A model generated the notes under the pieces. The model saw only the letters and a program-made list of their open reading frames with translations. It ran no database searches and was not told the origin of the DNA. A stretch of DNA of 64,000 bases from IMG/VR virus record IMGVR_UViG_3300033074_002003; one strand, written 5' to 3'. The translations under genes and the position numbers were made by a program. This stretch comes from a virus. Within the stretch, counting starts at the first letter, position 1. Every line of letters begins with the position of its first letter. Positions 1 to 64,000 of this stretch are shown here, piece after piece.

Positions 1-20
1 TCCGTCCCGTTGCCCTCAGA

Positions 21-335
21 ATGGGCGTTCCCATCACATGGGATTCCCACCACCATACTTTCCGGGGCGGCTCTGTGCCTCCCGGCGAGGCACACATGAT
101 GGCACTGGACACTTGGCCCAGTCACATTCGCCCGCTCCAGCACGTTGCCAACACAGAGCCCGAGCTCGCGGGTGGTTCGTTCTCGGATCGCAGGAAGCAC
201 AGCGATTACCTGCACGCGATCCCTGAGGTGCAGCTCGCGGCGAACAACGCGGGTGAGATCGACCTCGAGTGCGAGTGCAAGATGAAAAACCTCGCTGTTT
301 TCAGGGCTGTGGAAGAGTTGGGCGCAAAATTGTGA
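21..335 (+). CDS. hypothetical protein (start uncertain, may begin upstream of window or at internal Met)
   Basis: ORF track; coherent non-repetitive translation. Confidence 0.3.
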   Translation: MGVPITWDSHHHTFRGGSVPPGEAHMMALDTWPSHIRPLQHVANTEPELAGGSFSDRRKHSDYLHAIPEVQLAANNAGEIDLECECKMKNLAVFRAVEELGAKL

Positions 336-348
336 AAGGTACGTTGAA

Positions 349-759
349 ATGGCGACACTCATCAATGTGGTCATCATCCTGTCGATGATCGGTGCGTGCG
401 GTGCGCTCGCCGCCGGAATATGTGCGGCGGAGGGATTGTTGTCGAAGTATCACATCGATGATTCAGGCTCGACGGCGTGGGCGATCCTCGTGGGTCTCCT
501 GCTCTTCGCGCCGCTCACCGGCACTGTGCTCATCTGTGGTCTCTTGGTGCGCTTCGTCAACATCATTCGACGGATAATTTCTGCGAATCTCGCCGAGCGA
601 CGCGCAGAGGCGAAGCGCCTCGCCGACGAGATCGCACGCTCAAAGCCGGTGACAGAAGGTCACTATCGCAAGCACCACGAACTGTTGGCTCACGATCCCA
701 TGTGGACGGTCGAGTACAGCAACAAGCCCGTGAAGGCGAAGGAGATGGGGTTGAAATGA
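349..759 (+). CDS. small membrane protein (2 predicted TM helices), paralog of 756..1142
   Basis: hydrophobic N-terminal half, basic C-terminus; shares architecture and motifs (TG.V..I..LV.RF) with next gene. Confidence 0.5.
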   Translation: MATLINVVIILSMIGACGALAAGICAAEGLLSKYHIDDSGSTAWAILVGLLLFAPLTGTVLICGLLVRFVNIIRRIISANLAERRAEAKRLADEIARSKPVTEGHYRKHHELLAHDPMWTVEYSNKPVKAKEMGLK

Positions 760-1142
760 TCGCTGTTTACGTCGTGGTTTTCTTGTTGTGGATAATCGGA
801 GCTGTCGCGGGCTTTCACTGGGCATTTGAAGCCAGTTCTGGCAACATCGAAGATGTCGATGGGTCGGGATTCACGGCGCCTGCGATCATACTCATGTTCA
901 CGTTGTTCGGCCCACTTACGGGCGCAGTGACAGTGATTCACCTCGTGTGCAGATTTTTCAGCGTTGCCGCCCGGGCAATCTCCGCTCGCACGAAGAGGAG
1001 ACGCGAGGCGAAGCAGAAGCTACACCAAGAGATGCTCGCAAATGCGCCAGTGCGCGATGGGTGCTACAGGGAACTCGATCCGCACAGGGAGACGTGGGCA
1101 CTCCTCAGAGGGGCACGCACGAAGGTGGTGGAGAATGACTGA
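756..1142 (+). CDS. small membrane protein, paralog of 349..759
   Basis: start MIAVYVV; ATGA overlap with upstream stop; 2 TM segments. Confidence 0.5.
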   Translation: MIAVYVVVFLLWIIGAVAGFHWAFEASSGNIEDVDGSGFTAPAIILMFTLFGPLTGAVTVIHLVCRFFSVAARAISARTKRRREAKQKLHQEMLANAPVRDGCYRELDPHRETWALLRGARTKVVEND

Positions 1143-1449
1143 CGAAGAAGAGAAACAGACCCTGCTAGAGAGCGCTCTTGACGTGTGTATGGATTTTACA
1201 TCGCGTCTCGATTCCGTTTTCGAGGGCAAGAGTGACTCAGAGCTCGTCGACACGATTGCAGAAATCGACAGAATTCCTGCAGTCAGCGGGATGATTTGGT
1301 ACAAAATCGTGCGCGATCGGCTACAAACAGAACTCAACCTCCGCGCCGCGGCCGTAGCTGCTCGGGCGGCGTTCGCTGCGGGTGCCCCGTCGTTCTGTGT
1401 GAGTCACTGGTGCGACTCGAGGCAGTGCATTGGGAAGCACGGCGACTGA
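1136..1449 (+). CDS. hypothetical protein
   Basis: ATG MTDEEEKQ overlapping upstream stop (ATGACTGA). Confidence 0.4.
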
Positions 1450-1480
1450 ACACAGTGAGCCCTCTTGTTAGAATCTCAAA

Positions 1481-1873
1481 ATGAGCGAGGAGAGTAAGTC
1501 ACAAATCGAACGCGTTAGGCAACTGGCGCGATCGTGGATCTCTGATCTCGACAAAGGAGAGCCACTTCACGCGATCGGACAGGTAATCACGATCGTTTGT
1601 GATGACCACGACCGTCTGACAGACGAGCTCAAAGCCGAACGTGCAAGAGTCACCGCACGCGACGTAGAACTCCAGAACCTCAAAGAAGCCGCTCGGCGCG
1701 TCGCTGGGTTCCTGCCTCGTCACCATCACCTGTGTGGAATCGTGTGTGAGGCGTCACTTCTTTTTGAGGGCGAGGCCAGACAGTGTGACTGTGGGACAGA
1801 TCGTCTGTACGCGGCACTCGGGGAAGAACAGATGTCAGATGAGGTGACGAGCGATGGCGAAGAAGAAAATTGA
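1481..1873 (+). CDS. hypothetical protein
   Basis: ORF track 130 aa, coiled-coil-like charged sequence. Confidence 0.45.
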   Translation: MSEESKSQIERVRQLARSWISDLDKGEPLHAIGQVITIVCDDHDRLTDELKAERARVTARDVELQNLKEAARRVAGFLPRHHHLCGIVCEASLLFEGEARQCDCGTDRLYAALGEEQMSDEVTSDGEEEN

Positions 1874-2132
1874 CCTGTTCGCGTTCTGGCACTATTCGCC
1901 GTCGCCTCCGTGGCGCGGTGGTCATGTTATTGCGTTCGAACCTGATGGTTGGGTGGTGACAGAAGAGCTTCCTCACAAGGCGGTTCGTCCTGTTCTCATC
2001 CTACCCGTCCTCGAAGGAGAGGCACTCATGGCGAAAATTCGGGAAATTGACCTCGAACGGGCGAGTGAGCTCGCGCGCGTCAAACAGAAGTACGACGATC
2101 TCTTCAGATCACTACACAACGGGTTGAAGTAG
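1854..2132 (+). CDS. hypothetical protein
   Basis: ORF track 92 aa. Confidence 0.4.
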   Translation: MAKKKIDLFAFWHYSPSPPWRGGHVIAFEPDGWVVTEELPHKAVRPVLILPVLEGEALMAKIREIDLERASELARVKQKYDDLFRSLHNGLK

Positions 2133-2411
2133 ATGGCAAAGACATTTGAGGTCACGTTTCAACTAGAAGACGTCGATAGCTGGGTCACAGTAGACGCGGA
2201 GAGTCCGCCCGACGCGATCGAAGAAGCACTTCGAAGAGACCCTGACGCAGACAGTTACACAGAGCGATTTCACGCTTGGGTGCGCGACCCGGGCGAGAAG
2301 CGCACCGCGAAGCGCTACAGCGTTCGCCAAGAGATCGTGTACCGCTTCGAGGCGAAGTTCTCGGGCATCGAGGACGTGAAAGAAGAGGAGACCCCCGATG
2401 GTGAGCCATGA
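2133..2411 (+). CDS. hypothetical acidic protein
   Basis: ORF track 92 aa; adjacent to upstream stop. Confidence 0.45.
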   Translation: MAKTFEVTFQLEDVDSWVTVDAESPPDAIEEALRRDPDADSYTERFHAWVRDPGEKRTAKRYSVRQEIVYRFEAKFSGIEDVKEEETPDGEP

Positions 2412-2979
2412 CAGTACGGGCGAAGACGCTTCTCGCAACACTGATGTGGAGTCGGAAGAGCACGACCCGCTTCGCAGCATCAGTTCGCGCAGGACGACTG
2501 GAACGCTCAGTGTCAGGACCTGTGCGGCCGCTCGAGACGATAGGACCGAAACGACAAGGCTCACGCCGCGAGAGCTCCTCAATCGCGGCGGCGAGTGGCT
2601 GGGTGCGGCGCGAAGCTGGATCCAGTGCCGGGCTCGAAATGGCAGCGAAGTGACGTGGGGAAGCAACGAGACGCTGCAGATGCAGGTCACTGTCGCTGAT
2701 ATCGAGCACCTTGCGGCCTGCGTTGCATCACTCGCGATGGCACCGCAGCCCAGCGATGTGACTCTTGGCGAGACGATGAGAGCGAAGTGGGCGGCCGAGA
2801 TCGAACTCGCACAGTTCATGGTCGCGCACAGGAAACTGATCGTGGACGTTGCCAAACTCTGCATGCAAGCGAGCGACGGATCCGATCGTGACACAAAATT
2901 CTCAGCGGCAGCTGATGAGATCGTGAACCAGATCAGCGAGCGAGTGCGCGAGGAGATGAAAGCGAACGGGAGGACATAG
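2398..2979 (+). CDS. hypothetical protein
   Basis: ORF track 193 aa; antisense ORFs here are Arg/Ser-rich junk. Confidence 0.4.
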   Translation: MVSHDSTGEDASRNTDVESEEHDPLRSISSRRTTGTLSVRTCAAARDDRTETTRLTPRELLNRGGEWLGAARSWIQCRARNGSEVTWGSNETLQMQVTVADIEHLAACVASLAMAPQPSDVTLGETMRAKWAAEIELAQFMVAHRKLIVDVAKLCMQASDGSDRDTKFSAAADEIVNQISERVREEMKANGRT

Positions 2980-3176
2980 TGGAAGACAGCGAACTTCGCG
3001 AAACGATCAAGCTTCTCGCGCAGTGCATCGACGAATTGGGTGTCGCAGTGCAAGATCTCCAGCAACGTGCCGGTATTGCTGGATCGACATGGCACAACAG
3101 TGAGTGGGTGCGTGTAGAAACACTCCGACGTACCGCTGCGTCGATCGCAGAGAATATCAACAACGGGCGACCATGA
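2979..3176 (+). CDS. hypothetical protein
   Basis: ORF track 65 aa. Confidence 0.35.
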   Translation: MEDSELRETIKLLAQCIDELGVAVQDLQQRAGIAGSTWHNSEWVRVETLRRTAASIAENINNGRP

Positions 3177-3763
3177 CCTACAGCGACAGCGACTCCTTCA
3201 ATTGTTGTGGTGGGAACGACGAACACCCACCGTACCACTGCTCTGATTGCGAAGAGCACCCGTGGGTCGGTGAACCCGATCCGCGCTGCGTTTCCCACCC
3301 AAGCACTTGCCCGCACGCGACAAACCGTCGCGGGGCTAGCGCACAGCTTCGTATCGCATTCGATATCGGTGGTGTTCTCAGCAAGCGTCCAGACGTCTTT
3401 CGCCCGCTCGTCGCTGCGCTTCGTCGCGGAGGGGCAGAAGTATTCGTCATCACTGATATGCACGATCACGAACAGAGCGTTCGCTTCGTGAGAGGGAACG
3501 GTTACGACATTCCCGCCGACAACATTCTCAACAGCAACTACACGGAACACGGCGAGACTTGCAAGGCTGAAACTGTGCGGGCGCACAACATTCACGTCCT
3601 TGTCGATGATTTCCCGGGCTATTCGGCAGCGGTCGCGTCCGAGACGGACGCAGTGAGCCTCTTTGCGTGGCCCGACCCGCATCGCCCTTACTACGCCGAT
3701 GACTTCAAGACAGACGGCACAGAGGGCGATTTCGGCCGGCGAAAGCCGAAGGGCAAGTCATGA
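3173..3763 (+). CDS. hypothetical protein with weak HAD-like motif (IAFDIGGVL)
   Basis: start MTYSDSD with ATGA overlap; Cys/His-rich N-term; motif resembles HAD motif I but second Asp replaced. Confidence 0.4.
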   Translation: MTYSDSDSFNCCGGNDEHPPYHCSDCEEHPWVGEPDPRCVSHPSTCPHATNRRGASAQLRIAFDIGGVLSKRPDVFRPLVAALRRGGAEVFVITDMHDHEQSVRFVRGNGYDIPADNILNSNYTEHGETCKAETVRAHNIHVLVDDFPGYSAAVASETDAVSLFAWPDPHRPYYADDFKTDGTEGDFGRRKPKGKS

Positions 3764-4071
3764 GCTTAACAGAGACCCGCGCGATGCAGGAGGCGACGCG
3801 ACTCGCGAAACATCGCGACGAGCTCCAGATCGAAGTGACACGCCTGCGCGAGGCCCTGCGCGAGATGAGCGATGCACTTTCGCGCATCAGTTACATGTGT
3901 GGACCGCCCAATGATCAGCACGTGTCAATATACGATGTCGCGCCCGATCCCAACACAGTCGTCACACAGGTGACGCGAGTCCTTGAAACAAGCGAAGCGG
4001 TGTTGAAGTGCCACGCGTCGCCGTATGGGATACACCGGTGCGTGCACTGCGATTCAGAAATCACGGAGTGA
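3760..4071 (+). CDS. hypothetical protein
   Basis: ATGA coupling; 103 aa. Confidence 0.45.
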   Translation: MSLTETRAMQEATRLAKHRDELQIEVTRLREALREMSDALSRISYMCGPPNDQHVSIYDVAPDPNTVVTQVTRVLETSEAVLKCHASPYGIHRCVHCDSEITE

Positions 4072-4074
4072 AAT

Positions 4075-4509
4075 ATGACTGACAGTCCCATACGAACAGA
4101 TTGGGTGGGTCCCTACGCTTTTTCGCTCTTCCACGACGATCGTACGTTGCTCGTCGATGCGATCGCGCTCGCGGCAAGATCGGGATGGACGACAGCGGCG
4201 CCCACGACATTCTACGCCTATCGCGTCAGCGTGGCTCTCGACGAATACCAAAGCAACCCGTCTCCAGCTATCGAATTCGCGCGAGCTCCTCTTGTTGGTG
4301 CGCGAGAACTTGCGATACCCGAAGGGTTTACCGCGCTGCCAGGGAAAATCGGCACGAACACCGTATCAGAGCTCGTGAGCGCGTGGCTCGATCAGGGTGA
4401 CTACCCACACGAACCTGACCACGACGGTTCGAACAAGCGCGGGTTCGAGGTGATCGCGACGAACAACGGAGTCGCTGTCGTCAAGCGCTGGGTAGAGTTC
4501 CACAAATGA
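4075..4509 (+). CDS. hypothetical protein
   Basis: ORF track 144 aa. Confidence 0.45.
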   Translation: MTDSPIRTDWVGPYAFSLFHDDRTLLVDAIALAARSGWTTAAPTTFYAYRVSVALDEYQSNPSPAIEFARAPLVGARELAIPEGFTALPGKIGTNTVSELVSAWLDQGDYPHEPDHDGSNKRGFEVIATNNGVAVVKRWVEFHK

Positions 4510-4946
4510 AGACTGATCATCCCGAAAATGTCTCTTTGAAGCTTGCGGAGGCGGCGACGCCGGGGCCGTGGGGCGAGGACGACGGCCACGTGTTCTGCAA
4601 GCCGCTCTCGGACGCGCGTCACGCCGCCTGCATCGCCTCCATCGAGGGCCGGCCGCACGACCCCGCGCACCTGACCTTCGACGCCTTCGTAGCGACGACG
4701 CAGCAGAGGCATGGGCAGCAGAGCGACGCCGACGCCACCCACATCGCCCACGCGCACCCGGGCCGCGTGAGGGCGTGGCTGGGGGCCGTGGCGAGGCTGC
4801 GGGAGCGGGCGGCGGAGGGGCATGCGGAGTACTGCATGACGCAGGAGCTTGATGCTCGCCGAGGGTTCCGGCTCGACCAAGTGGTCTGCACCTGCGGGCA
4901 CGAGGACGACCTTGCCGCGCTGGCCGCGGTGGATGCGGAGGGGTGA
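4506..4946 (+). CDS. hypothetical protein with ATPGPW motif (Ea22-like?)
   Basis: ATGA coupling; N-terminal LAEAATPGPW motif reminiscent of ead/Ea22-like phage proteins. Confidence 0.4.
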   Translation: MKTDHPENVSLKLAEAATPGPWGEDDGHVFCKPLSDARHAACIASIEGRPHDPAHLTFDAFVATTQQRHGQQSDADATHIAHAHPGRVRAWLGAVARLRERAAEGHAEYCMTQELDARRGFRLDQVVCTCGHEDDLAALAAVDAEG

Positions 4947-5365
4947 GCATGGACAACAAGACACTGGGCGAGGCGCTGCCTCTGGAGATGGCGCGCGTGC
5001 GTGATGACGTGATGCCTGCGTATCAGGAGGTCGGGGCTGCTGGCATGTGCGCCGTCGTCGCCGCGATCCGCGCCCTCCCGCTGCCGGAGGAGACGCCCAC
5101 GCCGCGGGAGAAGCTACGGCGGGTGCGGGAGGCGCGGGAGTTGCTGGCCTCGGCGCGGGTGGCGCGCGTGCCGGTGGGCGGTGAGTCTGTGTTCGACGAG
5201 GGGACGGGGCAGCCCATTGGCGGCTGGCGCAGGTACGTCGCGGCATGGGCGCGACCAGTGGACGAGCTGACGCGATGGGCGCCTGGCAGTGAGTTGCGCG
5301 ACGCCCGCACCTGGGTGCTCGACACGCTGCGGGCTGAAGGCTGGGACGTGGTGGAGGAAGAGTGA
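4943..5365 (+). CDS. hypothetical protein
   Basis: ATGA coupling; 140 aa. Confidence 0.45.
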   Translation: MSMDNKTLGEALPLEMARVRDDVMPAYQEVGAAGMCAVVAAIRALPLPEETPTPREKLRRVREARELLASARVARVPVGGESVFDEGTGQPIGGWRRYVAAWARPVDELTRWAPGSELRDARTWVLDTLRAEGWDVVEEE

Positions 5366-5577
5366 ACATGGACGACCTGATTGCAGCGCTGACGATCTTC
5401 GCGAAGTACCAAGAGCCGACGCACTATCCGACACACTGTGAGCACGATACGCTGATGATCGTCGGAGTGACTGTTGACCAGATGAGCGAAGAAGACGTCA
5501 CAGCAGTGAAAGCCCTCGGGTTCTTCTGGAGCGAAAGCGATGACGCGTGGATCTCATGTCGCTTTGGGAGCGCGTGA
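5362..5577 (+). CDS. hypothetical protein
   Basis: ATGA coupling; 71 aa. Confidence 0.4.
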   Translation: MNMDDLIAALTIFAKYQEPTHYPTHCEHDTLMIVGVTVDQMSEEDVTAVKALGFFWSESDDAWISCRFGSA

Positions 5578-5801
5578 TGACGAAGCGCGAGCGATATAGC
5601 AAGAAACTTCTCGAGCAGACACTGAAGTGCGAAGAGTGCAAGGACACCGCGTACGCGCTCTGGTCACACTCGTCTGAGTCGGGTCGCGGCACAGACTTCT
5701 TCGGTCTATGCGAGCCATGTGAGGTCAAGTTCATCGCTGAGTGTGAGGCCAACGTTCGTGCCGTGAAAGAAGCGAAGGAGAGGGCAGACGATGGTCGTTA
5801 G
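5577..5801 (+). CDS. Cys-rich small protein (putative zinc ribbon)
   Basis: TGATG overlap start MTKRERY; CEEC...CEPC motifs. Confidence 0.4.
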   Translation: MTKRERYSKKLLEQTLKCEECKDTAYALWSHSSESGRGTDFFGLCEPCEVKFIAECEANVRAVKEAKERADDGR

Positions 5802-6243
5802 AACGATCGTAGAGCGCAAACCGCTCTGGTTGCGCAGCGAGCGCGATTGTGGTGGGTTTTACAACACCGTACAGGAGAGGTGCGTGTGTGGTGGGACGCT
5901 CGTTGCTCGTGATGATCTCATGCCCGTGACCGCAGAAGCTGTCGGCGCGCGCATTCGCGATATGCTATTTTCGCTTGTTTCAGACGGGCACTCTCGAGAA
6001 GAGGACCTGCGCGGCGTGCACAGTCACGCAACTGACGAGCTCAGGCGCACTGCGCTCGATCACGCCGGATTCTGTTGGGTTGCACCCGGTGAGATGGCAC
6101 CAAGCTGCGGGTGCTCGTGGACGCACGATCAACCGCAGGGTCCAAGGGTGCGCCTCCGAAGACAGAACCCAGGAAAAAAGAGCTGCCGCGCAGTGGGAGC
6201 GTATCACTTCTGTTCCGTGCCTCTGTGGTGCGAAGCCCGGTGA
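5791..6243 (+). CDS. hypothetical protein
   Basis: ORF track 150 aa. Confidence 0.35.
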   Translation: MVVRTIVERKPLWLRSERDCGGFYNTVQERCVCGGTLVARDDLMPVTAEAVGARIRDMLFSLVSDGHSREEDLRGVHSHATDELRRTALDHAGFCWVAPGEMAPSCGCSWTHDQPQGPRVRLRRQNPGKKSCRAVGAYHFCSVPLWCEAR

Positions 6244-6299
6244 ACCGTGTGTGGACGTTGGCGAATTTTCGTGGCACGTCATGAGGAAAGCGCAGTACG

Positions 6300-7178
6300 A
6301 TGGAAAACTTTGAATTCGAGCGTGAGCTCTCAGAGCTGGGAATTGACGTATCTTTCGAGAGAGTGTGGGTGGGAACGCCCGGCGCCGATCGACACTGGGA
6401 GAACGACAGGACGAAGATCGAGTCTGTCACCTTCAACTTCACCCCCGATGAGTGGTCACGACTCGTAGTGTGCGACGGTGACGAATATATCGGACCGTGC
6501 TGCGGGACCACCGGCGCGATGCAGGACATCATCTGTGGCGTTCACCGCGCAGGCGGTGCCATCCAGTGCTACGAGTTCAAGGAACTGGGCTTCCTTGGTG
6601 CGTCACACGACGGGATGGAATGGTGGTCAGAGCCCGTCACGAAAGAGGCGCTCGACGAGCGAATCGCTGAGCGAGACGGCCTTTCACTGTGGGACAGGAT
6701 CGGGGTAGCGTACCAAGCGTGCTCTTCGTTCATGCGAGAGTCGAGCGTGAGCAAGAGCAAGCCCACTCCTGCTGATCTCGAGTCGGGTGATGGCGTCCTG
6801 AATGTCGTGCGGAACGGCCTGCGACTTCTGCACTGGGGTGATGTCATCGGACGTCCCGAGGGCACAGGACCGAAGTTCGACGCCGACAGGTTCCAGGCTC
6901 ACGCGAACAGGCAGGTGCTCGTATCGCGGGTGATCCCTGCGGCTCGGAAGCTCGTCGAGACACTCGAGCGCGAGGCGGGAGAGCCAATCGACGCCGTGTG
7001 CCTCGTCCAGCGCGATAACGTAGACGTTCCCCTGCAGAACGGGTATGGTCTCACTGTGTACAAGGACGCGGAACAGGTGAGAGTGTTGTTCGGCACCGTC
7101 GAGAAAATACTGATCAGACCGTGCAGGGTTTCTATGGAGCGTGGGTTGGAATTTACCGACGAGGCCCGAGAGGCGTGA
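6300..7178 (+). CDS. hypothetical protein
   Basis: ORF track 292 aa, coherent composition. Confidence 0.5.
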   Translation: MENFEFERELSELGIDVSFERVWVGTPGADRHWENDRTKIESVTFNFTPDEWSRLVVCDGDEYIGPCCGTTGAMQDIICGVHRAGGAIQCYEFKELGFLGASHDGMEWWSEPVTKEALDERIAERDGLSLWDRIGVAYQACSSFMRESSVSKSKPTPADLESGDGVLNVVRNGLRLLHWGDVIGRPEGTGPKFDADRFQAHANRQVLVSRVIPAARKLVETLEREAGEPIDAVCLVQRDNVDVPLQNGYGLTVYKDAEQVRVLFGTVEKILIRPCRVSMERGLEFTDEAREA

Positions 7179-7513
7179 ACTACACAGAAGCTCTCGAAGA
7201 GCTCGTCGAGTTGGTTGAGCTCGAGGCACAGTGGATCCACGACGATAGTGGTTGGCCCTCGTATACTTACTGTCCCTCGTGCGGAGCGCGATTTCGCGCA
7301 TGGGATGAACTTAAACACGATGAGGGGTGTAAGCTCGCCGAGGCCCTTCGAATCGTGCGAGAGGGCAGCGAACACGACCCACGAGCGATTGCACTGTCTA
7401 TCCGCGAGCGGTGGACTGAGACGGGCACCGAAAATTGTTGGAAGGATATGCCCACAATTGACGCGCTGCTTACCGCGTGCGGGGCACCAAGGATCGAGAG
7501 GAAGAAACCGTGA
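7175..7513 (+). CDS. hypothetical protein (GTG start, GTGA overlap)
   Basis: VNYTEALEE start overlapping upstream stop; CPSC motif. Confidence 0.4.
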   Translation: MNYTEALEELVELVELEAQWIHDDSGWPSYTYCPSCGARFRAWDELKHDEGCKLAEALRIVREGSEHDPRAIALSIRERWTETGTENCWKDMPTIDALLTACGAPRIERKKP

Positions 7514-7767
7514 AAATCTACAAGATCGAAGTTACGGGAACTGTCATTGTCGCTGCGAATGGCGATCTCGAAGCCAAACGTGTCTTTGAGAGTGTGAAGC
7601 AAGACTCTCTGGAAGATGCCAAGATCTCCTCTGTGACACACATCACCGACGTAGATCAGCTGCCAGGTGAGTGGGATGGCGACTGCTTGCCGTATGTTGC
7701 AGCATACTCAGAGTATGAAGACATGACGATTCGCGAAATTCTGAACGGAGACAAACCTAAAGAATGA
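7510..7767 (+). CDS. hypothetical protein (GTG start)
   Basis: GTGA overlap; VKIYKIEVTG... Confidence 0.4.
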   Translation: MKIYKIEVTGTVIVAANGDLEAKRVFESVKQDSLEDAKISSVTHITDVDQLPGEWDGDCLPYVAAYSEYEDMTIREILNGDKPKE

Positions 7768-7970
7768 AGACGCGCAAACAGAGGGATCGGAAGCGGTGGC
7801 GCCGTCGGGCGGCTCGCGTACAGCGACAGCGGGAGTGGTTGTCCAACTTCAGGGACGCGTACGTGTGCGGGTGGAGCGAGAAAGACGAAGCGCTCAAGCG
7901 TGGGGTCGAGCTGATGCGCACTATCCTGCGCGGTGACGTGAAATCTCTTCTTACAAGCGGGAGCGTGTGA
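7764..7970 (+). CDS. hypothetical basic protein
   Basis: ATGA coupling; 68 aa Arg/Lys-rich. Confidence 0.35.
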   Translation: MKTRKQRDRKRWRRRAARVQRQREWLSNFRDAYVCGWSEKDEALKRGVELMRTILRGDVKSLLTSGSV

Positions 7971-8030
7971 CGGTAGAGACAAAGTTGAGCGACGTGATAC
8001 ACACTGCTCTCTCGGCGTAGAGTAGGTCAA

Positions 8031-8444
8031 ATGGCAGCATCACGAATATTCGAGTTCGAACAGGTGATCCGAGACGTGGCTGTCGACGACCTCGATGCCG
8101 GGCGTGTTGTTTCTTGGATCGCACCCGCTGCGAAGACAGCACACTCGCTGCACACCTGGGTCGCGCGCAGGATTGGTCCCAGAGATACGCGCTGCATCTT
8201 GTTCTGGAACGACGTGAACAGGCGGGAACCCGTAGACGTTCGCGGGATATGGACATACAGGCGCGTGGTGAAGCGCCTCCACGAGGCCCGCGCGATCGTA
8301 TCTAGCGACGTCGCCGCAGCAGAGTTCGCAACGTGGATCGAGGGTAACAAACAGCGCCTCCACGATTTCTTCGATGACGGGGACGTTCCTGAGTTTCTGA
8401 AAGACAAAAACGTGTCAGAGTACCTGAAAGACGAAGCAAAGTGA
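8031..8444 (+). CDS. hypothetical protein
   Basis: ATG 7 nt after TAGAGT -10-like hexamer at 8018-8023 (leaderless architecture). Confidence 0.45.
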   Translation: MAASRIFEFEQVIRDVAVDDLDAGRVVSWIAPAAKTAHSLHTWVARRIGPRDTRCILFWNDVNRREPVDVRGIWTYRRVVKRLHEARAIVSSDVAAAEFATWIEGNKQRLHDFFDDGDVPEFLKDKNVSEYLKDEAK

Positions 8445-8626
8445 ACGTCTCAGACCTCGACCGCGTCCTGACGATTCTCGGTATCGCGATCTGCCTCGTC
8501 GACATGTTCCTCGTCATTGCGATCTACCGCCAGAGATCGCAGCGCCCCGCGCCGCTCTCTAGGGCCGCGCTCGCGTTCAGGGGCGCAAAGAAAAAAGTCG
8601 CACTGCACGTGCATTCAAAGCACTGA
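8441..8626 (+). CDS. small membrane protein
   Basis: ATGA coupling; hydrophobic segment ILGIAICLVDMFLVIAIY. Confidence 0.35.
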   Translation: MNVSDLDRVLTILGIAICLVDMFLVIAIYRQRSQRPAPLSRAALAFRGAKKKVALHVHSKH

Positions 8627-8638
8627 GGGTGTATAGTC
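8627..8638 (+). promoter_or_regulatory. putative -10 element GGGTGTATAGT upstream of 8682 gene (leader with AGGAGAGAG SD)
   Basis: TATAGT hexamer at 8633-8638; same GGGTGTA(G/T)AGT family as many other gene starts in window. Confidence 0.35.
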
Positions 8639-8681
8639 ACAGGATGTCGGGGAATTTACCCCGCTAGGAGAGAGACAGAGA

Positions 8682-9047
8682 ATGAACGTCGACAAGATCA
8701 TCGCGCACGATCCCAACCTGGGACCTGTCATGATGAGGCAGTTCTTCGCGAAGGAGCAGAAGCGTCCCAACTCGCCCAGGTTCTCGCCCGGCGAGACCGA
8801 CATCCTCGTGGCTGCGGGGTGGCAGCGCCGCGGGAACCACGCGAGCGGGAAGACGGACATCTGGGCGCATCCCGTCCACTCTCCACGCTCCACCGTCGCC
8901 CCCGAGGAGCGCGTGAGCGTGAACGACCGCGGCGACAGGCAGGTCGTGATCGTTCCCGTGGAGCGCACGAGGTGGCGTCACTTCACCCGTGAGGAGGCAC
9001 TGACGCTCGAGGGCCACCGTCGGACGGATCGCGTCGCGCGGTTCTAG
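8682..9047 (+). CDS. hypothetical protein
   Basis: strong RBS AGGAGAGAG 8 nt upstream of ATG. Confidence 0.5.
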   Translation: MNVDKIIAHDPNLGPVMMRQFFAKEQKRPNSPRFSPGETDILVAAGWQRRGNHASGKTDIWAHPVHSPRSTVAPEERVSVNDRGDRQVVIVPVERTRWRHFTREEALTLEGHRRTDRVARF

Positions 9048-9072
9048 GCGTCACAACGGGCGTCAGTTGGTT

Positions 9073-9100
9073 CGGGGTCGATGAGGCCCCGTTCCTATTT
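9073..9100 (+). terminator. putative intrinsic terminator (7-bp GC stem CGGGGTC/GGCCCCG, loop GATGA, then TTCCTATTT)
   Basis: hairpin 25 nt after stop of 8682..9047. Confidence 0.45.
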
Positions 9101-9107
9101 AAAGCGC

Positions 9108-10004
9108 ATGGAAGTCTTGAGAGAATTCGTGAGGCGCGTCGTGTGCGAATCGACCGTGAACTGGCCGCCGGCGCCCATACAATCGATCGAAGAGTTTCCG
9201 CGGCGAAACGATCTGTCTTTCAAGGCCGAAGAGTTTGTGGTAGCGCTGCTCGCGCTCCGCGGCCCGCTCACGCAAGGAGAGATCAGCGAAGCGTTCTACA
9301 TGTACTGGGGGAGCGGCGCAGCGATGACACTCTCGAAGATGTTCGCTGCGCCGCTCCGCGGTCACACGCCCGACGACGCAGACGCGCTATGGTGGTGTCC
9401 CGCAAAGAAAAGGGGAGCTCACGTCGAACTGACGCACGCCGGAAAAAAGCTCTCGGCGATGGTGCTCCAGAAGGCCGCAGCTGCGAGGGTCTCGCCGCCC
9501 GTCGAGGAGCCCGGGTTCCACACCTTCAGGGATCGACGGTCATACGTTGCCGTGGTAGATGCCGACGGATTTACAGTCCCAGAATTTGCTGGGTTCGAAC
9601 ACAACCCACGTGTCCAGCTCACGGCGCTGCAACCCGCAAAGCTCAAGCGTGGATCGAGAATAACCAGTAAAAGCGCACCCGACAGGAATTTCGGTTTCGT
9701 TAACGTTGTCGAGCGCCCAGAATTCACTGATAGCTGGCTCCATGGCGCCGACGACGAAGATCCGGGTCGCCACCACAGCACGCTCTATGGCGTAGTGATG
9801 GACGACGGCGAGCTTTTCGCATTCAAGTCGTATGACGATTTCGCGAGGACGTTTGTGGCCTCTGATGTGAAGGGTGACATAGCCGCTCGCGCGCAGCAGA
9901 GGCTCGTCTACTACGACTGGCTTGAAGAGGTTGGCTACATCACGCGCAAGATAACCGCTCGCGATCGTAAAGAGCTTCAGCGACTCGCCTCGTCTGACCT
10001 GTGA
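9108..10004 (+). CDS. hypothetical protein
   Basis: ORF track (9081 start lies inside terminator hairpin; second Met MEVLREF at 9108 preferred). Confidence 0.5.
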   Translation: MEVLREFVRRVVCESTVNWPPAPIQSIEEFPRRNDLSFKAEEFVVALLALRGPLTQGEISEAFYMYWGSGAAMTLSKMFAAPLRGHTPDDADALWWCPAKKRGAHVELTHAGKKLSAMVLQKAAAARVSPPVEEPGFHTFRDRRSYVAVVDADGFTVPEFAGFEHNPRVQLTALQPAKLKRGSRITSKSAPDRNFGFVNVVERPEFTDSWLHGADDEDPGRHHSTLYGVVMDDGELFAFKSYDDFARTFVASDVKGDIAARAQQRLVYYDWLEEVGYITRKITARDRKELQRLASSDL

Positions 10005-10139
10005 GAGCCGCTTCCCACGAGTGACACACAGAGAGGTCACACCGTCAGGAGGCTGTGGAACCCACCGGACCTGTAGAGTGTGCCCAGGGTGGGTCGTGGG
10101 GCGGCTGAACACCCATACAGTGCGGCATACTTTGGCAAC

Positions 10140-10325
10140 ATGCAACAGGCCAAGAAGAAATCGACGACAGTCGAGGATTACCTTGTCGAGTGCGAGAAGC
10201 TGGTGAAAGAGGGCTTCGCGACGCTCCTTCCCTTCGACGGTTCGTCGATCCCGAGGTACGAGCTCACAGAGCTCGGTCGCCGGGTGATGATCGCAGAGAT
10301 CTCGAAGCCCATCGGGAGCGCGTGA
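10140..10325 (+). CDS. hypothetical small protein
   Basis: internal Met MQQAKKK of ORF 10080..10325. Confidence 0.3.
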   Translation: MQQAKKKSTTVEDYLVECEKLVKEGFATLLPFDGSSIPRYELTELGRRVMIAEISKPIGSA

Positions 10326-10588
10326 TGATCAACATCAGGGTAGAGCTCGACAGAGCGAACAGGATCTTCTCGTACGTCATTGTCCCGTACGCGTCTGTCG
10401 CTCTCCTGGTTGCAGTCGGTTTCTTCCTCGGCCGCGATCCATCGCCCTTTGGCCTCATGATGGTCACGTTCGTGGGCGCGCTCATCGGTACGCTCTACAA
10501 GGGCATCATTGACGACTGGACTGAGGCGAAGCTCAGCAACTCTGCGCTCAATCTCGCGCTCAAAGAGGGCGAGAAGAAGGCCGAGTGA
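10324..10588 (+). CDS. small membrane protein
   Basis: TGATG overlap; hydrophobic core VIVPYASVALLVAVGFFLG. Confidence 0.45.
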
Positions 10589-10800
10589 CCGTGACGCTCG
10601 TACTGCTCGGAAAAGCGCTCGCGCTGTGGGTTGCGGGCGCGCTCGTCTTCAGAGCGTTCGTCGCTGTCACTTTCAGGCGAAAGGTCGAACCCGTCGAGCG
10701 TGAGTGGTTGCTAGCGGCGCTGTGGCCGCTCATGTGTCCCATTTACTTCGCGGTCACGATCGTGATCGTAGTGAGACTTCTAGTGAGAGCGGTGGCGTGA
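10585..10800 (+). CDS. small membrane protein (GTG start)
   Basis: GTGA overlap; two hydrophobic segments. Confidence 0.4.
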   Translation: MTVTLVLLGKALALWVAGALVFRAFVAVTFRRKVEPVEREWLLAALWPLMCPIYFAVTIVIVVRLLVRAVA

Positions 10801-11174
10801 TGGTGTGGATCATACTAGACAGTATTATAGCGCTTCTCGTTGTGATTGGTATCACGATGAAAATGCGGGATGTCGTCAGAGAGAAGCGTCGCCAAAGAGA
10901 GGCGAACTGGAACGCGATGGAAGCTGACGAGAGCCTTCATGTAGTAAGAGAACCTTATGATAGGTGTCTGATATGTCACACCTCCAACCAGGGCTGTCCG
11001 GGTAAATTCGGGCTCTTTTTCTCGTGGCCGTTCAGTGGACCTTCTGGACTTCGTCTTGAGGATAACAAGGGTCCCGTGCTTGCCAAAGCAACAGTCAACA
11101 CACTTCAGAGATGTCTCACCTGTGGTGCAACCTGGCGCGTGACACAATTTAGTCCCTACAGACGAAAAGCGTGA
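10798..11174 (+). CDS. membrane-anchored Cys-rich protein
   Basis: ATGA-type overlap; N-terminal TM helix then CLICH...CPG...CLTC motifs. Confidence 0.4.
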
Positions 11175-11177
11175 CCC

Positions 11178-12833
11178 TTACGATACGAGCTGGCGCCTGA
11201 TCACACCGAACGTCGTGTAGCTCACGAGGTTAGAGTTGAAGGGTGAAGCGGCCCACTGTGCCCATGAGTTGCAGGTCGCCTCTGCGGGAACGGCAGCAGA
11301 ACCAGTGAGAACAGGGATCATCTTTGTTCCGCCCTCGAACATAATCTCTCCCAGAGATCCTGAGAGTGATGGTGTAGTTGTCGTCGGGTGAATGAGGAAT
11401 TTTGCGCCGTTCTCGACGCGCACACCGTACGTGAGTGATGCAGTGCACTGTCCATTGACGCCGCACGAAGTTCCGTTTGCAAGAACAAATACAGAACCTT
11501 CCCCACGAATAACAAGTGCGGCGTCTGCTGTAGACAGCCCTTCCCAGTTGAAGAAGTGCATAAAACCGCTGCAAATGACGCGTGTGCCCAAACCAGGCCA
11601 GCCAGAAGAAACCATTCTGATCCTGCTGCCACCAACCATCAGGACGTCATTTGCGAAATCAACAAACACGCCAAATAGCGGCTCGACAGTCATGCTGCGA
11701 AATACATTTCCGCCCGCGAGGCGAAGTCGTGACGTCGCCGCAGGGAAGAACTGGATCGTCGAGGGCGTTGCAGGAGTTCCTGTTTCTGATTTTATGAGGC
11801 ACGACGCGATTGTCATCTGAACGATGTTTGGCGACCAGCTTGCGGCTGTCGACGTAAATTTACACCGTGTGAACTGTGTTATTGCTGTCGAGTAGTGAAT
11901 GTTTGAGTTCGCCGCCGCGCTGCGAAATTCGAAATCGCGGAACTGAAGAAGGAAGCCTGTTTGCGGCGGTGAAACCACAAATTCACAGTTCCACTTCGTA
12001 AGCTCCACAATCTTATAGTTGCCCGTGAAGCCACCACCAGCGAGTCCCGTACCCGCAGTGTTACCAGGAGAACTCACTCGGCACACACCAGAACCGAGAT
12101 TCTCGTCGATCCAGCCAGTCGTTCCCGAGGAGCCGCCGCTCGTAACATGGAAGAGTTTGTCGCGTTCTAGGTTCCAGTCGCCAGCGTTTGTGTCTGTGAT
12201 CGTCGCCTGTGCTGAAACAGTCGTCGATGTCGAAGCTCCGGTGAACGTTCCCGTGCGAACTGTCGTCTGTGTGCCCTGGAATACGACCGACGCGCGCTGG
12301 CCGCCACCCAGCGTCGTCGATCCCTCTCTCCGGGGCAACATGATCGGGTTCCAACACATCTTGTCGGCACCCGAAATGTCGTTCAAGACGTTGATGAGGT
12401 AGGGGAGTCCCTGGTAGAGGAACGAGAGCCGCCACGTGAGCTCCTCCAGCGTCTTGATCGCAGACCCGCTCGCGGCACCGTCGTTGTCATCGCTGCCGCT
12501 CACGGGATCGAGGAACCACAGGTCCTGCGACGCCCAGTGCGAGTTCGGAGCGATCGACCTCACCCACTTTCCGACGCCCGATTTTGTCGCTGCGACCGAG
12601 CTCGTCATCACAGACAGTGGAGATGACTTGTCGAGGACGAAGACACCTTTCCTCGATCCGACGTACGCGAGCGCGCCTGTCTGCATCTTTGAGTCCTTGA
12701 TCTGCGACAGCTCAGCGAACGTGCTGACAGATACTTGCGCTGTGGATCCGACAAGGATTCGGAACCCCGGAACGTCGGCCTGTTCGTGCACAATTCCGCG
12801 CTCGTCAATTGTTGTGAGGATTGGTTTCGCCAT
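11178..12833 (-). CDS. tail fibre / tailspike-like protein (Gly/Ser/Thr-rich beta-helix-like repeats)
   Basis: 551 aa, low-complexity G/S/T-rich repeats (e.g. GASTSTTVSAQATITD); convergent with upstream plus-strand block; antisense ORFs are junk. Confidence 0.5.
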   Translation of the reverse strand: MAKPILTTIDERGIVHEQADVPGFRILVGSTAQVSVSTFAELSQIKDSKMQTGALAYVGSRKGVFVLDKSSPLSVMTSSVAATKSGVGKWVRSIAPNSHWASQDLWFLDPVSGSDDNDGAASGSAIKTLEELTWRLSFLYQGLPYLINVLNDISGADKMCWNPIMLPRREGSTTLGGGQRASVVFQGTQTTVRTGTFTGASTSTTVSAQATITDTNAGDWNLERDKLFHVTSGGSSGTTGWIDENLGSGVCRVSSPGNTAGTGLAGGGFTGNYKIVELTKWNCEFVVSPPQTGFLLQFRDFEFRSAAANSNIHYSTAITQFTRCKFTSTAASWSPNIVQMTIASCLIKSETGTPATPSTIQFFPAATSRLRLAGGNVFRSMTVEPLFGVFVDFANDVLMVGGSRIRMVSSGWPGLGTRVICSGFMHFFNWEGLSTADAALVIRGEGSVFVLANGTSCGVNGQCTASLTYGVRVENGAKFLIHPTTTTPSLSGSLGEIMFEGGTKMIPVLTGSAAVPAEATCNSWAQWAASPFNSNLVSYTTFGVIRRQLVS

Positions 12834-12890
12834 CGGTGTCTTCGATCCTAAGTATTCCCATCACTGTACACCGCGGCTCACAGAGTTATA

Positions 12891-13268
12891 GTGCCCTGCA
12901 TGTACGGAGCACTGACTCACTGGGAAATCTTTGCGATCTGTGCGCTGGCGTACCTTGCGTGTGCTGTCGTATTTTTCGTGGTGACAAACTGGCTCTACGG
13001 GTACTTGGGCGCGCGCACCGGGAAGTTCAGCGAGATTTTGGGATTCTTCAGTGAGGTGACACCCTCGTTGGTTTTCCCGCTGGCGATTCTTCTCGTCATT
13101 GTCGGCGAAACGTTCGACGTCCTCATCAAGAGGGTACTCGATCCTGTCAGTGTTTCTTTGAAAAGGTACGCAAAGCAGATCGCCGAAGCCGGTCACCGTA
13201 CGGGCGGCGGGACCGTAGAAGATCCCGTCGTTACGTCTCGTAGGGGCGTGAAAACAGAGGAAGAATGA
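12891..13268 (+). CDS. membrane protein (3-4 TM)
   Basis: ORF track; strongly hydrophobic. Confidence 0.45.
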   Translation: MPCMYGALTHWEIFAICALAYLACAVVFFVVTNWLYGYLGARTGKFSEILGFFSEVTPSLVFPLAILLVIVGETFDVLIKRVLDPVSVSLKRYAKQIAEAGHRTGGGTVEDPVVTSRRGVKTEEE

Positions 13269-13606
13269 ACGACGACAGCGGTTTCTGGATGGTTCTGTTT
13301 ACTATTCTTGGTCTTTTGGGCCTGCTAGGGTTTGTCTCGTGGGGCGTACACGCCTGCAACACAGCAGAGAACGCGGCATTCGGAGGAGTCGATCAGGAGA
13401 TCGCGAGGCGCAACTTCGAGAGGTCGCAGGCGTACCGCGAGGGCCTCAGGCGAGACTTTGACGAGCTGATGCTTGCACACTCGAAAGCGAAGTCAGACGA
13501 CGAGAGGGCGACGATCATGTCCGTCCTAAAACACAGGGCCGCTGGTGCACCTCCTGAGGCTGTTCCCGAAGACGTGAAGAAGTTTCTTGCTGCTCACTCG
13601 AACTGA
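13265..13606 (+). CDS. membrane-anchored protein (N-terminal TM)
   Basis: ATGA coupling; MVLFTILGLLGLLGFVSW. Confidence 0.45.
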   Translation: MNDDSGFWMVLFTILGLLGLLGFVSWGVHACNTAENAAFGGVDQEIARRNFERSQAYREGLRRDFDELMLAHSKAKSDDERATIMSVLKHRAAGAPPEAVPEDVKKFLAAHSN

Positions 13607-13618
13607 AAGAGAACGACA

Positions 13619-14161
13619 ATGAAGAAGATTTTTGGAAGTGTCATCGCGCTCGCCGTGCTGTTTGTTTCCGCGTGCGGCTCGGAGTCCACAGACGCGAAGC
13701 AAGCTGCCGCGCAGGCACAGGCGCTCGAACAGGCACACATGCAGATCGGGATGCCCGCGATCGGAAACTTCTCAGAGAAGCGGATGATGAAGGACCTCTA
13801 CGAGCTCCGCGACAAGCCCTTCCCGACGCACACGTACATCGTGAACGAGCAGACGGGATGTCTCATGTACCTCGGCCCGTCTGTGGGCTACGGGCTTCCC
13901 TACGCGACGCAGTACACCTCGCCCACGAAGTGGGGGTACGTCGGAAATGGTGCTTACGACAAGTCGCCGCAAGCAGAGCCCAATGGCCTCTTCATGCCCA
14001 CCTCCGCAGAGGGGACGTGGATCATGCTGAAAGATCCCAACGGTCCCGACGTGAAGCCCGTCTACGTCGAGCCTCGTGTCGTCGTGTCTCCTTTCCGCGT
14101 CACTACTGGCGAGTGCTCCGAGCGCCCGCACTCTGCGATGCAGGCACCCAAGGAGAAGTGA
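13619..14161 (+). CDS. putative lipoprotein
   Basis: signal peptide MKKIFGSVIALAVLFVSAC with lipobox VSAC-G. Confidence 0.55.
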   Translation: MKKIFGSVIALAVLFVSACGSESTDAKQAAAQAQALEQAHMQIGMPAIGNFSEKRMMKDLYELRDKPFPTHTYIVNEQTGCLMYLGPSVGYGLPYATQYTSPTKWGYVGNGAYDKSPQAEPNGLFMPTSAEGTWIMLKDPNGPDVKPVYVEPRVVVSPFRVTTGECSERPHSAMQAPKEK

Positions 14162-14162
14162 G

Positions 14163-14459
14163 ATGATCTTCTATGTTGCGGGCGTCGTAGCGTATCTCTC
14201 TGTCGGTTTTTTCATCTTCTCGCTCGCGCGCTTCCTCTACGGGTTCGTAGACGAGCCCTTGGACGTCCTGGAGGCGATGACGTCTTTTGGCGAGCTCGTC
14301 ATCCTCGCCTGGCCTATCGCCATTGCTGTCCTTGTCATCTACCCACTTGCGGTGAGACTCGGGGAGTTTGCAGACTGGTGCGGGAGAGGGGCTACGTACC
14401 TCGGCGGGCGACTGAAGATCGCGCTGAAGGGCACCAAGCTGGAAAAGAAGGACGAGTGA
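14163..14459 (+). CDS. small membrane protein (2 TM)
   Basis: ATG directly after upstream stop; hydrophobic. Confidence 0.45.
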   Translation: MIFYVAGVVAYLSVGFFIFSLARFLYGFVDEPLDVLEAMTSFGELVILAWPIAIAVLVIYPLAVRLGEFADWCGRGATYLGGRLKIALKGTKLEKKDE

Positions 14460-14460
14460 A

Positions 14461-14697
14461 ATGAGCAAGGTATTTCCACACGTACCCGAAACATTTTACG
14501 CTGTCATCGTGGAGAACAAGCCTCGAGTGATCGTGTTTGCCACAGAGACTTCTCTTGAGGGGGCACAGCAGCTGTGTCGCGAAGCTCATACATGGTACCC
14601 TGACAGGCGCGTGATCATCAAGAAATATCACTCGCTCTCTGTCCACGGTCGTAGGACGTGGGAGCCGAAACGAAAGATCGAACTGGAACGCAAATGA
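14461..14697 (+). CDS. hypothetical protein
   Basis: ORF track 78 aa. Confidence 0.4.
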   Translation: MSKVFPHVPETFYAVIVENKPRVIVFATETSLEGAQQLCREAHTWYPDRRVIIKKYHSLSVHGRRTWEPKRKIELERK

Positions 14698-15155
14698 AAG
14701 AAGCAAGGAAGCCGCGCAAGGGTGAGCTGAATTTTGAGCTCGAAAAGATGATCAGATCTGTCGTGGACGACGATCTCCCGTTCTTGTACGCGCTGGAACT
14801 GATTCAGCTTCGCACCCGACGCATTGCGAGGAAGTTTGGCGTCGATGAGTTTACGATCGATTACGATCACGGTTGTGATATCAGGTCTCCTCGAGCGTGG
14901 ATCAATGATGGGATCACGATCTTGATGTTTCGCAGGCGTCCCAATGGTTCGATGGCGATCCATCGAGCTGGCTGTGCACGCTCACCCGTGCCGCAAAAGA
15001 AGAACCCAACGCTTGCAAATCTCTACGTGAAGCGCGAGCTCAGAATTTTCTCGTTTGTCGATGAGAGGTACGCGTGGGAGAAGTTCACCGTGCTCAAGCC
15101 GAGAAAATCTCTCGTGAAGCAGTGGAAAGCGCGCGAGGCTCGATCCTCACGCTGA
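14695..15155 (+). CDS. hypothetical protein
   Basis: internal Met MKEARKPRKG overlapping upstream stop. Confidence 0.4.
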
Positions 15156-15893
15156 CTGGCCCATGTAGTGCGTCGCAAATATCTCTTCAGTAAGACCAGT
15201 GTCCAGGAGAACGATCCTGCCGTCCGCGCCGAAGCCGATGTTGTCGGGCGAGAACAGTTCGTTCGTCATCCTCCCGACACGAGCGGCAAAGTTGATGATG
15301 TTGAGGACCTCTTCACACTTTAGCATGCGCTCCCACTGTCCCTTGCGATGTCGTGGCACACGAGCTGATAGCTCTCGTCCCCCCTCCTCGAAGCGCTTGA
15401 TGAGTGCGTCCTCGTACGCGATGCTCTTCTTGAGGTGCTCCCTCACGTCGCCGCGAAATACCTGGGAGAGCCCGAACGTCGTAAGCTCTGCGAGCGTGAG
15501 TCCCGTCACTGCCTCGAACTTCTTGTTCCCACCCGGAGTGCTCTCGACGCTGCGACAGAGCTCTACGAGGATCCACGAAAAATCCGCTGCGCGGTGGAAA
15601 GCCCTCGGCAAGAAGGGTTCAGTGTGCCCCAGCGACTCCCACTCTGCTTCGTTCTGCGCGTGACCGACGTCCTCTGACATCGTGACAGAGTCTGCGACCT
15701 TGAAAACCTTTCGAGTGTTCGCTATGTACACTGCGCGGGAGCTGCCGTATCCTATGCAGGGCAGGCGAGATTTGATGTAGCCCACCTGCTCGCCAGGCGT
15801 CTTCAGACGGAAGAACTCCTTGTCGTAGAAGGGTTGTTTGCGCTCTAGAAGCGCTTGCTTGACGAACTCGCGAAGCAGGTCTGACACTCGCAT
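15147..15893 (-). CDS. hypothetical protein with atypical protein-kinase-like motifs
   Basis: start MRVSDLLREF; GYGSSRAVY Gly-loop-like, VFKVA, SPDNIGF...LLDTG resemble kinase VAIK/catalytic/DFG-like elements (weak). Confidence 0.45.
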   Translation of the reverse strand: MRVSDLLREFVKQALLERKQPFYDKEFFRLKTPGEQVGYIKSRLPCIGYGSSRAVYIANTRKVFKVADSVTMSEDVGHAQNEAEWESLGHTEPFLPRAFHRAADFSWILVELCRSVESTPGGNKKFEAVTGLTLAELTTFGLSQVFRGDVREHLKKSIAYEDALIKRFEEGGRELSARVPRHRKGQWERMLKCEEVLNIINFAARVGRMTNELFSPDNIGFGADGRIVLLDTGLTEEIFATHYMGQSA

Positions 15894-15947
15894 AAATACG
15901 TCGCAGCAATGTGATGCTTTAGAAGTTTCTACTAATACGTATGATGT

Positions 15948-16730
15948 GTGAAGAAAGCATACGTATACATTATCACTTGTCACGAAAACGGGAAACAATA
16001 TGTGGGTGTAACAGTAAATCCAACTACGCGCTGGGGTGCGCACATTTACGGTGCATTTGCTGACGGCAGAACGAAATTTGCTCGTGCTATTCGCAAATAT
16101 GGCAAAGATGCGTTTGAGTTCAAGCTCATTATCGGATTTCTAACGCAAGATGATGCATATGAGTTCGAAATTCAGCTGATTCATGAACTTGACACAGTCA
16201 AAAATGGCTACAATTCAAATTACGGCGGCATGGGAGGTGTGTGTCCCTCTGAAGAAGTTCGCAAGAAAATCGCTGATGCAATGCGTGGTCGTGTACCATC
16301 AGATGAAACTAGAAAGAAAATTTCGGATGCGTGTTTACGTCGACGAGATATACTAGCAAAAAATGCTAGTGAACGTTTTCGCGGGAAAACTCTTACAGAA
16401 GAGCACAAGAGAAAGCTTAGTGAGGCAGGAAAAGGTAAGCACTCTGATCGTGTTTTTTCGGAAGAAACGCGCTATAAAATGGGCTCTACAAACCGTGGTA
16501 AGTGTCTTTCTGCAGAACACAGACGAAAAATAAGCGAAGCTGGGAAGGGCAGAAAGCACAGCGCAGAAACAAGAGCAAAAATGCGCCGGAAGGAAACACC
16601 TGAGCAATGCGAACAACGACGTCAATCTGCTTTGGCACGATGGGAAAGAATCAGAAATGAGCGTAACATCAAAGATGTGGAAATATCCACGGACTCGGCA
16701 TCTGGAGGGCAGCAAGTTCCAGAACGGTGA
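15948..16730 (+). CDS. GIY-YIG homing endonuclease with repeated NUMOD3-like DNA-binding motifs
   Basis: N-terminal YVYIITCHENGKQYVGVT...R...H motif; repeats TEEHKRKLSEAGKGK / SAEHRRKISEAGKGRKHS; markedly AT-rich relative to flanks. Confidence 0.85.
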   Translation: MKKAYVYIITCHENGKQYVGVTVNPTTRWGAHIYGAFADGRTKFARAIRKYGKDAFEFKLIIGFLTQDDAYEFEIQLIHELDTVKNGYNSNYGGMGGVCPSEEVRKKIADAMRGRVPSDETRKKISDACLRRRDILAKNASERFRGKTLTEEHKRKLSEAGKGKHSDRVFSEETRYKMGSTNRGKCLSAEHRRKISEAGKGRKHSAETRAKMRRKETPEQCEQRRQSALARWERIRNERNIKDVEISTDSASGGQQVPER

Positions 16731-17502
16731 TCACGATCTAGAATCGGTACCCTTCTCTGAAATCAGAGGAAAACACCTGATCATTGAAGAAAAGCTCGAC
16801 GGTGGAAATTTCGGTATTTCATTTGACAACGACGAAATGCTTTTGCAGTCAAGAGGACATTTTTTGCGTGGCGGTCCTCGTGAAAAAGAGTTTGAAATCT
16901 TAAAACAGTGGGCTGCGACACATGAAGAGACGCTTTTTAGTGTTCTTGGTGAGCGGTATGTGATGTACGGCGAAAACATGACAGCTGCACACACGATTTT
17001 TTACGATTCGCTCCCACACTACTTCATGGAGTTCGACGTCCTCGACAAGGAGACGGGAAAGTTCCTCTCGACACCGGCTCGCGACGCGCTCCTCCGCGAC
17101 GATTGCCTTCCGATGAGGATCGAACCCGTGCGTGTGATGGGCGTCGGGTACGTCGGTTCTCTCACAGAACTCCGCGGGATGGTGGGAAGGTCGAAGTTCG
17201 TTTCCGACGACATCGCTCGCAGTGCCATCGCCGCTGTCGAGAGGTCGCAGTTCGGGAAGCAGTGTGCCACTGAGCTCGAGCTCGATGGGCTCATTCGCTC
17301 GACATTCTATGTGGGACCCACGATGGAGGGACTCTACATCAAATGGGAGGAAGACGGCGAGGTGAAGGGCCGCTACAAATTCGTGCGAGATTCCTTCGTG
17401 AGTCACGTTGCGGGTGCAGAGGAACACTGGCACGACAGGCCTATCGTGCAGAATGGCCTCGTCGAGGGCAGGCTTGAGGCGATGTTTTCGATGGAGACCT
17501 GA
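16675..17502 (+). CDS. ATP-dependent RNA ligase-like nucleotidyltransferase (KxDG motif)
   Basis: KYPRTRHL, motif I EEKLDGGN, motif IV-like EGLYIKWEEDG, motif V-like RYKFVR; start overlapped by GIY-YIG ORF. Confidence 0.55.
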   Translation: MWKYPRTRHLEGSKFQNGDHDLESVPFSEIRGKHLIIEEKLDGGNFGISFDNDEMLLQSRGHFLRGGPREKEFEILKQWAATHEETLFSVLGERYVMYGENMTAAHTIFYDSLPHYFMEFDVLDKETGKFLSTPARDALLRDDCLPMRIEPVRVMGVGYVGSLTELRGMVGRSKFVSDDIARSAIAAVERSQFGKQCATELELDGLIRSTFYVGPTMEGLYIKWEEDGEVKGRYKFVRDSFVSHVAGAEEHWHDRPIVQNGLVEGRLEAMFSMET

Positions 17503-17509
17503 CGGGCGT

Positions 17510-18211
17510 TCAAGAGTACTTAGATTCGAAGTACTTCTTCGCCGCGACCCTGATGGCCGCAGAGACGTCGGCCTCAGTGACGCCGTCGATCGAGAATCCG
17601 ATGTCACCCACGAACTCGTCGTGTGCGGCCTCGAGCTGACCCGTCTGGGTCCCGCCCGATTTCTGCCTGTACGCGTAGTCGAGGTAGGGACGCTTCGGGT
17701 CCTTCACGAGCTTCGAGTCGTCCTTCGTCGGTTCTGTCTTTGGATCCTCTTCGTCGTCGAGCTTCAGTACCTCGATGCCACCGCTGCCCTGCGCAAACTT
17801 CGACCACACCCCGCCAGCATCTCCCGAGACGTCCTGCCTGTCTGACATGATCGTGTGTGTCGGGACGTGTGCCATCGTGATGTAGTACATCAGCGGACCG
17901 TACCCGCTGCCCTTCTCTGCGGCAGAGCGACGAATCTCCCATGCACCCTCGGCCTCTCCCGTGACAGAAGGAGAGAACATCGTCATCGCCTTCACGTTCT
18001 GCACGATGATCTCAGGAGCCTCGTCGCGGAATTGGAACTGCGGGTTGTGCGCGGCATCCTCGAGCTGTTGCGCCGCCGATCCGCGATCGTAGAGGACGGC
18101 GTAGTGCTCGTCACCGTCGTCGACAAAAGCGAGCGCGAGCCCAGCCTTCTGCGCCACCTGTGGAGTTGCCATCGCCTCAGAGATGACTGCACGGATGAAT
18201 TTCCTGATCAC
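17510..18211 (-). CDS. hypothetical protein, paralog triplet member 1
   Basis: shares GYGPLMY..[IM]..V.P...[IM].[SA]DR..V[ST]G.A.G[VI]W block with two downstream genes. Confidence 0.55.
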   Translation of the reverse strand: MIRKFIRAVISEAMATPQVAQKAGLALAFVDDGDEHYAVLYDRGSAAQQLEDAAHNPQFQFRDEAPEIIVQNVKAMTMFSPSVTGEAEGAWEIRRSAAEKGSGYGPLMYYITMAHVPTHTIMSDRQDVSGDAGGVWSKFAQGSGGIEVLKLDDEEDPKTEPTKDDSKLVKDPKRPYLDYAYRQKSGGTQTGQLEAAHDEFVGDIGFSIDGVTEADVSAAIRVAAKKYFESKYS

Positions 18212-18975
18212 GACAGCTCTCGTTCCTGTGACATTCCGATGGTCGCAGCAAAGTATTTCAGTGCTGCGTGCTCAAAGACCTTCTCAACCCACGACTGCGC
18301 TGCACTACCGATGACGGGACGCATGCGCTCCGTAAGCTCGCGAGCGAACTCCTCATGCTTTACATTCATAGAGCGTCCCGAAGGCGTGCTCGTTGAACTG
18401 TACGAATAGTTCAGTGGGTTAGCGTCCTCACCCTTCCTGATCTCTTCGGGATACACAAGTCCGTCATCGCTCTTTGGTGGTGTCTTGGGATCATCCACGT
18501 CGTCGATGTGATGTTTCTTCACGTCCTTGCGATTGTGGAAGTAGAACGACCACACGCCCCTCGCGTCACCCGATACGTTCTCGCGGTCAGACACGATTTC
18601 GTGTGATGGAGCGACAGACATCGCGATATCATACATCAGCGGACCGTACCCTTGCTCTGCCGCCGAGCCGACGACCTCTAGAGCACCATTCGTAGGTCCG
18701 CCGCGTGGCTTCCTCAGCGATACAGTACCGACAGATGCCCCCACGATGTCACCACGAATTCCTTCGAGGTACTTGAGGAGCGACGCCTTGTCTGTGTTCT
18801 TTGGTACTGGGCGCTTCAGCGCTCGCGCAGCACGGGCGGGCGAGTACATCAGGAGGTCGATAGTCTGTCCCTTCATGAGCACGAAGAGTGCCATGCCCGC
18901 CTCGCCCGCGGCGTCTGCACCGATCGCTGCCTCAGTGAGGCACCCTCGCACGAACTGTCTGATGCTATCGCTCAT
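18208..18975 (-). CDS. hypothetical protein, paralog triplet member 2
   Basis: ATGA coupling to member 1; conserved blocks. Confidence 0.55.
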   Translation of the reverse strand: MSDSIRQFVRGCLTEAAIGADAAGEAGMALFVLMKGQTIDLLMYSPARAARALKRPVPKNTDKASLLKYLEGIRGDIVGASVGTVSLRKPRGGPTNGALEVVGSAAEQGYGPLMYDIAMSVAPSHEIVSDRENVSGDARGVWSFYFHNRKDVKKHHIDDVDDPKTPPKSDDGLVYPEEIRKGEDANPLNYSYSSTSTPSGRSMNVKHEEFARELTERMRPVIGSAAQSWVEKVFEHAALKYFAATIGMSQERELS

Positions 18976-19700
18976 GGTTCCACCGAGTTCATGTATGCCT
19001 CATCGAAGAAGTACGAGCCCGCTGACCAGATCCTGTGTTCGATCGCGCTCTCTTTGTATCCTTGCAACCTGAGAATCTCGTGAGCTCTCTTCAGGAACGA
19101 AGCGTGCGAAGACTGAAGCGGGCCGAGAGGCAGCGGAGCCTCTGCGGTGTAAGCGTAATTGAGCGCGGGTTCACCCTTCGCGAGCTTGCACTTCGCGCCA
19201 TCAAGCTTCTGCGCCGCGACGCGCCCGTGCACGCCCGAACCCAGCGAGAGGTACTTGCGCCAGATTCCTTGGGCTGCACCCGTGACATTGTTCCTGTCAG
19301 CCATGATGCCGCCCGGCGATACAGACATCGCGATGTCGTACATCAGCGGACCGTAGCCCTTCCTCGCCGCAGACATCTTTACCTCACGCGCGCCATCGCA
19401 CCCACCGCCCAGCGAGATGAAACCAAGGATGTTGTTCTGAAAAGACTTCACTACGAGGTCATCAACGTCTGTGGTCTCGTCCTCGCGGGCGCGACCCACG
19501 ATGTCAGTGAGTTCGCGCAGGATCGACTTCGTGTCGTAGAGGATGTATGCAGGGTCGCCACCCGCATCACCGCCCACACACAGGGCGGCCCCGCGCCCGC
19601 TCGCGAAAGAAGAGTGGACCGCAGCCTCACGTATGACAGACCTGATGAATGCAATGAGGGGAAGCACGCCGGAGCTTAAATAGGTGTATTTAGGAGACAT
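18972..19700 (-). CDS. hypothetical protein, paralog triplet member 3 (start uncertain: 19700 ATG or 19667 GTG)
   Basis: ATGA coupling to member 2; conserved FIRSVIREA N-terminal block. Confidence 0.5.
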   Translation of the reverse strand: MSPKYTYLSSGVLPLIAFIRSVIREAAVHSSFASGRGAALCVGGDAGGDPAYILYDTKSILRELTDIVGRAREDETTDVDDLVVKSFQNNILGFISLGGGCDGAREVKMSAARKGYGPLMYDIAMSVSPGGIMADRNNVTGAAQGIWRKYLSLGSGVHGRVAAQKLDGAKCKLAKGEPALNYAYTAEAPLPLGPLQSSHASFLKRAHEILRLQGYKESAIEHRIWSAGSYFFDEAYMNSVEP

Positions 19701-21297
19701 GGGCGTCAAGACAAGGATCACCGACAAGGGAATTATTTCCACCAATGTTCCCAACGAACCGTCTTCATTTGACACGGACGTTCAGCTTGGAGACGGCAAG
19801 TTCGGTGCGATTCTTAGTACTGTTCGCACAGTTGCCACGACAGTTAACACAGCAATGATCTGTGGCGACTCTATGACTCGCGGCGGTGCTGTTGCAATGG
19901 ACGATACGACGTTGGCATGGCGTGGTCCGTTCTGGGACTATATTCAGAACTACGGATCTGGCCTTAAGCTGCTTGGACAAACAGTCGGTGGACTCTACTG
20001 GATTTCTACGTCGGCAAAAGGCGGGTGCGTCAAGCTCGGTGATTGGCACTGTTCAGCGACAGGTGGCCATACGTTGGCACAGATCAATACCGCGGCGGGT
20101 GTCGAGGAAGCCGCCACAGGCGCGGCAGATTGCTACTTGTTGCTCGGTGGCGAGAATGATAATGACGGGTCAGCTGGTTGCGTCGCCGCGATCCTCGCTG
20201 GGATCAACGCCTTCATCGTGGCACGCAAGACAGCAAATCCAAATTGCGTAATTCTTGTCGGCGATCTCACCTTCCACGCCAGCCCACTTGCTAGTTTTGC
20301 TAACAAAAACACACGACGCGACGCCGTAAACGCACAGCTCACGGCATCAATTGCGCAGCTCGGGTATCAGGGCGTCTATGTGGTCGCGTGCGGTTCACTC
20401 CTGACTTCAGCACATCTTGCTTCTGATGGCCAGCACCCGAATGGCGCGGGGTATGCGTTGATTGGCCGCGCATTTGCAGAGGCATTCGTACGCTATTGCA
20501 ATCTCCCAGGACTCTCTGGTAACCGTCCACCGTACTTTCGCAAGGCGAAAGCGCGACTCTCAATCACAGCGACAGATAACACGGCGAACGCGAACATCAC
20601 ATCGAGCGGATCTGACGGACTACTTCCGGCGGGCAACGAATCATGGTCGTTCGGTCTCGTCTTCCAACCGACAGACCTAACGAGCGCGTCTCAGCAGCGT
20701 GTGGTTAGTATCGGCGCAACATTCGCGACGGGCATATATCTTTTTTCAGAGCGTGGCTCGGGTGATTCGACAGGACGATCGCTATCACTTTACATCGCGG
20801 GTGTCGGTTACAGCGTAGCCAACGAGGCGCTGAAACTTAACAAATGGACGGCGATTACTGTCTCATATGACGCTGTTCGAACAGAGTTGACGATCTATGC
20901 CTATCGCGAAGGCGGTACGGGTGCTAACGGTAAGCCTGTGTCGTCGTGTGTATCTCTGTACCGAGGCGTGCCAACTCTAGCCCTTTCCCTCGGCGCGGGG
21001 GTCATCTCGTTTGGCTGGAATGCGAGTTATACTGTCGTGTCGAAGGGGCTAAAGGGAGATTTCTGGATCGCGCGAGGTCATGTTGCGACAGAAGCTGAAG
21101 CTGCTGCATTCTACTTGGAGGGTGAACTCCCACAGGGTGTCACTGCTTACTACCCAATGGACGACGGTACAGGAACCGCGCTCGCTGTACCTGCTGGATT
21201 TACGGCACTTCCCGCTGGTGTGATCAGTGGCGCTGGTGTGTCGTGGAGCGCTGCTGCGGCTGTTGCTGAGCCCTGGCATCGCGAGGCTGACGCGTAA
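19699..21297 (+). CDS. SGNH/GDSL hydrolase with C-terminal concanavalin/LamG-like region
   Basis: blocks I ICGDSMTRG, III GGENDND, V DGQHPN; RBS TAGGAGAC before ATGGGC. Confidence 0.65.
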   Translation: MGVKTRITDKGIISTNVPNEPSSFDTDVQLGDGKFGAILSTVRTVATTVNTAMICGDSMTRGGAVAMDDTTLAWRGPFWDYIQNYGSGLKLLGQTVGGLYWISTSAKGGCVKLGDWHCSATGGHTLAQINTAAGVEEAATGAADCYLLLGGENDNDGSAGCVAAILAGINAFIVARKTANPNCVILVGDLTFHASPLASFANKNTRRDAVNAQLTASIAQLGYQGVYVVACGSLLTSAHLASDGQHPNGAGYALIGRAFAEAFVRYCNLPGLSGNRPPYFRKAKARLSITATDNTANANITSSGSDGLLPAGNESWSFGLVFQPTDLTSASQQRVVSIGATFATGIYLFSERGSGDSTGRSLSLYIAGVGYSVANEALKLNKWTAITVSYDAVRTELTIYAYREGGTGANGKPVSSCVSLYRGVPTLALSLGAGVISFGWNASYTVVSKGLKGDFWIARGHVATEAEAAAFYLEGELPQGVTAYYPMDDGTGTALAVPAGFTALPAGVISGAGVSWSAAAAVAEPWHREADA

Positions 21298-21385
21298 AAG
21301 CCTCGTCATGAGCTGGATGCCGTGCGGCACACTGTAAATTCTCTCTTCACCCCCTATAGTGACACACAGACAGGTAGGGTGTGAC

Positions 21386-21952
21386 ATGGGTAGTAGCAGC
21401 CGGAGACTCAGTGAAACATACTCTGCGCCTCCTGCAGGGCAACTAGCGGCTGTACCCGTCACACCGCCCACACCCGTAATGCCCAGGCGCTTCGCGGGAC
21501 CAAAGAGCCCACACGATCTCATTCAGGAGCGCTACCCACACGACGGTTGGGCAGTCCTCGTGTGCTGTCTCATGCTCAACTGCACCACACGCGTGCAGAT
21601 GGAACGAGTGATCGGCCCGTTTCTGGAGAGGTGGCCCACTCCCTACGCGGTGCTGTCGGCCGGTTCTGACGAGATGGCCGAGGTCGTCCGCTCGCTCGGG
21701 TTCAAGAATCGCCGGACTGAGAGGATCAAGAGGCTGGCGGGAGATATCGTCGCGCTCGGCGACGGACCCATCACGAGCGAGAACGTTAGGTCTCTGCACG
21801 GCGTGGGCGAGTACGGAGCCCGAGCGTACGAGATCTTCTGCCTCGGCGTCCTAGGTGCAGAGCCACCCGAAGATCACAATCTCGTGAAGTACTACGAGTG
21901 GGCGCTCGCCAACCCCGACGCGTACGCTGCTGGATGGTCAGGTGACGTGTGA
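21386..21952 (+). CDS. HhH-GPD DNA glycosylase, MBD4/MIG-like (T:G / U:G mismatch glycosylase family)
   Basis: LHGVGEYGARAYEIFC closely matches MBD4 glycosylase-domain HhH motif LHGIGKYGNDSYRIFC; WAVLVCCLMLN; RBS GGTAGGG. Confidence 0.65.
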   Translation: MGSSSRRLSETYSAPPAGQLAAVPVTPPTPVMPRRFAGPKSPHDLIQERYPHDGWAVLVCCLMLNCTTRVQMERVIGPFLERWPTPYAVLSAGSDEMAEVVRSLGFKNRRTERIKRLAGDIVALGDGPITSENVRSLHGVGEYGARAYEIFCLGVLGAEPPEDHNLVKYYEWALANPDAYAAGWSGDV

Positions 21953-23671
21953 CGCGACCCAGTCGGGATTGTCCGCGCGCCACAGTTTAGCGTCCTCGTC
22001 ATCTGATGTCGCGTCGACGTCAGTGAAGGTCATCGTCTTCTCGTCCCACAGTACTAGCCCGGCTCCGCCGTCGAGGCGCGCAGACCAGACGACCGCCCAC
22101 CCTCTCCACGTATAGAACTCCGAATCGAGCAGGCTGTCAGACTCGTCGTCCCACACGCCCGAGAGGTGCTGTTCGAGGGACTGGAACGCGTCTGGGAACT
22201 GCGACTCGAAGTCTCTCATCGACATTTCGACGGCCGACTCAGAACCCGCGGGAACGTCCTCAGAGTGCGGGGGAAGCTCGGGTTTCTCCCTGCTGTCGAA
22301 CTCATCGGGATCGATGATCGGCTGTGAGATCGCTGCGGTGCCAGCAGAGTGGAACGAGCGTGAGATCACCTCATCTGACAGCCAGACAGCCCTGCGCTCG
22401 TCCCACGCGAGCGTGATGTGCGGGCGCTCGTGCGACCTGTGTTCCGGTTCGGCGCGCGATGCCGACCAGTCGCTCGTCTGAGGTAGCAGGGCGTCTTCCT
22501 CGCGCACGACGCTAGCGTAGAGGTGTCCGTCGTCGCCCGCGAAGAAATCGGGCTCGACTGCATAGTACGCGAGCTTCGCGCCCTCATCGCCCGCACTCTT
22601 TCGCTCGCTCACCGCGTCTGCCCACGAACCGAGCCACGCTCGCCAGGCCGCAGGGAACCTGCGCTCTACGTCGTCTGCCCACAGTCGCTGCGTCCCGGGC
22701 GGGATGGTGATCTGTTCGGTGGTGGGCGCAGAATAGAGGTCTTCTGAGAGGAGAGCGCGAAGTGTCTTCTTCGTCTCGAGAAGACGAACAATTTTCGTGA
22801 GAAGCTTTAGGTGCTGTGGGTTGATGTCGGCGGAATTTTTTTCTTGCGCCTCGTCAGTCTGTACGAGCAATCTCTTTGCGACTTCAGCGCTGTCGCGATT
22901 GTAAGCGTTGCTATACAAGTACCTCAGGTCGTACATCAGATATATCTCGTTGCCGCTTTCAGATTTTATCACGGCCTGCTTGTTGTCGATACTGATGACG
23001 ACATACACTCCGTTCGGAACCTTGCTCGCGACTTGATCTGGGCGTCCAAATGTTTGTTCGGCCCACCTGCCGCCCTTAGCGACCCACTCTTTGTATGCAC
23101 CGGGATAAATTTCAAATCCACCAGGATAGCACGTTGGGATATTTTCGTCGGGACTCAACTGGATGCGCATGCAGCGCCACTTGTATCCTTCGATGAAAAT
23201 CTTGTCGCCCGCTGATATGTGCGATTCGATGTTTGCGATCGTCGGTTTCTTGAACTGAAATTTTTCTTTCTTTCCCTGGACGCTCGCGTGCGCTTTTTTC
23301 GCAACTTCGAACCCGCGCGCCGTAAGCTGAAATTGGGCGCGCGCTCTGTTCTGTGGCGCCCACCACCACACTTGTTCACCATCGTTGTTATTTGTGCGAA
23401 AATCACTTTCGTTGTAACCACGAAATCGTAATTTCCCGCCCATCGGCCAGTATGCAAATAGATCGCCCATTTGTCCCACGGACCCGCGCCAAGCCACAAC
23501 AGCATTTCTGATCTCTTCTTTCGTTGCGGGACCGTGGTTCGCAAGGAAGACAGCGATAAATTCAGGAATAGAGATCGCCCCCTTGGGTACCGTCTCCCAG
23601 GCACGTTTTATCTCTTCTTCGCTCTCGCGGATGACGCGCGCGGCAAACTCTCGTATGATCTCTCTTGACAT
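21938..23671 (-). CDS. large hypothetical protein (about 577 aa)
   Basis: coherent translation from MSREIIREF; convergent with glycosylase gene. Confidence 0.5.
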   Translation of the reverse strand: MSREIIREFAARVIRESEEEIKRAWETVPKGAISIPEFIAVFLANHGPATKEEIRNAVVAWRGSVGQMGDLFAYWPMGGKLRFRGYNESDFRTNNNDGEQVWWWAPQNRARAQFQLTARGFEVAKKAHASVQGKKEKFQFKKPTIANIESHISAGDKIFIEGYKWRCMRIQLSPDENIPTCYPGGFEIYPGAYKEWVAKGGRWAEQTFGRPDQVASKVPNGVYVVISIDNKQAVIKSESGNEIYLMYDLRYLYSNAYNRDSAEVAKRLLVQTDEAQEKNSADINPQHLKLLTKIVRLLETKKTLRALLSEDLYSAPTTEQITIPPGTQRLWADDVERRFPAAWRAWLGSWADAVSERKSAGDEGAKLAYYAVEPDFFAGDDGHLYASVVREEDALLPQTSDWSASRAEPEHRSHERPHITLAWDERRAVWLSDEVISRSFHSAGTAAISQPIIDPDEFDSREKPELPPHSEDVPAGSESAVEMSMRDFESQFPDAFQSLEQHLSGVWDDESDSLLDSEFYTWRGWAVVWSARLDGGAGLVLWDEKTMTFTDVDATSDDEDAKLWRADNPDWVASHVT

Positions 23672-23747
23672 CGTGTGGATGACACTAAGTATCCCGAGAA
23701 TCCCACCGACACATCGATACTTAAATTTGTAGGGGCTCACAATCCCG

Positions 23748-24035
23748 GTGCGACACATGAAAGTATCAGCAGTGCCGAAGATAGCCACCAAGAATCCCAT
23801 TGATGGTTCGACCAAATTGGAGCTTCACATCTCACACCAACCAGACATCCAGAAGGGCGGCGCTCGCCTCATCGACTTCAGCGAGAGAAAGTTGAAGAAG
23901 ATCCTGAAGGGCCTCTTCTCCTCTGAGAAGCGCACACAGGTCGCTAACCTCATAGACAAGTATGTCGCTGGGCGCGCTGCTGTCGGCTGGAAGGGCGGTG
24001 CCCCCGTCTACGTTGACGTTCAGAAAGAGCGATGA
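23748..24035 (+). CDS. hypothetical protein (possible partner of downstream zinc-finger protein)
   Basis: ATGA coupled to 24032 gene; upstream TTGACA/TAAGTAT sigma70-like elements. Confidence 0.4.
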   Translation: MRHMKVSAVPKIATKNPIDGSTKLELHISHQPDIQKGGARLIDFSERKLKKILKGLFSSEKRTQVANLIDKYVAGRAAVGWKGGAPVYVDVQKER

Positions 24036-24250
24036 CCCGCAAGGTAACGCTGACGCACCTCGCACCGTGTAAATCGTGTTCGCGGGGGAAATTCGTCACA
24101 ATGTGGGGTCGCGGGCGATCACTGGTCTCGGGTGACAAGGTCCTGGTGATCCCGAACGGGATGCCCGTTCGGACGTGCGATGCTTGCGGCGAAATGCTGC
24201 TCGACGGCGACGAGATGAAATACCTCGAGGACGAAAATCGCGGGTTTTGA
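24032..24250 (+). CDS. YgiT/MqsA-type zinc-finger protein
   Basis: C.KSC...G.F......G.S..V..VP...C..CGE...D..E pattern typical of YgiT-type zinc ribbon. Confidence 0.45.
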   Translation: MTRKVTLTHLAPCKSCSRGKFVTMWGRGRSLVSGDKVLVIPNGMPVRTCDACGEMLLDGDEMKYLEDENRGF

Positions 24251-24289
24251 TGTTTGAACTTTGCTGAGCTCGCGCCGTATATTTGCGGA

Positions 24290-25906
24290 ATGAGCACAGA
24301 TTCTCTCTACACGGGTCGCAAGGTCGTTCTTCTTGGTGATGAGGCGCGGGCGGGACTCGTCGCCGGCCTCTCACTCCTTGCTGGAGCAGTCGCATGCACG
24401 CTCGGTCCGAAGGGCAAGTGTGTCCTCATTCAGTCGCAGGATTCAGGACCGCTCGTGACGAAGGACGGCGTCTCTGTCGCTCGTTCAATCTCCCTTCGCG
24501 ACCCGGCGATGCGCGCGGGTGCTGACCTGATCAGGGAGGCCTCACAGCGCACGGCAGACGTCGCGGGCGACGGGACGACAACTGCAACTGTGCTCGCACA
24601 CGCGATGGTGATCGAGGGGCTCGCGGCGATCAACAAGAAGAGCAATCCTGTCTCTGTGAAGAAGGGGATCGATATCGCGGTAGACGCCGTCGTCGCGGAG
24701 CTGAAGAGGAGCTCGAGGAACATCGACGCAGAGCACCTCCTGAAGCAGGTCGCGACGATCTCAGCGAACGGTGACGAGGCGATCGGCCTGCTCATCGCCC
24801 AAGCCGTGAAGAAGATGGGAGACGCGGGCGTCATCACCGTCGAGGAGGCGCGAGGGTCGACCGCCACGACCCTCGAGTTCGTCGAAGGCCTCCAGTTCGG
24901 GTGTGGGTGGATGAACTCTTACTTCGCGACGAACACGGACAAGATGGTCGCGGAGCTACTAAACCCGCTCGTGCTCCTCTGCGATCAGAGAGTCTCGACG
25001 TCGAGCGACCTGAGACCCGCACTCGAGGCCGCGCACAAGTCCGGTCGCCCGCTCCTCATCATCGCCGAAGACGTCGAGGGCGAAGCCCTGCAAACACTTA
25101 TCGTGAACAAAGTGAAGGGCCTGCTACAAATCTGCGCCGTGAAGGCACCCGGATGGGGAACCGCCCGCGCAGAACTCCTCAACGACATGGCGACCCTCAC
25201 GGGCGCGAGGGTCGTGTCGCCAGCGACGGGCCTCAAGATCACTGACGTTCGCCTCGAGCACATGGGCTCTGCGGAGCGCGCGACATCAGACAAGGCGACA
25301 ACGACGATTGTGGGAGACGGAAAGACTGTCGACGCGATCTCTGGACGCGTGACAGAACTTCGCGAGCGACTCGCCGTCCCTTCGCTCACGTCAGAAGAGC
25401 GATCGCAGCTTATCGAGAGGATCGGAAAGCTCTCGGCGGGCGCCGCTGTCATTCGCGTGGGCGGGTTGACGGAGGTCGAGGTGCGAGAGCGAAAGGATCG
25501 CGTCGATGACGCTGTCTGCGCGACGAGGGCGGCTCTGGAGGAGGGCATCGTTCCGGGCGGGGGCACCGCTCTGGCGCGGGCCTCTGGGTGCCTCGCAGAA
25601 ATTATTTCGGGCGAAACGAACAGGGACATCAGGACGGGATGCGAAATTGTCCGAGCGGCGTGCCTCGCGCCCATCAGACAGATCGCCTCGAACGCTGGTG
25701 TGTCACCTGACGTCGTCTCGGAACGGTCGCTTCACCCGGCGAACGCGCCTTTCTGGGGCTGGGACGCGGCGAGCGGAGACTGGCGCGACCTCGGCAAGGC
25801 GGGCATCATCGATCCGACGAAGGTGACGCGCACGGCACTTCAACACGCCGCGTCCGTCGCGGGCGTATTCCTGACGCTGGACGCCGTCGTCCTCGACGAG
25901 GTCTGA
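24290..25906 (+). CDS. groEL: GroEL/Cpn60-like chaperonin
   Basis: LGPKG, VTKDGVSVA, DVAGDGTTTATVLA, GGG.AL; 538 aa. Confidence 0.9.
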   Translation: MSTDSLYTGRKVVLLGDEARAGLVAGLSLLAGAVACTLGPKGKCVLIQSQDSGPLVTKDGVSVARSISLRDPAMRAGADLIREASQRTADVAGDGTTTATVLAHAMVIEGLAAINKKSNPVSVKKGIDIAVDAVVAELKRSSRNIDAEHLLKQVATISANGDEAIGLLIAQAVKKMGDAGVITVEEARGSTATTLEFVEGLQFGCGWMNSYFATNTDKMVAELLNPLVLLCDQRVSTSSDLRPALEAAHKSGRPLLIIAEDVEGEALQTLIVNKVKGLLQICAVKAPGWGTARAELLNDMATLTGARVVSPATGLKITDVRLEHMGSAERATSDKATTTIVGDGKTVDAISGRVTELRERLAVPSLTSEERSQLIERIGKLSAGAAVIRVGGLTEVEVRERKDRVDDAVCATRAALEEGIVPGGGTALARASGCLAEIISGETNRDIRTGCEIVRAACLAPIRQIASNAGVSPDVVSERSLHPANAPFWGWDAASGDWRDLGKAGIIDPTKVTRTALQHAASVAGVFLTLDAVVLDEV

Positions 25907-26095
25907 TCAGTCGACGAGCGTCGACTCGTTCACCTGGATCGCGTCAACGCGGAGGGGATGAACGCCCGTACGCTGCATGTCTACAATCACGACACCCTCA
26001 ACGTTGCCGCGTATGACAACACCCAGATCGTATGCTTTTCTATCCGTGGGAGATTTCCACAGGATGAGCGCGCCCATCTTCACTTCTCTGTGCAT
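25907..26095 (-). CDS. small hypothetical protein (possibly degenerate array-family member)
   Basis: KMGALILW...YDLGVVIRG resembles array core; overlaps 26040..26285. Confidence 0.3.
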   Translation of the reverse strand: MHREVKMGALILWKSPTDRKAYDLGVVIRGNVEGVVIVDMQRTGVHPLRVDAIQVNESTLVD

Positions 26096-26285
26096 CAGAG
26101 ATAACTAGGCGAGCGCCCTGATAAAGCGAACGGAGCCGCGCTCCGTCACTCGGGTAGATCTTCTCGAGGTGTGTCAGTGCGTGATCAGAGTAGCACTTGT
26201 CACACACCTCGCGACCGCAGACAGAACAGTCCCACCGGTCGCTCTCGTAGATGAGTTCGCTTCGACAGTTTCCGCACTTGACCAT
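26040..26285 (-). CDS. Cys-rich zinc-finger-like small protein
   Basis: CGNC...CSVCGREVCDKC pattern. Confidence 0.35.
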   Translation of the reverse strand: MVKCGNCRSELIYESDRWDCSVCGREVCDKCYSDHALTHLEKIYPSDGARLRSLYQGARLVISDAQRSEDGRAHPVEISHG

Positions 26286-26288
26286 CGT

Positions 26289-26558
26289 TCACTCTCCTGG
26301 AGCAATAAGCCTACACAGCTCTGATTTGAAGTGTCGGACGCGCAGTGCGTCAGACGTTACGATCGACACCATCTCGATTAACTGCACGCCGCCCCGCGCC
26401 TGAACGTGAGCGGTGATTTTGATCGGATCAAAGTCGAACTCGCCATCCCAAAAGTCGTGCTCGGCCTCTTGTATGTAGACTTCCGAAATTACACCAACCC
26501 AGTTCCCGCCCGCCACCTCGACGAGGTCACCGACCCTGAAACTTCGTCTTGCGCCTAC
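26289..26558 (-). CDS. array-family small protein (KOW/SH3-like motif FRVGDLVEVAGGNWVGVISEV)
   Basis: GTG start overlapping upstream stop (GTGA); canonical N-terminal motif. Confidence 0.5.
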   Translation of the reverse strand, partial: VGARRSFRVGDLVEVAGGNWVGVISEVYIQEAEHDFWDGEFDFDPIKITAHVQARGGVQLIEMVSIVTSDALRVRHFKSELCRLIAPGE

Positions 26559-26965
26559 TTTGAGGGTTCGCCGACGGGCCATGTCGTGTACTTCTGTTCG
26601 TTGCGCTTCGGTTCTGCGGTGGGCGCAGAACGCGCACCAGTGGGAACTCGCGTCCCGTTCGGGGGCGGCGAAATCTTCTTCTTCATGGCGTCGGGTATGA
26701 GGTAAACGATGAGGTCTTTCAGGTGTTCACCGACAGACGACATCACATCAATCGCAATCTCGCGAGTATCACCCTCGGGCAGCGTATCGCTTCCTGTCTT
26801 CTTCTTTGCGACGTCAGAAGCGATACGCCACACGAAATTCTGCAAGAGCTTCATCGTGTCCTCACCGACGAACGGAAACTTGTTTCTCAGGACTGCGGTC
26901 GACGTCGTCTCTTCTTTGAGGATTGTCGAGACGATTTCGCGGAGGACACTCTCTTCGATGCGCAT
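26555..26965 (-). CDS. hypothetical protein (non-family, inside array block)
   Basis: 136 aa coherent translation MRIEESVLREIV. Confidence 0.45.
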   Translation of the reverse strand: MRIEESVLREIVSTILKEETTSTAVLRNKFPFVGEDTMKLLQNFVWRIASDVAKKKTGSDTLPEGDTREIAIDVMSSVGEHLKDLIVYLIPDAMKKKISPPPNGTRVPTGARSAPTAEPKRNEQKYTTWPVGEPSK

Positions 26966-26985
26966 GCACCTAAATATGCGTCACA

Positions 26986-27375
26986 TCACCAGGGCTTGCC
27001 GCATGTCGGGCAGTTGTTGCTCGCCGCGTTCGGGCCGCGACCCGCGCGAGAACCGTGCGCACCGCGAAGGCGAAGCTCGTAGTTCGCGCGGCTCACGATC
27101 GCCCTGCCGACATTTGCGACAGCGGGGTGGCGATCGTTCGAGAGCTGCGCGCCCACGCGCTCCATGTCAGCGTGCGTCAGCGTGTGATCGACGTCAGAGC
27201 GGACGCGTGTCGCCTCGTCGAGGACGGCGACGATCACCGTGAGCAGATCGCCCGAGGGCGCCGGCCGACCAGCGAGGTAGCGCCAGCAGATCGAGTGCCA
27301 GTGAGAGGGCCGCGTGCACACGTCAGTGACGAGCTGTGCGATGGTCTGTGAGCTTGGTTGATAATAATTCGCCAT
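26986..27375 (-). CDS. hypothetical protein with C-terminal CPTCGKPW (non-family)
   Basis: ATG MANYYQ 6 nt downstream of extended -10 TGGTATAAT (leaderless). Confidence 0.45.
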   Translation of the reverse strand: MANYYQPSSQTIAQLVTDVCTRPSHWHSICWRYLAGRPAPSGDLLTVIVAVLDEATRVRSDVDHTLTHADMERVGAQLSNDRHPAVANVGRAIVSRANYELRLRGAHGSRAGRGPNAASNNCPTCGKPW

Positions 27376-27381
27376 GCGCAG

Positions 27382-27390
27382 ATTATACCA
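27382..27390 (-). promoter_or_regulatory. extended -10 promoter TGGTATAAT driving leaderless 26986..27375
   Basis: minus-strand TGTGGTATAATctgcgcATG. Confidence 0.45.
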
Positions 27391-27406
27391 CAGGCAGAGA
27401 ATTTGT

Positions 27407-27595
27407 TCACTCAACAATGACACGCACGAGGTCATCTCGCAGGGCGATAAGCATTGTGGTGCGCGTCTTCGGACAGTACGCGTCACAGATAAGCCGGTCA
27501 GCTGTCTCGTGCTTGTCGCGCCAGGTGCGCAGGACGACGAATATGTTGCCCGTGACCGTGCCTCGAATGAGGCTACCTACCCGAGCGCTCTCCAT
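27407..27595 (-). CDS. array-family small protein (divergent; ends LVRVIVE)
   Basis: ARVGSLIRG motif; start ambiguous. Confidence 0.4.
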   Translation of the reverse strand: MESARVGSLIRGTVTGNIFVVLRTWRDKHETADRLICDAYCPKTRTTMLIALRDDLVRVIVE

Positions 27596-27839
27596 TTCGA
27601 GAACTAACTACCACTTCAGCGAAGGCGCTCCCACTCAGGACAAAAATCTCGCGCCTGAAGTTGGAAAACAGGCCACTCACCCCGGGTGCCAGCCCGTACG
27701 ACATATTTCCGATCCAGAATACTCGGACGGGATCGCTGTCCGTAACGACGCCGAGCTCGGAATCGTCATCTGGCATCGAGAGGTGCGCGCTCGCGTCCGA
27801 GAGCACGAGGTCTCCCACACGAACGTGTCGAGGCGTCAT
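27573..27839 (-). CDS. array-family small protein
   Basis: MTPRHVRVGDLVL; ATGA overlap with upstream stop. Confidence 0.55.
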   Translation of the reverse strand: MTPRHVRVGDLVLSDASAHLSMPDDDSELGVVTDSDPVRVFWIGNMSYGLAPGVSGLFSNFRREIFVLSGSAFAEVVVSSRNGERSGR

Positions 27840-28051
27840 CGAGTTATCTTCCACCACTTTGCGACCCCCTCGCTCGAAGCTAGAGACGAATACATGACAC
27901 CGCCCATCGCGCACATCGAATCTATCCAGACAATCTCAAATTCGGCCTTCTCAACGCCCTCGACATCGCTGCGTACGAGCTTCACGACGACGCCCAGCTC
28001 GTTGTCAAACCCATCGAGGATGAGGTCACCGACCCGTAGGGTGTCGTTCAC
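27836..28051 (-). CDS. array-family small protein
   Basis: MNDTLRVGDLILDGFDNELGVVV. Confidence 0.55.
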   Translation of the reverse strand: MNDTLRVGDLILDGFDNELGVVVKLVRSDVEGVEKAEFEIVWIDSMCAMGGVMYSSLASSEGVAKWWKITR

Positions 28052-28065
28052 CCGCGGATCATACG

Positions 28066-28260
28066 CTACTCGTCGCGATTGTTACTGCCCCTCATCGCGG
28101 CGACCGAGACAGACGCCCTGATGTCCGCCTCATCGCTCTCACTTTCGCACACGTGATTGACAGTGGGACCCATCACCCACACGAGCGATCGAGTGCCAGG
28201 TGATGGGACGGGTACCCAACCAGCTCGTGTGGGATCGAATTCGGCAGCGGCTGATTTCAT
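28066..28260 (-). CDS. small hypothetical protein (non-family insert)
   Basis: MKSAAAEFDP..; ATGA coupling to upstream family gene. Confidence 0.35.
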   Translation of the reverse strand: MKSAAAEFDPTRAGWVPVPSPGTRSLVWVMGPTVNHVCESESDEADIRASVSVAAMRGSNNRDE

Positions 28261-28454
28261 CTCGCGATCACCATATCTCTTCTGAAAACCACCATTGTGC
28301 ACAGGGAGTTTCCACAAACAAACGTGGCATCAAACTCCTCTTCAAGTGGATCGTAGTCAACCACAACACCGACATTGAATTCGCCGGTTGGCATATCGCG
28401 AGTCAAAATCAGGTCACCGATCCTGAAGCGCGGGACCAAGTTGGCGTGTGTCAT
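28257..28454 (-). CDS. array-family small protein
   Basis: FRIGDLILTRD...MVIAR; ATGA coupling. Confidence 0.55.
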   Translation of the reverse strand: MTHANLVPRFRIGDLILTRDMPTGEFNVGVVVDYDPLEEEFDATFVCGNSLCTMVVFRRDMVIAR

Positions 28455-28651
28455 CGCGCGATGATCCGATCCGATCCGATGATGGGCATGGACATCAACT
28501 TCCCACGCTCGACAAGGAACATACCGAGAGAATGCCGTCCCCAAATGTTGTCACGGTACGCGACACCGATTGTCTGCGAAGAGTCACCCGTCAGCACGAG
28601 GTCGCCGACACGCACTGTGTCGTCACCACGACAAATCTCGCGAACGATCAT
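28451..28651 (-). CDS. array-family small protein
   Basis: VRVGDLVLTGD...RIIAR; ATGA coupling. Confidence 0.6.
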   Translation of the reverse strand: MIVREICRGDDTVRVGDLVLTGDSSQTIGVAYRDNIWGRHSLGMFLVERGKLMSMPIIGSDRIIAR

Positions 28652-28863
28652 TTCGCGATCACCCGATCCGATTGAATGAGCGATAGTGCAGTGAACCCAT
28701 GAAAGTCCACGAACAGTGCCCTCGGCGTCGTTATTACTATTCGTAGAGCGTCAGCTCTGGGATTGGTGGCGTAGACAACGTGAGCGGTGACAACACCCAG
28801 CGATCCATCGCGGGTGGTCACAAGGTCTCCCACGCGAATCTCATCGTAGGTGTGCGCGCTCAT
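28648..28863 (-). CDS. array-family small protein
   Basis: IRVGDLVTTRDGSLGVV...RVIAK; ATGA coupling. Confidence 0.6.
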   Translation of the reverse strand: MSAHTYDEIRVGDLVTTRDGSLGVVTAHVVYATNPRADALRIVITTPRALFVDFHGFTALSLIQSDRVIAK

Positions 28864-29048
28864 CTCGCGATCGCCGTGTCAGTGTGAATGATCGCAATCC
28901 TCACGAGCTTGCCCTCAAATACTACGTGAGCGGCGAACGAGGGATAGTTGTACTCGTACGAATTCGTAATGACGCCGACGTATCCCGGGTAGGTCATAAT
29001 CAGATCTCCCACCTTGGGTGGACGCAACTCTGGATGCGTGCGTCTCAT
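28860..29048 (-). CDS. array-family small protein
   Basis: PKVGDLIMTYPGYVGVI...TAIAR; ATGA coupling. Confidence 0.55.
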   Translation of the reverse strand: MRRTHPELRPPKVGDLIMTYPGYVGVITNSYEYNYPSFAAHVVFEGKLVRIAIIHTDTAIAR

Positions 29049-29401
29049 CCCACCACCCTGTCCTCGTACGAGAGCGCGAGCATTGCGAGCCCGCTCACGC
29101 CTTGCACGACACAGAGAGCTCTGGGCCAGCTGTGTTCCCACCCGAGCTCGAGGTCGATCCGCTCTAGCACGACACCGACCAAACTGCCCATGCGATACTC
29201 GCCCGCGACGAGGTCACCGAAACGCACGTGATGGTACTGCTTGGTGCCCGCGGCCATACCCACACTGTAGCTCACGCGGGCGGCTCCTACACGTGCAACC
29301 CTCGGTGACCCGCAGGACCCTCCGGTGTGTGGGAAGTGGTACCACCCATCCCTGTCGGTAAGGGTCCCACGTGGGTCACCCGGGGGACACGGGACGGTCA
29401 C
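29045..29401 (-). CDS. array-family small protein (N-terminally extended)
   Basis: VRFGDLVAGEY...DRVVG; ATGA coupling. Confidence 0.5.
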   Translation of the reverse strand: MTVPCPPGDPRGTLTDRDGWYHFPHTGGSCGSPRVARVGAARVSYSVGMAAGTKQYHHVRFGDLVAGEYRMGSLVGVVLERIDLELGWEHSWPRALCVVQGVSGLAMLALSYEDRVVG

Positions 29402-29676
29402 CGGACCACCCGTGCACGGTGCAGGTCCAAGTCAGCCGTCTCGCCTGCGTGAGTGTCTTCCCACAGTTCTGCCGAGCGAGTCTCGATGTCGATGACGTTT
29501 TTCACGTGTTCGTACGTGGTGATACCCGTCACTACGAAAATCTCGACGTCGTAGTCTTCGTGGAGGAGGATAAGGTCTCCCACGAAGAGTCGCAGGTCTG
29601 ACAGTTTGACGTAAGCGTCGCACTCTTCAACGTCGCACTCTTCAAAGACACTGGCAGTATCGCGTTCCTTGATCAT
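29398..29676 (-). CDS. array-family small protein
   Basis: LRLFVGDLILLHEDYDVEIFVV...ARVVR. Confidence 0.55.
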   Translation of the reverse strand: MIKERDTASVFEECDVEECDAYVKLSDLRLFVGDLILLHEDYDVEIFVVTGITTYEHVKNVIDIETRSAELWEDTHAGETADLDLHRARVVR

Positions 29677-29894
29677 CGCGCTAGCACCTGCGATCTGTTT
29701 ATGACGTACTCGGGCGACTCGGCCGGGTAGTGACGATACATTGCGACCGCGTTGCTGCAAAAAAACGTGTCGACATCGATAGTGCCGCGAACGAACCCTT
29801 CCTCAATGCCGGTGATGACGATCAACCCATCTGATGCTAACAGCAGGTCTCCCACGAACAACCGAAGCTCTGATAGCGACAGCGTTTTAGTCAT
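29673..29894 (-). CDS. array-family small protein
   Basis: LRLFVGDLLLASDGLIVI...SQVLAR (near-duplicate N-term of neighbour). Confidence 0.55.
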   Translation of the reverse strand: MTKTLSLSELRLFVGDLLLASDGLIVITGIEEGFVRGTIDVDTFFCSNAVAMYRHYPAESPEYVINRSQVLAR

Positions 29895-30133
29895 CTCGCG
29901 AGCACCCTGAATTTCCCGGCAAACCAGTGATGTTTTTCCGCACCATGTGGTGTAGAGCCACAAGTAATCGGATCGAACACCCAAACGTTCACGCCGTAAT
30001 CGTGGTGAGGTACGACTGCGTGAATCACTCCGATCCTTCGCCCGTTGCGCTCAATGATAAGATCTCCCACGCAGAACTTGATGTCCAACATGCCGAGGTG
30101 ACCCGGAGTGGGTGTGGGATATTCCTTCGCCAT
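29891..30133 (-). CDS. array-family small protein
   Basis: FCVGDLIIERNGRRIGVI...FRVLAR. Confidence 0.55.
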   Translation of the reverse strand: MAKEYPTPTPGHLGMLDIKFCVGDLIIERNGRRIGVIHAVVPHHDYGVNVWVFDPITCGSTPHGAEKHHWFAGKFRVLAR

Positions 30134-30134
30134 T

Positions 30135-30344
30135 TCACCTCGCTAGCACTGTGAGTTCGCCAGCGAAAGCTCGATCGACGTTGATGCCGTTGCCGAACTT
30201 CTCGACGATCGCGGCTTGGTAGTGCGGTCCTACCCATCCCGTGACGACAGCAACTCTTCTTCTTGGCTGCACGATCTGCCCGTCGCTCGTATAGAAGCAC
30301 TCGCCGAAGAGCACGAGGTCGCCCACGCGAAATATCGAGCTCAT
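30135..30344 (-). CDS. array-family small protein
   Basis: MSSIFRVGDLVLFGE...LTVLAR. Confidence 0.6.
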   Translation of the reverse strand: MSSIFRVGDLVLFGECFYTSDGQIVQPRRRVAVVTGWVGPHYQAAIVEKFGNGINVDRAFAGELTVLAR

Positions 30345-30532
30345 CTCGCGATCACCGAAGCGCCCCAGATTATGACCTGCGGGTAGAGCGTCGCACTTGC
30401 ACGCTTGACTCCCGTGCCGTAGAATTGATCTGTGCTGTCGTACGCAATGAGGGTGATGACGTATATGCCCACCCGGTCAGCGACGAGGTCACCGAAGCGC
30501 CCTCTCGGGAATGTCAGAAGCGGATGGCTCAT
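30341..30532 (-). CDS. array-family small protein
   Basis: GRFGDLVADRVGIYVI...ASVIAR; ATGA coupling. Confidence 0.6.
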   Translation of the reverse strand: MSHPLLTFPRGRFGDLVADRVGIYVITLIAYDSTDQFYGTGVKRASATLYPQVIIWGASVIAR

Positions 30533-30756
30533 CGCGCAATCACCCTGGCACTCCGCACTGTGATATCTGCAAGGAAGATCTCCTTCGCACAGCCTGTAAC
30601 GTGAAAGTAGAACACCCTGTGCGAGTCGTCCATCATGTGAATCATGTGAGGGGCGTCGTGGTTGATGTGTGTGATGACGTAAACACCGCGCAACGTCGTG
30701 ATGAGATCACCCACCCGGGCATCTGGAAACCTGAGCGTGTGTACTGACAGGTTCAT
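30529..30756 (-). CDS. array-family small protein
   Basis: ARVGDLITTLRGVYVI...ARVIAR; ATGA coupling. Confidence 0.6.
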   Translation of the reverse strand: MNLSVHTLRFPDARVGDLITTLRGVYVITHINHDAPHMIHMMDDSHRVFYFHVTGCAKEIFLADITVRSARVIAR

Positions 30757-30989
30757 TTGCTGTCACTCGCGAGCGTCACTTCGGTGACGAGTCCCGTTCT
30801 CACCGTGCGCCTCCCACGGCCGTCAATATACCAATTTGCTTGCGCATTTTCCGTGCCGTCTGTCACAAGACCAAACTGATTCCAGCGATCTCTACCTGTG
30901 ACGACGAGCACGTCTTTGTTAGTGATGAGAAGATCACCCACACGCACGTATGGGTTCGTGTACGGAAAGTTCGATGCGAGAAATTTCAC
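30753..30989 (-). CDS. array-family small protein (ends ASDSK)
   Basis: YVRVGDLLITNKDVLVV; GTGA coupling. Confidence 0.5.
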   Translation of the reverse strand: MKFLASNFPYTNPYVRVGDLLITNKDVLVVTGRDRWNQFGLVTDGTENAQANWYIDGRGRRTVRTGLVTEVTLASDSK

Positions 30990-31228
30990 CCTTTTGCCCA
31001 CTTGCAGTACTCGCTGTGAGCGTGCTTCTGTTCGGGAGAACCCACGATGTACAGGTCAACTGCCCCGCGGAGCATAGTCTCCGCGTTGCCGCGGATCGAT
31101 ACGCGGTAGATCTCTAGAAGTTCTCCGCGGGCATCCAACTTGCGACACCGACCGATGACGACGCCCACCCACTTCCCGCGCTGGCCCGTGACGAGGTCAC
31201 CGACGCGAAATAATTTCAGGTGATCCAC
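30986..31228 (-). CDS. array-family small protein (C-terminus divergent)
   Basis: MDHLKLFRVGDLVTGQRGKWVGVVIG. Confidence 0.5.
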   Translation of the reverse strand: MDHLKLFRVGDLVTGQRGKWVGVVIGRCRKLDARGELLEIYRVSIRGNAETMLRGAVDLYIVGSPEQKHAHSEYCKWAKG

Positions 31229-32295
31229 TTGATCCCCTCGGTGAAGGCGACGTGCTCTGCCTCTTCGTTCGGGTTCGTCGTGTACCGACAGTCCCTCCCG
31301 AGTCTTTTCTCGCGTTCATCTTCGATAATGCTGTAGCATGTCCCGGTCCCGTAGCCATTTATCTTCTTCGTGTCGCGCCTGATCTCCTCGATCGTCTCGA
31401 TGTCGACAGGATCACACGCGACCTCTGTATCGTACGCGGGCGAGGTGATGAAGTAGACGTTGCGTATGCGGCGGGGTACTTCGCCGCCATGGCGGAAGCG
31501 TTCGACGTAGAACCAATCGATGCGATCTGCCCACGACAGTTTGTCCCACTCTGTGTGGTGGCGATTGTTGATTTCGGCTCGGGCTTTCCATTCGGCGTGG
31601 TAGTGCTCGCAGCCCGCAGTGGGCCAGAAATCTGGACGTATTGGAGTTCCGAGGAACGCGTACACTTTCTTTCCTGGTTTCGTTGGGATCGTACACGCAC
31701 CCAGGAAGATGTCCGTTGCACCGTTTCGCCTCGCGTATACGCGCCCGACGACGAGCGACGAGGGCGTGATCGCTGGGCGCGATTTGCTGCCCCCGCGTGT
31801 CCCATCGATCAGGTCGCGCTGCTTCTCCATTTCACTGTGCTGTTCGCCGCCCACGAGCACGAGCCTCACGGCGGAGCCAAGGATCCCCCAGACGAACTGC
31901 CCCACGATTTGGCCTCCCGCGAGGACACCGCGGTGTCGCAGCGCCTCGAGGAGCTGGTCCTCGCGGAGGTCGAAGAGTCGCTTCTTCTCGTCGATGACGC
32001 GGTACGCTCGTCCGCCCTCGTTCCGCACTTCGAGGTCGATGATCCGCAGCGTCGTTGGGTCGTTCTTCTCGCGTGTGACCTCGACGTCAGGCGTGGGCGT
32101 ACCCGTGAGCGACCACCTGTACCCGTTTGCCCAGCGTTCCGCAGTCGCGGGCGCTGTTTTCGAGTCGGGATTGTACGCGAACGTAGGGACGACCTCTACG
32201 ACCTCTCCTGTGAGAAGTATCCTCTTCTCTGCCTTGCGAGAGACGTAGCACACCTCGTTGAGCAACCTCATAGCACCCGTCGTCTTGCTCTTCAT
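31216..32295 (-). CDS. hypothetical 359-aa protein embedded in array (non-family)
   Basis: ATG MKSKTT overlaps upstream family stop (ATGA); coherent translation; antisense ORF is Arg/Pro junk. Confidence 0.5.
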   Translation of the reverse strand: MKSKTTGAMRLLNEVCYVSRKAEKRILLTGEVVEVVPTFAYNPDSKTAPATAERWANGYRWSLTGTPTPDVEVTREKNDPTTLRIIDLEVRNEGGRAYRVIDEKKRLFDLREDQLLEALRHRGVLAGGQIVGQFVWGILGSAVRLVLVGGEQHSEMEKQRDLIDGTRGGSKSRPAITPSSLVVGRVYARRNGATDIFLGACTIPTKPGKKVYAFLGTPIRPDFWPTAGCEHYHAEWKARAEINNRHHTEWDKLSWADRIDWFYVERFRHGGEVPRRIRNVYFITSPAYDTEVACDPVDIETIEEIRRDTKKINGYGTGTCYSIIEDEREKRLGRDCRYTTNPNEEAEHVAFTEGIKWIT

Positions 32296-32483
32296 GTTCT
32301 CTCTCCCTCGAGCTCGCTCTCCCACACGTAACTCATCGTCCCGTCACACCACATGATGTGATGATCGACAGCGTGCAGATGTGTATCACCAAAGCTTTTT
32401 ACGATGACACCAGTGACGTTATCTTTCTCGCGACCCTCAATTAACCGCGAGTGAAGCACCAGATCGCCGACGTGTCTGATCAC
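32292..32483 (-). CDS. array-family small protein (GTG start)
   Basis: VIRHVGDLVLHSRLIEG; GTGA coupling. Confidence 0.45.
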   Translation of the reverse strand: MIRHVGDLVLHSRLIEGREKDNVTGVIVKSFGDTHLHAVDHHIMWCDGTMSYVWESELEGERT

Positions 32484-32695
32484 TCGCACAGGAGGATCGC
32501 CTCTGGGTGCGTGCGTACCCACACCGTGCCAACTTCAAATACGTGCCGCCCATCTAACCCGCTGTGTGCGGAATGAATCTGAAGGGCGCCTGGGTCTGTG
32601 CCGATAACGACACCGATACCAGACGGGTCGTACTTCACGCCGTCCACTTCCTCCTCGACGTGAACGAGATTCCCGACGCGGAACCCGTGTGTCAT
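32480..32695 (-). CDS. array-family small protein (divergent: FRVGNLVHV)
   Basis: ATGA coupling. Confidence 0.5.
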   Translation of the reverse strand: MTHGFRVGNLVHVEEEVDGVKYDPSGIGVVIGTDPGALQIHSAHSGLDGRHVFEVGTVWVRTHPEAILLCE

Positions 32696-33072
32696 CGCGC
32701 GAGCAGTCTGAAGTTGCTGAGCATCATCGCGCGGTGCTTGCTGATGTTACTACCCACGGCGATCATGACCTCGCTTCCACCCAGAACGACAACGAGCGCG
32801 GGGAACATCTTGCTGTCAGCGCGGCTTAGGTAGAGGTCGCCCGCACGCGCGAGCGACACACTTCGCCCATCCTCGAACGCGTCAGCGATCTCACCGACGT
32901 CGACAGTATCACTCGCGCTCGTATCACTGCTATCCAGCTCGGTGACCACTGTGCCCCGGAGTTTCACACACGCGTTCGCGAGCGCCATCGCGCGCATCCG
33001 GAACTCGTCTGTGTACTGTTGCGCTGTCATGGGTCTCTCGGTGAATGTACCACACAGAGTGCGAGAGTTCAC
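32692..33072 (-). CDS. array-family small protein (N-terminally extended; ends FRLLAR)
   Basis: ARAGDLYLSRADS...; ATGA coupling. Confidence 0.5.
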   Translation of the reverse strand: MNSRTLCGTFTERPMTAQQYTDEFRMRAMALANACVKLRGTVVTELDSSDTSASDTVDVGEIADAFEDGRSVSLARAGDLYLSRADSKMFPALVVVLGGSEVMIAVGSNISKHRAMMLSNFRLLAR

Positions 33073-33075
33073 GTG

Positions 33076-33390
33076 TCACCGGTACTCCATGACAGCGATG
33101 CTGCGTCTAAAAGTGCTTCGATCCGGGCGGCAAGTCATCCTGCGGTTGTCAACGAGAGCGCTCGAAGAGAACGTAGAATCGAGTGCAATCCAGATCGAAT
33201 GTGTGATAATTGCGATGTCACCCACTCGACCCAGCTGTTTGCAACGTGTGGCGCCCTGGCGCAACATTGCCACGAGCAGCTCTCGCGTCTCGACAACAAA
33301 CCACGTATAATCACTGTCGCGCGCGTGGCTCAGTATGACGAACCCGCCGCTATCGATCCACCGGAGCGCTACGTCAATATCGACTGTCAT
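33076..33390 (-). CDS. array-family divergent member (RVGDIAI motif internal; ends AVMEYR)
   Basis: ATG MTVDIDV overlaps upstream stop (ATGA). Confidence 0.4.
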   Translation of the reverse strand: MTVDIDVALRWIDSGGFVILSHARDSDYTWFVVETRELLVAMLRQGATRCKQLGRVGDIAIITHSIWIALDSTFSSSALVDNRRMTCRPDRSTFRRSIAVMEYR

Positions 33391-33686
33391 CGGGCGATCC
33401 TCCGACCCCTGAGGTGAATGACAGCGTTTATGTCTGTTCTGATTGCCATCATCGACTGCGAGTAAACCATGTAGATACCGACAAGCTCGCCGGGTGGGAA
33501 CATGTCTATGCTCGTTATCACCATCAGCACGGCCGTGCCTACCAAGACTAAGTCGCCGACGCGCACGATAGTGTCTTGTGTCGTGCGAGCGGCGCCTGAC
33601 TTCGAAAAGTTCCCGTACGTGAACCACGTCCACCCGCGCTTCTCGGGACAGAAATCGCGGTCTACGAGAGACGCGTACGTCGACAC
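33387..33686 (-). CDS. array-family small protein
   Basis: IVRVGDLVLVGTAVLMVI...GRRIAR. Confidence 0.55.
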   Translation of the reverse strand: MSTYASLVDRDFCPEKRGWTWFTYGNFSKSGAARTTQDTIVRVGDLVLVGTAVLMVITSIDMFPPGELVGIYMVYSQSMMAIRTDINAVIHLRGRRIAR

Positions 33687-33982
33687 TACGCGATCCTCTT
33701 GCCCAAAATGGCGGCTATGCTAGAGCGCGTATCAATGCGGTACATTTGGGAAACGGGAAGAGCGAAGCGCCGGGATGTATGTCGGTGTTTAAATCCCTCG
33801 TAGATGATCGCGTCGGCCGTGCTACACGAGAGGAGAAGAGCGCCGTCGTCACGAATGATCAGGTCTCCACATCGCACGAGCGACATCTTTCCCGTTCTCG
33901 CTCTTACCTCACAGATGTTTCCCGCTGAGAACGCATAGCTTGTTCGCGGTACATCCTTGTGATCGTAGTGCAAGTGGATCAT
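33686..33982 (-). CDS. array-family small protein (start uncertain; core begins MSLVRCGDLII at about 33886)
   Basis: ends ILGKRIA; upstream 33983-34118 coding status unclear. Confidence 0.4.
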   Translation of the reverse strand: MIHLHYDHKDVPRTSYAFSAGNICEVRARTGKMSLVRCGDLIIRDDGALLLSCSTADAIIYEGFKHRHTSRRFALPVSQMYRIDTRSSIAAILGKRIA

Positions 33983-34118
33983 GTGGTGTATGTCGCGCGA
34001 ACTTTTGTCTGCTGAATGCACGGTGAACAAGAATAGCCCGGGAAGGGGAGGCGCGAACGAGACGAGCCTCTCTGTCCACGAGTACGTCCCACCCGTGCGC
34101 CACAGGTAGCGATTGAGA

Positions 34119-34541
34119 TCAAGCGTCTTCACTGGGCATCTCCCCGACGTACGCGCCCATCCACCCGACTGTGATGAGTTTGCCGTACGTTGTCGACCAG
34201 TACGTGAACTCCTTCCTGTCGTTGAATTTAAGGTGAACGAGCACGTCATAGCGAGTGATGATGAGGTCACCGACCATCGCGTGACGGAGGCGCGGTCCAG
34301 GCGACATGCTCGCGTTGTAGATGTCGTACGCGCGATAATGGCTATCGTGTAGGTAGAGCTCTGTGTACTCCATGCGCGTCTGCACCACGTGGCCGTCAGC
34401 GCAGTACATCTTCATCGTGAGCACGTATCCCAGTCCCGTGCGCGAAGAAGGGACGACGTCAGTGATCACACACGCCCTCCCGTTGCTGTTGGGCATCACT
34501 TTCACACCGATGAGGTGCGTGCAGTCTCGCCTCTTCTCCAC
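34119..34541 (-). CDS. array-family protein (140 aa; AMVGDLIITRYDVLV; ends MPSEDA)
   Basis: family motif central; longer N-terminal region. Confidence 0.45.
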   Translation of the reverse strand: MEKRRDCTHLIGVKVMPNSNGRACVITDVVPSSRTGLGYVLTMKMYCADGHVVQTRMEYTELYLHDSHYRAYDIYNASMSPGPRLRHAMVGDLIITRYDVLVHLKFNDRKEFTYWSTTYGKLITVGWMGAYVGEMPSEDA

Positions 34542-34543
34542 AG

Positions 34544-34969
34544 TCAGTCCTCCTCAATGAGACGACCGACTAGGAGCTCAGCATTTACGATGTACTGTAG
34601 TGGTGACGGGAATTCTACTTCTGCGGGACAGAAAAATTGAAAGTATTCCGAATCTTCGAGTGACTCGCCGAGGAAGACTTTGATTCGTGGCTCGTCCTCC
34701 CATCGCCACCTGAACTCGACGAGGTCTCCCACCCTGAGAACGACGGCCCTACACTCGCCCCGCCTGATGATGTCCCTGAACGGAACGGCGATCGCGTGAC
34801 GGTGAGCGTCGCGATCGTATGTCTCAAACTGGAGCGGTTCAACGTACTCCCGGCCGGGAGCGTCTAGGAACCCAATGGCTTTCGGGTATGGCTGCGTCCA
34901 CTCTACGATTTGTTCGGGAACGATGTGTGGTGCACTGTACGTTAGGTACCGCGAAAAATCTGGGTGCAT
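34544..34969 (-). CDS. array-family protein (141 aa; LRVGDLVEF; ends RLIEED)
   Basis: TGATG junction with upstream gene. Confidence 0.45.
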   Translation of the reverse strand: MHPDFSRYLTYSAPHIVPEQIVEWTQPYPKAIGFLDAPGREYVEPLQFETYDRDAHRHAIAVPFRDIIRRGECRAVVLRVGDLVEFRWRWEDEPRIKVFLGESLEDSEYFQFFCPAEVEFPSPLQYIVNAELLVGRLIEED

Positions 34970-35343
34970 CAGGCAAGCCTCTTGCCGATGAAGATGTCAA
35001 CATCATACATGACATTGCACGATCTCTTGGGTGATGCGGATCTAAATACGCAGAAGTTGCCAAGCCAGACGCCGAGGTGACCCATGTCGTTCGCCATGAG
35101 ATCACCAACTCGTAGGAGCTGCGCGAAGTCGCTAAGTCGAGTGCCCGGGCGAACGTCCAAATCGAGTCGCTGGCTCATGCGTGCCCACCCCAGTCGCTGG
35201 CGCGGGCCAACAATGCTGGGTGAGATGATGTGTGCGCGTGGCCATGTGACGTATCGCCTCTCGAGGATCAAGTTGTCGTTCGTGTCCGTGAACGAGACAC
35301 GGAAGTGGTGAGACGTGTCGGGATGTTCTGCGTCTGCTCTCAC
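34969..35343 (-). CDS. array-family protein (124 aa; LLRVGDLMAND; ends GKRLA)
   Basis: ATGA coupling. Confidence 0.5.
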   Translation of the reverse strand: MRADAEHPDTSHHFRVSFTDTNDNLILERRYVTWPRAHIISPSIVGPRQRLGWARMSQRLDLDVRPGTRLSDFAQLLRVGDLMANDMGHLGVWLGNFCVFRSASPKRSCNVMYDVDIFIGKRLA

Positions 35344-35702
35344 GCGATACGATCTCCTACGACGACTGAGCAGTTCCCACCGAAATCATAGAGCCCCACG
35401 AGGTCCGGAAATTCGCCTGGTGACGAGGACATGAACACAACTCTATCACCTGTGTACACGAGCAACACGCCGTCTGACACGACGAGATCACCGACGCGAA
35501 GGAGTACGAGACGCGAGTGCCTGTAGTGAAGCACGCTCGTATATGAATTAGACGCTTTTACGAAGCGCGAGCCGCTCACCATCTTCACATACTCGAGGAG
35601 GTGCGGTGGCGTGTAGCGGTGGGCGTCGGGATGAAATCGCACGATGCCGTCGATCGGGGAGATTTGGATCTCGAAACTGCAGACATTTGACCTGAACCTC
35701 AC
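35340..35702 (-). CDS. array-family protein (120 aa; VLLRVGDLVVSDGVLLV; ends GDRIA)
   Basis: ATGA coupling. Confidence 0.5.
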   Translation of the reverse strand: MRFRSNVCSFEIQISPIDGIVRFHPDAHRYTPPHLLEYVKMVSGSRFVKASNSYTSVLHYRHSRLVLLRVGDLVVSDGVLLVYTGDRVVFMSSSPGEFPDLVGLYDFGGNCSVVVGDRIA

Positions 35703-35917
35703 GAGATCACCCTCAACACGCGAAAGATGTTGTCAGTCACCAAGTCAACGAGCGTTCCACGATAAGGATTCAACGAAGGAAAATAGAATTCGAGGCGGTC
35801 GTGACCGTAAGCAGCAGTCGTACCGCAGTACACAGCAATGCAAGCGCCAGTAACGCTCTCGAGCTCGAGAAAGTCGCCCGTCCTGTACACGCGCCTCTCC
35901 ACCTGTGTTTTCTTCAT
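35699..35917 (-). CDS. array-family small protein (YRTGDFLELE; ends LRVIS)
   Basis: ATGA coupling. Confidence 0.5.
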   Translation of the reverse strand: MKKTQVERRVYRTGDFLELESVTGACIAVYCGTTAAYGHDRLEFYFPSLNPYRGTLVDLVTDNIFRVLRVIS

Positions 35918-36120
35918 CGCGCGAGGATCCTGAACTGCCCATTGTGCGCAAACTGCCTGAATTTCACGACGCCCACGCCCGTCGACGCGAAGAACACGCG
36001 CAGTTCCTCGCCGTCGGGCCCACCAATCCAGACGCACATCCAGAGGGGCGTCCCTGGTTTCGAGCTCAGGTGCAGGTCGATGAGGTCGCCCGTGCGGAGC
36101 GATTGGTGTGACGCATTCAT
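35914..36120 (-). CDS. array-family small protein
   Basis: LRTGDLIDLHL...FRILAR; ATGA coupling. Confidence 0.55.
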   Translation of the reverse strand: MNASHQSLRTGDLIDLHLSSKPGTPLWMCVWIGGPDGEELRVFFASTGVGVVKFRQFAHNGQFRILAR

Positions 36121-36638
36121 CGAGCGAGGACCTTACCGAAGACGATAAACCCGTACGGGATCACGCGAGCGTAGAATTCACACATACCGATACGGTTTGG
36201 GAAATAAAACTGTGCTGAGACAGATTGTTCACCGCGAGGACCAAAGTAGATCCCGGGCGCGTCAACCTCCGTCCTCGAGAAGAGGTCACCCACTCGCAGG
36301 CGTCGAGGTTCCCACTCACCAACGGGACGAAATTCCGCACGGGGAAACCACATGACACCGCACTTCGGAACGTAGCGCGGGGGTTCTCTCCCACACCATA
36401 CCTGCCCGATCGAGCTACCATCGATCGCGATCACGCTCATCTCACTGCCACACCCGCGCGGGTACCAGCCGACGACCTCACCGCTCGCGACGAGAAAGAC
36501 CTCACCGCAGATCTCTACAAGCTCGAGGCCCGAGTGGATGTCGAAGTCTGTGGACATGTCGCTGAGCATATACTCAGCCTCTATCGCTGACGGCAGCGAC
36601 TGGCGATCTGGGTGCGGGAGTGAGACACTCTTCTTCAC
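36117..36638 (-). CDS. array-family protein, long form (173 aa, about 110-aa N-terminal extension)
   Basis: C-terminal half RLRVGDLFSRTE...GKVLAR; ATGA coupling. Confidence 0.5.
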   Translation of the reverse strand: MKKSVSLPHPDRQSLPSAIEAEYMLSDMSTDFDIHSGLELVEICGEVFLVASGEVVGWYPRGCGSEMSVIAIDGSSIGQVWCGREPPRYVPKCGVMWFPRAEFRPVGEWEPRRLRVGDLFSRTEVDAPGIYFGPRGEQSVSAQFYFPNRIGMCEFYARVIPYGFIVFGKVLAR

Positions 36639-36832
36639 CTGATGACGTACTCCCGTGCCGTCGTCTCGAAGTCGAGCCGCGCAAGATAAAGGGGCCCGTG
36701 CATATACTTCGGATGTGTCCAGATGTACATTGTGGAAAATTTTCCGGCGTCTGTGCGCGACGTCGTTTTCAGGACAACCGCGACGCCGAAGTGTTTGATG
36801 ACGAGGTCTCCCACACGGACAAAATCGATCAT
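36635..36832 (-). CDS. array-family small protein (YIWT subgroup)
   Basis: FVRVGDLVIKHFGVAVV...EYVIR. Confidence 0.55.
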   Translation of the reverse strand: MIDFVRVGDLVIKHFGVAVVLKTTSRTDAGKFSTMYIWTHPKYMHGPLYLARLDFETTAREYVIR

Positions 36833-37053
36833 CGCACCAACAGACACCCGTAGAGTGTCATGAGATCAACGCGCGTCATCTCACCGCGCCTTTTGGGCCC
36901 GCAGTCCGTGGTCCAGAGGTAGATTGCTGTGACACCTGAGGTACTGCTGTGGTCAAGTGTCATATCGAATAGCTCGAGCGCGACGGCAAATCCATGCAGT
37001 CGAACTAGCAAGTCGCCGGCACGGACGCAAGTGAAGTCTTGTGTGCACTTCAT
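36829..37053 (-). CDS. array-family small protein (YLWT subgroup)
   Basis: CVRAGDLLVRLHGFAVA...CLLVR. Confidence 0.55.
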   Translation of the reverse strand: MKCTQDFTCVRAGDLLVRLHGFAVALELFDMTLDHSSTSGVTAIYLWTTDCGPKRRGEMTRVDLMTLYGCLLVR

Positions 37054-37277
37054 CGCACGATCTCGTGCTCGAGGATGTCAGAGATTTGCATCTCACGGCT
37101 AACGTAGTGCTGTTCGGGATCGTCGGTCCAGAAGTACATGGTCCAGAAGTACGTTGTTGTGAAGCGTGGATTACCCGTGATGAACGGTCTCACCACGACG
37201 GCGATGCCCCTCTTCCTGATCACGAGGTCGCCGAGCCTGACGTACGGTATCAGCTTATCGGGCACCCTCGGTATCAT
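37050..37277 (-). CDS. array-family small protein (YFWT subgroup)
   Basis: YVRLGDLVIRKRGIAVVV...HEIVR. Confidence 0.55.
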   Translation of the reverse strand: MIPRVPDKLIPYVRLGDLVIRKRGIAVVVRPFITGNPRFTTTYFWTMYFWTDDPEQHYVSREMQISDILEHEIVR

Positions 37278-37501
37278 CGAACGACGCTGCTTTCCATGAT
37301 GCAGATCATGTTCATCGCCGAAATCGTACCCAATCTAGAATCGGTACGGTCGGTCCAGAGGTACATCACAGTGAAAAATCCGGGGGTGTCCTTGTGCTGT
37401 TCACGACCGATTTCGACCATGACAGCGAGTCCGGCAGCACGACACACGAGGTCGCCCGTCCTCACGAAGCGAGCGACGCGAACAGAGGGCCACGCGCTCA
37501 T
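37274..37501 (-). CDS. array-family small protein (YLWT subgroup)
   Basis: FVRTGDLVCRAAGLAVMV...SSVVR. Confidence 0.55.
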   Translation of the reverse strand: MSAWPSVRVARFVRTGDLVCRAAGLAVMVEIGREQHKDTPGFFTVMYLWTDRTDSRLGTISAMNMICIMESSVVR

Positions 37502-37698
37502 CTGACAATCGCCTCTCCACTGAGCATGATGTTTTTAATCTGTGTGGACGAACTGCGCCCAGAGGGCAGGAACACTACAGCGTTTGAGCGTTTGAGTGAC
37601 TCTTCGCCCCCGATGACGATGGCGAGGAAGTCGAATCGCACGACGAGATCGCCCACGAAGAACTGAACCCGTCCGTCATTGATATCGAACTTGATCAC
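37498..37698 (-). CDS. array-family small protein (GTG start)
   Basis: FFVGDLVVRFDFLAIVIG...EAIVR. Confidence 0.5.
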   Translation of the reverse strand: MIKFDINDGRVQFFVGDLVVRFDFLAIVIGGEESLKRSNAVVFLPSGRSSSTQIKNIMLSGEAIVR

Positions 37699-37913
37699 CT
37701 GACGATCCCCTTCAGCGCGCGCTGTGGGCCATACGCAGAAATGAACTCTGTCGAGAGGGACTCCCTCTCGTCCCACAAACCGCAGGCTCGCGTGGTGTTC
37801 CCGCTAACCGGTCCGATTACGACAGCGATACCATCTACTCTGATGACGAGGTCGCCAACGAACGTACGGTGGGTTGCGCCCGTGGGAATGTGCCACTTTT
37901 CTGCTCGCGTCAT
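37695..37913 (-). CDS. array-family small protein
   Basis: RTFVGDLVIRVDGIAVVIG...KGIVR; ATGA coupling. Confidence 0.55.
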   Translation of the reverse strand: MTRAEKWHIPTGATHRTFVGDLVIRVDGIAVVIGPVSGNTTRACGLWDERESLSTEFISAYGPQRALKGIVR

Positions 37914-38212
37914 CGCCATATTTGGTGCTTCTTCGTGAAGCGTGATTCCAAAATATAATGCAGCGGGAGGACCCTAGCACTGCGCAGGATGCAGTAGACC
38001 GGCACGTACCCTAGCGCACAGAATATAGTGAGGTCGCCGATGACCACACACACCGCTTCGTCACTGATCACAAGGTCACCCACCCTGAAATACTTCTGTG
38101 AACATCTCACCGAATGAGCCTCTCGTGCGCGCCCACAGTCCCCTTCACCTCGACGTCTCGAGTCACCCGTCATGAGAAGAGATCCGATTTCCGAGGACAA
38201 AATTTCGCTCAT
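37910..38212 (-). CDS. array-family small protein
   Basis: YFRVGDLVISDEAVCVVIG...HQIWR; ATG 4 nt after upstream stop. Confidence 0.5.
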   Translation of the reverse strand: MSEILSSEIGSLLMTGDSRRRGEGDCGRAREAHSVRCSQKYFRVGDLVISDEAVCVVIGDLTIFCALGYVPVYCILRSARVLPLHYILESRFTKKHQIWR

Positions 38213-38216
38213 CGGA

Positions 38217-38468
38217 TCACCTCCACACCCGGTCACCATCCACGAGCGTCTCATACGTGGTCGTTCTCGCCCAACGTGGGAGGTCCGCGCCGCCCGTGCG
38301 TTCGCAGAATCCCGTCGCGAGGCACAGCTCTAGGGGAATTTCTCTCCCACCCGTATCGTACGGGTCCCACTTCGTCTTAAAGTGACCCAAAATCACGTAG
38401 ACGTACGTTCGAGACACGAGGAGATCGCCGATCCGGAGACGGGTTCCTGTCTCGCGAATCTCGCTCAT
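38217..38468 (-). CDS. array-family small protein
   Basis: LRIGDLLVSRTYVYVILG...DRVWR. Confidence 0.55.
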   Translation of the reverse strand: MSEIRETGTRLRIGDLLVSRTYVYVILGHFKTKWDPYDTGGREIPLELCLATGFCERTGGADLPRWARTTTYETLVDGDRVWR

Positions 38469-38677
38469 CGGATCACGTATTCCTCTCCCATGACTCGGGA
38501 TGAGATGCTAAAGGTCAACCACAGCCAGCTTCCGTCACCGCGAGTGTAGAATCCAACCATCTCCGCGTTACCTCTTTCTGGATCCACACCGCACGTGATT
38601 AGAGTGCAGTTACGCCCAGCGAGGAGGTCTCCTACGCGTAAGTGCTGTGCGTTGTACTGATGTGTATCGGCGCTCAT
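38465..38677 (-). CDS. array-family small protein
   Basis: LRVGDLLAGRNCTLITCG...EYVIR. Confidence 0.55.
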   Translation of the reverse strand: MSADTHQYNAQHLRVGDLLAGRNCTLITCGVDPERGNAEMVGFYTRGDGSWLWLTFSISSRVMGEEYVIR

Positions 38678-38895
38678 CGCACGAAATCCTCTCCGCGACA
38701 GAGATAGTTTCCGATCTCTACTTTCCCGTAGTCTCGACTGTACCACCAACCGTAACAGACATTGAGGATCGTGTCGTTAGTGATCCCGCCCGTACCGCGC
38801 CGACCCGGTCGCACGACAACGCAAAGCGAGTCGGTGCGAATTATCAGGTCGCCCACACGATATTTCTCTACCCAGCGTCCCGAGGCGTCGCTCAC
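38674..38895 (-). CDS. array-family small protein (GTG start)
   Basis: YRVGDLIIRTDSLCVVV...EDFVR. Confidence 0.5.
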   Translation of the reverse strand: MSDASGRWVEKYRVGDLIIRTDSLCVVVRPGRRGTGGITNDTILNVCYGWWYSRDYGKVEIGNYLCRGEDFVR

Positions 38896-39107
38896 CTGAT
38901 CACCAAGTCTGGCCGCGCAAGCGCCTCTGCCCAGGTTGTCGTCTCCCACTCAACGTGTCTGTCGTTCCACCGATAGAATCCCGTTGTCATCACGACGGGC
39001 ACTTCATTTTCTTTTCCCTCGTCGCGTTCTGTGATCACGTAAATGTAGCGGAATGAGACGAGAAGGTCGCCGACGCGAAACTTACCAATAGTACCAGCAG
39101 TGCTCAC
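38892..39107 (-). CDS. array-family small protein (GTG start)
   Basis: FRVGDLLVSFRYIYVI...DLVIR. Confidence 0.5.
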   Translation of the reverse strand: MSTAGTIGKFRVGDLLVSFRYIYVITERDEGKENEVPVVMTTGFYRWNDRHVEWETTTWAEALARPDLVIR

Positions 39108-39292
39108 GAGATCACCTTCCAATCCTCCGAACGGTGCGCGGGCAATCTGATTCCCAACCAGCGACAATTATTGCTAACGTAGTTGAATCCCACCACAGAA
39201 CAGTAGGCATCGAAGGGCTCGTGTTCAACAACGACGTAGGTCGAAAGCCTGGTCACGACGAGGTCTCCGATCTGGAGTGTCATCGAGTTCAT
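39104..39292 (-). CDS. array-family small protein
   Basis: LQIGDLVVTRLSTYVVV...WKVIS. Confidence 0.6.
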   Translation of the reverse strand: MNSMTLQIGDLVVTRLSTYVVVEHEPFDAYCSVVGFNYVSNNCRWLGIRLPAHRSEDWKVIS

Positions 39293-39483
39293 CTCACCCT
39301 CTTCACGCCCGCGCGGGGAAAATCCAGCGAGGAAACCCAGTCTTCGCGCGGTACTCTAGTCCATCCCGGTGTTGTCCTGATCGCGGGCCAAATGCCATCA
39401 ACGTCGCGACCAACGATCACATAGAGGTCAAACCTGAATATGATCAGGTCTCCGACTCGCAGGCGTCGCTCCGCTTCACTCAT
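39289..39483 (-). CDS. array-family small protein
   Basis: LRVGDLIIFRFDLYVIVG...VKRVR. Confidence 0.6.
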   Translation of the reverse strand: MSEAERRLRVGDLIIFRFDLYVIVGRDVDGIWPAIRTTPGWTRVPREDWVSSLDFPRAGVKRVR

Positions 39484-39671
39484 CTTACCACCCGCGCGCT
39501 CGCATCACGGATGTCGAAGGCGCCCACGTCGAGGCCCACCCACTCGCACGAACCGCTCCTGCGATAGTAAAATCCCTTCGCTGTCCATATTCCCTTCTTC
39601 TCGCTGACGATCACGTAGAGAACGAGCGGAGTCACCACGAGGTCACCGATCCTGTAGCTGAAGCCGTTCAC
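39480..39671 (-). CDS. array-family small protein
   Basis: YRIGDLVVTPLVLYVIV...ARVVR. Confidence 0.6.
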   Translation of the reverse strand: MNGFSYRIGDLVVTPLVLYVIVSEKKGIWTAKGFYYRRSGSCEWVGLDVGAFDIRDASARVVR

Positions 39672-39871
39672 GAGATCGCCCTTCTTGCATCTGTCGCCCG
39701 CGCGCCGAGCCGAGTGCGGACCCAGTCCCAGCTCCCTCTCCAGTAGAATGACCCGACCACCGTGCAGAAGTCGTCACCGGGTCTGTGCTCGATTACAACG
39801 TAGGTTCCAGACTTCGATATGAGCAGGTCGCCGAATTTCACTTCGCGACCTGTGGACAAAATCTCGCTCAC
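39668..39871 (-). CDS. array-family small protein (GTG start)
   Basis: VKFGDLLISKSGTYVVI...RRAIS. Confidence 0.5.
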   Translation of the reverse strand: MSEILSTGREVKFGDLLISKSGTYVVIEHRPGDDFCTVVGSFYWRGSWDWVRTRLGARATDARRAIS

Positions 39872-40077
39872 CTGAACACTTTCCTTTCGCGCCGCGGCGC
39901 AGTGTGGTACCCATTGATCCACTCCCACCCGCTGCGAGTTGTGTAAAGCCCGATCGCCGTTCCGCAATCCGCGCGATAGTCTTCGCACCACTCACAGAAA
40001 ATCGCCGTCTCGTATTTAGAGACGATCAGGTCTCCGACGCGGAACGTAAATCCGGGTGACAATTTCTCTGCGCTCAT
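39868..40077 (-). CDS. array-family small protein (KLSP N-term)
   Basis: MSAEKLSPGFTFRVGDLIVSKYETAIF...RKVFR. Confidence 0.55.
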   Translation of the reverse strand: MSAEKLSPGFTFRVGDLIVSKYETAIFCEWCEDYRADCGTAIGLYTTRSGWEWINGYHTAPRRERKVFR

Positions 40078-40286
40078 CGGATCACCCGATCTGTTCTCAG
40101 CTGCTCCCTCGCGACATCGAGCATCCTGAATATCCAACTTCCGTACCTCGTCGAATACGCGAATCCTACTCCGCGTAAGCACCACGGATTTTCCTCTGAC
40201 TTTCCCACGATCACCCACGTTCCGACGTGGGTGATGAGGAGGTCACCCACCCTGAACCGCGCGGGGGACAAATTCTCATCGCTCAC
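40074..40286 (-). CDS. array-family small protein (ENLSP N-term; GTG start)
   Basis: VSDENLSPARFRVGDLLITHVGTWVIVG...DRVIR. Confidence 0.5.
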   Translation of the reverse strand: MSDENLSPARFRVGDLLITHVGTWVIVGKSEENPWCLRGVGFAYSTRYGSWIFRMLDVAREQLRTDRVIR

Positions 40287-40519
40287 GAGATCACTCTCGT
40301 CTCCGGACCCAGCCACCGCCAGACGGATATCACATCGTGGTTGTTCCACAACGATCTCCCCGTGCTCACGTTCCAGAAGAGCCCGGTCCCAAACCATTTA
40401 TTCTCGAGATCGGGTGTGGCGTCAGGATTAGCCAAGCGACCCACGATCACGTAAAGGAAAGAACTGTAGCTTGAACTGTAGACGATGAGGTCGCCCACTC
40501 GAAGTTCGACAGCGCTCAT
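40283..40519 (-). CDS. array-family small protein
   Basis: MSAVELRVGDLIVYSSSYSSFLYVIVG...TRVIS. Confidence 0.55.
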   Translation of the reverse strand: MSAVELRVGDLIVYSSSYSSFLYVIVGRLANPDATPDLENKWFGTGLFWNVSTGRSLWNNHDVISVWRWLGPETRVIS

Positions 40520-40746
40520 CTCACCACCCGTTCCCTCACGTACGTCGACGTGTGTACTCGAGTGCTCTCCCAGCACACGTCCTTAGCATTCCAGAAATAG
40601 AATCCCGTCGCGTCCCAGTACGATCGCGAAGTATCGGAGCTCCGACCCACGATCACATGGATACAGTATTTTCGCACGAGCAGGTCGCCGATTTTGAAGT
40701 TGTATGCATCCTCGTGGAGGATGGCGGGTGACAAATTCTCTCTCAT
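40516..40746 (-). CDS. array-family small protein (ENLSP N-term)
   Basis: MRENLSPAILHEDAYNFKIGDLLVRKY...ERVVR. Confidence 0.55.
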   Translation of the reverse strand: MRENLSPAILHEDAYNFKIGDLLVRKYCIHVIVGRSSDTSRSYWDATGFYFWNAKDVCWESTRVHTSTYVRERVVR

Positions 40747-40937
40747 CTGTAAATCTCGTGGTTCCACCCCGCCCACGTGTGAGCTGATGGCGCCCACACC
40801 GTGGGAGACGAAATTACAGGCGAACAGTAGACGAACCCAGAACACTCTGGCCACTCGTTCTCTCTTAACCCCACGATCACGTAGACGTAATCACGAGAGA
40901 CAAGGAGATCGCCGAGGCGAACGATCGGTTCGCTCAC
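40743..40937 (-). CDS. array-family small protein
   Basis: IVRLGDLLVSRDYVYVIVG...HEIYR. Confidence 0.6.
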   Translation of the reverse strand: MSEPIVRLGDLLVSRDYVYVIVGLRENEWPECSGFVYCSPVISSPTVWAPSAHTWAGWNHEIYR

Positions 40938-41134
40938 CTCACGACCCTCCCGCTAGCGTACTCACGGTACCATCCCGGAAAGTCCGAGAACCACCACCAC
41001 ACGTCGTTAGCCCAGTAGAACCCACTCATGTAGACATTCCCTTCGTGGGGCTCTTTGCTGTGCGGTCCGATCACGACCGCGGTCTCCTCGCCCATCACCA
41101 CGAGGTCCCCGACGCGGAATCTGCTCTCGCTCAC
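40934..41134 (-). CDS. array-family small protein (Trp-rich C-term GFYWANDVWWW; GTG start)
   Basis: FRVGDLVVMGEETAVVIG...GRVVR. Confidence 0.5.
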   Translation of the reverse strand: MSESRFRVGDLVVMGEETAVVIGPHSKEPHEGNVYMSGFYWANDVWWWFSDFPGWYREYASGRVVR

Positions 41135-41334
41135 GAGATCACCTCGTGGTCCCACGATGAGTGAACAACATTGTTTTCAAGCAGCGCACACCCGCCGCCC
41201 TTCACATAGACGATCCCAAATCCAACCGGCCACTCTCCCTCCTGTTTCACGATCACGTAGACATAGCTCTCCGAGATCGCGAGGTCTCCCAACCTGAGGC
41301 GACCGCGAGCCGCGCCCGAATCGGTGTCTCTCAC
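41131..41334 (-). CDS. array-family small protein (GTG start)
   Basis: LRLGDLAISESYVYVIV...HEVIS. Confidence 0.5.
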   Translation of the reverse strand: MRDTDSGAARGRLRLGDLAISESYVYVIVKQEGEWPVGFGIVYVKGGGCALLENNVVHSSWDHEVIS

Positions 41335-41543
41335 GAGATCACCCTCACGATCGCCGGACTGCTGGAGTGAATGCTCTTGTCGACCATCGACCGCGCGCTG
41401 CTCGGGTACCAGAAGCTGAACCCGCGAACGCGGCGTCGCGATTCGTCCGACCACGCGACGACAACATACAACCCGTACTCGCTGATGACTAGGTCACCGA
41501 TCCGGAGGCCGAACCGCCGGGGTGACAAATTCTCATCGCTCAT
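41331..41543 (-). CDS. array-family small protein (ENLSP N-term)
   Basis: MSDENLSPRRFGLRIGDLVISEYGLYVVV...VRVIS. Confidence 0.6.
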   Translation of the reverse strand: MSDENLSPRRFGLRIGDLVISEYGLYVVVAWSDESRRRVRGFSFWYPSSARSMVDKSIHSSSPAIVRVIS

Positions 41544-41740
41544 CGCACGACCCTTCCGCTAGCGATCTCTAGGTCCCACACCGAGTGGCTCGCGTACCAC
41601 CACCACTCGCCGTTAGCCCAGTAGAACCCGCTTATCGAGACACACTCTGCCTCCAGTTCTTCGCCCGAGATTCTGGTCACAACTGCGATCTCGTCGTGCA
41701 GGGCCACGAGGTCGCCCAGGCGGAACCTATTCTCGTTCAC
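41540..41740 (-). CDS. array-family small protein (Trp-rich C-term GFYWANGEWWW, near-duplicate of 40934..41134; GTG start)
   Basis: FRLGDLVALHDEIAVV...GRVVR. Confidence 0.5.
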   Translation of the reverse strand: MNENRFRLGDLVALHDEIAVVTRISGEELEAECVSISGFYWANGEWWWYASHSVWDLEIASGRVVR

Positions 41741-41961
41741 CGGATCACCCGCCTGTCCGTATACTGCAGGTCGTATGTCATCCAGTCGATGTTCACCCAC
41801 GCGCGCTCGCCCCTCAGATAATAGAGCCCGGCCGCCGGCCACACCCTCCGTACTCTGTGGCCGGTGATCACGTAGAGGTAGCGGTTCGTCACGATGAGGT
41901 CTCCCATCCTGTAGCTGAAATCGTCCGCGCAATGTGCGGGTGACAAATTCTCATCGCTCAC
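41737..41961 (-). CDS. array-family small protein (ENLSP N-term)
   Basis: MSDENLSPAHCADDFSYRMGDLIVTNRYLYVI...RRVIR. Confidence 0.6.
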   Translation of the reverse strand: MSDENLSPAHCADDFSYRMGDLIVTNRYLYVITGHRVRRVWPAAGLYYLRGERAWVNIDWMTYDLQYTDRRVIR

Positions 41962-42173
41962 GAGATCACCCTCACGATCGCCGAACTCCCTGGGTGGATG
42001 GCGTGTGTGGTCACCCGCTTCGCTCTGCTGGGTATCACGCCGTTACCGAAGAAGATCCCCAACCCAATAGCGTGTTCGTTCTCTTCCCCGAAAATCACGA
42101 CGTACGACCCGCGTCTCGTGATCACGAGATCACCGACACAGAGGCGACGAGCGGGTGACAAATTCTCTCTCAT
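41958..42173 (-). CDS. array-family small protein (ENLSP N-term)
   Basis: MRENLSPARRLCVGDLVITRRGSYVVI...VRVIS. Confidence 0.6.
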   Translation of the reverse strand: MRENLSPARRLCVGDLVITRRGSYVVIFGEENEHAIGLGIFFGNGVIPSRAKRVTTHAIHPGSSAIVRVIS

Positions 42174-42367
42174 CTCACGATCCTATGGTTCCAGTCGGCG
42201 CGCACCCAACTAACGGTCAGCCAGACAGGAAGCCCGCCCTCTTCTCCCCAGACGAACCCGCAGCATATGGCATGGGTGCTCTCGCCCCACACATCTCCCA
42301 CAACAACGTAGAGGTAACCCATCGAGACGATCAGGTCGCCCACACATATATGACGCTTCTCGCTCAC
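42170..42367 (-). CDS. array-family small protein (GTG start verified as GTGA overlap)
   Basis: VSEKRHICVGDLIVSMGYLYVVVG...HRIVR. Confidence 0.5.
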   Translation of the reverse strand: MSEKRHICVGDLIVSMGYLYVVVGDVWGESTHAICCGFVWGEEGGLPVWLTVSWVRADWNHRIVR

Positions 42368-42600
42368 GAGATCACCCGATCTTCGGGATACAGGTTCTTC
42401 TGGTCGAGCACCGCCCGGGCGAACTCCCAGCGACCCGTGTGGAGGACCCACATGAATCCCATCGCACCGTTGCACGTGAGATTCCACTCGGAGTATCCTA
42501 GGAACACCCACGTCCCGCGCACTGTGACGATCAGGTCGCCGACCCGCAGCGTAGAATTCCGCACTGGGACTCTGCACAATTCGGCCGTCCCGTCACTCAC
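42364..42600 (-). CDS. array-family small protein (GTG start)
   Basis: LRVGDLIVTVRGTWVFLG...DRVIS. Confidence 0.5.
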   Translation of the reverse strand: MSDGTAELCRVPVRNSTLRVGDLIVTVRGTWVFLGYSEWNLTCNGAMGFMWVLHTGRWEFARAVLDQKNLYPEDRVIS

Positions 42601-42863
42601 GCCCACCGGAATACCCTGCTTCCCCGACACGCATCAAGCCCGAGAATGTGAAATGACGTCCACTTCCAACACCCGTACCAGAGGTAGAACCCGCGCCCGA
42701 GTCCCGTATCGGTCACAACCAGGATCTCACACTCGTTGACGAGGAGGTCGCCGACACGGACACCGGTCTCGCCCGCGAGAATTGTCCCACGTGCACCGAA
42801 TAATTCGGCCTCCGCGCTCTCGTGAGGGGGTTGGGGATACTTGTCCATGGCTTGCAGACTCAC
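42597..42863 (-). CDS. array-family small protein, first gene downstream of the regulatory gap (ends RVFRWA)
   Basis: VRVGDLLVNECEILVV; GTG or internal ATG start. Confidence 0.45.
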   Translation of the reverse strand: MSLQAMDKYPQPPHESAEAELFGARGTILAGETGVRVGDLLVNECEILVVTDTGLGRGFYLWYGCWKWTSFHILGLDACRGSRVFRWA

Positions 42864-42870
42864 GAGAGTG

Positions 42871-42925
42871 GAATTGGGTGAGGGAATTTGAGCGAGGGTG
42901 ACGGGAGGGGGAATTGAGGGTGGGT
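42871..42925 (-). repeat. three tandem about 14-bp G-rich direct repeats (GGGAATT(T)GAG...GG) immediately upstream of 42597..42863
   Basis: ggaattgggtgagg / ggaatttgagcgagg / ggaattgagggtggg. Confidence 0.45.
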
Positions 42926-43032
42926 CGCATTTGCCACTCTATCACACACTGCAAGGAGTTGCACAGTCCCCTCTGTGCGAGAGAAACATCAGCGCTCCTG
43001 ATTCTGCACCCAAGAAAACTCACGGTGGCCTC

Positions 43033-43060
43033 CGAAAAATACCCGATCTCGGGTTTTTCG
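43033..43060. terminator. bidirectional intrinsic terminator-like hairpin (AAAAAT-ACCCGATCTCGGGT-TTTTT)
   Basis: GC stem CCCGA/TCGGG flanked by A-run and T-run; lies in 640-bp non-coding gap downstream of 43505..43702. Confidence 0.45.
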
Positions 43061-43242
43061 ACACACAGTGGGCCCTCTTTCGTACTCGCAGTCGTGTTTT
43101 TCGGTGCCCAACTCCACTCAGTCGATGTTGACCGCAGATTGTCGCTTGAGTGTGCGCAGTCGATCTCGATTCGACAGAGAAATCTCGGTGGGCGAGGCGC
43201 AACGGGTCGACCCGTTCACTTCCGATTGTCGTGAGTCTGCGC

Positions 43243-43431
43243 CTCAGTTGGGTCTCCCCGAGCAGGGGGGTAGCACCGGTGTCGAGACATGTGTTCTGTC
43301 CCTGCACATCACGAGTGGGAGTGGGCCCGCGGAGAGGGCGGGACGACCCGAGATTTTGCGCCTCGAGGCCCGTGAAATCTGCGGTGTGCACGCCTGCGCT
43401 CACCTTGGGTCTCCCCGAGCAGGGGTAGAAC
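43243..43431. repeat. two copies of a roughly 24-bp direct repeat TTGGGTCTCCCCGAGCAGGGG(G)TAG about 165 bp apart (each contains hairpin CCCC-GAGCA-GGGG)
   Basis: copies at about 43243-43266 and 43408-43431 in non-coding gap. Confidence 0.5.
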
Positions 43432-43504
43432 GCGGGTCGTCGGGAAGCGGGACGCGCCTCAGGAAGTCGAAAGCCACGAGGGTTGTCGATGCGATGGGGA
43501 CGCG

Positions 43505-43702
43505 TCATTGGGCGATCACCTCGAGCATTGTCGTGTGTACCACCAGCAGTCCTTCCAACCGCGGGTCTGAATCGTATACTTTGACGAGGCGGTGCGTGCG
43601 GCCGTCGAAGTGGAACAGGTGATTGTCGATCACGACAGCGAGTGTATGACTGCTCCACGTGAGATCGCACAGGTCACCGATCCTGAACTCGCGAGCGATC
43701 AT
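43505..43702 (-). CDS. array-family small protein (ends LEVIAQ)
   Basis: MIAREFRIGDLCDLTWSSHTLAVVI. Confidence 0.5.
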   Translation of the reverse strand: MIAREFRIGDLCDLTWSSHTLAVVIDNHLFHFDGRTHRLVKVYDSDPRLEGLLVVHTTMLEVIAQ

Positions 43703-43911
43703 CGTCCCACCAGAACCCTAATAAGGAGACCTGACGTGCAGTTGTCAAAGTATGCGGCGTGAGGTCCGGCCCAAAATGCTGTAACAACCGCGCGACTCGA
43801 GAAAAAGTCATCTTTGCTGTGGTGGACGACGACTCCAACCTCGCGCGTAGGTTCGAAATAGATGAGGTCACCGATGTGGCACTCACCAGCTCGGATTCGC
43901 GGGTGACTCAT
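43699..43911 (-). CDS. array-family small protein
   Basis: MSHPRIRAGECHIGDLIYFEPTREVGVVV...; ATGA coupling both sides. Confidence 0.5.
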   Translation of the reverse strand: MSHPRIRAGECHIGDLIYFEPTREVGVVVHHSKDDFFSSRAVVTAFWAGPHAAYFDNCTSGLLIRVLVGR

Positions 43912-44102
43912 CTTCCGCGCAGCTCCACGGGGAGCGTCCACAATCCCGCACCGCGCCTGTCGAACAGGATGCTGTCGAGGTTAACCCAAACACACTCACT
44001 CCGCATGCTGTCTTTTCGAATGACGATACCGAGCATGCTAAAGTACGTGAAGAGGTCTCCCACTCGGAGTTCGTGGATACTCATCGATGTGGGTGCCATC
44101 AC
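43908..44102 (-). CDS. array-family small protein
   Basis: LRVGDLFTYFSMLGIVI. Confidence 0.5.
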   Translation of the reverse strand: MMAPTSMSIHELRVGDLFTYFSMLGIVIRKDSMRSECVWVNLDSILFDRRGAGLWTLPVELRGR

Positions 44103-44323
44103 CTGATCACCCGCGTGATCTCGTCGCTGTAGATCAGTTGTCGGTTGTTCACGTAGTCACCCATCACGAAGTAGCACCCGATCGCTTCGACGGAGTCATA
44201 TGCTGCTGTCACAACAGCGAGCCCGTGGCGCGGCGTCCTCGCGCTCGCCGGCGACTGGGCAGTGATGAAGGTGACGCTAGGGACTGTGCGCGTGAGGATG
44301 AGGTCTCCCACGCGAGGCTTCAC
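44099..44323 (-). CDS. array-family small protein (GTG start)
   Basis: VKPRVGDLILTRTVPSV...TRVIR; GTGA overlap. Confidence 0.5.
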   Translation of the reverse strand: MKPRVGDLILTRTVPSVTFITAQSPASARTPRHGLAVVTAAYDSVEAIGCYFVMGDYVNNRQLIYSDEITRVIR

Positions 44324-44532
44324 GCGATCCTCGCCATCTCGTCGTGTTCGAAGCACAGGTCGGTCTCCCAGCGATGTCGCGGGTGTATCCAGAGAACCGC
44401 ACGGCTCCCGTCACCTTTGAATTCTGATTTGGGTGCGAGGACGATGCCGAGAGCACTGCTGAACACAGCAATGTGCTCCTCGACGATGACGAGATCTCCT
44501 ACTCTCACGTCTTCGGGACGACTGTACCTCAT
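44320..44532 (-). CDS. array-family small protein (ends MARIA)
   Basis: VRVGDLVIVEEHIAVFSSALGIVL. Confidence 0.55.
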   Translation of the reverse strand: MRYSRPEDVRVGDLVIVEEHIAVFSSALGIVLAPKSEFKGDGSRAVLWIHPRHRWETDLCFEHDEMARIA

Positions 44533-44538
44533 GGTCCC

Positions 44539-44868
44539 TCACATGAAGAGGTGAACAACCCACAGACACGCGAGGGTGAAGGCACACCAGCCCAGCCGCC
44601 ATGCCCATTCCAACCCCCAGTCGGCCGCTTGTGCATCCCGCAGTGAGGTTGAGAGGGGCACCATGCGGGTGAGTAGGGCTAGGCCTAGGATGTGGGCGGG
44701 CCTCAGGAAGGGGGCCCCGAGGGGGACGATGAACCACTTCCACAGGACCGTGCACGTCCACCCGTAGGCGAGGCCCTCGAGGGCGAGGGCCATCAGGAAA
44801 ATGGGGACGGCGCGGGCGACAGAACCCTGCCCCGCGCCGTCACTCGGTGTCTCTTCCCCTTCGCTCAT
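44539..44868 (-). CDS. small membrane protein (2-3 TM) embedded in array
   Basis: MSEGEETPSDG then hydrophobic helices; ATGA overlap with upstream gene stop. Confidence 0.4.
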   Translation of the reverse strand: MSEGEETPSDGAGQGSVARAVPIFLMALALEGLAYGWTCTVLWKWFIVPLGAPFLRPAHILGLALLTRMVPLSTSLRDAQAADWGLEWAWRLGWCAFTLACLWVVHLFM

Positions 44869-45167
44869 TCCTCGCGCTCCACCCACCTCGCGGTGTACAC
44901 TGCGTCCTCGAAGATGCACCGGGCTCTGATCACCTGGCCCGATCGCTCGTACGCGTACGCTCCGAGGAGACGGACGTCGTGCCCGGCGTGCAGGGGTCGC
45001 AGGACGGCGTCTCCGCCGATGATCCGGACGACGACGTAGGGCGTCTCTACGTTGAGGATGGGTGCCTCGAAGATGCGACCCTCCTCGTAGACGTCATCGC
45101 ACAGGAGGAGAAGGTCGCCCACCGCGGGCTGCGACTCACTCCGGGGGTGCGGCGCCACGGCGTCCAC
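44865..45167 (-). CDS. array-family protein, first member (GTG start; AVGDLLLLCDDVYEEG; divergent C-term)
   Basis: family motif; upstream AAGGGAAAGGG purine tract; start uncertain. Confidence 0.4.
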   Translation of the reverse strand: MDAVAPHPRSESQPAVGDLLLLCDDVYEEGRIFEAPILNVETPYVVVRIIGGDAVLRPLHAGHDVRLLGAYAYERSGQVIRARCIFEDAVYTARWVEREE

Positions 45168-45444
45168 CCTTTCCCTTCTTGGGAGCGGACTTCGCGTCCT
45201 CGCGAAGGGACGCTTCGAACGCCTTCCCTTTCTTCGCGGCGACCTCTTCGAGCTTGATGCGCGCGCGCTGTCGGGCGGCGCCCACGCCCGCACCGAGCCT
45301 CGAGTCGAGCACCGCGAGCTGCTCCTTGGGAGACAGCTGTGCCCACGCCTCGTTCCTCGCGATCGCCTCCGCGCGCTTCTCTGCGCCGCCCACCGGGTTG
45401 TGGCGTCGCCCTCCGATGCCCGGGTACTTGCGAACTCTCGCCAT
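45136..45444 (-). CDS. hypothetical basic protein
   Basis: strong SD GGAGG 8 nt upstream of ATG MARVRKYPG; Lys/Arg-rich C-term. Confidence 0.5.
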   Translation of the reverse strand: MARVRKYPGIGGRRHNPVGGAEKRAEAIARNEAWAQLSPKEQLAVLDSRLGAGVGAARQRARIKLEEVAAKKGKAFEASLREDAKSAPKKGKGGRRGAAPPE

Positions 45445-45618
45445 ATCTTCGTCCTCCCCACCCAGTGGGTGGTTCACGGGTTGTCACGTCCTCAGGTGGA
45501 CGCGGTGCTCCACGCGGGTTATGAGCCCGCGTTTGTCCTCGGGAGGGGACTTCACACATGTGTGGAGCTGCCCACCCTTTCCGGGTGGGGATTCTCTTGC
45601 TGTCCCGGAGGGGGACGA

Positions 45619-46314
45619 TCAGCCGTTCGCGGCCTTGTCCTCGTCCGACTCGTCGGTGATGTCGAGCTCCGTGACGCCGTCGTTGTAGTGCTCCACCTCG
45701 GACGAGAAGAGGTACACGGGGTGCTTCACGGTGGCGAGCTGCACGAAGATGCGGATGCGGTTCGCCCGGGTGACGGTGCCCACCTGGCCGATGAAGCGCG
45801 GGTTGCCGGACGCGGCGATGATCTTCACGCGGTCGCCCTCCTTGATGGGACAGGCCTTCGCGTTGCTCGAGGCGATGATGGTAGCGCGCTTCCGAGCGTC
45901 GAACGCGATGTGGGTCGCGAGGACGTTCATGTCACCCGTCGAGAGCGCGCGGGCGAGCTCGAGGAGCTCGACGACGGCGGCCGAGGGCGTCGGGAGGCCC
46001 TTGCCGTAGGCCTCGACCTTCGCGAGGTGGGCGTCGACCTTCTCCTTGGGAGCCTTCTTCTCGCGCTCCTTCTTGGGAGCCTTCTCCTTGCCCTTCTTCG
46101 CCTCCGCGGGCGCCTCGCCCTCGGCCGTCGTCTCGGTGTTGGTGTCGGGCTTGTCGTCTCCCGTCGCATCACCGTTCGTCTCGTTGTCGGGCTTCTCGTT
46201 CGACGCGTTCTCGAGGTTGGTGTCGACGACCTTGTCGTCCTTCGCCTCGGCGGTCGTGTCGGACGCGTTCTTGTTCTTGTTCTTGCCCGACTTCTTGTTC
46301 GCGGTGTTGCTCAT
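45619..46314 (-). CDS. protein with Lys/Glu/Asp-rich disordered N-terminal half and KOW-like C-terminal domain (KEGDRVKIIAASGNPRFIGQVGTVTR)
   Basis: KOW consensus GD.V.V..G...G..G.V; motif related to array-family core. Confidence 0.5.
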   Translation of the reverse strand: MSNTANKKSGKNKNKNASDTTAEAKDDKVVDTNLENASNEKPDNETNGDATGDDKPDTNTETTAEGEAPAEAKKGKEKAPKKEREKKAPKEKVDAHLAKVEAYGKGLPTPSAAVVELLELARALSTGDMNVLATHIAFDARKRATIIASSNAKACPIKEGDRVKIIAASGNPRFIGQVGTVTRANRIRIFVQLATVKHPVYLFSSEVEHYNDGVTELDITDESDEDKAANG

Positions 46315-46490
46315 GTTCGATCTCCTCCGGGCGACGCGGGCTCACTGCCCGCGCTCCCAATTGTTTGACACAGTACACTACACTGCTCACAGTTTACACG
46401 CTGCTCGGCAACTATTTGCCGATTGGTGCACACTGTGGGGACTTTTCCCACCCTCTTCCCGTACTATATCACGGTGATATGGTGGGAACA

Positions 46491-46796
46491 CTAGCGAGGC
46501 GGGGGACGTTCTACGCCAAACTCGGCGAGGAAGCGATCACGGGAGCACGTGAAGAGACCCGCGATGAAGCGGTTCCTCTCGTCCACGGGCAGCTGTGCAG
46601 CCCCTCGTTCGATGTCGGGACGCTGTTTGTACGCGAGCCTGATCACCTCGTTCACCTGGTCCCACGTGTAACCGTGGAAGCGCGCGGCGGACGACTCGAC
46701 TTCTGCCCGTCGTGCACGGTACTCCTCGTGCACTCGCTTGACACCGAGTGCCGCAAGGAACCCAAACCACACACGCGCGGTCGTAGAAATCCTCAT
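46491..46796 (-). CDS. hypothetical protein
   Basis: ORF track 101 aa. Confidence 0.4.
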   Translation of the reverse strand: MRISTTARVWFGFLAALGVKRVHEEYRARRAEVESSAARFHGYTWDQVNEVIRLAYKQRPDIERGAAQLPVDERNRFIAGLFTCSRDRFLAEFGVERPPPR

Positions 46797-46877
46797 ATAG
46801 AGCTACCTTACCACAGCCTGAGAACGCAAGCACGCGGGTGTGGAGAGGCCGTTAACCCCACACCCGCGTGCAACTTG

Positions 46878-47702
46878 TCACTCGCCGTCTTCGGGATCGG
46901 GCACGCCGTCCGTGAGGCAGTACTTCGAGTGCACGCCCGAGGCGGACATGCCGATGACCCACTCGCGGTCGCTCGGCCCGTATCGGTTCTTGTCGCACTC
47001 GATGATGCGCTCGCCGTACGTCTCCGACTTCTTCTTCTTGTCGATGTAGGCGTGGATGTGCACGTCGAGGGCGTGCTTGATGATGTTCTTGCCCGCGAAC
47101 GTGCCGTCCTTGGTGACCTGTCCGATGAGGATGCCCACGCCGTAGGTCGCCTTCACCCACCCGAGGAGCTGCTCCGCGACGCGGACCGGCGTGTTGCCGT
47201 TGGTCCCGCCGTTTGTGTAGAACCCATCGTCGAGCGCCTGGATGGAATCGCCGATGAACACGGGCTTCTTACCCTTGTTCGAGGGGAGACTCATCAGGTA
47301 CCGCATGTGTTCGAGCGCCTTCGGCATGAGTCGGTCGCGGCCGATGATGAACCCGTGCTTCAGCTTCAGGCGCTCCACGGTCATCTTCACCTGCTGCGCG
47401 CCCTCCTCGTTCGTGTTGTAGAGCACGAGGTAGCCTGCAGCCGTGAGGGCGTCGGCGATCTGCAACGAGATCGTCGTCTTGCCGCAGCCAGACGCACCCG
47501 AGATCAGGATGCCAGTGCCGGCGTTGAAGCCGAACCCGGCACCTGCGAGGTCGTCGATGAAGTCGATCCCCGTGCGGACCTTCACCCGCATCTCCGGCGG
47601 GACGTGGACCGCGAGGATGTTCGTGTTCCTCTTCACCTCGTCCTCGAGCTGGATGTTCATTCCACCAGCACCTGACAGCTTCGCGGGGGCAGCTTTCGCC
47701 AT
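46878..47702 (-). CDS. RecA-superfamily ATPase (RadA/Sms- or KaiC-like recombination/repair protein)
   Basis: Walker A GASGCGKTT, Walker B-like LVLYNTNEE; ATG MAKAAP with AGGAGG SD; N-terminal extension in ORF track rejected. Confidence 0.55.
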   Translation of the reverse strand: MAKAAPAKLSGAGGMNIQLEDEVKRNTNILAVHVPPEMRVKVRTGIDFIDDLAGAGFGFNAGTGILISGASGCGKTTISLQIADALTAAGYLVLYNTNEEGAQQVKMTVERLKLKHGFIIGRDRLMPKALEHMRYLMSLPSNKGKKPVFIGDSIQALDDGFYTNGGTNGNTPVRVAEQLLGWVKATYGVGILIGQVTKDGTFAGKNIIKHALDVHIHAYIDKKKKSETYGERIIECDKNRYGPSDREWVIGMSASGVHSKYCLTDGVPDPEDGE

Positions 47703-47846
47703 TGAATCCTCCTGGGCGGCACCTCGCCGCCATGACTCCGTTATACATCGACTCCCACACTCGGACACGCGATCGCGTCTGAAAGTGACTTTCAACCGGT
47801 GTAACCGCGAGTTCACAGTTGCGTCCCGCGTGACATCTCGGACGGG

Positions 47847-47858
47847 TGGATATAGAGT
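47847..47858 (+). promoter_or_regulatory. extended -10 TGGATATAGAGT, 6 nt before ATG of 47865 (leaderless)
   Basis: recurrent motif class. Confidence 0.4.
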
Positions 47859-47864
47859 CGGACC

Positions 47865-48383
47865 ATGACCAAACCCCACGACTCGAGGTATAGGAAGGTG
47901 CAGTTGGACCGCGGTCGCAAGGTCGTCGAGTGGTTCGGTGCCAAGTTCCAACCCACGGCAGGGACAGTCTTCCTCAAGGGAGACGAGGTCCAACTCTTGG
48001 ACGGCAGCAACGTCGACACCATCTACATCGGTCACTCGCGTGGGCCGACGCAGGTGGAGAAGTGGGCAAACACTGGGATCGTCGGGGGTGCACGCAACTG
48101 GGGGAAGACGGTGGACTCGTGGGCGAAGGTCGGGAAGCTGCCGACGCTCGAGGAAGCACGCACTCGCGAGGAGAAGGTGCGTGCGGTCACACACGTGCCG
48201 GTCGACAGCGTGAAGGTCCTCGAGGGGATCCTTGGCATGTTCCCCGTGCGCACGCTCGGGTCGGCAGTGCACGTCGAGTCCTGCCTCGACTCCGAGCTCC
48301 AGGCGCAGTTCGAGCGTGCACTGTCGCGCTCGTCCTTCAAACACCAGATGCTGGACGACGGTACGATGCTCGTCTGGAAATAA
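47865..48383 (+). CDS. hypothetical protein
   Basis: ORF track 172 aa; divergent from RecA-like gene. Confidence 0.5.
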   Translation: MTKPHDSRYRKVQLDRGRKVVEWFGAKFQPTAGTVFLKGDEVQLLDGSNVDTIYIGHSRGPTQVEKWANTGIVGGARNWGKTVDSWAKVGKLPTLEEARTREEKVRAVTHVPVDSVKVLEGILGMFPVRTLGSAVHVESCLDSELQAQFERALSRSSFKHQMLDDGTMLVWK

Positions 48384-48410
48384 GTCCGGTCGCGCGTGAA
48401 GCCACTGCCA

Positions 48411-48424
48411 CGGTGGTTTAGATT
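48411..48424 (+). promoter_or_regulatory. putative -10 GGTGGTTTAGATT with structured leader (hairpin GGCGG-TAATGCACT-CCGCC) and SD AAGGAGAGAGAAC
   Basis: upstream of 48476 gene. Confidence 0.3.
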
Positions 48425-48475
48425 GATGTTGTCAGGCGGTAATGCACTCCGCCGGAGAGACCAAGGAGAGAGAAC

Positions 48476-48775
48476 ATGGCCATCACGGACAAGCCCAAGT
48501 ACGGTTCGAAGAGCAGCCCCGATCCCGAGAAGCGCCACTTCTTCAAGTGGGCCGGCGAGAAGTCGGGCGAGGGCATCGGCACCTGCATGCACTGCGGCCT
48601 GCAGATGAAGTTCGAGGAGAACGGCGCGCGGGGCGGGAAGCACCGCGTGTACAAGAAGAAGGGCGAGCGCGCCTGGTCCGAGAAGGAGACCCAGTGCGTC
48701 GCCCGCTCGCGGTCGCTCGCCCTCGCGGCGAAGGAGCCGAAGCCCGCCAAGAAGGCGGCGAAGAAGGCCGCCTGA
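48476..48775 (+). CDS. small basic Cys/His protein (putative zinc-binding), paralog of 58764..59039
   Basis: shared H.FKW.....G.GIG.C.HC...LKF.ENG.RGGKHR.Y; Lys/Ala-rich tail. Confidence 0.55.
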   Translation: MAITDKPKYGSKSSPDPEKRHFFKWAGEKSGEGIGTCMHCGLQMKFEENGARGGKHRVYKKKGERAWSEKETQCVARSRSLALAAKEPKPAKKAAKKAA

Positions 48776-48830
48776 GACCTCGCGGAGACATCCTGAACAA
48801 CCCGTGCGGGTGACGTATAGTTATCCCCAC

Positions 48831-48915
48831 GGGTTGGATGCTCTAACGGTAGGGCAACGGGTTGTAGCCCCGTCAGACCTCCGGGTCTAAGCAGGTTCGA
48901 TTCCTGCCCAACTCA
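48831..48915 (+). tRNA. tRNA-Tyr (GTA), type II with long variable arm
   Basis: acceptor GGGTTGG/CCAACTC, anticodon loop TTGTAGC, variable stem AGACC/GGTCT, T-arm GCAGG-TTCGATT-CCTGC. Confidence 0.7.
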
Positions 48916-49036
48916 CAAAAAAAGCGGTGAACACCCGGGCTGTGCGCCATATACTATCTCTTGCGGGGTAGTGTACAGAGCACGTGCAGCCTCATAAGCT
49001 CACAGACCGAGGGGCAGCTCCCGGCGACCGCACCCA

Positions 49037-49681
49037 ATGTTGATTGTATGTGACGAGTGTGGAAAAGAATACCCTCCCAAAGGTATCGCCACACATAAAT
49101 GGCGAACTCACGGTGATGGAATTGGGTTCAAGCCAACGGGCAACAAGCGTGTGGTTTGGAATAAGGGCCTTACTAAAGACTCTGATATTCGTGTCGCTGT
49201 AGGAGCTGAAAAGCTTTCTGTCACGATGACACGACTCTGTCAAGAAGGCAAAATCAAACCACCATTGATGTCAGTAGAGCAACGACAAAAATTGTCTCAG
49301 CGGCAATCACTACATAACTCGGGCGGTAAATCACGATGGTATGAAGTCAGTGGACAAAAGGTGCAAGGACGCTGGGAACGTGATTTTGCACTAATGATGT
49401 TGAAGCTGGGCATCACATGGATCAAACCCAAGATCGGAAGAGATATTTGGCGCTACACTCGACTAGATGGCGTGATTAAATCATACACACCAGACTTCTT
49501 CTTAGAAGAACTCTCGTTGTTCATAGAGATCAAAGGTTTCTGGTGGGGTGCTGATCGCATAAAGATGAAGCTTGTTCAAGAACAATTTCCTGAACGTAAG
49601 ATAAAAATTATCGAGAGAGAGCTATATAATAAGCTCTTGCTTGCTGAAAGCAAATCTGATTTTCTTGGGATGTTAGCTTAG
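49037..49681 (+). CDS. AT-rich putative PD-(D/E)XK-type (homing) endonuclease with N-terminal Cys/His zinc-finger-like motif
   Basis: CDECGKEY...HKWRTHG; C-terminal PDFFLEELSLFIEIKG fits PD-x(n)-ExK; low GC versus flanks; 3-prime end overlaps tRNA-Phe. Confidence 0.45.
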   Translation: MLIVCDECGKEYPPKGIATHKWRTHGDGIGFKPTGNKRVVWNKGLTKDSDIRVAVGAEKLSVTMTRLCQEGKIKPPLMSVEQRQKLSQRQSLHNSGGKSRWYEVSGQKVQGRWERDFALMMLKLGITWIKPKIGRDIWRYTRLDGVIKSYTPDFFLEELSLFIEIKGFWWGADRIKMKLVQEQFPERKIKIIERELYNKLLLAESKSDFLGMLA

Positions 49682-49738
49682 ACGGTTAAGCGATCGGTTG
49701 AAACCCGGTAGTCAAGGATTCGAGCGCCTTACATCCCA
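49667..49738 (+). tRNA. tRNA-Phe (GAA)
   Basis: acceptor GGGATGT/ACATCCC, D-arm GCTT..AAGC, anticodon loop TTGAAAC. Confidence 0.8.
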
Positions 49739-49745
49739 CTAATTT

Positions 49746-49817
49746 CGCTGTGAGGTCGAGTGGTGAGACGTCCGCTTCATAAGCGGTAGGATGCGGGTTC
49801 GAGTCCCGCCACAGCGA
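49746..49817 (+). tRNA. tRNA-Met or Ile2 (CAT)
   Basis: acceptor CGCTGTG/CACAGCG, anticodon loop TTCATAA, T-arm GCGGG-TTCGAGT-CCCGC. Confidence 0.8.
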
Positions 49818-49832
49818 CGGTCCGAAAGATAC

Positions 49833-49912
49833 GCGCTCGTAGTCTAAAGGATAGGCAGCGGCTTCCTAAGCCGAGACGAAAGTCAATGTAGGTTCGAGTC
49901 CTACCGGGCGTG
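49833..49912 (+). tRNA. tRNA-like, candidate anticodon CCT (Arg) with 13-nt variable arm (GAC-GAAA-GTC)
   Basis: acceptor GCGCTCG/CGGGCGT (2 GU), T-arm GTAGG-TTCGAGT-CCTAC; D-arm weak. Confidence 0.4.
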
Positions 49913-49963
49913 CTGAGATTCGAGTGAGAGGAAGCTTCGAACCTCCCACTCGTTTTCTCTTAC

Positions 49964-50359
49964 GGGGGTGACAGGTTTCGACGGAGGAAAGGAGTCCCAC
50001 CTGCGAGCGAGCAGCAATCAGTGACGACTGCTCTGAAAGATGGCACTGACGCTTAAACGCGAACGATAACGGCACTTCTCTCGCCCTCGCGGCCTGAGCG
50101 TCCCCCGTAGCAAGAGATGAGCACTGTAGCTCTCGGGACGTCATCTACTGTGCATCTATGTGGGCGGCACCGGTCCGCTCTCAGAATTTCACGGTGTAGG
50201 AGCGTGCGGGTTTCGTTCCCCGGGCGCTCCGAAGTAGTGAGAACGAATGTGCGCCAGCAGAGGACTGTCGGACCGACGGTGATAGGTGAAATTCACATAC
50301 GCTCGTAGACGGTGAGATGAACTGACTTTCGGACGAGGGTTCGATTCCCTCCACCTCCA
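49964..50359 (+). ncRNA. ssrA: tmRNA (SsrA); tag ORF 50059..50097 encodes ANDNGTSLALAA
   Basis: 5-prime GGGGGTGACAGGTTTCGACGG, 3-prime GGACGAGGGTTCGATTCCCTCCACCTCCA with G3-U70 Ala identity pair; canonical AND...LAA tag. Confidence 0.85.
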
Positions 50360-50462
50360 CTGTAGTGAGCTCTGTGAGGAATGCAGAGAGCCCGTGACTA
50401 TCACGGTGCAACATGGTAAAGAGTTGTTAGGCGACGGTGAGTCGCGGTAACAAGGGAGCATC

Positions 50463-51668
50463 ATGGACATCCATACTTTCAAGCGTGTCGTCAAGTACCT
50501 CGAGCCGACCAAGACCTCGGACGGGAAGGTGATGAGGCCCCCGGCGATCATGATCACCGGCAGACACGGCATCGGGAAGAGCGGTGTCATGAGGCAGATC
50601 GCGGCGGAGGTCTGCGGGCTGCCCCTGATCGATAGGCGCATCGGGCAGATGTGCGAAGGCGACCTCGTGGGTCTCCAGAAGATCGACGGCGAGTTCACGA
50701 AGTTCCTCCCGGTCGAATTCATCCACCGCGCCTCCAAGGAACCGCACTTCCTCTTCTTCGACGAGGCGAACCGCGGCACGAAGGAAGTGATGCAGGTGAT
50801 GTTCCAGCTCGTCCTCGACTACGAGCTCAACGGCGTCGTGCTCCACCCCGATACCCGCATCGCCATCGCGGTGAACGAGGGGTCCCAGTACACGGTGACG
50901 CAGATGGACCCGGCCCTTCGCGACCGGTTCTTCTACGTGGAGCTCGAGCCCACGGTGGACGAGTGGATCGAGTGGGCGAAGGTGGAAGGCCTGCGCCCGG
51001 AGATCGTCTCCTACGTCACGCAGCATCCCGCGCACCTCGACACGCCCGCGGACACCAGGATCGCGGGTCGCACGCCCTCGCGCCGCGCGTGGCACATGTT
51101 CTCCGCTCCCCTCGATCGCATGATGATGCAGGACGGTTTCGCTGTCGAGAAGGACGAGTGCGTGTTCGAGCTCTTCTCGCTCGCGAGCGGGTTCCTGGGC
51201 GCCGCGGTGGCGGCCGACTTCAAGGAGTACGTGCTGGAGAACTGCAAGCGTCCCACCGCGGAAGACGTCCTGAACGACTGGCCCACCACCCGCGCCCGCC
51301 TCGCTCGCATGGGCGGCAACCCGTGGATGCACATCATCGACACCGTCTCAGACTGGGCGAAGAACGGCCGGATGACCGACGCACAGCGCGACATGTTCTG
51401 TGACATGTTCAACGAGGCGCCCGCCGAGTACCGCATGGCGCTCTGGCAGAAGATCGCGCAGATGCGCGTCGTCGAGGACGAGGGCACCCTGCACAACATC
51501 GTGCTCATCCACTCGAAAATCAAGCGGAAGCTCGTCGCCGCGATGATCGGCGAGGAGGAGGCGGAGAAGCGGTTCGCGGAGGACGAGGAGCGCTACCAGA
51601 AGTTCATGGCCGAGGAGGCCGCACGCGCCGCCGAGGCGGAGGGTGGCAATGTCGCTGCTGGAGCCTGA
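50463..51668 (+). CDS. MoxR-like AAA+ ATPase (AAA_5)
   Basis: Walker A ITGRHGIGKS, Walker B LFFDEANRG; SD AAGGGAG. Confidence 0.7.
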   Translation: MDIHTFKRVVKYLEPTKTSDGKVMRPPAIMITGRHGIGKSGVMRQIAAEVCGLPLIDRRIGQMCEGDLVGLQKIDGEFTKFLPVEFIHRASKEPHFLFFDEANRGTKEVMQVMFQLVLDYELNGVVLHPDTRIAIAVNEGSQYTVTQMDPALRDRFFYVELEPTVDEWIEWAKVEGLRPEIVSYVTQHPAHLDTPADTRIAGRTPSRRAWHMFSAPLDRMMMQDGFAVEKDECVFELFSLASGFLGAAVAADFKEYVLENCKRPTAEDVLNDWPTTRARLARMGGNPWMHIIDTVSDWAKNGRMTDAQRDMFCDMFNEAPAEYRMALWQKIAQMRVVEDEGTLHNIVLIHSKIKRKLVAAMIGEEEAEKRFAEDEERYQKFMAEEAARAAEAEGGNVAAGA

Positions 51669-53121
51669 CGTGTCACCCTCGAGCGAGGGTGATACTGTCG
51701 GGGGTATGAGCGACACCGACGACGGTGAGAAGAAGTGGTCGCCCCTCTCGAACGACGCCTTCTTCGTGAAGGGCAAGAAGATCGAGCCGGCTAACACCAC
51801 GCACGTGAGGCAGCGTCTCGACGATTACCTCGTGAAGCTGTACATCGACGAGCCCTTCTGGGCGCGGCTCTCCGCACACACCTCGAAGGTGATCACCCGT
51901 GCCATCCCGACTGCCGCTGCGACGTGGCACCAGGGCGGGTTCATCATGATGTTCAACCCCGATTTCATCGGTGGCCTCGACTCTGCCGGGAGGCGAGAAG
52001 AGGTCTACGGGGTGATCAAGCACGAGCTCTCGCACATCGGATTCGGCCACCTTGGTTCTCGGTACTACCCCGATGACATCGAGGAGCAGGTGAAGAAGAT
52101 GAACCCCGACGAGTACAGGGCGTTCGAGAGGAGGAAGAAGATCCTGCAGGCCGCGACGGACTCCGCGATCAACACCCTCCTCCTCGACGACGGGGAGATG
52201 AACGGCAAGAAGTGCGAGCTGCCTGGCGCGCCCTGGGTTCCCGGGCTCCGTCCCGGGACGCCGCTCGATCCCGTGAAGGACCCGCTGAACCCGCTCCAGG
52301 CGCTGAGGCTGGCTCTGCCTCCGTCCCCGTTCGACGAGGCCGTGATGGGTGCAGAGAAGCTCCAGTCGACGGACTACTACTACCAGCTCTATGACAAGTT
52401 CATTGCCGAGAGCGATGGCGAGGGCGGAGCCGGGACCGATTCCCACGACATGTGGGGGACGGGCTCGAAGCGGATGATCGAGGTCGAGGCGAGGCGCATC
52501 CTGAAGGACGCGGTGAAGGAGGGAGAGGGCCGCGGGTGGGGGACAGTCCCCATGAGGATGCGAACCATCCTCAGGCAGATGGTCTCCAACGAGGTGAACT
52601 GGCAGGACCGCCTGCGACAGTGGATCGGGATCAACGGCGACCCTGCGACACGCTTCAGGACCCGCAGGCGCGTCGACCGCAAGTACCCGGGTCTCTTCCC
52701 CGGCGTGAAGCGGCAGCGCGGCGTTCGCGTTGCGGTCGCGATCGATCAGAGCGCGTCTGTTCACGACGCGCTGCTCACCCGGCTCCTCGCCGTCATCGGT
52801 GGACTCTCAGAGGTCGCCACCGTCACCCTCATCCCCTTCGACACTGCGGTCGTCGAGGAGAGGATCGAGGCGCTCACTGTCGGGCAGCAGCCGTCGTTCG
52901 AGCGCGTCGCCTGCGGAGGGACGGACTTCGATTGCATCACCGGGTGGGTGAACATGCCGAAAAACGAGAACGTGTTCGATGTCCTCATCATCGCGACCGA
53001 CGGTGAAGCTGCACGCCCGCAGGCGTGTCGGATCCCGCGTGTCTGGGTCATCGGTCCGGGCTGCAAGCTCCACTTCGAAACCGACGAAGAGGTCATCCAG
53101 CTCAGCGACGAGACGGTGTAA
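51649..53121 (+). CDS. VWA-domain protein with N-terminal putative zincin-like domain (DUF2201-like), MoxR partner
   Basis: HELSHIGFGH (HExxH-like), MIDAS DQSAS in RVAVAIDQSASVHD. Confidence 0.6.
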   Translation: MSLLEPDVSPSSEGDTVGGMSDTDDGEKKWSPLSNDAFFVKGKKIEPANTTHVRQRLDDYLVKLYIDEPFWARLSAHTSKVITRAIPTAAATWHQGGFIMMFNPDFIGGLDSAGRREEVYGVIKHELSHIGFGHLGSRYYPDDIEEQVKKMNPDEYRAFERRKKILQAATDSAINTLLLDDGEMNGKKCELPGAPWVPGLRPGTPLDPVKDPLNPLQALRLALPPSPFDEAVMGAEKLQSTDYYYQLYDKFIAESDGEGGAGTDSHDMWGTGSKRMIEVEARRILKDAVKEGEGRGWGTVPMRMRTILRQMVSNEVNWQDRLRQWIGINGDPATRFRTRRRVDRKYPGLFPGVKRQRGVRVAVAIDQSASVHDALLTRLLAVIGGLSEVATVTLIPFDTAVVEERIEALTVGQQPSFERVACGGTDFDCITGWVNMPKNENVFDVLIIATDGEAARPQACRIPRVWVIGPGCKLHFETDEEVIQLSDETV

Positions 53122-53198
53122 CCCACACGGGACCGTGGTAGAGTCTCTCTAGTTGCCGCCGCCGAATTACCTGCGGCCGCTAACTCGGAGAGTGTCCC

Positions 53199-53753
53199 AT
53201 GGCCAAGCGTGTCGTCACGAGTCACCTTTCACCGATCGTCGCCGCTGCCGTCACCGACGGGCTGCAGGAGCTGAAGCGCTCCTCACACGTGATGGTGTGG
53301 GGAGTCCTGAAGCGGGTTGAGGCGTTCTGCAGCCGAGAGATCGCGAAGCTGCGTCCCTCCGTCGACGAGTGGGTTACGGGGGAGCTCGGGAAGCTCGATC
53401 CCGGCGAGTACGAGCGGGTGGTGAAGCTACCCAATAACCTGGTGGTGCACCTGCGCAACCGGAACGCGAAGGCGAAGGTCGTCCTCGAGGGACCCGCGAA
53501 GGCGCTCCTGCGCGCGAAGCGCGTGTCCCAGGAGTCCATCCTCACGGCGGTGTCGGAACCCGTGCGCGCCTTCGATCCGGAGAAGATCGAGGCGCTGGTC
53601 GCGATCGGGAAGGTCACGCGGGCCGAGGCAGACGCGGTGCTCGCTCCCGCGCCCGTCGCCCCCGAGCTGCACGTGAAGTCGTACCCGGGGCTCGAGGAAC
53701 ACATCGCGGTGTCGGTGATGGCGTTTGCCGAAGCCACCCGGCGCGGGCGGTAA
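53199..53753 (+). CDS. hypothetical protein
   Basis: ORF track 184 aa. Confidence 0.5.
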   Translation: MAKRVVTSHLSPIVAAAVTDGLQELKRSSHVMVWGVLKRVEAFCSREIAKLRPSVDEWVTGELGKLDPGEYERVVKLPNNLVVHLRNRNAKAKVVLEGPAKALLRAKRVSQESILTAVSEPVRAFDPEKIEALVAIGKVTRAEADAVLAPAPVAPELHVKSYPGLEEHIAVSVMAFAEATRRGR

Positions 53754-53775
53754 GCGCGTGAATCCTTGCCGCTCG

Positions 53776-53786
53776 TGGGATATAAC
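53776..53786 (+). promoter_or_regulatory. -10 element TGGGATATAAC, 6 nt before ATG 53793 (leaderless)
   Basis: motif class. Confidence 0.4.
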
Positions 53787-53792
53787 AGTCTC

Positions 53793-54122
53793 ATGAGCGG
53801 CACCGATATCACAGACGAGATCTGCGAGTCCGAGAATCCGGGACCGAACGTCCACCCGTTTTGGGTGGACACGGTTCGTCAGCAGATGGAAGAACGGTTG
53901 CGGCGTATTCGCCCCACCGATCACGACGCCGACAGGTTCAACGTGATGGTCGATGCACAGATTCGTGCGCACGAGTCTTCTGACGAAGAGCTGCTCGCCC
54001 TGCGCGAGAACGCGCGCCGAACGATGGTGTTGCACCCCGACGCGGAAGCGCAGGTGCGTGCCTACCTTCGCGAAGGTGTGTATGATAGAGACATCATCCG
54101 CAGGAAGATGGCGATCCGATGA
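53793..54122 (+). CDS. hypothetical protein
   Basis: internal Met MSGTDITDE preferred because of leaderless promoter. Confidence 0.45.
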   Translation: MSGTDITDEICESENPGPNVHPFWVDTVRQQMEERLRRIRPTDHDADRFNVMVDAQIRAHESSDEELLALRENARRTMVLHPDAEAQVRAYLREGVYDRDIIRRKMAIR

Positions 54123-54475
54123 GGGACATCGTTCGAATCTGCAACGAAATCAAGGAAGCCACGCTGCACGAAAAAGCGTGGGGGACAGCGTTCTGGAAGT
54201 TCGAAGAAGAGGCGGTTCGCCTGGGACTTGCTGTTACGGCAAAGTCCGACGATCCATCTGCGTGTGCAGAGGTGCGCGAGCTGTTGCTTATCGCAATCGA
54301 GCGCGTCGACTTCCTGAGGAGCTACACACGCGAAGAGTTGTACGCTCTCCATGATGCTGCGGCTCGCGACATGAGAGAGAAGACAGACGCTCGAGAGCGC
54401 GTGATCGCATTCCACGTCGCGCGATTTTATCTCATGAAGGTGTTCAACCTGGGCGTGAAGGAGTATCCGAGATGA
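54119..54475 (+). CDS. hypothetical protein
   Basis: ATGA coupling. Confidence 0.45.
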   Translation: MRDIVRICNEIKEATLHEKAWGTAFWKFEEEAVRLGLAVTAKSDDPSACAEVRELLLIAIERVDFLRSYTREELYALHDAAARDMREKTDARERVIAFHVARFYLMKVFNLGVKEYPR

Positions 54476-54684
54476 TCAATGCAATCTGGTACGGTGATCC
54501 GCCCGAGAAGTGCGACACGTGCGAGTCGCCCATCACCGACGAGTTCGTCGACGGTCGAACTGTGGGTGGCGTCTGGGCGTGCATGTGCAAGCGCTGCCAT
54601 GGGATGTTCGGGCACGGCCTGGGCACGGGCAAGGGACAGCGCTACAAGCTCGTCGACGGGAAGTTCGTGAAAGCGGAGGGATGA
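54472..54684 (+). CDS. small zinc-ribbon protein
   Basis: CDTC...CMCKRCHG; ATGA coupling. Confidence 0.45.
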   Translation: MINAIWYGDPPEKCDTCESPITDEFVDGRTVGGVWACMCKRCHGMFGHGLGTGKGQRYKLVDGKFVKAEG

Positions 54685-54881
54685 TGCTCGCGATCACACC
54701 GAGGCAGGCGACGATCCTCACCCACCTCGCTGCAGGGCTCGTGAAGAAAGAGATCGCCGAGGAGCTGGACATCACCACCGACACGGTGAAGTTCCACCTC
54801 ACCGTCATCCGCCGGCGCCTCTGCGCGAAGAACGCTGCACACGCTGTCGCGATCGCCGTCAGGAAGGGAATCATAGCGTGA
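54681..54881 (+). CDS. LuxR/GerE-type HTH transcriptional regulator (66 aa)
   Basis: LTPRQ..IL..LA.G...KEIA..L.I...TVK.HL..I..KL...N...A pattern; GGAGG SD; ATGA overlap. Confidence 0.55.
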   Translation: MMLAITPRQATILTHLAAGLVKKEIAEELDITTDTVKFHLTVIRRRLCAKNAAHAVAIAVRKGIIA

Positions 54882-55297
54882 GCGTGCGGACGAAGCCGTT
54901 CGAGGACGCGGTCATCAAGGGATTCCACGATCCCAACGGGCTCCTCGTGTTCGATTACCAACCCGGGAACGGGACGCGGTACGTGATCTCGATCACGACG
55001 CTCGACGAGGTGTCACCCGAGGCCCGCGACCTCATGGGCCTCAAGTTCGACACCGTCGGGATGCTGTGCCTCCACAACATGGGATCGCACCGCTGGCTCG
55101 AGGTGCCGGACAGCCGCGGGACCCTGATGCTCTCTGACGTCATCAGGCAGCTCGGCCTCGAGAAACACGTGTCAGACGCCGTCGTGGTCGCCGAGTTCGC
55201 TGCGCACGTCTGCAAGTGCTACCTCTCGCACCCCGCCAACGAGGAAACCGTCCGCCAGTTCGTGAACGCGCGTGACCCCGACATGTCCGGGTGGTAG
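54878..55297 (+). CDS. hypothetical protein
   Basis: ORF track 139 aa. Confidence 0.45.
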   Translation: MSVRTKPFEDAVIKGFHDPNGLLVFDYQPGNGTRYVISITTLDEVSPEARDLMGLKFDTVGMLCLHNMGSHRWLEVPDSRGTLMLSDVIRQLGLEKHVSDAVVVAEFAAHVCKCYLSHPANEETVRQFVNARDPDMSGW

Positions 55298-55300
55298 AGT
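55292..55300 (+). promoter_or_regulatory. extended -10 TGGTAGAGT, 6 nt before ATG 55307 (leaderless)
   Basis: motif class. Confidence 0.45.
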
Positions 55301-55306
55301 CTACTC

Positions 55307-55789
55307 ATGGCAAACAACGAACCCCGGATGCTCTTCGCTCTCCCGTCCATCGAGTGCGCTGCACTCTGGGAGGCCTTCTGTGTGGGACAGCTCTCGGACG
55401 GCTACTGGGAGGGTGCACGCCCGCTGCATCACTGGGTGCCGTGGTGCTCCGCGCGTGTGGTGGTCGACGCCGTCCGTCCCGGTCGCGAGGGCGCGTACGT
55501 CCCGCGTGACAAGTACGCGCTCGACAACAAGGAGCTCATGGAGATCCTCGGGTTCGAGATGCAGTACTTCCTCGGGCTCGTGCGCAAGTACCCGGGGCAC
55601 GCGCTCGTCCTCCCCAAGTGGGACCTGCCGCGCAGCCCATCATGTCACGCGGAGATGAACGCGGACCCGGGCAGCAAGTTCGGTGCCCTCGGGCTCGCTC
55701 CGCTGTCACCGAGTGAGGTGCCCTCGCTCCTCGAGGTGAAGAAGGTGCTGCGCGCCATCAAGCTCGCGATGCGCACCCCTCGCGTGTAG
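55307..55789 (+). CDS. hypothetical protein
   Basis: ORF track 160 aa. Confidence 0.5.
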   Translation: MANNEPRMLFALPSIECAALWEAFCVGQLSDGYWEGARPLHHWVPWCSARVVVDAVRPGREGAYVPRDKYALDNKELMEILGFEMQYFLGLVRKYPGHALVLPKWDLPRSPSCHAEMNADPGSKFGALGLAPLSPSEVPSLLEVKKVLRAIKLAMRTPRV

Positions 55790-55835
55790 TTCGACAACGG
55801 GTGGGATACATTCAGCTCTAGGAAGGCAGGAAACC

Positions 55836-56291
55836 ATGAAGAAGATGATGATGCTCGCGCTCGTGTTGTGTGCAGTCGGTTGCGGTGCGGCGGTGGAGGC
55901 GCCCCCGATCTCGACGAGCGACACCGGATCGTCCCCCACGGACACGGGCCCGCCCATCGCGGTGGACACGGGTGCGGCCGACACCTCCCCCGAGGTCGCA
56001 GTCGACGCGGGTCCCAGCCTCGGGTGCACCGCGTACCCGAAGGAGGACAACACGATCTCGTGCAGCTTCGAGGCCGCGGCGGGCGCCGCCTACTACGCGG
56101 AGGCGCGCGACAGCGAGTTCGGAGCCATCGTCCCGGCGCTGGTGGAGTCGCGCGTGTGCGACCTCGACGGCTGCACCGAGTTCGAGGCGGTGTTCACCGA
56201 GGCGACCCCCACCGAGGGTCGGAAGGTCCGGACGGACGTGACCCCGCGTGCCTCCACCCGGCTCGTCACGGTGAAGTGGTCCGCCTGGTAG
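55836..56291 (+). CDS. putative lipoprotein
   Basis: MKKMMMLALVLCAVGCG lipobox; SD GGAAGG. Confidence 0.55.
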   Translation: MKKMMMLALVLCAVGCGAAVEAPPISTSDTGSSPTDTGPPIAVDTGAADTSPEVAVDAGPSLGCTAYPKEDNTISCSFEAAAGAAYYAEARDSEFGAIVPALVESRVCDLDGCTEFEAVFTEATPTEGRKVRTDVTPRASTRLVTVKWSAW

Positions 56292-56317
56292 CGCTCGCGT
56301 GACTGGGTTTCCCCACA

Positions 56318-56327
56318 GGGATATAAC
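56318..56327 (+). promoter_or_regulatory. -10 GGGATATAAC with 18-nt leader containing SD GGAGAGA
   Basis: upstream of 56346. Confidence 0.35.
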
Positions 56328-56345
56328 TGGAAGTAGGAGAGACCC

Positions 56346-57074
56346 ATGGACGAAAAACTGAAGTCGGTCATCGAGAAGATCAACAAGCTCCGCGCGCTCG
56401 CCACGAGCTCAAACCCACACGAGGCCGCCTCGGCGGCGGCCCGTGCTGCGGCTCTCATCGACGAGCACCAGCTCTCGGAGGCCCAGCTGGAAGCTGTGGA
56501 GAACCGCGAGTCACCTCAGGTCGCGGACGATCCGATCCTTCGCGGGAAGGTGATGTCACAGTGGAAGGTGTGGCTCGTTCACGGGCTCGCCGAACACTTC
56601 GGTGTCTACTCGATCCGGCAGGTTCGTCGTGGGGGCGAGGACGACATCAAGCTCACGGGCCGCGCTCGTGACGTGGAGATCGTCCGGTACTTCTTCACGT
56701 GGCTCTCTGCCGAGGTGGAGCGCCTGTGCAGGGCGAACAAGCCCCCGAGCTGTGGGATGAAGTGGACCGTCACGTACCGCAACGGCGTGTCGCACGGGAT
56801 CTGCGTGAAGCTCAAGGAGATGAAGCGCGCCGAGGTGGCTGCACGCGTGTCCACGTCAGCGGCGATGGTGTACCTCGACTCGCGGTTCGCCCTCGCGCGT
56901 GAGGTGTACGTGAAGTCGATGGCGCCGGGACACCGTGTCGTTGCCACGAAGGGCTGCTACGGCTCCGATCTCAACGCCTTCAACCAGGGCGTGCGTGACG
57001 GCAAGGCGATCAACCTCGGTGCCCAGCTAGGAGGCGGCGACGGGTCGAGCGCGGGACCACGACTCATGCGGTGA
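56346..57074 (+). CDS. hypothetical protein with DUF2786-like N-terminus
   Basis: KINKLRALATSSNPHEAASAAARAAALIDEH pattern. Confidence 0.5.
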   Translation: MDEKLKSVIEKINKLRALATSSNPHEAASAAARAAALIDEHQLSEAQLEAVENRESPQVADDPILRGKVMSQWKVWLVHGLAEHFGVYSIRQVRRGGEDDIKLTGRARDVEIVRYFFTWLSAEVERLCRANKPPSCGMKWTVTYRNGVSHGICVKLKEMKRAEVAARVSTSAAMVYLDSRFALAREVYVKSMAPGHRVVATKGCYGSDLNAFNQGVRDGKAINLGAQLGGGDGSSAGPRLMR

Positions 57075-57494
57075 CTCCCTCTCGTGAGCGGGTTACAACA
57101 TACTTACAGAGAGGAACGAACCCATGTCCAAGAACACTGCCAAGAAGCCGCGCGATACGGTCCTCCGGGACGAGCTGATGCACTGCAAGTCGGGTGGCCC
57201 GATGCGCGACCGCCGGGAGCGCCGCGCGAAGGAGAAGAAGCACGCGTGGAAGAAGGAAGAGCTCTGATGTTCGGCTTCGACCCCGACGTCGTGTTCGCCT
57301 TCGCTCCCATCGTCGGGGGCGCGGGGTACCTCGTCCTCGAGGGGATCGTGGCCGCCTGGGAGTACATGGCACTCTAGGGTGTGCCTCGCGGCTGACTTGA
57401 GAGCACACTTTGTGCCCGGGATGGGTTCCTATACCTCCCGGGCACAGTGCTTTTCTACGAGGTTCTGTGGGTCGCGTGTAATCGCGGGTGCCGC

Positions 57495-57502
57495 GGTATA
57501 CA
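57495..57502 (+). promoter_or_regulatory. -10 GGTATACA, 8 nt before ATG 57511 (leaderless)
   Basis: motif class. Confidence 0.35.
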
Positions 57503-57510
57503 CTGTCGAT

Positions 57511-57810
57511 ATGGCAAAGCGAATCGATGTCCTCGTTGGTAACGCGACCCTGCTCGTGCGTGAGGTCCCGGGGGAGCACTCGACCCTGAAAGACGACGGC
57601 GAGCGGGCGGAAAACCGCCTCTTGCGTGCTGTGGCGAGGTGGTACGGCTTTCCCGTGAAGGGCGTGTGGCGGTGCGGTACCCTCGTGGCGATCGACATCG
57701 ATTGCGGTGACGACTACGAGCTCTGCTCGCAGTGCAACCGCGATCACGAGTACGATGGGCACGGTCCCGAGTGCGCCCGTGATATCAATGACGCGGTGGA
57801 GTATAACTGA
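57511..57810 (+). CDS. hypothetical protein
   Basis: MAKRIDVLVGN; Cys-rich C-term. Confidence 0.45.
   Translation: MAKRIDVLVGNATLLVREVPGEHSTLKDDGERAENRLLRAVARWYGFPVKGVWRCGTLVAIDIDCGDDYELCSQCNRDHEYDGHGPECARDINDAVEYN
57797..57807 (+). promoter_or_regulatory. extended -10 TGGAGTATAAC, 6 nt before ATG 57814 (inside 3-prime end of previous CDS)
   Basis: motif class. Confidence 0.4.
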
Positions 57811-57813
57811 GTC

Positions 57814-58077
57814 ATGGACAAGGCAACCACCCAGAAGTTCCTCGAAGCGTGGATCGCGTACACGGGCTTCTCGCCCGGTAGTGTGAAGGACATCCGCGTC
57901 GAGGAGGACCCGATGTACAAGGGTACGTACGCCGGCCGCGTCGATGTGGGCGATCCGAAGCCCTTCGACTTCATGGTCACCGGGTGCAACCCGGTCACGA
58001 TGACGACCGACGCGATCGCCGACCTCATCGAGGAGTGCGAGTTCGTCGCGTTCCCACCTCGCGTGCGGGGTCGGTGA
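57814..58077 (+). CDS. hypothetical protein
   Basis: ORF track 87 aa. Confidence 0.45.
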   Translation: MDKATTQKFLEAWIAYTGFSPGSVKDIRVEEDPMYKGTYAGRVDVGDPKPFDFMVTGCNPVTMTTDAIADLIEECEFVAFPPRVRGR

Positions 58078-58274
58078 TGCCCCTCGAGGCCATCACGCTC
58101 GCGCAACTGCGGGATCGCAACCGCGGCGCGTTCAGTCGCATGCCCGCGAAACTCGCTCGCGCCTCCTTCCTCACGGACGGGAAGAACGTGTCTGCCACCC
58201 TCCCGGAGTCCACCCACGTATGGACGGGCCGGAAGTGGGTGGTCGCGCGTGATAGCGGATCGGAAACGAAGTAG
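58077..58274 (+). CDS. hypothetical small protein
   Basis: TGATG overlap; MPLEAITLAQL. Confidence 0.35.
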   Translation: MPLEAITLAQLRDRNRGAFSRMPAKLARASFLTDGKNVSATLPESTHVWTGRKWVVARDSGSETK

Positions 58275-58277
58275 AGT
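58271..58277 (+). promoter_or_regulatory. -10 GTAGAGT with leader SD GGAGAGAG before ATG 58297
   Basis: parallels 56318 element. Confidence 0.35.
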
Positions 58278-58296
58278 GGGAAGTAGGAGAGAGCAC

Positions 58297-58674
58297 ATGG
58301 ACCCGAAACTCGGAATCGAAATCACCAACGAGGACATCACGTTCGCCGACGGGATCGACGACTCCGACGGCTGTCGCCCACCGCTCGCAGAAGAGGTCGA
58401 GCTGCACGCGTGCACTCGCGATCCCGACTGGCTCCTCGCCCTCCTCATCGCGGAGATCGCGCGTGGCGCTCTGAAACATGGCGATCCCGACGTGACACCT
58501 CGCCAGATGCGGTGGATCGTCGCCACAGAGATCGGTGCACTCGAGAGTGCACTTGCGGAACACGTTCGAGACTTCTACACGCGGGTGAACGACGATATCG
58601 GGCGTGTCAAGGCCCACAACACGAGCTTCTCCGGGGGGACGAAGGGGGAGGAAAAAGAATGCGAAGACGCGTGA
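58297..58674 (+). CDS. hypothetical protein
   Basis: MDPKLGIEITNED; 125 aa. Confidence 0.45.
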   Translation: MDPKLGIEITNEDITFADGIDDSDGCRPPLAEEVELHACTRDPDWLLALLIAEIARGALKHGDPDVTPRQMRWIVATEIGALESALAEHVRDFYTRVNDDIGRVKAHNTSFSGGTKGEEKECEDA

Positions 58675-58763
58675 GGTTCGGCGCACGGTGAGATAAAACT
58701 AGATCATCAGGTGGGAACAACCACCGAGAACACCAACCAAGTTACGAAGGAAGAGAGAACACC

Positions 58764-59039
58764 ATGTCCAAGAGCACCAAGACCACTGCCAAGAAGCCCG
58801 TCACCCGCTACGGCGCGAAGACCGCCCCCGGGAAGGGTCACTCGTTCAAGTGGGAGGAGGCCCCCGGCGTCGGCATCGGGGTCTGCAGCCACTGCACCGC
58901 GAAGCTGAAGTTCGTCGAGAACGGCCCGCGCGGCGGCAAGCACCGCATGTACTGGCATGCCGGTGTCGACGGGGCGAAGGGCAAGTGGCTCCCGGAGGAG
59001 CCCAAGTGCAAGCGCGAGCCGGCCTCCAAGGCGGCCTGA
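58764..59039 (+). CDS. small basic Cys/His protein, paralog of 48476..48775
   Basis: conserved HSFKWEEAPGVGIGVCSHC...KFVENGPRGGKHRMY; leader hairpin GGTGG-GAACAA-CCACC; SD GAAGGAAGAGAG. Confidence 0.55.
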   Translation: MSKSTKTTAKKPVTRYGAKTAPGKGHSFKWEEAPGVGIGVCSHCTAKLKFVENGPRGGKHRMYWHAGVDGAKGKWLPEEPKCKREPASKAA

Positions 59040-59051
59040 CGCACTCCCACT

Positions 59052-59085
59052 GTCGGGTGGCGGCTCACACGGGTCGCCACCCGAC
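59052..59085 (+). terminator. strong 13-bp GC-rich hairpin (GTCGGGTGGCGGC...GTCGCCACCCGAC) without U-tract
   Basis: 12 nt after stop of 58764..59039, immediately upstream of tRNA-Met. Confidence 0.5.
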
Positions 59086-59095
59086 ACGCGTCTCA

Positions 59096-59169
59096 GGGCA
59101 CATAGCTCAAGAGGTTAGAGCTGTCGCCTCATATGCGATCGGTTCCGGGTTCGAGTCCTGGTGTGCCCA
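59096..59169 (+). tRNA. tRNA-Met or Ile2 (CAT)
   Basis: acceptor GGGCACA/TGTGCCC, D-arm GCTC..GAGC, anticodon loop CTCATAT, T-arm CCGGG-TTCGAGT-CCTGG. Confidence 0.8.
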
Positions 59170-59658
59170 CTGTAACAGCCCGTTGTCTAGTTCCCAATGG
59201 TGATTTGGACACAGGATTGCGATATTCGATTCAGCGTTGACGACGCTAAGTCGTGTGTCGAGATCAAAAGACGCAATTCCTTTGATGTGTGCAAATTCGA
59301 CGTGTTTGTCGTATGCACAAATCATACATTTGCGAGGAAGATGATCGTTCCACCGACGAGCGTAATAACGAACTGGTGACCACTTCTGATGTGAACTGAC
59401 ATTTTCTCTTTTGCACTTGTCAGCATAATATCGAAGCGTGAGATTGCGCGCGCGTCTGTCACTGTCCAGACATTCAACGACGCACTTGCTACAGAATCGT
59501 GTTTTGTTCGTTAGAGTACGTTTGAACTCGACTTTACACTCGTGACAAATACGTGTCGGTGCTCTCTTTGGACTGTTGAAGAGAGCGGCACACTTGCAGT
59601 TACAGAATTTGCGTGCTAGATTAGTCAGGGGTGTGTTACAGTATACGCACTTTTTCAC
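59107..59658 (-). CDS. HNH homing endonuclease (AT-rich)
   Basis: Cys-rich N-term; HNH core CMICAYDKHVEFAHIKG...NIAILCPNHHWELDNG; ORF 3-prime end runs into tRNA-Met. Confidence 0.75.
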   Translation of the reverse strand: MKKCVYCNTPLTNLARKFCNCKCAALFNSPKRAPTRICHECKVEFKRTLTNKTRFCSKCVVECLDSDRRARNLTLRYYADKCKRENVSSHQKWSPVRYYARRWNDHLPRKCMICAYDKHVEFAHIKGIASFDLDTRLSVVNAESNIAILCPNHHWELDNGLLQWAHQDSNPEPIAYEATALTS

Positions 59659-59723
59659 TCTCTGACTTTACAGATATTTTGTCATTTGTAACGGTGTGCC
59701 CACACGTGTTCCCAAGTTCGCTG

Positions 59724-59734
59724 TGGTGTAGAGT
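59724..59734 (+). promoter_or_regulatory. extended -10 TGGTGTAGAGT followed by conserved leader TATCTCAAGGAGCAAGGAAC-ATG
   Basis: near-identical copy at 60131. Confidence 0.45.
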
Positions 59735-59754
59735 TATCTCAAGGAGCAAGGAAC

Positions 59755-60099
59755 ATGGCAATCTTCACCGCCCCCGCGAACTGGAAGGAAAACGAGCGCT
59801 GGTTCGACGACGCGGGCAAGGGCCAGCGAGAGGCGTTCGTGAAGCAGTTCTGCAAGGCCACGTTCACCTTCGGCGGGCAGACGCTTGTCATCATCTCGTA
59901 CCCCCGGAACGACGGGAAGGATGTCACCGTGTTCGATCTGGACTCGGGTGATGTGTACGAGATGCCCATCGAGGACGTGTTCGAGTGCAAGCAGACACGT
60001 CCCACGGAACGCTCCGACTACGAGTTTTCGCACGTCTGGAACTCGCGTGTCTGTGTGGAGGCCGAGGACATCGCGATCCTCCTCTTCGAGGAAGAGTGA
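59755..60099 (+). CDS. hypothetical protein
   Basis: ORF track 114 aa; SD AAGGAG. Confidence 0.5.
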   Translation: MAIFTAPANWKENERWFDDAGKGQREAFVKQFCKATFTFGGQTLVIISYPRNDGKDVTVFDLDSGDVYEMPIEDVFECKQTRPTERSDYEFSHVWNSRVCVEAEDIAILLFEEE

Positions 60100-60130
60100 G
60101 CGAGCCCGCGTGCCACTGATCTCACCGCGG

Positions 60131-60138
60131 TGTAGAGT
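60131..60138 (+). promoter_or_regulatory. -10 TGTAGAGT followed by conserved leader AATCTCAAGGAGCGAGGAAC-ATG
   Basis: duplicate of 59724 element. Confidence 0.45.
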
Positions 60139-60158
60139 AATCTCAAGGAGCGAGGAAC

Positions 60159-60539
60159 ATGAGCAACTTCGAACTTCTGGGCAGCATCTCGGCCTCCATC
60201 GCGGGTGACCACCGCTACACTGATCGCCTCGAGATCCTCATCAACACCGAGGAGAAGCTCGTGCGTGTCACCGTGAGCGGTACCGTCGCCTCGGGCGGTA
60301 TCGACGGTCCTGGTGGCGCGAACGCTCCCAACGAACACGCGCGGAGCGAGCACCCGCTCTCCGACGTCGCCGGGATCGCGAGGGCAGTGTCAGCCCACTT
60401 GAAGTCCTCGCGCTTCAACTTCCACCAGTATGGGAAGCCGACGAAGCGGTTCTATTGGTCGAGCTCCCTCGACGGCGCTGTGGCACCCGGATGGTCCGGC
60501 GCGAAGCTCCGCGAGGCGATCAAGGGATTCACCGCGTGA
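60159..60539 (+). CDS. hypothetical protein
   Basis: ORF track 126 aa. Confidence 0.5.
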   Translation: MSNFELLGSISASIAGDHRYTDRLEILINTEEKLVRVTVSGTVASGGIDGPGGANAPNEHARSEHPLSDVAGIARAVSAHLKSSRFNFHQYGKPTKRFYWSSSLDGAVAPGWSGAKLREAIKGFTA

Positions 60540-60733
60540 ACAGGGACTCGGGAGGTCGCCCGATCAGGTTGGGCGACCTCGTCCGCAACGAGTTCGGTGT
60601 CATCGTTGCGCTGGGACCCACTACCACTTCGACCGGCTTGCGACTCGAATTCTTCTACTTGCCGTACTCTCGCACGGAACGGATTCGTACGGCATCACCC
60701 AGCATGTTCGGGAAGCGGGTCATCGCTCGCTGA
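60535..60733 (+). CDS. array-family small protein, solitary plus-strand copy (GTG start, GTGA overlap)
   Basis: VNRDSGGRPIRLGDLVRNEFGVIVALG...GKRVIAR. Confidence 0.55.
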
Positions 60734-60757
60734 GACGCGTGCAGACCCGGCGCTCGG

Positions 60758-60767
60758 GTGGTAGAGT
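60758..60767 (+). promoter_or_regulatory. extended -10 GTGGTAGAGT, 6 nt before ATG 60774
   Basis: motif class. Confidence 0.45.
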
Positions 60768-60773
60768 CTCATC

Positions 60774-61085
60774 ATGGACAGCAACAAGGTTCCGAAGGGC
60801 TTCAAAAAGTGGAGCTACGGCACCGCCGATTGGGTGCACCTGGGATCAGGCGAGATCATTGCACCCGATCCGAAGCGCGCACAGGAGATACACGAGGAAT
60901 GGCTCGTCGATGAGGCTCGTCGCCTTGGGTTCTGGATCGAGCGGCAGCTCCCTGCGTGTATCGAGAAGCTGGCACGCGAACCGTCGCTCGACATCCACAT
61001 CGACGAGTTCGGGTTCAAGTTGCACGCGAGGATGGTTGACGGCACCCTCGTCGTCACGAGTGACTTCGATCGCATGGAAGGATAG
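60774..61085 (+). CDS. hypothetical protein
   Basis: ORF track 103 aa. Confidence 0.5.
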   Translation: MDSNKVPKGFKKWSYGTADWVHLGSGEIIAPDPKRAQEIHEEWLVDEARRLGFWIERQLPACIEKLAREPSLDIHIDEFGFKLHARMVDGTLVVTSDFDRMEG

Positions 61086-61088
61086 AGT
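61080..61088 (+). promoter_or_regulatory. -10 GGATAGAGT, 6 nt before ATG 61095
   Basis: motif class; inside end of previous CDS. Confidence 0.4.
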
Positions 61089-61094
61089 ACTCTC

Positions 61095-61364
61095 ATGGCC
61101 GACATGAACAACACGATGGTAGTCATCAGGGCGAACGGGTCTCGCGGGTCGATTTCGCCGACCTGGGACGCTGCGAAGGCGGCGCTCGGTGGCGCGATGA
61201 TCGAGGTCGTCTACTTGAGAGGTGGTGCGGTGTTGCTCGTCGACGAGGAGGGACTCTTGAAGTCGCTCGACTTGAACATCGTCGCGACGAACATCGCGGG
61301 CCACGAGATCGTGGGGGATGCCGTGATGGTGCCCAAGGAGCTCGTCACCGCGGTGCTCGACTGA
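61095..61364 (+). CDS. hypothetical protein
   Basis: ORF track 89 aa. Confidence 0.45.
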   Translation: MADMNNTMVVIRANGSRGSISPTWDAAKAALGGAMIEVVYLRGGAVLLVDEEGLLKSLDLNIVATNIAGHEIVGDAVMVPKELVTAVLD

Positions 61365-61690
61365 TGTGCGACCACGGAACAGTTGGGTGCACCCGATTCT
61401 GCAGGTGCGAGCTCTGCGTGCGTGACGGGATCGCGTGGCTCGCGGCGTCGATCGCTAGGCGAGCAGTGCTCGGACCTTCGCACACTTCAGGGGCGATCGC
61501 GTACGCGCAGCGCATCCTCAGGCGCGATCGGGTCGACGATGCTGTGCAGACGGACAAAGAACCCGAGGCAATGACGGGCAGCGAACACTCGCGCCTCGAG
61601 CGCCGCCGAGCGACGAAGAGGAAGTGGCAGGATGCACGTGGGAAGAAGAGGCGAAAGGGCTTCTCCCAGTTCAAGCGAGCCGCTGCGTAA
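61364..61690 (+). CDS. hypothetical Cys-rich basic protein
   Basis: TGATG overlap; CDHGTVGCTRFCRCELC. Confidence 0.45.
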   Translation: MCDHGTVGCTRFCRCELCVRDGIAWLAASIARRAVLGPSHTSGAIAYAQRILRRDRVDDAVQTDKEPEAMTGSEHSRLERRRATKRKWQDARGKKRRKGFSQFKRAAA

Positions 61691-61729
61691 TCCCGTGCAA
61701 CGACTGACCAGAAAGGATAGATTGGGAAC

Positions 61730-62008
61730 ATGAACAAGCTCACCACCTCCAAGCGCAAGCCCGGTCGTCCCGCCCGCTTCCTCTTCATCAAGACGGCACG
61801 AGGCCGCGACTTCTACCTCGACCGGAAGCACTCGGTTTTTTACAGCGTGCCGGCCCACGGGATCTGCACCGAGCGCTCGAGGCGCGAGGGGTACGTGCAG
61901 GCCGAGCACTCGCGCGAGGAACAGTACGCGACCGCACTTTCGCTCGCCCGTGCTGCTCATCGCCTCGGGTTCCTCACGGCGACGACGTTCTACCAACTCG
62001 CGGTCTGA
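61730..62008 (+). CDS. hypothetical protein
   Basis: ORF track 92 aa. Confidence 0.45.
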   Translation: MNKLTTSKRKPGRPARFLFIKTARGRDFYLDRKHSVFYSVPAHGICTERSRREGYVQAEHSREEQYATALSLARAAHRLGFLTATTFYQLAV

Positions 62009-62014
62009 GCGCGA

Positions 62015-62088
62015 GTGCTCGTAGCTCAGTTGGATAGAGCAGCGGCCTTCTAAGCCGCCGGTCGCCCGTTCGAGTCGGGCCGGGCACA
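62015..62088 (+). tRNA. tRNA-Arg (TCT)
   Basis: acceptor GTGCTCG/CGGGCAC, D-arm GCTCAGTTGGATAGAGC, anticodon loop CTTCTAA, T-arm GCCCG-TTCGAGT-CGGGC. Confidence 0.8.
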
Positions 62089-62099
62089 CGGAGAAAAAG

Positions 62100-62303
62100 A
62101 TGCAGCACAAACTCAACACCGTGAAGCCCGGTGATCGCTTCAGGGCACAGAACGGTTCGATCGTGAAGGTCATGGAGGTGGACGGGTGGAAACGCCCGGC
62201 TGTGTACGTCACATACACGTACGAGTTCGACTCCACCACCAAGTGGGAGCGCACGGAGCGCGCCTTCCTCTCCCGCTTCACCCCCATCGAACCCTCGCCG
62301 TGA
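62100..62303 (+). CDS. hypothetical protein
   Basis: SD GGAGAAAAAG before ATG. Confidence 0.4.
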   Translation: MQHKLNTVKPGDRFRAQNGSIVKVMEVDGWKRPAVYVTYTYEFDSTTKWERTERAFLSRFTPIEPSP

Positions 62304-62367
62304 CCCGCTCGGGCCCTTCGGGACCCGGGATGGGTTCCCCTACCACCCGCACCAAAGTGAACCCACA

Positions 62368-62562
62368 GTGACCCTCGCGACCCATCCGTACCACTGCTTC
62401 TTCATCGTCGTGCTCGTGACCCTTGGTCACCTCCTCGGTGGGCTCAAGGGCGCCGAGATCGCGCTCGTGTCCATCCTGTCGCTGATGCTCATCATGCGCT
62501 GGTTCGTCCTCCTGCACGCGTGGTGGGAGGAACGCAAGTTCCGTCGCACGCGCAGCTGGTGA
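62368..62562 (+). CDS. small membrane protein
   Basis: two hydrophobic segments. Confidence 0.4.
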   Translation: MTLATHPYHCFFIVVLVTLGHLLGGLKGAEIALVSILSLMLIMRWFVLLHAWWEERKFRRTRSW

Positions 62563-62576
62563 CATCGCACCCGCGC

Positions 62577-62587
62577 GGGTGTAGAGT
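62577..62587 (+). promoter_or_regulatory. -10 GGGTGTAGAGT, 6 nt before ATG 62594
   Basis: motif class. Confidence 0.45.
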
Positions 62588-62593
62588 CTACCC

Positions 62594-62902
62594 ATGGCAC
62601 ACAAGCAAGTCACCATGGCGAAGGCGATCGAGTACGGGTATCCCATCGGGCGCCTCATGGAGGCACTCATCATCGATCGATACGAGTTCGTGAGTGTCGA
62701 CGAGGACGCCATCACCGTGCGTCTGGTCGAACCCGAGACTGCTGTCGAATCGATCGAGACGACCCTCACCGAGTCGGGTGTCATCAAGCCCACGGCCCAC
62801 ATGCCGGGTTGGTACGAGCTCGACTGTGACGAGGGCATGCTCCGCGTGACCATCGAAAACTTCGGGGCGATGTTCACGTTCTTCTGCCTCGACGAGAGGT
62901 GA
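62594..62902 (+). CDS. hypothetical protein
   Basis: ORF track 102 aa. Confidence 0.5.
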   Translation: MAHKQVTMAKAIEYGYPIGRLMEALIIDRYEFVSVDEDAITVRLVEPETAVESIETTLTESGVIKPTAHMPGWYELDCDEGMLRVTIENFGAMFTFFCLDER

Positions 62903-62917
62903 CAGCCGCTCGCGAGT

Positions 62918-62927
62918 GGGATAGGAT
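62918..62927 (+). promoter_or_regulatory. -10 GGGATAGGAT, 6 nt before ATG 62934
   Basis: motif class variant. Confidence 0.35.
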
Positions 62928-62933
62928 CGTCTC

Positions 62934-63173
62934 ATGTTGAAACTGGTTGGTCGCGGCGTGTTCGCGGCAGACGTGCAGTGTGTCCAACTCATCGACACGG
63001 GAACAGACAAGCTCGATCGCTTTCTGAGTGATCTAGAAGACCTCATGCGGGCTGTCCCGTACTCCAGCTCACGGGATCGCGAAAGGGACTCGCGGCGCAT
63101 CAGTCGAATCAGGCGGTCTGTCGAGCTCCTCCGCGAGGAGATGCGTGACTTCCGCACGAACTTCCCGAAGTAG
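62934..63173 (+). CDS. hypothetical protein
   Basis: ORF track 79 aa. Confidence 0.45.
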   Translation: MLKLVGRGVFAADVQCVQLIDTGTDKLDRFLSDLEDLMRAVPYSSSRDRERDSRRISRIRRSVELLREEMRDFRTNFPK

Positions 63174-63210
63174 CGAGTCGCTTCGCATCTCGTGAAGGCG
63201 AGCGACGGGT

Positions 63211-63220
63211 GAGATAGAGT
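63211..63220 (+). promoter_or_regulatory. -10 GAGATAGAGT, 7 nt before ATG 63228
   Basis: motif class. Confidence 0.4.
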
Positions 63221-63227
63221 CTCGATC

Positions 63228-63476
63228 ATGGCCTACACCACCCGGCAGTTCACCATCACCACCGTCGACCTCGCTGGACACTCTCTGGGCGCTCCCATCA
63301 CGTACGTCGTCCACTCGCTGTACAACGCGAAGGGCGAGGTCGCGGACTGGATCGACGTGAAGGGGATGGACGACGAGGACGAGTTCCGCGAAGATCTCGA
63401 GGACTGGGACGGGATCGAGTCCCTGACACTGGAGAACGGCGACGGTGAGTCGATCACCGTCGAAGAAATCAAGTAG
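63228..63476 (+). CDS. hypothetical acidic protein
   Basis: ORF track 82 aa. Confidence 0.45.
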   Translation: MAYTTRQFTITTVDLAGHSLGAPITYVVHSLYNAKGEVADWIDVKGMDDEDEFREDLEDWDGIESLTLENGDGESITVEEIK

Positions 63477-63515
63477 ACGAGTGACTATCTGACGGGGAAG
63501 GATATACTCTCGATC

Positions 63516-63731
63516 ATGGACAACAACGACGTCACCCACCTGTTCTCCAACGACATCGTCACCCAGTTCCGCGGGGTGGACTGCTAGGCCGTTGGCTTCG
63601 TGCGCCGATATGACTACGAGCATCCCGACGGTCGTGCGGTGAGCTGTCACACGGGCTCGAGCAGCGACTACTGGGTCGCGGGTGACAAGCGCGGGTACTG
63701 GGGCGAGCTCGAGTCCTGGTGCAAGTCACAG
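63516..63731 (+). other. 71-codon reading frame interrupted by a single in-frame TAG at about 63585 (MDNNDVTHLFSNDIVTQFRGVDC*AVGFVRRYDYEHPDGRAVSC...)
   Basis: preceded by -10 GGATATACT + 7 nt + ATG; downstream segment keeps high-GC3 coding look. Confidence 0.3.
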
Positions 63732-63753
63732 TGATCTGGGATACAAGAAGATC

Positions 63754-64000
63754 ATGAGCGAGTTGCAAGCACACTACGAGATGATGCGGACGGGTTGTTG
63801 GGCCGATGCCGACGAGTCACACTGCCCGTGTGGTGGACGCGGATACGCCCTCTCTGAGGTGGATACCTGGCACGAGTGCCCGATCCATCACGTCACGGGC
63901 CAGCACCACCCTGAGGACGAGTGCGACTGTGGTGAGATCCCGTGTGTCTCATTCTCTACTCCCACGGTTCCCGTGATGGTGCCGGCGGTTCCCACGTCCT
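63754..64000 (+). CDS. hypothetical Cys/His-rich protein (partial, runs off window)
   Basis: MSELQAHYEMMRTGCWADADESHCPCGGRGY...; no stop before 64000. Confidence 0.4.
   Translation, partial: MSELQAHYEMMRTGCWADADESHCPCGGRGYALSEVDTWHECPIHHVTGQHHPEDECDCGEIPCVSFSTPTVPVMVPAVPTS

Follow-up and report, generated by a model that had tools for sequence, protein, structure and literature searches.

The window (the whole 64 kb stretch of phage DNA that was analyzed) carries two small genes, p1 (48476..48775) and p2 (58764..59039), which represent the p1-like and p2-like subfamilies, respectively, of an orphan protein family with an H-CxxC-C pattern. Both genes are on the plus strand, as are the other features given below as coordinate ranges. 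The p1 product is a basic protein of 99 aa (pI 9.9) with a Lys/Ala tail ending in KKAA, and the p2 product is a basic protein of 91 aa (pI 10.0) ending in SKAA. The first-pass annotation had placed the two open reading frames (ORFs) at these positions and had described their products as basic paralogs; the ORFs and the basic character are as it stated, and the paralogy is borne out by BLASTP (56.6 bits, E = 3e-17, 38/92 residues identical). The motif that it gave as common to both proteins also reads as written, save for one gap and an M/L difference in 'LKF'. In tblastn searches of the window with both queries, p1 and p2 were the only copies found (reciprocal E ~1e-14; next-best match E = 0.24). 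p1 is the second gene of the rightward arm that lies past a strand switch near 47.7 kb. The codons of p1 and p2 are the most biased in this phage: the GC3 of 0.97 of p1 is the highest in the window, that of p2 is 0.95, and the corresponding genes of the related contig L001 rank 1 and 2 by GC3 among 45 genes. The codon bias of the mini gene is weaker elsewhere (rank 17/44 in L013 and 3/9 in L024), and the argument from codon bias holds only for this lineage.

ARAGORN and Rfam concur that each gene is followed by a tRNA gene, as originally noted: tRNA-Tyr (GTA; 48831..48916), the first gene of a tRNA/tmRNA cluster that extends to 50360, starts 55 nt after the p1 stop, and tRNA-Met (CAT; 59096..59170) starts 56 nt after the p2 stop. 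At 29.7 bits, tRNA-Tyr passes the threshold of 29 only narrowly, and the tRNA-Met of the p2 locus does not resemble those found in the Tyr clusters. In total, the phage has six tRNAs, a tmRNA whose tag ends in LALAA, and an RNA-ligase-like gene. As the window has some 100 genes and three loci for tRNAs, a rough estimate, made by hand and not with a tool, puts the probability that both paralogs lie directly upstream of tRNA loci by chance at the order of 1e-3, and pure chance is therefore unlikely. The expected recurrence of the arrangement fails at the third tRNA locus of the window, where tRNA-Arg (TCT; 62015) is preceded by an unrelated ORF and no p1 or p2 copy is present.

Expression signals and hairpins

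The family-conserved feature of these loci, as read from sequence comparison, is an expression cassette in which a -10-like element is followed by a 5'-proximal GC hairpin, a strong ribosome-binding site, and a terminator-like hairpin. At p1, the putative promoter element is TAGATT (48419..48424), a position at which relatives carry TGnTAnnnT. It is followed by the leader hairpin GGCGG-TAATGCACT-CCGCC (48435..48453), identified by folding and by comparison of family leaders, and by the ribosome-binding site AAGGAGAGAGAAC (48463..48475). At p2, alignment with the p1 leader points to a candidate -10-like element, TAGATC (58700..58705), which is a weak match; folding reveals the hairpin GGTGG-GAACAA-CCACC (58710..58725), in which a C-G pair of p1 is replaced by T-A, and the ribosome-binding site is AAGGAAGAGAGAAC (58747..58760). 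Both ribosome-binding sites had been reported earlier and are present in the sequence. In a motif comparison, TGnTAnnnT was found in 8 of 11 family leaders. The leader hairpin, whose stems differ in sequence, occurs in 9 of the 11 (shuffle mean of 1.8 and maximum of 7 in 1000), although this test overstates independence because the leaders come from related sequences. The earlier description of the leaders as structured thus applies to this one small hairpin, whereas the leaders as a whole are no more folded than shuffled sequences (z = -0.1 and -1.7).

A strong hairpin lies 3' of both genes, as had been claimed, and both hairpins stand out against shuffled sequences. The hairpin after p1 (48799..48835; -26.9 kcal/mol, z = -3.5) is identical in L001 and L002, and it overlaps the first 5 nt of tRNA-Tyr and a promoter-like site of the tRNA cluster, TGAACA-16-TATAGT (48794..48821), of which there are three in the window compared to 0.03 expected. 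The perfect 16-bp hairpin after p2 (59051..59086; -38.1 kcal/mol, z = -5.4) is the strongest perfect hairpin of the window, is conserved in L001–L008, and ends 9 nt before tRNA-Met. Neither hairpin is followed by a T-run in the window, and an intrinsic-terminator consensus scan calls neither of them. Among relatives, T-runs past the hairpin are clear in L026 and L027 (in the latter as a T-run terminator hairpin after the mini gene), and weaker T-rich stretches are found in L011, L022, and L025. A strong ribosome-binding site and a 3' hairpin are present in the distant phage-type relatives L011, L013, L016, L022, L025, and L026; L024 has no comparably strong 3' hairpin (-15.5 kcal/mol). The repeated gene–hairpin arrangement is a genuine design, found at both loci and in relatives. 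Each gene would sit in a self-contained high-output unit. This would start with an extended -10-like promoter, continue with a short GC hairpin close to where the mRNA is predicted to begin and a purine-rich leader that contains the strong ribosome-binding site, and close with the strong 3' hairpin. The promoters, transcript ends, and co-transcription discussed here are predictions from sequence.

A rare family with a putative metal site

In a profile search, 15 cluster representatives among 1.84 billion reached E <= 1e-3, of which 10 reached E <= 1e-10 (the match P0012 is a spurious repeat protein). The family totals about 15–20 clusters among billions of metagenomic proteins. No significant HMM match was found in Pfam-A, PHROGs, NCBIfam, or PADLOC, and no sequence or fold match to solved structures (PDB) or to predicted viral structures. 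p1 and p2 are true paralogous genes of a very rare and previously undescribed family. Its members occur on phage-like contigs, and cellular-type members are found on L015 and L017–L021. The domain is modular: P0016 and P0017 join it to two unrelated C-terminal regions.

Ten residues are invariant over 17 family members: H21, W25, G35, C37, C40, G50, R52, G54, R57, and C74 (p1 numbering). The first-pass annotation had proposed a probable zinc knuckle, and a metal site remains plausible given the invariant His and Cys residues. However, two of the ligands it had assumed, His39 and His56, vary among these members, whereas H21, C37, C40, and C74 do not; the likely zinc site is therefore His21 with Cys37/Cys40 (CxxC) and a distal Cys74, and not a C/H knuckle. 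The structure prediction that the annotation had called for, an AlphaFold2 (AF2) model of the core from 15 sequences (pLDDT 78.7, pTM 0.64), has four strands, with the CxxC at the turn that connects strand 2 to strand 3, but yields no fold match. Together, the invariant residues and the AF2 topology suggest zinc binding, and the domain is probably a mostly beta-sheet unit of ~70 residues holding one zinc ion.

Outside this core, an N-terminal (K/R)(Y/F)G(S/A)K motif is conserved, and every family member is basic (pI 9.3–11.2). Many members have a Lys/Ala/Pro-rich tail, which is long and Lys-rich in P0007, P0009, P0010, P0011, and P0014, short in p1, and almost missing from p2-like members. Of the Lys/Ala-rich tails reported for both proteins, that of p1 is clear and that of p2 merely vestigial. 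Because the p2-like subfamily lacks long basic tails, the function cannot center on the tail. Additionally, -AA is the C-terminal pair of residues in 10 of 18 non-redundant members, compared to about 0.5 expected.

One structural analogy is to small zinc-ribbon proteins such as the T7 primase zinc-binding domain (PF08273), which are likewise small beta-hairpin domains whose CxxC knuckle lies at a turn and follows a Gly-rich G-x-G-x-G segment. Weak matches to PF08273 were obtained from 2 of 15 members (best E = 3.4e-5). Zinc ribbons, however, have two CxxC/CxxH knuckles, whereas this family has one CxxC (C37 and C40) plus the single residues H21 and C74. Against curated zinc-ribbon models, p1 reaches 14.4 bits with DUF1451 (cut-off 26.1) and p2 reaches 14.4 bits with Zn_Ribbon_Prim (cut-off 23), and no zinc-ribbon structures are among the fold matches. 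A WRKY/GCM1-type zinc finger was considered and rejected, as the hhalign probability is 0.3 per cent (with a WRKY profile that does recognize the WRKY domains of the PDB) and its Cx4-5C...HxH/C ligand pattern is different.

tRNA adjacency in relatives

A tRNA-Tyr-led cluster follows the p1-like gene in five of seven informative lineages (that of the window and L001, L024, L026, L027, and L030), down to 47 per cent protein identity, and the first tRNA after p1-like genes is always tRNA-Tyr. No tRNA is present at the 94 per cent identical ortholog of L029, and none follows the p1-like gene of L016. For p2-like genes, tRNA adjacency is found in one of five lineages, that of this phage itself; in the other four (L011, L013, L022, and L025) the hairpin is kept and there is no tRNA. 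No tRNA lies near the cellular-type members on L015 and L017–L021. Recurrence of the proposed module next to tRNAs is thus partly supported for p1-like genes and unsupported for p2-like genes.

Even where the p1-like gene and the tRNA cluster adjoin, other elements lie between them, among which is a terminator-like hairpin in most of these lineages. Specifically, L026 and L027 have a T-run terminator between the two, L030 has a homing-endonuclease gene, and a promoter-like T(T/G)AACA-N17-TAnnnT is conserved upstream of tRNA-Tyr in four aligned lineages (the window, L024, L026, and L027). The whole region forms a syntenic block in the order ATPase (minus strand), a gene of 172–204 aa, mini gene, tRNA cluster, AAA_5, and DUF2201, and inherited gene order therefore explains the p1 adjacency without a functional link. 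Given the constant place of tRNA-Tyr at the head of these clusters, a functional tie between p1-like genes and tRNAs may nevertheless exist. The weaker suggestion of promoter-proximal control of tRNA expression fits p2, whose hairpin is separated from tRNA-Met by 9 nt, with no T-run and no promoter-like site.

Possible roles of the proteins

We favor, with a probability of roughly 0.5, the reading that p1 and p2 are abundant nucleic-acid-binding proteins produced from high-expression cassettes, and that their adjacency to tRNAs is positional. They would bind without sequence specificity, to DNA more likely than to RNA, in a histone-like role; both the binding and the high abundance are predicted. 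Within the syntenic block, the tRNA-Tyr/tmRNA cluster would be a transcription unit of its own, neighboring that of the p1-like gene and inherited together with it. The AKKA/KKxA low-complexity tails of p1, P0007, P0009, P0010, P0011, and P0014 resemble the histone-H1-like Lys/Ala/Pro tails that two bacterial DNA-binding proteins, mycobacterial HupB and chlamydial Hc1, carry, and the small size, very basic character, and apparently high expression of the family recall the histone-like phage proteins phi29 p6 and SPO1 TF1. The structured domain of the family, however, is unrelated to HU/IHF, Hc1, and p6, and p2-like members are nearly tail-free. Another parallel is T4 gp32: this nucleic-acid binder is abundant, its zinc site is of the His+3Cys type, and it regulates its own mRNA via the 5' leader; the family would share the type of site, the high expression, and possibly leader-based control, but differs in ligand order and spacing (H-x15-CxxC-x33-C), with no OB fold detected and no sequence similarity. 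If p1 and p2 are such binders, phage biology gains a further orphan family of small, metal-stabilized nucleic-acid-binding proteins made in abundance. Their cleanly defined, portable high-expression cassette could then serve as an example for expression design and could also mark an uncultured clade of large phages with tRNAs and tmRNA.

T4 gp32 and RegA are also examples of autogenous control, and p1 and p2 could instead be specific regulators: DNA- or RNA-binding proteins that recognize a sequence or structure, or host-takeover factors that bind RNA polymerase, with the leader hairpin as their own operator. The fixed position of that hairpin across the family, the location of p1 in what may be an early region, and the fusion of the domain to others in cellular members, as is often seen for DNA-binding modules, are consistent with this role. 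We consider it unlikely, since the stem sequences vary, so that recognition would have to be by shape, and a 5'-terminal hairpin could equally well stabilize the mRNA. The very strong expression signals and the non-specific Lys-rich tails fit an abundant binder better, and we found nothing similar to the family among known regulators.

A dedicated partnership with the neighboring phage tRNAs, which the proteins would bind, protect, chaperone, or assist in processing, is rather unlikely. It would suit basic proteins with a metal-site signature in a phage with a tRNA-centered toolkit where tRNAs follow both paralogs, and the tRNA-Tyr-led clusters behind diverged p1-like genes argue for it; the genes would be kept beside these tRNAs for that reason, for example if the proteins shield tRNA-Tyr or tRNA-Met from host anticodon nucleases. 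Yet four p2-like lineages, two p1-like loci, and the cellular-type members lack nearby tRNAs, the third tRNA locus of the window follows an unrelated ORF, and elsewhere gene and tRNA are divided by a terminator, by the conserved promoter-like site of the tRNAs, or even by a homing-endonuclease gene, in a region whose synteny leaves the adjacency needing no functional cause. We regard as quite improbable that the proteins belong to the translation apparatus, joining the ribosome or the trans-translation/ClpXP pathway, with the -AA end marking a ClpXP substrate or decoy. Small zinc-bearing ribosomal proteins are comparable in size, charge, and metal site, the tmRNA/tRNA cluster adjoins p1-like genes, and the excess of -AA ends recalls the LALAA of the tmRNA tag; but neither sequence nor fold comparisons revealed a resemblance to a ribosomal protein or to a known factor, -AA is missing from most long-tailed p1-like members, which are the ones beside tmRNA, and it may be a by-product of Ala/Lys-rich ends common by descent. 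A phage-specific factor acting on the phage's own tRNA/tmRNA system is similarly improbable. It could be a guard against host anticodon nucleases that binds tRNA-Tyr or tRNA-Met, or a protein made in abundance that uses its ssrA-like -AA C-terminus to engage ClpXP together with the phage tmRNA; either role would account for five diverged lineages having kept p1-like genes ahead of the tRNA-Tyr/tmRNA cluster and for tRNAs following both paralogs here. Phage tRNA clusters are now regarded as counter-defense tools, and we know of no dedicated protein partner for them; action on tRNAs, tmRNA, or ClpXP would give the family much greater importance.

Under the favored reading of abundant binders with positional tRNA adjacency, the tRNA-Met behind p2 is lineage-specific and probably co-transcribed with p2 by read-through from the p2 promoter. 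RNase P would then free tRNA-Met and leave the hairpin as a protective 3' end of the p2 mRNA. Similar mRNA–tRNA co-transcripts processed by RNase P are those of the Escherichia coli thrU-tyrU-glyT-thrT-tufB operon and the T4 tRNA region. In the p2 unit, unlike in these, the mRNA would come first and end in a very strong hairpin, and the co-transcription is a prediction. The short spacing to a preceding gene is seen again in the window at tRNA-Arg, which starts 6 nt past its upstream ORF.

A rare family of small basic proteins

Both short open reading frames (ORFs) that the first-pass annotation had described as paralogous mini-protein genes, p1 (48476–48775, plus strand; 99 aa) and p2 (58764–59039, plus strand; 91 aa), are real: their products align with E = 3e-17 and are identical at 38 of 92 residues, and their ribosome-binding sites are present as quoted. 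Searching all six frames of the 64 kb window revealed no third copy (p1 and p2 matched each other reciprocally at ~1e-14; all other matches had E >= 0.24).

The p1/p2 family is new and very rare. The proteins had no significant match in Pfam, PHROGs, NCBIfam, or PADLOC, or among PDB sequences, and GenBank phages contained no DNA or protein match to the locus, to p1, or to the core of P0007 (a metagenomic family member). No relative was found among IMG/VR viral contigs, and the matches in GTDB genomes were limited to two, both partial and probably spurious, to another metagenomic protein, P0015. Word-indexed searches of 5.8 billion clusters recovered only 3–8 proteins, and only 3 with full-length alignment, which was swamped by the low-complexity tails. 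When 1.84 billion representatives were searched exhaustively with a profile, 15 proteins matched at E <= 1e-3, 10 of them at E <= 1e-10; P0012, among the 15, was rejected as a spurious repeat protein. All family matches are metagenomic, and none is named.

In a 17-sequence alignment, H21, W25, G35, C37, C40, G50, R52, G54, R57, and C74 (p1 numbering) are invariant, which makes it likely that the family has a metal site composed of the His, the CxxC pair, and the distal Cys. Within the Cys/His motif originally noticed, His39 and His56 vary among the 17 sequences. The p1-like subfamily carries KYGSKSS..K.KRHFFRW and a usually long Lys-rich tail; the p2-like subfamily carries YG.K..PGKGH.F.W and ends short. 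All members are basic (pI 9.3–11.2), and differences among close relatives are too few for dN/dS to be informative. In two cellular-type proteins (P0016 and P0017) the domain lies N-terminal to mutually unrelated, unannotated regions without a Pfam, PADLOC, NCBIfam, or PDB match, indicating that it is an independent module.

The AlphaFold2 model built from 5 sequences was poor (pLDDT 56); that built from 15 core sequences was usable (pLDDT 78.7, pTM 0.64) and has four strands, the CxxC lying at the turn that joins strands 2 and 3. Foldseek searches of PDB and BFVD found no structural analog (nothing below E = 1). The family does not qualify as a zinc ribbon (it has one knuckle only, and scores fell below threshold) or as WRKY, nor did it match any curated family or structure library searched. 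A likeness to eL43 or another ribosomal protein was unsupported by Pfam, PDB sequence, and fold searches.

Cassette anatomy and the adjacent tRNA genes

As the first-pass annotation had stated, a strong hairpin and then a tRNA gene follow each gene. ARAGORN and Rfam both identify tRNA-Tyr at 48831–48916 (Rfam score barely over threshold) behind p1 and tRNA-Met at 59096–59170 behind p2. Hairpins in the stop-to-tRNA stretches are much more stable than in shuffled sequences (z = -3.5 for p1, -5.4 for p2), and that of p2 is the strongest perfect hairpin of the whole window. The structured 5' leaders also claimed are, taken whole, ordinary relative to shuffles (z = -0.1 for p1, -1.7 for p2), whereas a 5'-proximal stem-loop is conserved: a perfect 4–5 bp GC-rich hairpin lies 4–11 bases past the extended -10-like element TGnTAnnnT in 9 of 11 leaders, the element itself occurring in 8 of 11. 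The hairpin stems differ in sequence (GGCGG/CCGCC, GGTGG/CCACC, TGCGG/CCGCA, GGCCC/GGGCC, GGGGC/GCCCC, GGGTG/CACCC, and GGCG/CGCC). Shuffled leaders with such a hairpin numbered 1.8 on average and at most 7 in 1000 trials, a comparison that overstates independence because the leaders are related. Neither leaders nor hairpins matched known RNA families, and the p1 leader motif is not a general promoter, its window-wide match being p1 alone.

In distant phage-type loci (L011, L013, L016, L022, L025, and L026), the gene is still preceded by a strong ribosome-binding site and followed by a strong hairpin. A T-run follows the hairpin in several distant relatives, such as L026, and L027 has a terminator hairpin with a T-run; the 3' hairpin of L024 is not comparably strong (-15.5 kcal/mol). 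p1 and p2 have the highest GC3 of all window genes (0.97 and 0.95), and their counterparts in L001 rank 1 and 2 of 45; in L013 the mini gene ranks 17 of 44, so the pattern is limited to this phage lineage. We infer that the cassette is an autonomous high-expression unit whose elements work as promoter, stabilizer, and terminator. In the same high-GC3 rightward arm (47.8–64 kb), strong hairpins at gene ends (53767–53802, 15 bp; 60552–60580, 13 bp) may mark further transcription-unit boundaries.

The p1-like genes of the window, L001, and L002 are nearly identical, with tRNA-Tyr 55 nt after the stop. tRNA-Tyr also follows more diverged copies (identities are to the window copy): at 176 nt in L024 (P0007; 56 per cent), succeeded by Met and Arg tRNA genes and a tmRNA gene; at 94 nt in L027 (P0011; 49 per cent); at 144 nt in L026 (P0010; 46 per cent); and at 557 nt, beyond an HNH ORF, in L030 (60 per cent). 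L028 (P0009) is uninformative, its contig ending after the gene. L024 and L028 share upstream synteny (an ATPase gene on the minus strand, a 172–204 aa gene, and the mini gene), and in L024 AAA_5 and DUF2201 genes lie downstream of the tRNA cluster.

In L026 and L027, a T-run terminator separates the p1-like gene from tRNA-Tyr, and a promoter-like T(T/G)AACA-N17-TAnnnT directly 5' of tRNA-Tyr is conserved in four lineages; the window copy (48794–48821) is nested inside the p1 hairpin. Exact TGAACA-N15-17-TATANT sites number three in the window against 0.03 expected: 48794–48821 and 48928–48955, which flank tRNA-Tyr, and 27382–27409 (minus strand). The site at 48794–48821 is conserved 5' of tRNA-Tyr in L024, L026, and L027. 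Given the terminator and the conserved site, the tRNA cluster appears to be a transcription unit separate from the adjoining p1, the two being kept together as parts of a syntenic block.

In the window and L001–L010, the p2-like genes are nearly identical, with tRNA-Met 56 nt after the stop. Just 9 nt separate the p2 hairpin from tRNA-Met, with no T-run after the hairpin and no promoter-like site seen in this part of the window sequence; tRNA-Met is probably transcribed by read-through from the p2 promoter and released by RNase P. Segmental duplication of a gene+tRNA unit is unsupported, since the sequences behind p1 and p2 do not align with each other and the p2-linked tRNA-Met is dissimilar to the tRNA-Met genes found in the Tyr clusters.

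Proposed function and alternatives

With a probability of about 0.5, we propose that p1 and p2 are abundant, zinc-stabilized proteins that would bind nucleic acid non-specifically (DNA likelier than RNA), would be produced from autonomous high-expression cassettes, and would neighbor tRNA genes for positional reasons. In how they work they would be closest to small basic nucleic-acid binders of the zinc-ribbon type and to histone-like proteins of phages. The analysis demonstrates the family, its invariant residues, the anatomy of the cassette, and the synteny, whereas metal binding, nucleic-acid binding, abundance, and co-transcription are inferences from these.

A specific regulator with the leader hairpin as its operator is unlikely, as is a dedicated tRNA partner. 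Recurrence beside tRNA genes holds for the p1-like loci L024, L026, L027, and L030 but fails at L029 (94 per cent identity to the window copy; another ORF next), at L016 (P0014; low identity), at distant p2-like loci with a hairpin (L011/L012, L013/L014, L022/L023, and L025), and at the window's third tRNA locus (tRNA-Arg(TCT), 62015; ARAGORN and Rfam), where an unrelated ORF precedes; distant cellular-type loci (L015, L017–L021) also have no tRNA gene. A protein linked to translation, tmRNA, or ClpXP is likewise unlikely. The first-pass observation is largely borne out and its interpretation partly supported; that protein, hairpin, and tRNA make up a functional module is not established.

C-terminal ends, source phage, and exchange at tRNA loci

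Among 18 non-redundant family members, 10 terminate in -AA-COOH (KKAA, SKAA, AKAA, TSAA, RKAA, DPAA, and others), against ~0.5 expected from tail composition; these include p1 (48764–48772), p2 (59028–59036), P0004–P0008, P0018, P0019, and the L029 protein. Such an ending is like the AA that closes the ssrA tag; the window phage's own tmRNA tag finishes in LALAA. The -AA may be a degron or simply shared by descent. The L029 ortholog of p1 (5494–5817) has an altered, longer tail (…KKAYTRRPDPAA); hairpin and tRNA are absent, and its stop codon is overlapped by the ORF that follows. The locus has either been rearranged recently or been assembled as a chimera.

The window also encodes a GroEL-type chaperonin (24254–25906; PHROG 5725, E = 1e-141) whose identity to any GenBank phage is at most 48 per cent, indicating no cultured relative. 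Together with an RNA-ligase-like gene (16657–17502), the tRNAs, and the tmRNA, it indicates a large uncultured phage as the source. A phage-borne tmRNA is conserved among diverged relatives (window 49964–50360; L001 1537–1933; L002 1259–1655; L024 7195–7539; tags ANDNGTSLALAA, ANDNGTSRALAA, and ANDNATSLALAA).

The tRNA cluster, which continues with Phe, Met, and Arg(CCT) tRNA genes and the tmRNA gene (49667–50360; ARAGORN and Rfam), is a hot spot of cassette exchange. Window segment 49038–49889 stands in place of 217 nt of L001 and bears a low-GC ORF (49037–49681) with a Phage_endo_I-like C-terminus, tRNA-Phe, an additional tRNA-Met, and the beginning of tRNA-Arg(CCT). Compared with L001, the window also carries 522 nt of inserted low-GC sequence (59171–59692), located precisely at the 3' end of the p2-linked tRNA-Met and bordered by an 11-nt repeat of that tRNA end. 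Its HNH_2 endonuclease ORF (59107–59658, minus strand), whose final ~21 codons are antisense to tRNA-Met, looks like a free-standing homing endonuclease. In L030, the HNH-type ORF separating the p1-like gene from tRNA-Tyr (1118–1543) brings to three the independent insertions of endonuclease genes at these tRNA loci.

Follow-up and report, generated by a model that had tools for sequence, protein, structure and literature searches.

Why would a phage genome carry AT-rich nuclease genes in and beside its tRNA and tmRNA genes, and are such genes mobile elements there or settled residents? The question is raised by a 64,000-nt stretch (the window) of a jumbo phage genome of ~306 kb (IMG/VR record IMGVR_UViG_3300033074_002003), in which a sequence-only reading had seen three families of selfish endonucleases. 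That interpretation is largely right and partly supported. We put at roughly 70% the probability that tRNA/tmRNA clusters host free-standing selfish endonucleases, here a polymorphic HNH insertion at a tRNA-Met gene and a tRNA-Phe-coupled family that includes a 214-residue reading frame (ORF214); we infer their homing, as well as cleavage specificity and effect on expression. The nuclease genes of the window are as follows.

15948..16730, plus strand: GIY-YIG endonuclease gene with NUMOD3 (Pfam GIY-YIG 1e-13, NUMOD3 4e-13)
49037..49681, plus strand: ORF214, 214 aa, with a C2H2 zinc finger, a NUMOD3-like helix and a T7-endonuclease-I-like domain (Pfam PF05367)
59107..59658, minus strand: HNH endonuclease ORF, 183 aa (Pfam HNH_2, PF13391, 23.9 vs 21 bits)

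Base composition sets these genes apart. The mean GC content of the window is 59.0% (sd 4.5%, 600-nt windows), with local flanks at 62-67%, and the backbone value of about 63% given by the sequence-only reading suits the flanks and not the window as a whole. Only three regions in the 64 kb fall below 49% GC. These troughs, predicted from the sequence at the same positions for the two tRNA-linked genes, coincide exactly with the GIY-YIG gene (44.7%), ORF214 (43.2%) and the HNH insert (44.4%), and each of the three proposed nuclease families (GIY-YIG, HNH and PD-(D/E)XK, the last of T7 endonuclease I type) was recovered as one trough. The GIY-YIG assignment is borne out by both Pfam domains and by a match to PHROG 314 (‘homing endonuclease’, 6e-45); this gene adjoins an RNA ligase gene and lies outside the tRNA island and any other tRNA cluster. 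Pfam gave no GIY-YIG match for ORF214 or the HNH ORF, and Rfam found no intron families in the window. Megablast of both tRNA-linked loci against 50,697 phage records returned zero matches, and tRNA-Tyr was the sole match in a distant blastn search; the source phage is uncultured.

The RNA genes and associated elements around ORF214 are listed below, together with one tRNA gene farther downstream.

48831..48916, plus strand: tRNA-Tyr(GTA), type II (long variable arm), lying next upstream of the ORF214 module (ARAGORN)
48928..48955, plus strand: predicted promoter-like element TGAACA-16-TATACT (consensus scan only)
49667..49739, plus strand: tRNA-Phe(GAA) (ARAGORN; Rfam 52.4 bits)
49746..49818, plus strand: tRNA-Met(CAT) copy 1 (ARAGORN; Rfam)
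49833..49913, plus strand: tRNA-Arg(CCT), 81 nt with an enlarged variable region (ARAGORN; Rfam)
49964..50360, plus strand: tmRNA with tag ANDNGTSLALAA (Rfam RF00023, 96.8 bits; ARAGORN)
62015-62089: tRNA-Arg(TCT) (ARAGORN/Rfam)

The packed tRNA-Tyr, tRNA-Phe, tRNA-Met(CAT), Arg-like tRNA and tmRNA described earlier are all in place by ARAGORN and Rfam. The tRNA-Tyr has a borderline Rfam tRNA score of 29.7 bits, against 32.8 bits for the alternative, tRNA-Sec, and tRNA-Phe has the lowest GC content among the island tRNAs (52%). Compared with the sister lineage L026, tRNA-Arg(CCT) is the same at 81/81 aligned positions, and tRNA-Met(CAT) copy 1 differs by five substitutions, concentrated in its anticodon stem and its variable loop. 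L026 also has an extra low-GC nuclease-like ORF 3' of the tmRNA that is absent from the window.

The HNH locus lies about a second tRNA-Met gene and an indel.

59096..59170, plus strand: tRNA-Met(CAT) copy 2 (ARAGORN; Rfam)
59171..59703, no strand: 533 bp absent from HNH-less relatives (BLAST and alignment against L003 and others)

The sequence-only reading had the HNH ORF abutting or overlapping the second tRNA-Met; the last 64 nt of the ORF in fact run antisense through that tRNA gene, from which the ORF takes its final 21 codons along with a stop codon that it otherwise lacks. The HNH_2 match spans residues 111-162, the domain ending at the insert boundary, and a PHROG 1271 match (6e-8) agrees with it. 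Gene callers had skipped this ORF: when its exact protein was looked up, no called gene was on record.

A comparison with related genomes, the check proposed for HNH mobility, revealed presence and absence of the 533 bp among contigs that are >=99% identical. The segment is carried by the window, L005/L021, L014 and L015/L022, and is missing from L003, L016-L020 and L023-L025. Its first 522 bp (59171-59692) are unique DNA with TGTAAC at both ends; the rest is an 11-bp second copy (59693-59703) of the tRNA 3' end, GGTGTGCCCAC, whose first copy is at 59160-59170. The insertion is directly at the 3' end of tRNA-Met(CAT) copy 2, from its last base. Two HNH alleles occur, 13 nt apart (10 synonymous and 3 non-synonymous differences), and homologues of the gene lie in tRNA arrays in 7/7 IMG/VR cases and in two cultured phages as well. 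The HNH gene is genuinely a mobile indel and still polymorphic in the population, although deletion between the 11-bp repeats would leave the same pattern as insertion. The anticodon-stem allele of tRNA-Met was also considered as a marker of HNH immunity or co-conversion and was rejected, as the two are not strictly linked: seven HNH-less contigs carry the HNH-type allele.

ORF214 meets its tRNA in a different geometry. Both the ORF and its overlap with tRNA-Phe were confirmed as proposed: its last 15 nt (49667-49681) are the first 15 nt of tRNA-Phe and encode the last four residues and the stop, a TAG at 49679-49681 within the tRNA. The suggested Cys/His finger and PD-(D/E)XK-like motif were likewise upheld by Pfam, family invariants and structural profiles. 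The N-terminal finger comprises C5, C8, H20 and H25 (nt 49049-49111), and the catalytic residues are predicted to be E114 (49376-8), D153 (49493-5), E164 (49526-8) and K166 (49532-4). ORF214 scores 32.3 bits against Phage_endo_I (PF05367; gathering score 29.1), a model matched by 43/44 family members, and in the alignment of 44 sequences E114, P152-D153 and E164-x-K166 are invariant and C5, C8 and H20 near-invariant. A profile search of the PDB matched T7 endonuclease I (1m0d) at E 9e-13, as well as C2H2 fingers, and aligned the E/D/E/K set with the ED...PDF...ETKG motif of 1m0d, in which the catalytic residues are E20, D55, E65 and K67 (T7 numbering). A nuclease core, on which the sequence-only reading had made its proposal depend, is present by both PF05367 and the 1m0d match. 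NUMOD3 was detected in 10/44 family members and not, by Pfam, in ORF214 itself.

The AF2 model of ORF214 has a pLDDT of 93.5. Foldseek placed I-Bth0305I first, with T7 endonuclease I also among the top matches, at weak E-values of 0.009-0.05; 3cae, 2pfj and 1fzr were returned at a probability of 0.85-0.99 but with E 0.014-0.05 and rmsd >20 Å, the crystal form of endonuclease I being domain-swapped and the ORF214 model a compact monomer. By its sequence matches, ORF214 is a T7-endonuclease-I-type nuclease with a C2H2 finger and a predicted cleavage activity. Upstream, the spacer that carries the promoter-like element has 59% GC, like the backbone, and a near-twin of that element lies at 48794-48821, ahead of tRNA-Tyr. 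Reading of the sequence found no obvious Shine-Dalgarno motif before the ATG, Rfam gave no signal of a degraded tRNA or intron in the spacer (48917-49036), and a repeat search found no target-site duplication around ORF214.

Is ORF214 then a recent arrival? It had been described as an insert between tRNA-Tyr and tRNA-Phe, and as a recent or random event this does not hold. The gene is identical over all 645 nt among 18 contigs of the phage population and occupies the same site in a relative of ~89% identity. Every informative contig carries it, and no ORF214-less relative was found with the AAA-ATPase neighbour and the exact tRNA-Tyr 3' half in IMG/VR, the AAA-ATPase neighbour in JGI metagenomes (two relatives, both ending before the site), an exact tRNA-Arg(CCT) segment in metagenomes, or searches with the exact proteins of ORF214, its 97% variant and the 99-aa gene upstream. 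Being fixed in every relative found, including that of ~89% identity, ORF214 is not a recent insert here. The sequence-only reading had named conserved position with normal GC content as the mark of an ancient resident; the position is indeed conserved, which goes part of the way towards that refutation, although the GC content is still abnormal. A monomorphic valley around ORF214 was considered as the mark of a sweep and rejected, since diversity is patchy across the population and the valley is not distinctive. With a dN/dS of 0.14 against L026, ORF214 is fixed in its lineage and still under purifying selection. Presence/absence polymorphism in its family is found in Acinetobacter phages and IMG/VR and not in its own lineage, and it is on the wider family that the case for mobility of such genes rests.

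Purifying selection fits just as well with a gene that serves the phage. ORF214 might be a domesticated nuclease, either a resolvase or debranching enzyme like T7 gp3, or a SegB-like enzyme that promotes amplification and exchange of tRNA genes and so helps against tRNA-cutting defences; SegB has been shown to amplify tRNA-Tyr in escaping Septu (PMC13096335). Fixation, identity across all population contigs and the low dN/dS fit such a role, as do the T7 endonuclease I catalytic core and a duplicated tRNA-Phe next to the ORF at two family loci (L065, L066). A point against the selfish reading is that T7 endonuclease I is a structure-specific resolvase rather than a sequence-specific enzyme. 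We nonetheless regard domestication as unlikely. The GC content of ORF214 is 16 points under that of the genome, the gene sits in a tRNA leader with neither its own stop codon nor a clear ribosome-binding site, its added zinc-finger and NUMOD3 modules are of a kind usual in homing endonucleases, and the family is dispensable, as its remnants, empty sites and many gene-less relatives (below) attest.

The wider family is where the coupling to tRNA genes becomes apparent. At least 554 relatives of the nuclease domain are present in IMG/VR, long-form members number in the dozens, and database labels for the family read ‘endonuclease’ or ‘hypothetical’. Long-form homologues lie within phage tRNA arrays in 41/42 cases; among short partial matches, mostly canonical endonuclease I, 37/47 loci have no tRNA nearby. 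The immediate neighbour is tRNA-Phe in 26/42 long-form loci, where the ORF stops inside a same-strand tRNA-Phe (19), converges with it (2) or has it just upstream (5). This adjacency corresponds to a binomial P of ~6e-9 to 6e-16, a range that ignores shared ancestry among loci that are not phylogenetically independent. The closest homologue of ORF214 (P0003, 52% identity) lies 28 nt downstream of a tRNA-Phe, so the link to this isotype is kept on either side of the gene. A subclade sits beside tRNA-Leu. The family is apparently undescribed, widespread and almost confined to phage tRNA arrays.

Polymorphism and decay were observed at these other loci. One and the same type of tRNA-Phe is accompanied by the full ORF at 15 loci and by C-terminal ORF remnants only in L148, L151 and L152, and is empty in L145-147, L161/164, L162 and L166; at 10 loci the linked tRNA-Phe is followed by footprints of a tRNA 3' half. 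Judged from such sequence patterns, the family behaves like a selfish element that has specialised in tRNA genes.

Cultured phages provide a further case. In nine records of Acinetobacter Lazarusvirus the anticodon loop of a tRNA(CAT) is split by a family member, which lies between its nt 36 and 37, whereas ~50 relatives, most of the group, have an intact tRNA and no gene, with flanks 95-98% identical. Between AC4, which has the insert, and Abraxas, which lacks it, the flanking tRNA halves show compensatory differences. Less than 50 nt of the AC4 insert is non-coding, and Rfam found no group I intron or ribozyme in the insert. With Acinetobacter phages in culture both with and without the gene, the idea is directly testable.

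These observations also bear on a neutral explanation, in which the low-GC nuclease ORFs are old, immobile residents of tRNA arrays that tolerate junk and the HNH polymorphism is a deletion at the 11-bp repeats. Such repeats could mediate deletion, the same tRNA-Met allele occurs in HNH-less and HNH-bearing genomes, and ORF214 keeps its position in lineages ~11% apart. Neutral tolerance leaves unexplained, however, an adjacency specific to the tRNA-Phe isotype and found on both sides of the tRNA. It also sits poorly with purifying selection on both nucleases, with the lack of the drift towards genome GC expected of old residents, and with an AC4 insert that interrupts its tRNA and whose adjoining halves differ from the intact allele as if copied in. 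We consider this explanation improbable.

Less probable still is that ORF214 acts on RNA, either processing its own tRNA-Phe precursor or cutting host tRNA-Phe while the phage supplies a resistant one. Strict coupling to one isotype and the overlap with the tRNA 5' end would suit this role, some PD-(D/E)XK enzymes cut RNA, and tRNA-splicing endonuclease and influenza PA are among the weak fold matches of ORF214. Its best relatives by sequence and fold are DNA enzymes, however, and DNA is what C2H2 and NUMOD3 modules bind. Family members occur beside tRNA-Leu too, and inside a tRNA(CAT) gene, which is thereby destroyed, and the linked tRNA-Phe type exists without the ORF.

Returning to selfish endonucleases, we tentatively propose, with somewhat less than even confidence, that the ORF214 family comprises unrecognised free-standing homing endonucleases on a T7 endonuclease I scaffold, specific for tRNA-Phe genes of large phages with tRNA-Leu and tRNA(CAT) offshoots, which carry a replacement tRNA-Phe and are throttled by non-stop transcripts. 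In the likeliest mechanism, part of our main reading, an ORF214-type enzyme would cut the tRNA-Phe loci of co-infecting phages that lack the gene, and repair of the break from the nuclease-bearing genome would copy the nuclease gene with its adjacent tRNA-Phe. The conserved tRNA gene could in this way double as target and as portable homology for recombination. An ORF in the 5' leader of tRNA-Phe would be free of cost to the phage, since the leader should be trimmed off by RNase P; with the stop codon inside the tRNA, RNase P-processed transcripts would become non-stop mRNAs, which may hold nuclease levels low. More speculatively, the resolvase-type domain may exploit the four-way-junction (cloverleaf or cruciform) geometry into which tRNA-gene DNA can fold. 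If site-specific, the family would explain part of the tRNA-array shuffling between large phages, and would offer both a new programmable-looking architecture (zinc finger, NUMOD and endonuclease I) and a natural case of a tRNA-processing event controlling nuclease expression.

Several known systems resemble parts of this picture. T4 SegB is a free-standing GIY-YIG homing endonuclease of the T4 tRNA gene cluster that targets tRNA-gene DNA and carries neighbouring tRNA genes along (PMC2330249, PMC13096335), recognising a generic T-psi-C motif without isotype preference (PMC13096335). It resembles the genes described here in standing free within a phage tRNA cluster and in being polymorphic among related phages. 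It differs in fold, GIY-YIG as opposed to the T7-endonuclease-I-like PD-(D/E)XK core and C2H2 finger of ORF214, and the ORF214 family is tied to tRNA-Phe (tRNA-Leu in a subclade), its reading frame closing within the tRNA.

T7 endonuclease I (gp3; PDB 1M0D, 1FZR, 2PFJ) shares with ORF214 the aligned E/D/E/K residues and the YTPDF...E-x-KG motif. It is a single-domain protein of ~149 aa, a domain-swapped dimer that resolves four-way junctions whatever their sequence. T7-like podophages have it as a core gene at a distance from tRNAs, whereas ORF214 lies in tRNA arrays and has ~100 extra N-terminal residues of predicted DNA-binding modules.

I-Ssp6803I, which sits in a tRNA-fMet gene, and I-Bth0305I are PD-(D/E)XK and EDxHD homing endonucleases of group I introns (PMC3239194, PMC3943268). 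Both share the PD-(D/E)XK superfamily with ORF214, and I-Bth0305I is the best structural match of the model. They are intron-encoded, unlike the genes here, Rfam having found no ribozyme in the window or the AC4 insertion; neither was among the PDB profile matches of ORF214 at E <= 1, and the EDxHD motif is absent from the invariants of the ORF214 family. The tRNA gene region of phage T5 has the HNH endonucleases F-TflI, II and IV among its tRNA genes. Compared by location only, these are HNH genes scattered among phage tRNA genes as the 59107-59658 ORF is, but the latter is convergent with tRNA-Met and borrows its stop from the antisense strand of the tRNA.

Selfish nucleases in phage tRNA clusters are known already from T4 SegB and have lately been tied to escape from tRNA-cutting defences. 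What the ORF214 family adds is a second, structurally unrelated family, with fidelity to one isotype and a stop codon inside the tRNA.

The RNA genes of the window were identified with both ARAGORN and Rfam, and they are listed here with the three nuclease genes.

15948-16730 (+), GIY-YIG gene
48831-48916, tRNA-Tyr
49037-49681 (+), ORF214, 214 aa, ending 15 nt within tRNA-Phe
49667-49739, tRNA-Phe
49746-49818, first tRNA-Met(CAT)
49833-49913, tRNA-Arg(CCT), 81 nt
49964-50360, tmRNA, 96.8 bits
59096-59170, second tRNA-Met(CAT)
59107-59658 (-), HNH ORF, running 64 nt antisense into tRNA-Met
62015-62089, tRNA-Arg(TCT)

Mean GC content over the entire window is 59.0% (sd 4.5%, 600-nt windows) and drops below 49% in only three regions: the GIY-YIG gene (44.7%), ORF214 (43.2%) and the HNH insert (44.4%). 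The sequence-only reading had described the RNA genes, both tRNA-overlapping ORFs and the GC dips accurately, as borne out by ARAGORN, Rfam and the GC plot. The GIY-YIG gene, which also carries NUMOD3, extends into the beginning of an RNA ligase gene (PF09414, 4e-28; together 15948-17502), the 5' part of which is also GC-poor. Two small paralogous zinc-ribbon-like proteins without family annotation (48476-48775, 99 aa; 58764-59039, 91 aa; 41% identity, E 3e-17) are each encoded immediately 5' of a tRNA, with a nuclease gene following that tRNA.

Nucleotide searches of phage records found no DNA-level similarity to any cultured phage. By exact-protein look-ups, the window belongs to a population of near-identical metagenomic contigs (99-100% identity); a member of 305,889 bp identifies the virus as a jumbo phage. 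A sister lineage, represented by contig L026, is ~86-91% identical to the window. The tRNA-Phe and tRNA-Arg beside the first tRNA-Met are 100% identical in the two lineages; that tRNA-Met differs from L026:10710-10782 at 5 positions, which cluster in the upper part of the anticodon stem and in the variable loop. The conserved tRNA-Arg(CCT) has ~10 extra nt in its variable region, unusual for an Arg tRNA. The tRNA-Phe has the lowest GC content among the island's tRNAs (52%) and, by eye in the Rfam alignment, places A53 opposite G61, where tRNAs normally have a G53-C61 pair. Approximately 25 tandem small genes on the minus strand at ~40500-46400 (L003-L005:1-6400; ~50-110 aa, mostly 63-88; no Pfam match) vary in number and order among strains otherwise 99% identical, with BLAST breaks at 43464/43487.

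At the second tRNA-Met the HNH gene is a demonstrable indel. Alignment of the population contig L003 to the window runs up to 59170, the last base of the tRNA, and picks up again at 59693. The additional 533 bp in the window consist of 522 unique bp (59171-59692, with TGTAAC at both ends) and an 11-bp repeat, a second copy of the tRNA-Met 3' end GGTGTGCCCAC. The HNH domain (Pfam HNH_2) terminates at the insert boundary, and the ORF brings no stop codon with it. Of the 13 nucleotide differences between two HNH alleles, 10 are synonymous and 3 non-synonymous, and the protein is therefore under purifying selection. Homologues lie in tRNA arrays in 7/7 IMG/VR cases as well as in Erwinia phage Ep030 and Streptomyces phage TomSawyer, and tRNA-Met(CAT) adjoins 3 of this set. 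The interpretation of the HNH and GIY-YIG genes as homing invaders was mostly right, the former as an indel and both as genes coinciding with GC troughs.

Three haplotypes occur at this site: HNH-less with tRNA allele 1 (L003, L017), HNH-less with allele 2 (L016, L018-L020, L023-L025), and HNH-bearing with allele 2 (the window, L005/L021, L014, L015/L022). The tRNA alleles (59096-59170 in the window versus L003:20060-20134 and L017) differ by ~9 substitutions, found only in the anticodon stem, loop position 38 and the variable loop (GTCGC-CTCATAT-GCGAT versus CCCGT-CTCATAA-ACGGG); the stem is kept in both, and the flanks are otherwise 99.8% identical. This difference could be a micro-conversion tract or reflect selection against an anticodon-arm nuclease. 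Allele 2 is no safe marker of HNH immunity or co-conversion, because HNH-less contigs also carry it. Adjoining the site is the most polymorphic stretch of the population sample, at 57.5-59.7 kb, with 22-34 differences per kb per contig in 3/4 500-nt bins from 57.5 to 59.5-60.0 kb. Such a block fits a reported tendency of nuclease genes to lie where regions of genetic exchange among phages begin or end (PMC10448857). A second SNP-hot block begins right after the tmRNA, at 50500-51500.

ORF214 had been read as an insertion between tRNA-Tyr and tRNA-Phe, but no such event is demonstrable in this lineage. Searches of IMG/VR and metagenomes via neighbour genes, tRNA segments and exact proteins found no ORF214-less site. 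All 18 population contigs carry the ORF with zero nucleotide differences, and L026 has it at the same place with 96.4% identity, beside a spacer at 99%, a tRNA-Phe at 100% and neighbouring protein genes at 85-89%. The monomorphic stretch around ORF214 is not diagnostic, since diversity is patchy throughout.

The protein matches Pfam Phage_endo_I above threshold, and a search of 5.8 billion proteins returned 92 relatives of 200-285 aa. The catalytic core is intact and under selection: E114, P152-D153, E164-x-K166, G167 and K176 are invariant in a 44-sequence alignment, in which C5, C8, H20 and a WNKGLTK motif are near-invariant. The family-alignment profile matches T7 endonuclease I (1m0d, E 9e-13), aligned via the catalytic motifs. 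DNA-binding modules are also present: the family N-terminus matches C2H2 zinc fingers (2i13, E 7e-6, profile search), many members match C2H2 models, and 10/44 match NUMOD3, a DNA-binding motif of homing endonucleases. In a confident AlphaFold model (pLDDT 93.5), a finger and a pair of helices precede an alpha/beta nuclease domain; its best PDB fold matches are the catalytic domain of the homing endonuclease I-Bth0305I and T7 endonuclease I, at weak E values of 0.009-0.05. The copies in the window and L026 differ by 15 synonymous and 8 non-synonymous changes, for a dN/dS of 0.14, by which measure ORF214 is predicted to encode a working protein.

The ORF214 family is a tRNA-array specialist coupled to tRNA-Phe. 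The comparison covered 42 distinct long-form loci, taken from metagenome contigs, huge-phage genomes and IMG/VR contigs in addition to the window itself. In 41 of them tRNAs occur within the 1.5-4 kb of flank fetched per locus, the exception being L047, with a tmRNA only; 37/47 loci with short partial matches, mostly canonical podophage-type endonuclease I, have no nearby tRNA. The ORF stop lies 9-34 nt inside a same-strand tRNA-Phe(GAA) in 19/42, most commonly as the TGA or TAA of the D-loop 'GGTGA/GGTAA', giving the protein tail ...GELVW. A convergent tRNA-Phe follows within 35 nt in 2/42 and a tRNA-Phe lies 6-193 nt upstream in 5/42, while one subclade abuts tRNA-Leu in the same manner. This adjacency is isotype-specific: tRNA-Phe makes up 10% of tRNAs at these loci yet accounts for 26/42 immediate adjacencies (P ~6e-16, or ~6e-9 allowing either side, with shared ancestry ignored).

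Simple linkage might be considered as an explanation. Against it stand the diversity of upstream tRNA neighbours (His, Leu, Pro, Asp, Asn, Ala, Arg, Ser, Lys, Tyr), the presence of several sequence types among the linked tRNA-Phe genes, and the position of the closest ORF214 homologue (52% identity), 28 nt downstream of tRNA-Phe rather than upstream. Within one type the acceptor and anticodon stems vary by locus and stay complementary, which suggests that the linked tRNA-Phe genes are functional. One homologue shares the window's tail type (…GLLA), and the tRNA-Phe-like sequence that it abuts is likewise of the window's type, which suggests that nuclease and tRNA-Phe travel together.

Polymorphism and decay within the family are evidence that its members come and go. 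An IMG/VR scan for the 5' half of the GELVW-type tRNA-Phe gave 25 loci: 15 with a full ORF, 3 (L148, L151, L152) with the last 12-40 codons alone, wedged between the previous tRNA and tRNA-Phe, and 7 without any trace (L145-L147, L166, L161/L164, L162), including related arrays with a Thr-Phe spacer of 21, 50 or 700 nt. A tRNA 3' fragment ending ...GGCAGCACCA follows the intact tRNA-Phe at 7 ORF-bearing and 3/3 remnant loci (L143, L148, L151, L152, L155-L158, L160, L163) and is absent from all empty sites. It comprises the T arm, acceptor strand and CCA, matches the 3'-terminal third of a second tRNA-Phe type, and looks like the footprint of a cassette that replaced part of a resident tRNA-Phe.

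Among cultured phages, a member is present in nine records of the T4-like Acinetobacter Lazarusvirus (AC4, Apostate, AM101, DLP2, AB-Navy97 and others): AC4_155, whose annotation is 'putative endodeoxyribonuclease I' or 'hypothetical'. In about 50 relatives, with flanks 95-98% identical, the member is missing and the tRNA(CAT) at the site, labelled Ile or Met, is intact. The 0.69-kb AC4 insertion (L124:1630-2380 versus phage Abraxas, L126) contains the ORF only and lies between nt 36 and 37 of the tRNA(CAT), with the TAA stop overlapping the first bases of the 3' tRNA half. Alignment with the intact allele reveals compensatory T-stem changes in the tRNA halves. No ribozyme was detected in the insertion, the non-coding part of which is <50 nt. 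A T4-late-promoter-like TATAAATA lies in a hairpin ahead of the ATG. The view of ORF214 as a homing invader was right in kind, on evidence from the family rather than from this locus.

Three nuclease ORFs of this phage group end on a stop codon supplied by the conserved sequence beside them: ORF214 within tRNA-Phe, the HNH gene in antisense tRNA-Met, and a 241-aa ORF of L026 in the conserved flank of its insertion. The latter occupies a 782-bp insertion (L026:11323-12104; 47% GC) directly 3' of the tmRNA, absent from the window at the equivalent site, 50361. The ORF is low in GC (48%), and its Cys-rich product matches DUF559 and MTES_1575 weakly (E ~0.02-0.03), PHROG 559 'HNH endonuclease' at 1e-10, and further PHROG 'HNH/homing endonuclease' families. 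The island's RNA-gene ends are therefore repeated landing sites.

We propose that these enzymes would cut tRNA loci in co-infecting phages devoid of them and be copied in by break repair, the conserved tRNA serving as both target and recombination homology. A seat in the tRNA-Phe 5' leader would be harmless, because RNase P is expected to trim leaders. Processing would also leave the transcripts stop-less, as the stop codon is part of the mature tRNA, and this may limit nuclease production. The tmRNA gene lies 283 nt downstream, and any link between it and stop-less ORF214 transcripts is speculation. Two similar promoter-like elements, in which 16 nt separate TGAACA from TATAGT or TATACT, lie ahead of tRNA-Tyr (48794-48821) and of ORF214 (48928-48955); the second, in a spacer of backbone GC, could drive ORF214 together with the tRNA operon.

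Selfish nucleases in phage tRNA clusters are already known as a general phenomenon. T4 SegB, a tRNA-cluster nuclease, cleaves the DNA of tRNA genes and is passed on together with the tRNAs around it (PMC2330249); it amplifies tRNA-Tyr against Septu and associates with tRNAs of all isotypes (PMC13096335). By analogy, SegB is the closest probable functional counterpart of ORF214, although SegB is a GIY-YIG enzyme found with all isotypes and ORF214 an endonuclease-I-like one with isotype specificity. The catalytic domain has its closest sequence relative in T7 endonuclease I, which, unlike ORF214, is a core resolvase lacking DNA-binding extensions. Two homing enzymes of the PD-(D/E)XK superfamily, I-Ssp6803I and I-Bth0305I, are both intron-borne, unlike ORF214, and their motifs differ. 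Full-text literature searches, which take in only part of the subscription journals, turned up neither an endonuclease-I-like homing family nor a homing endonuclease linked to tRNA-Phe. Compared with these systems, the scaffold of the ORF214 family, its fidelity to tRNA-Phe and the stop codon inside a tRNA appear to be new.
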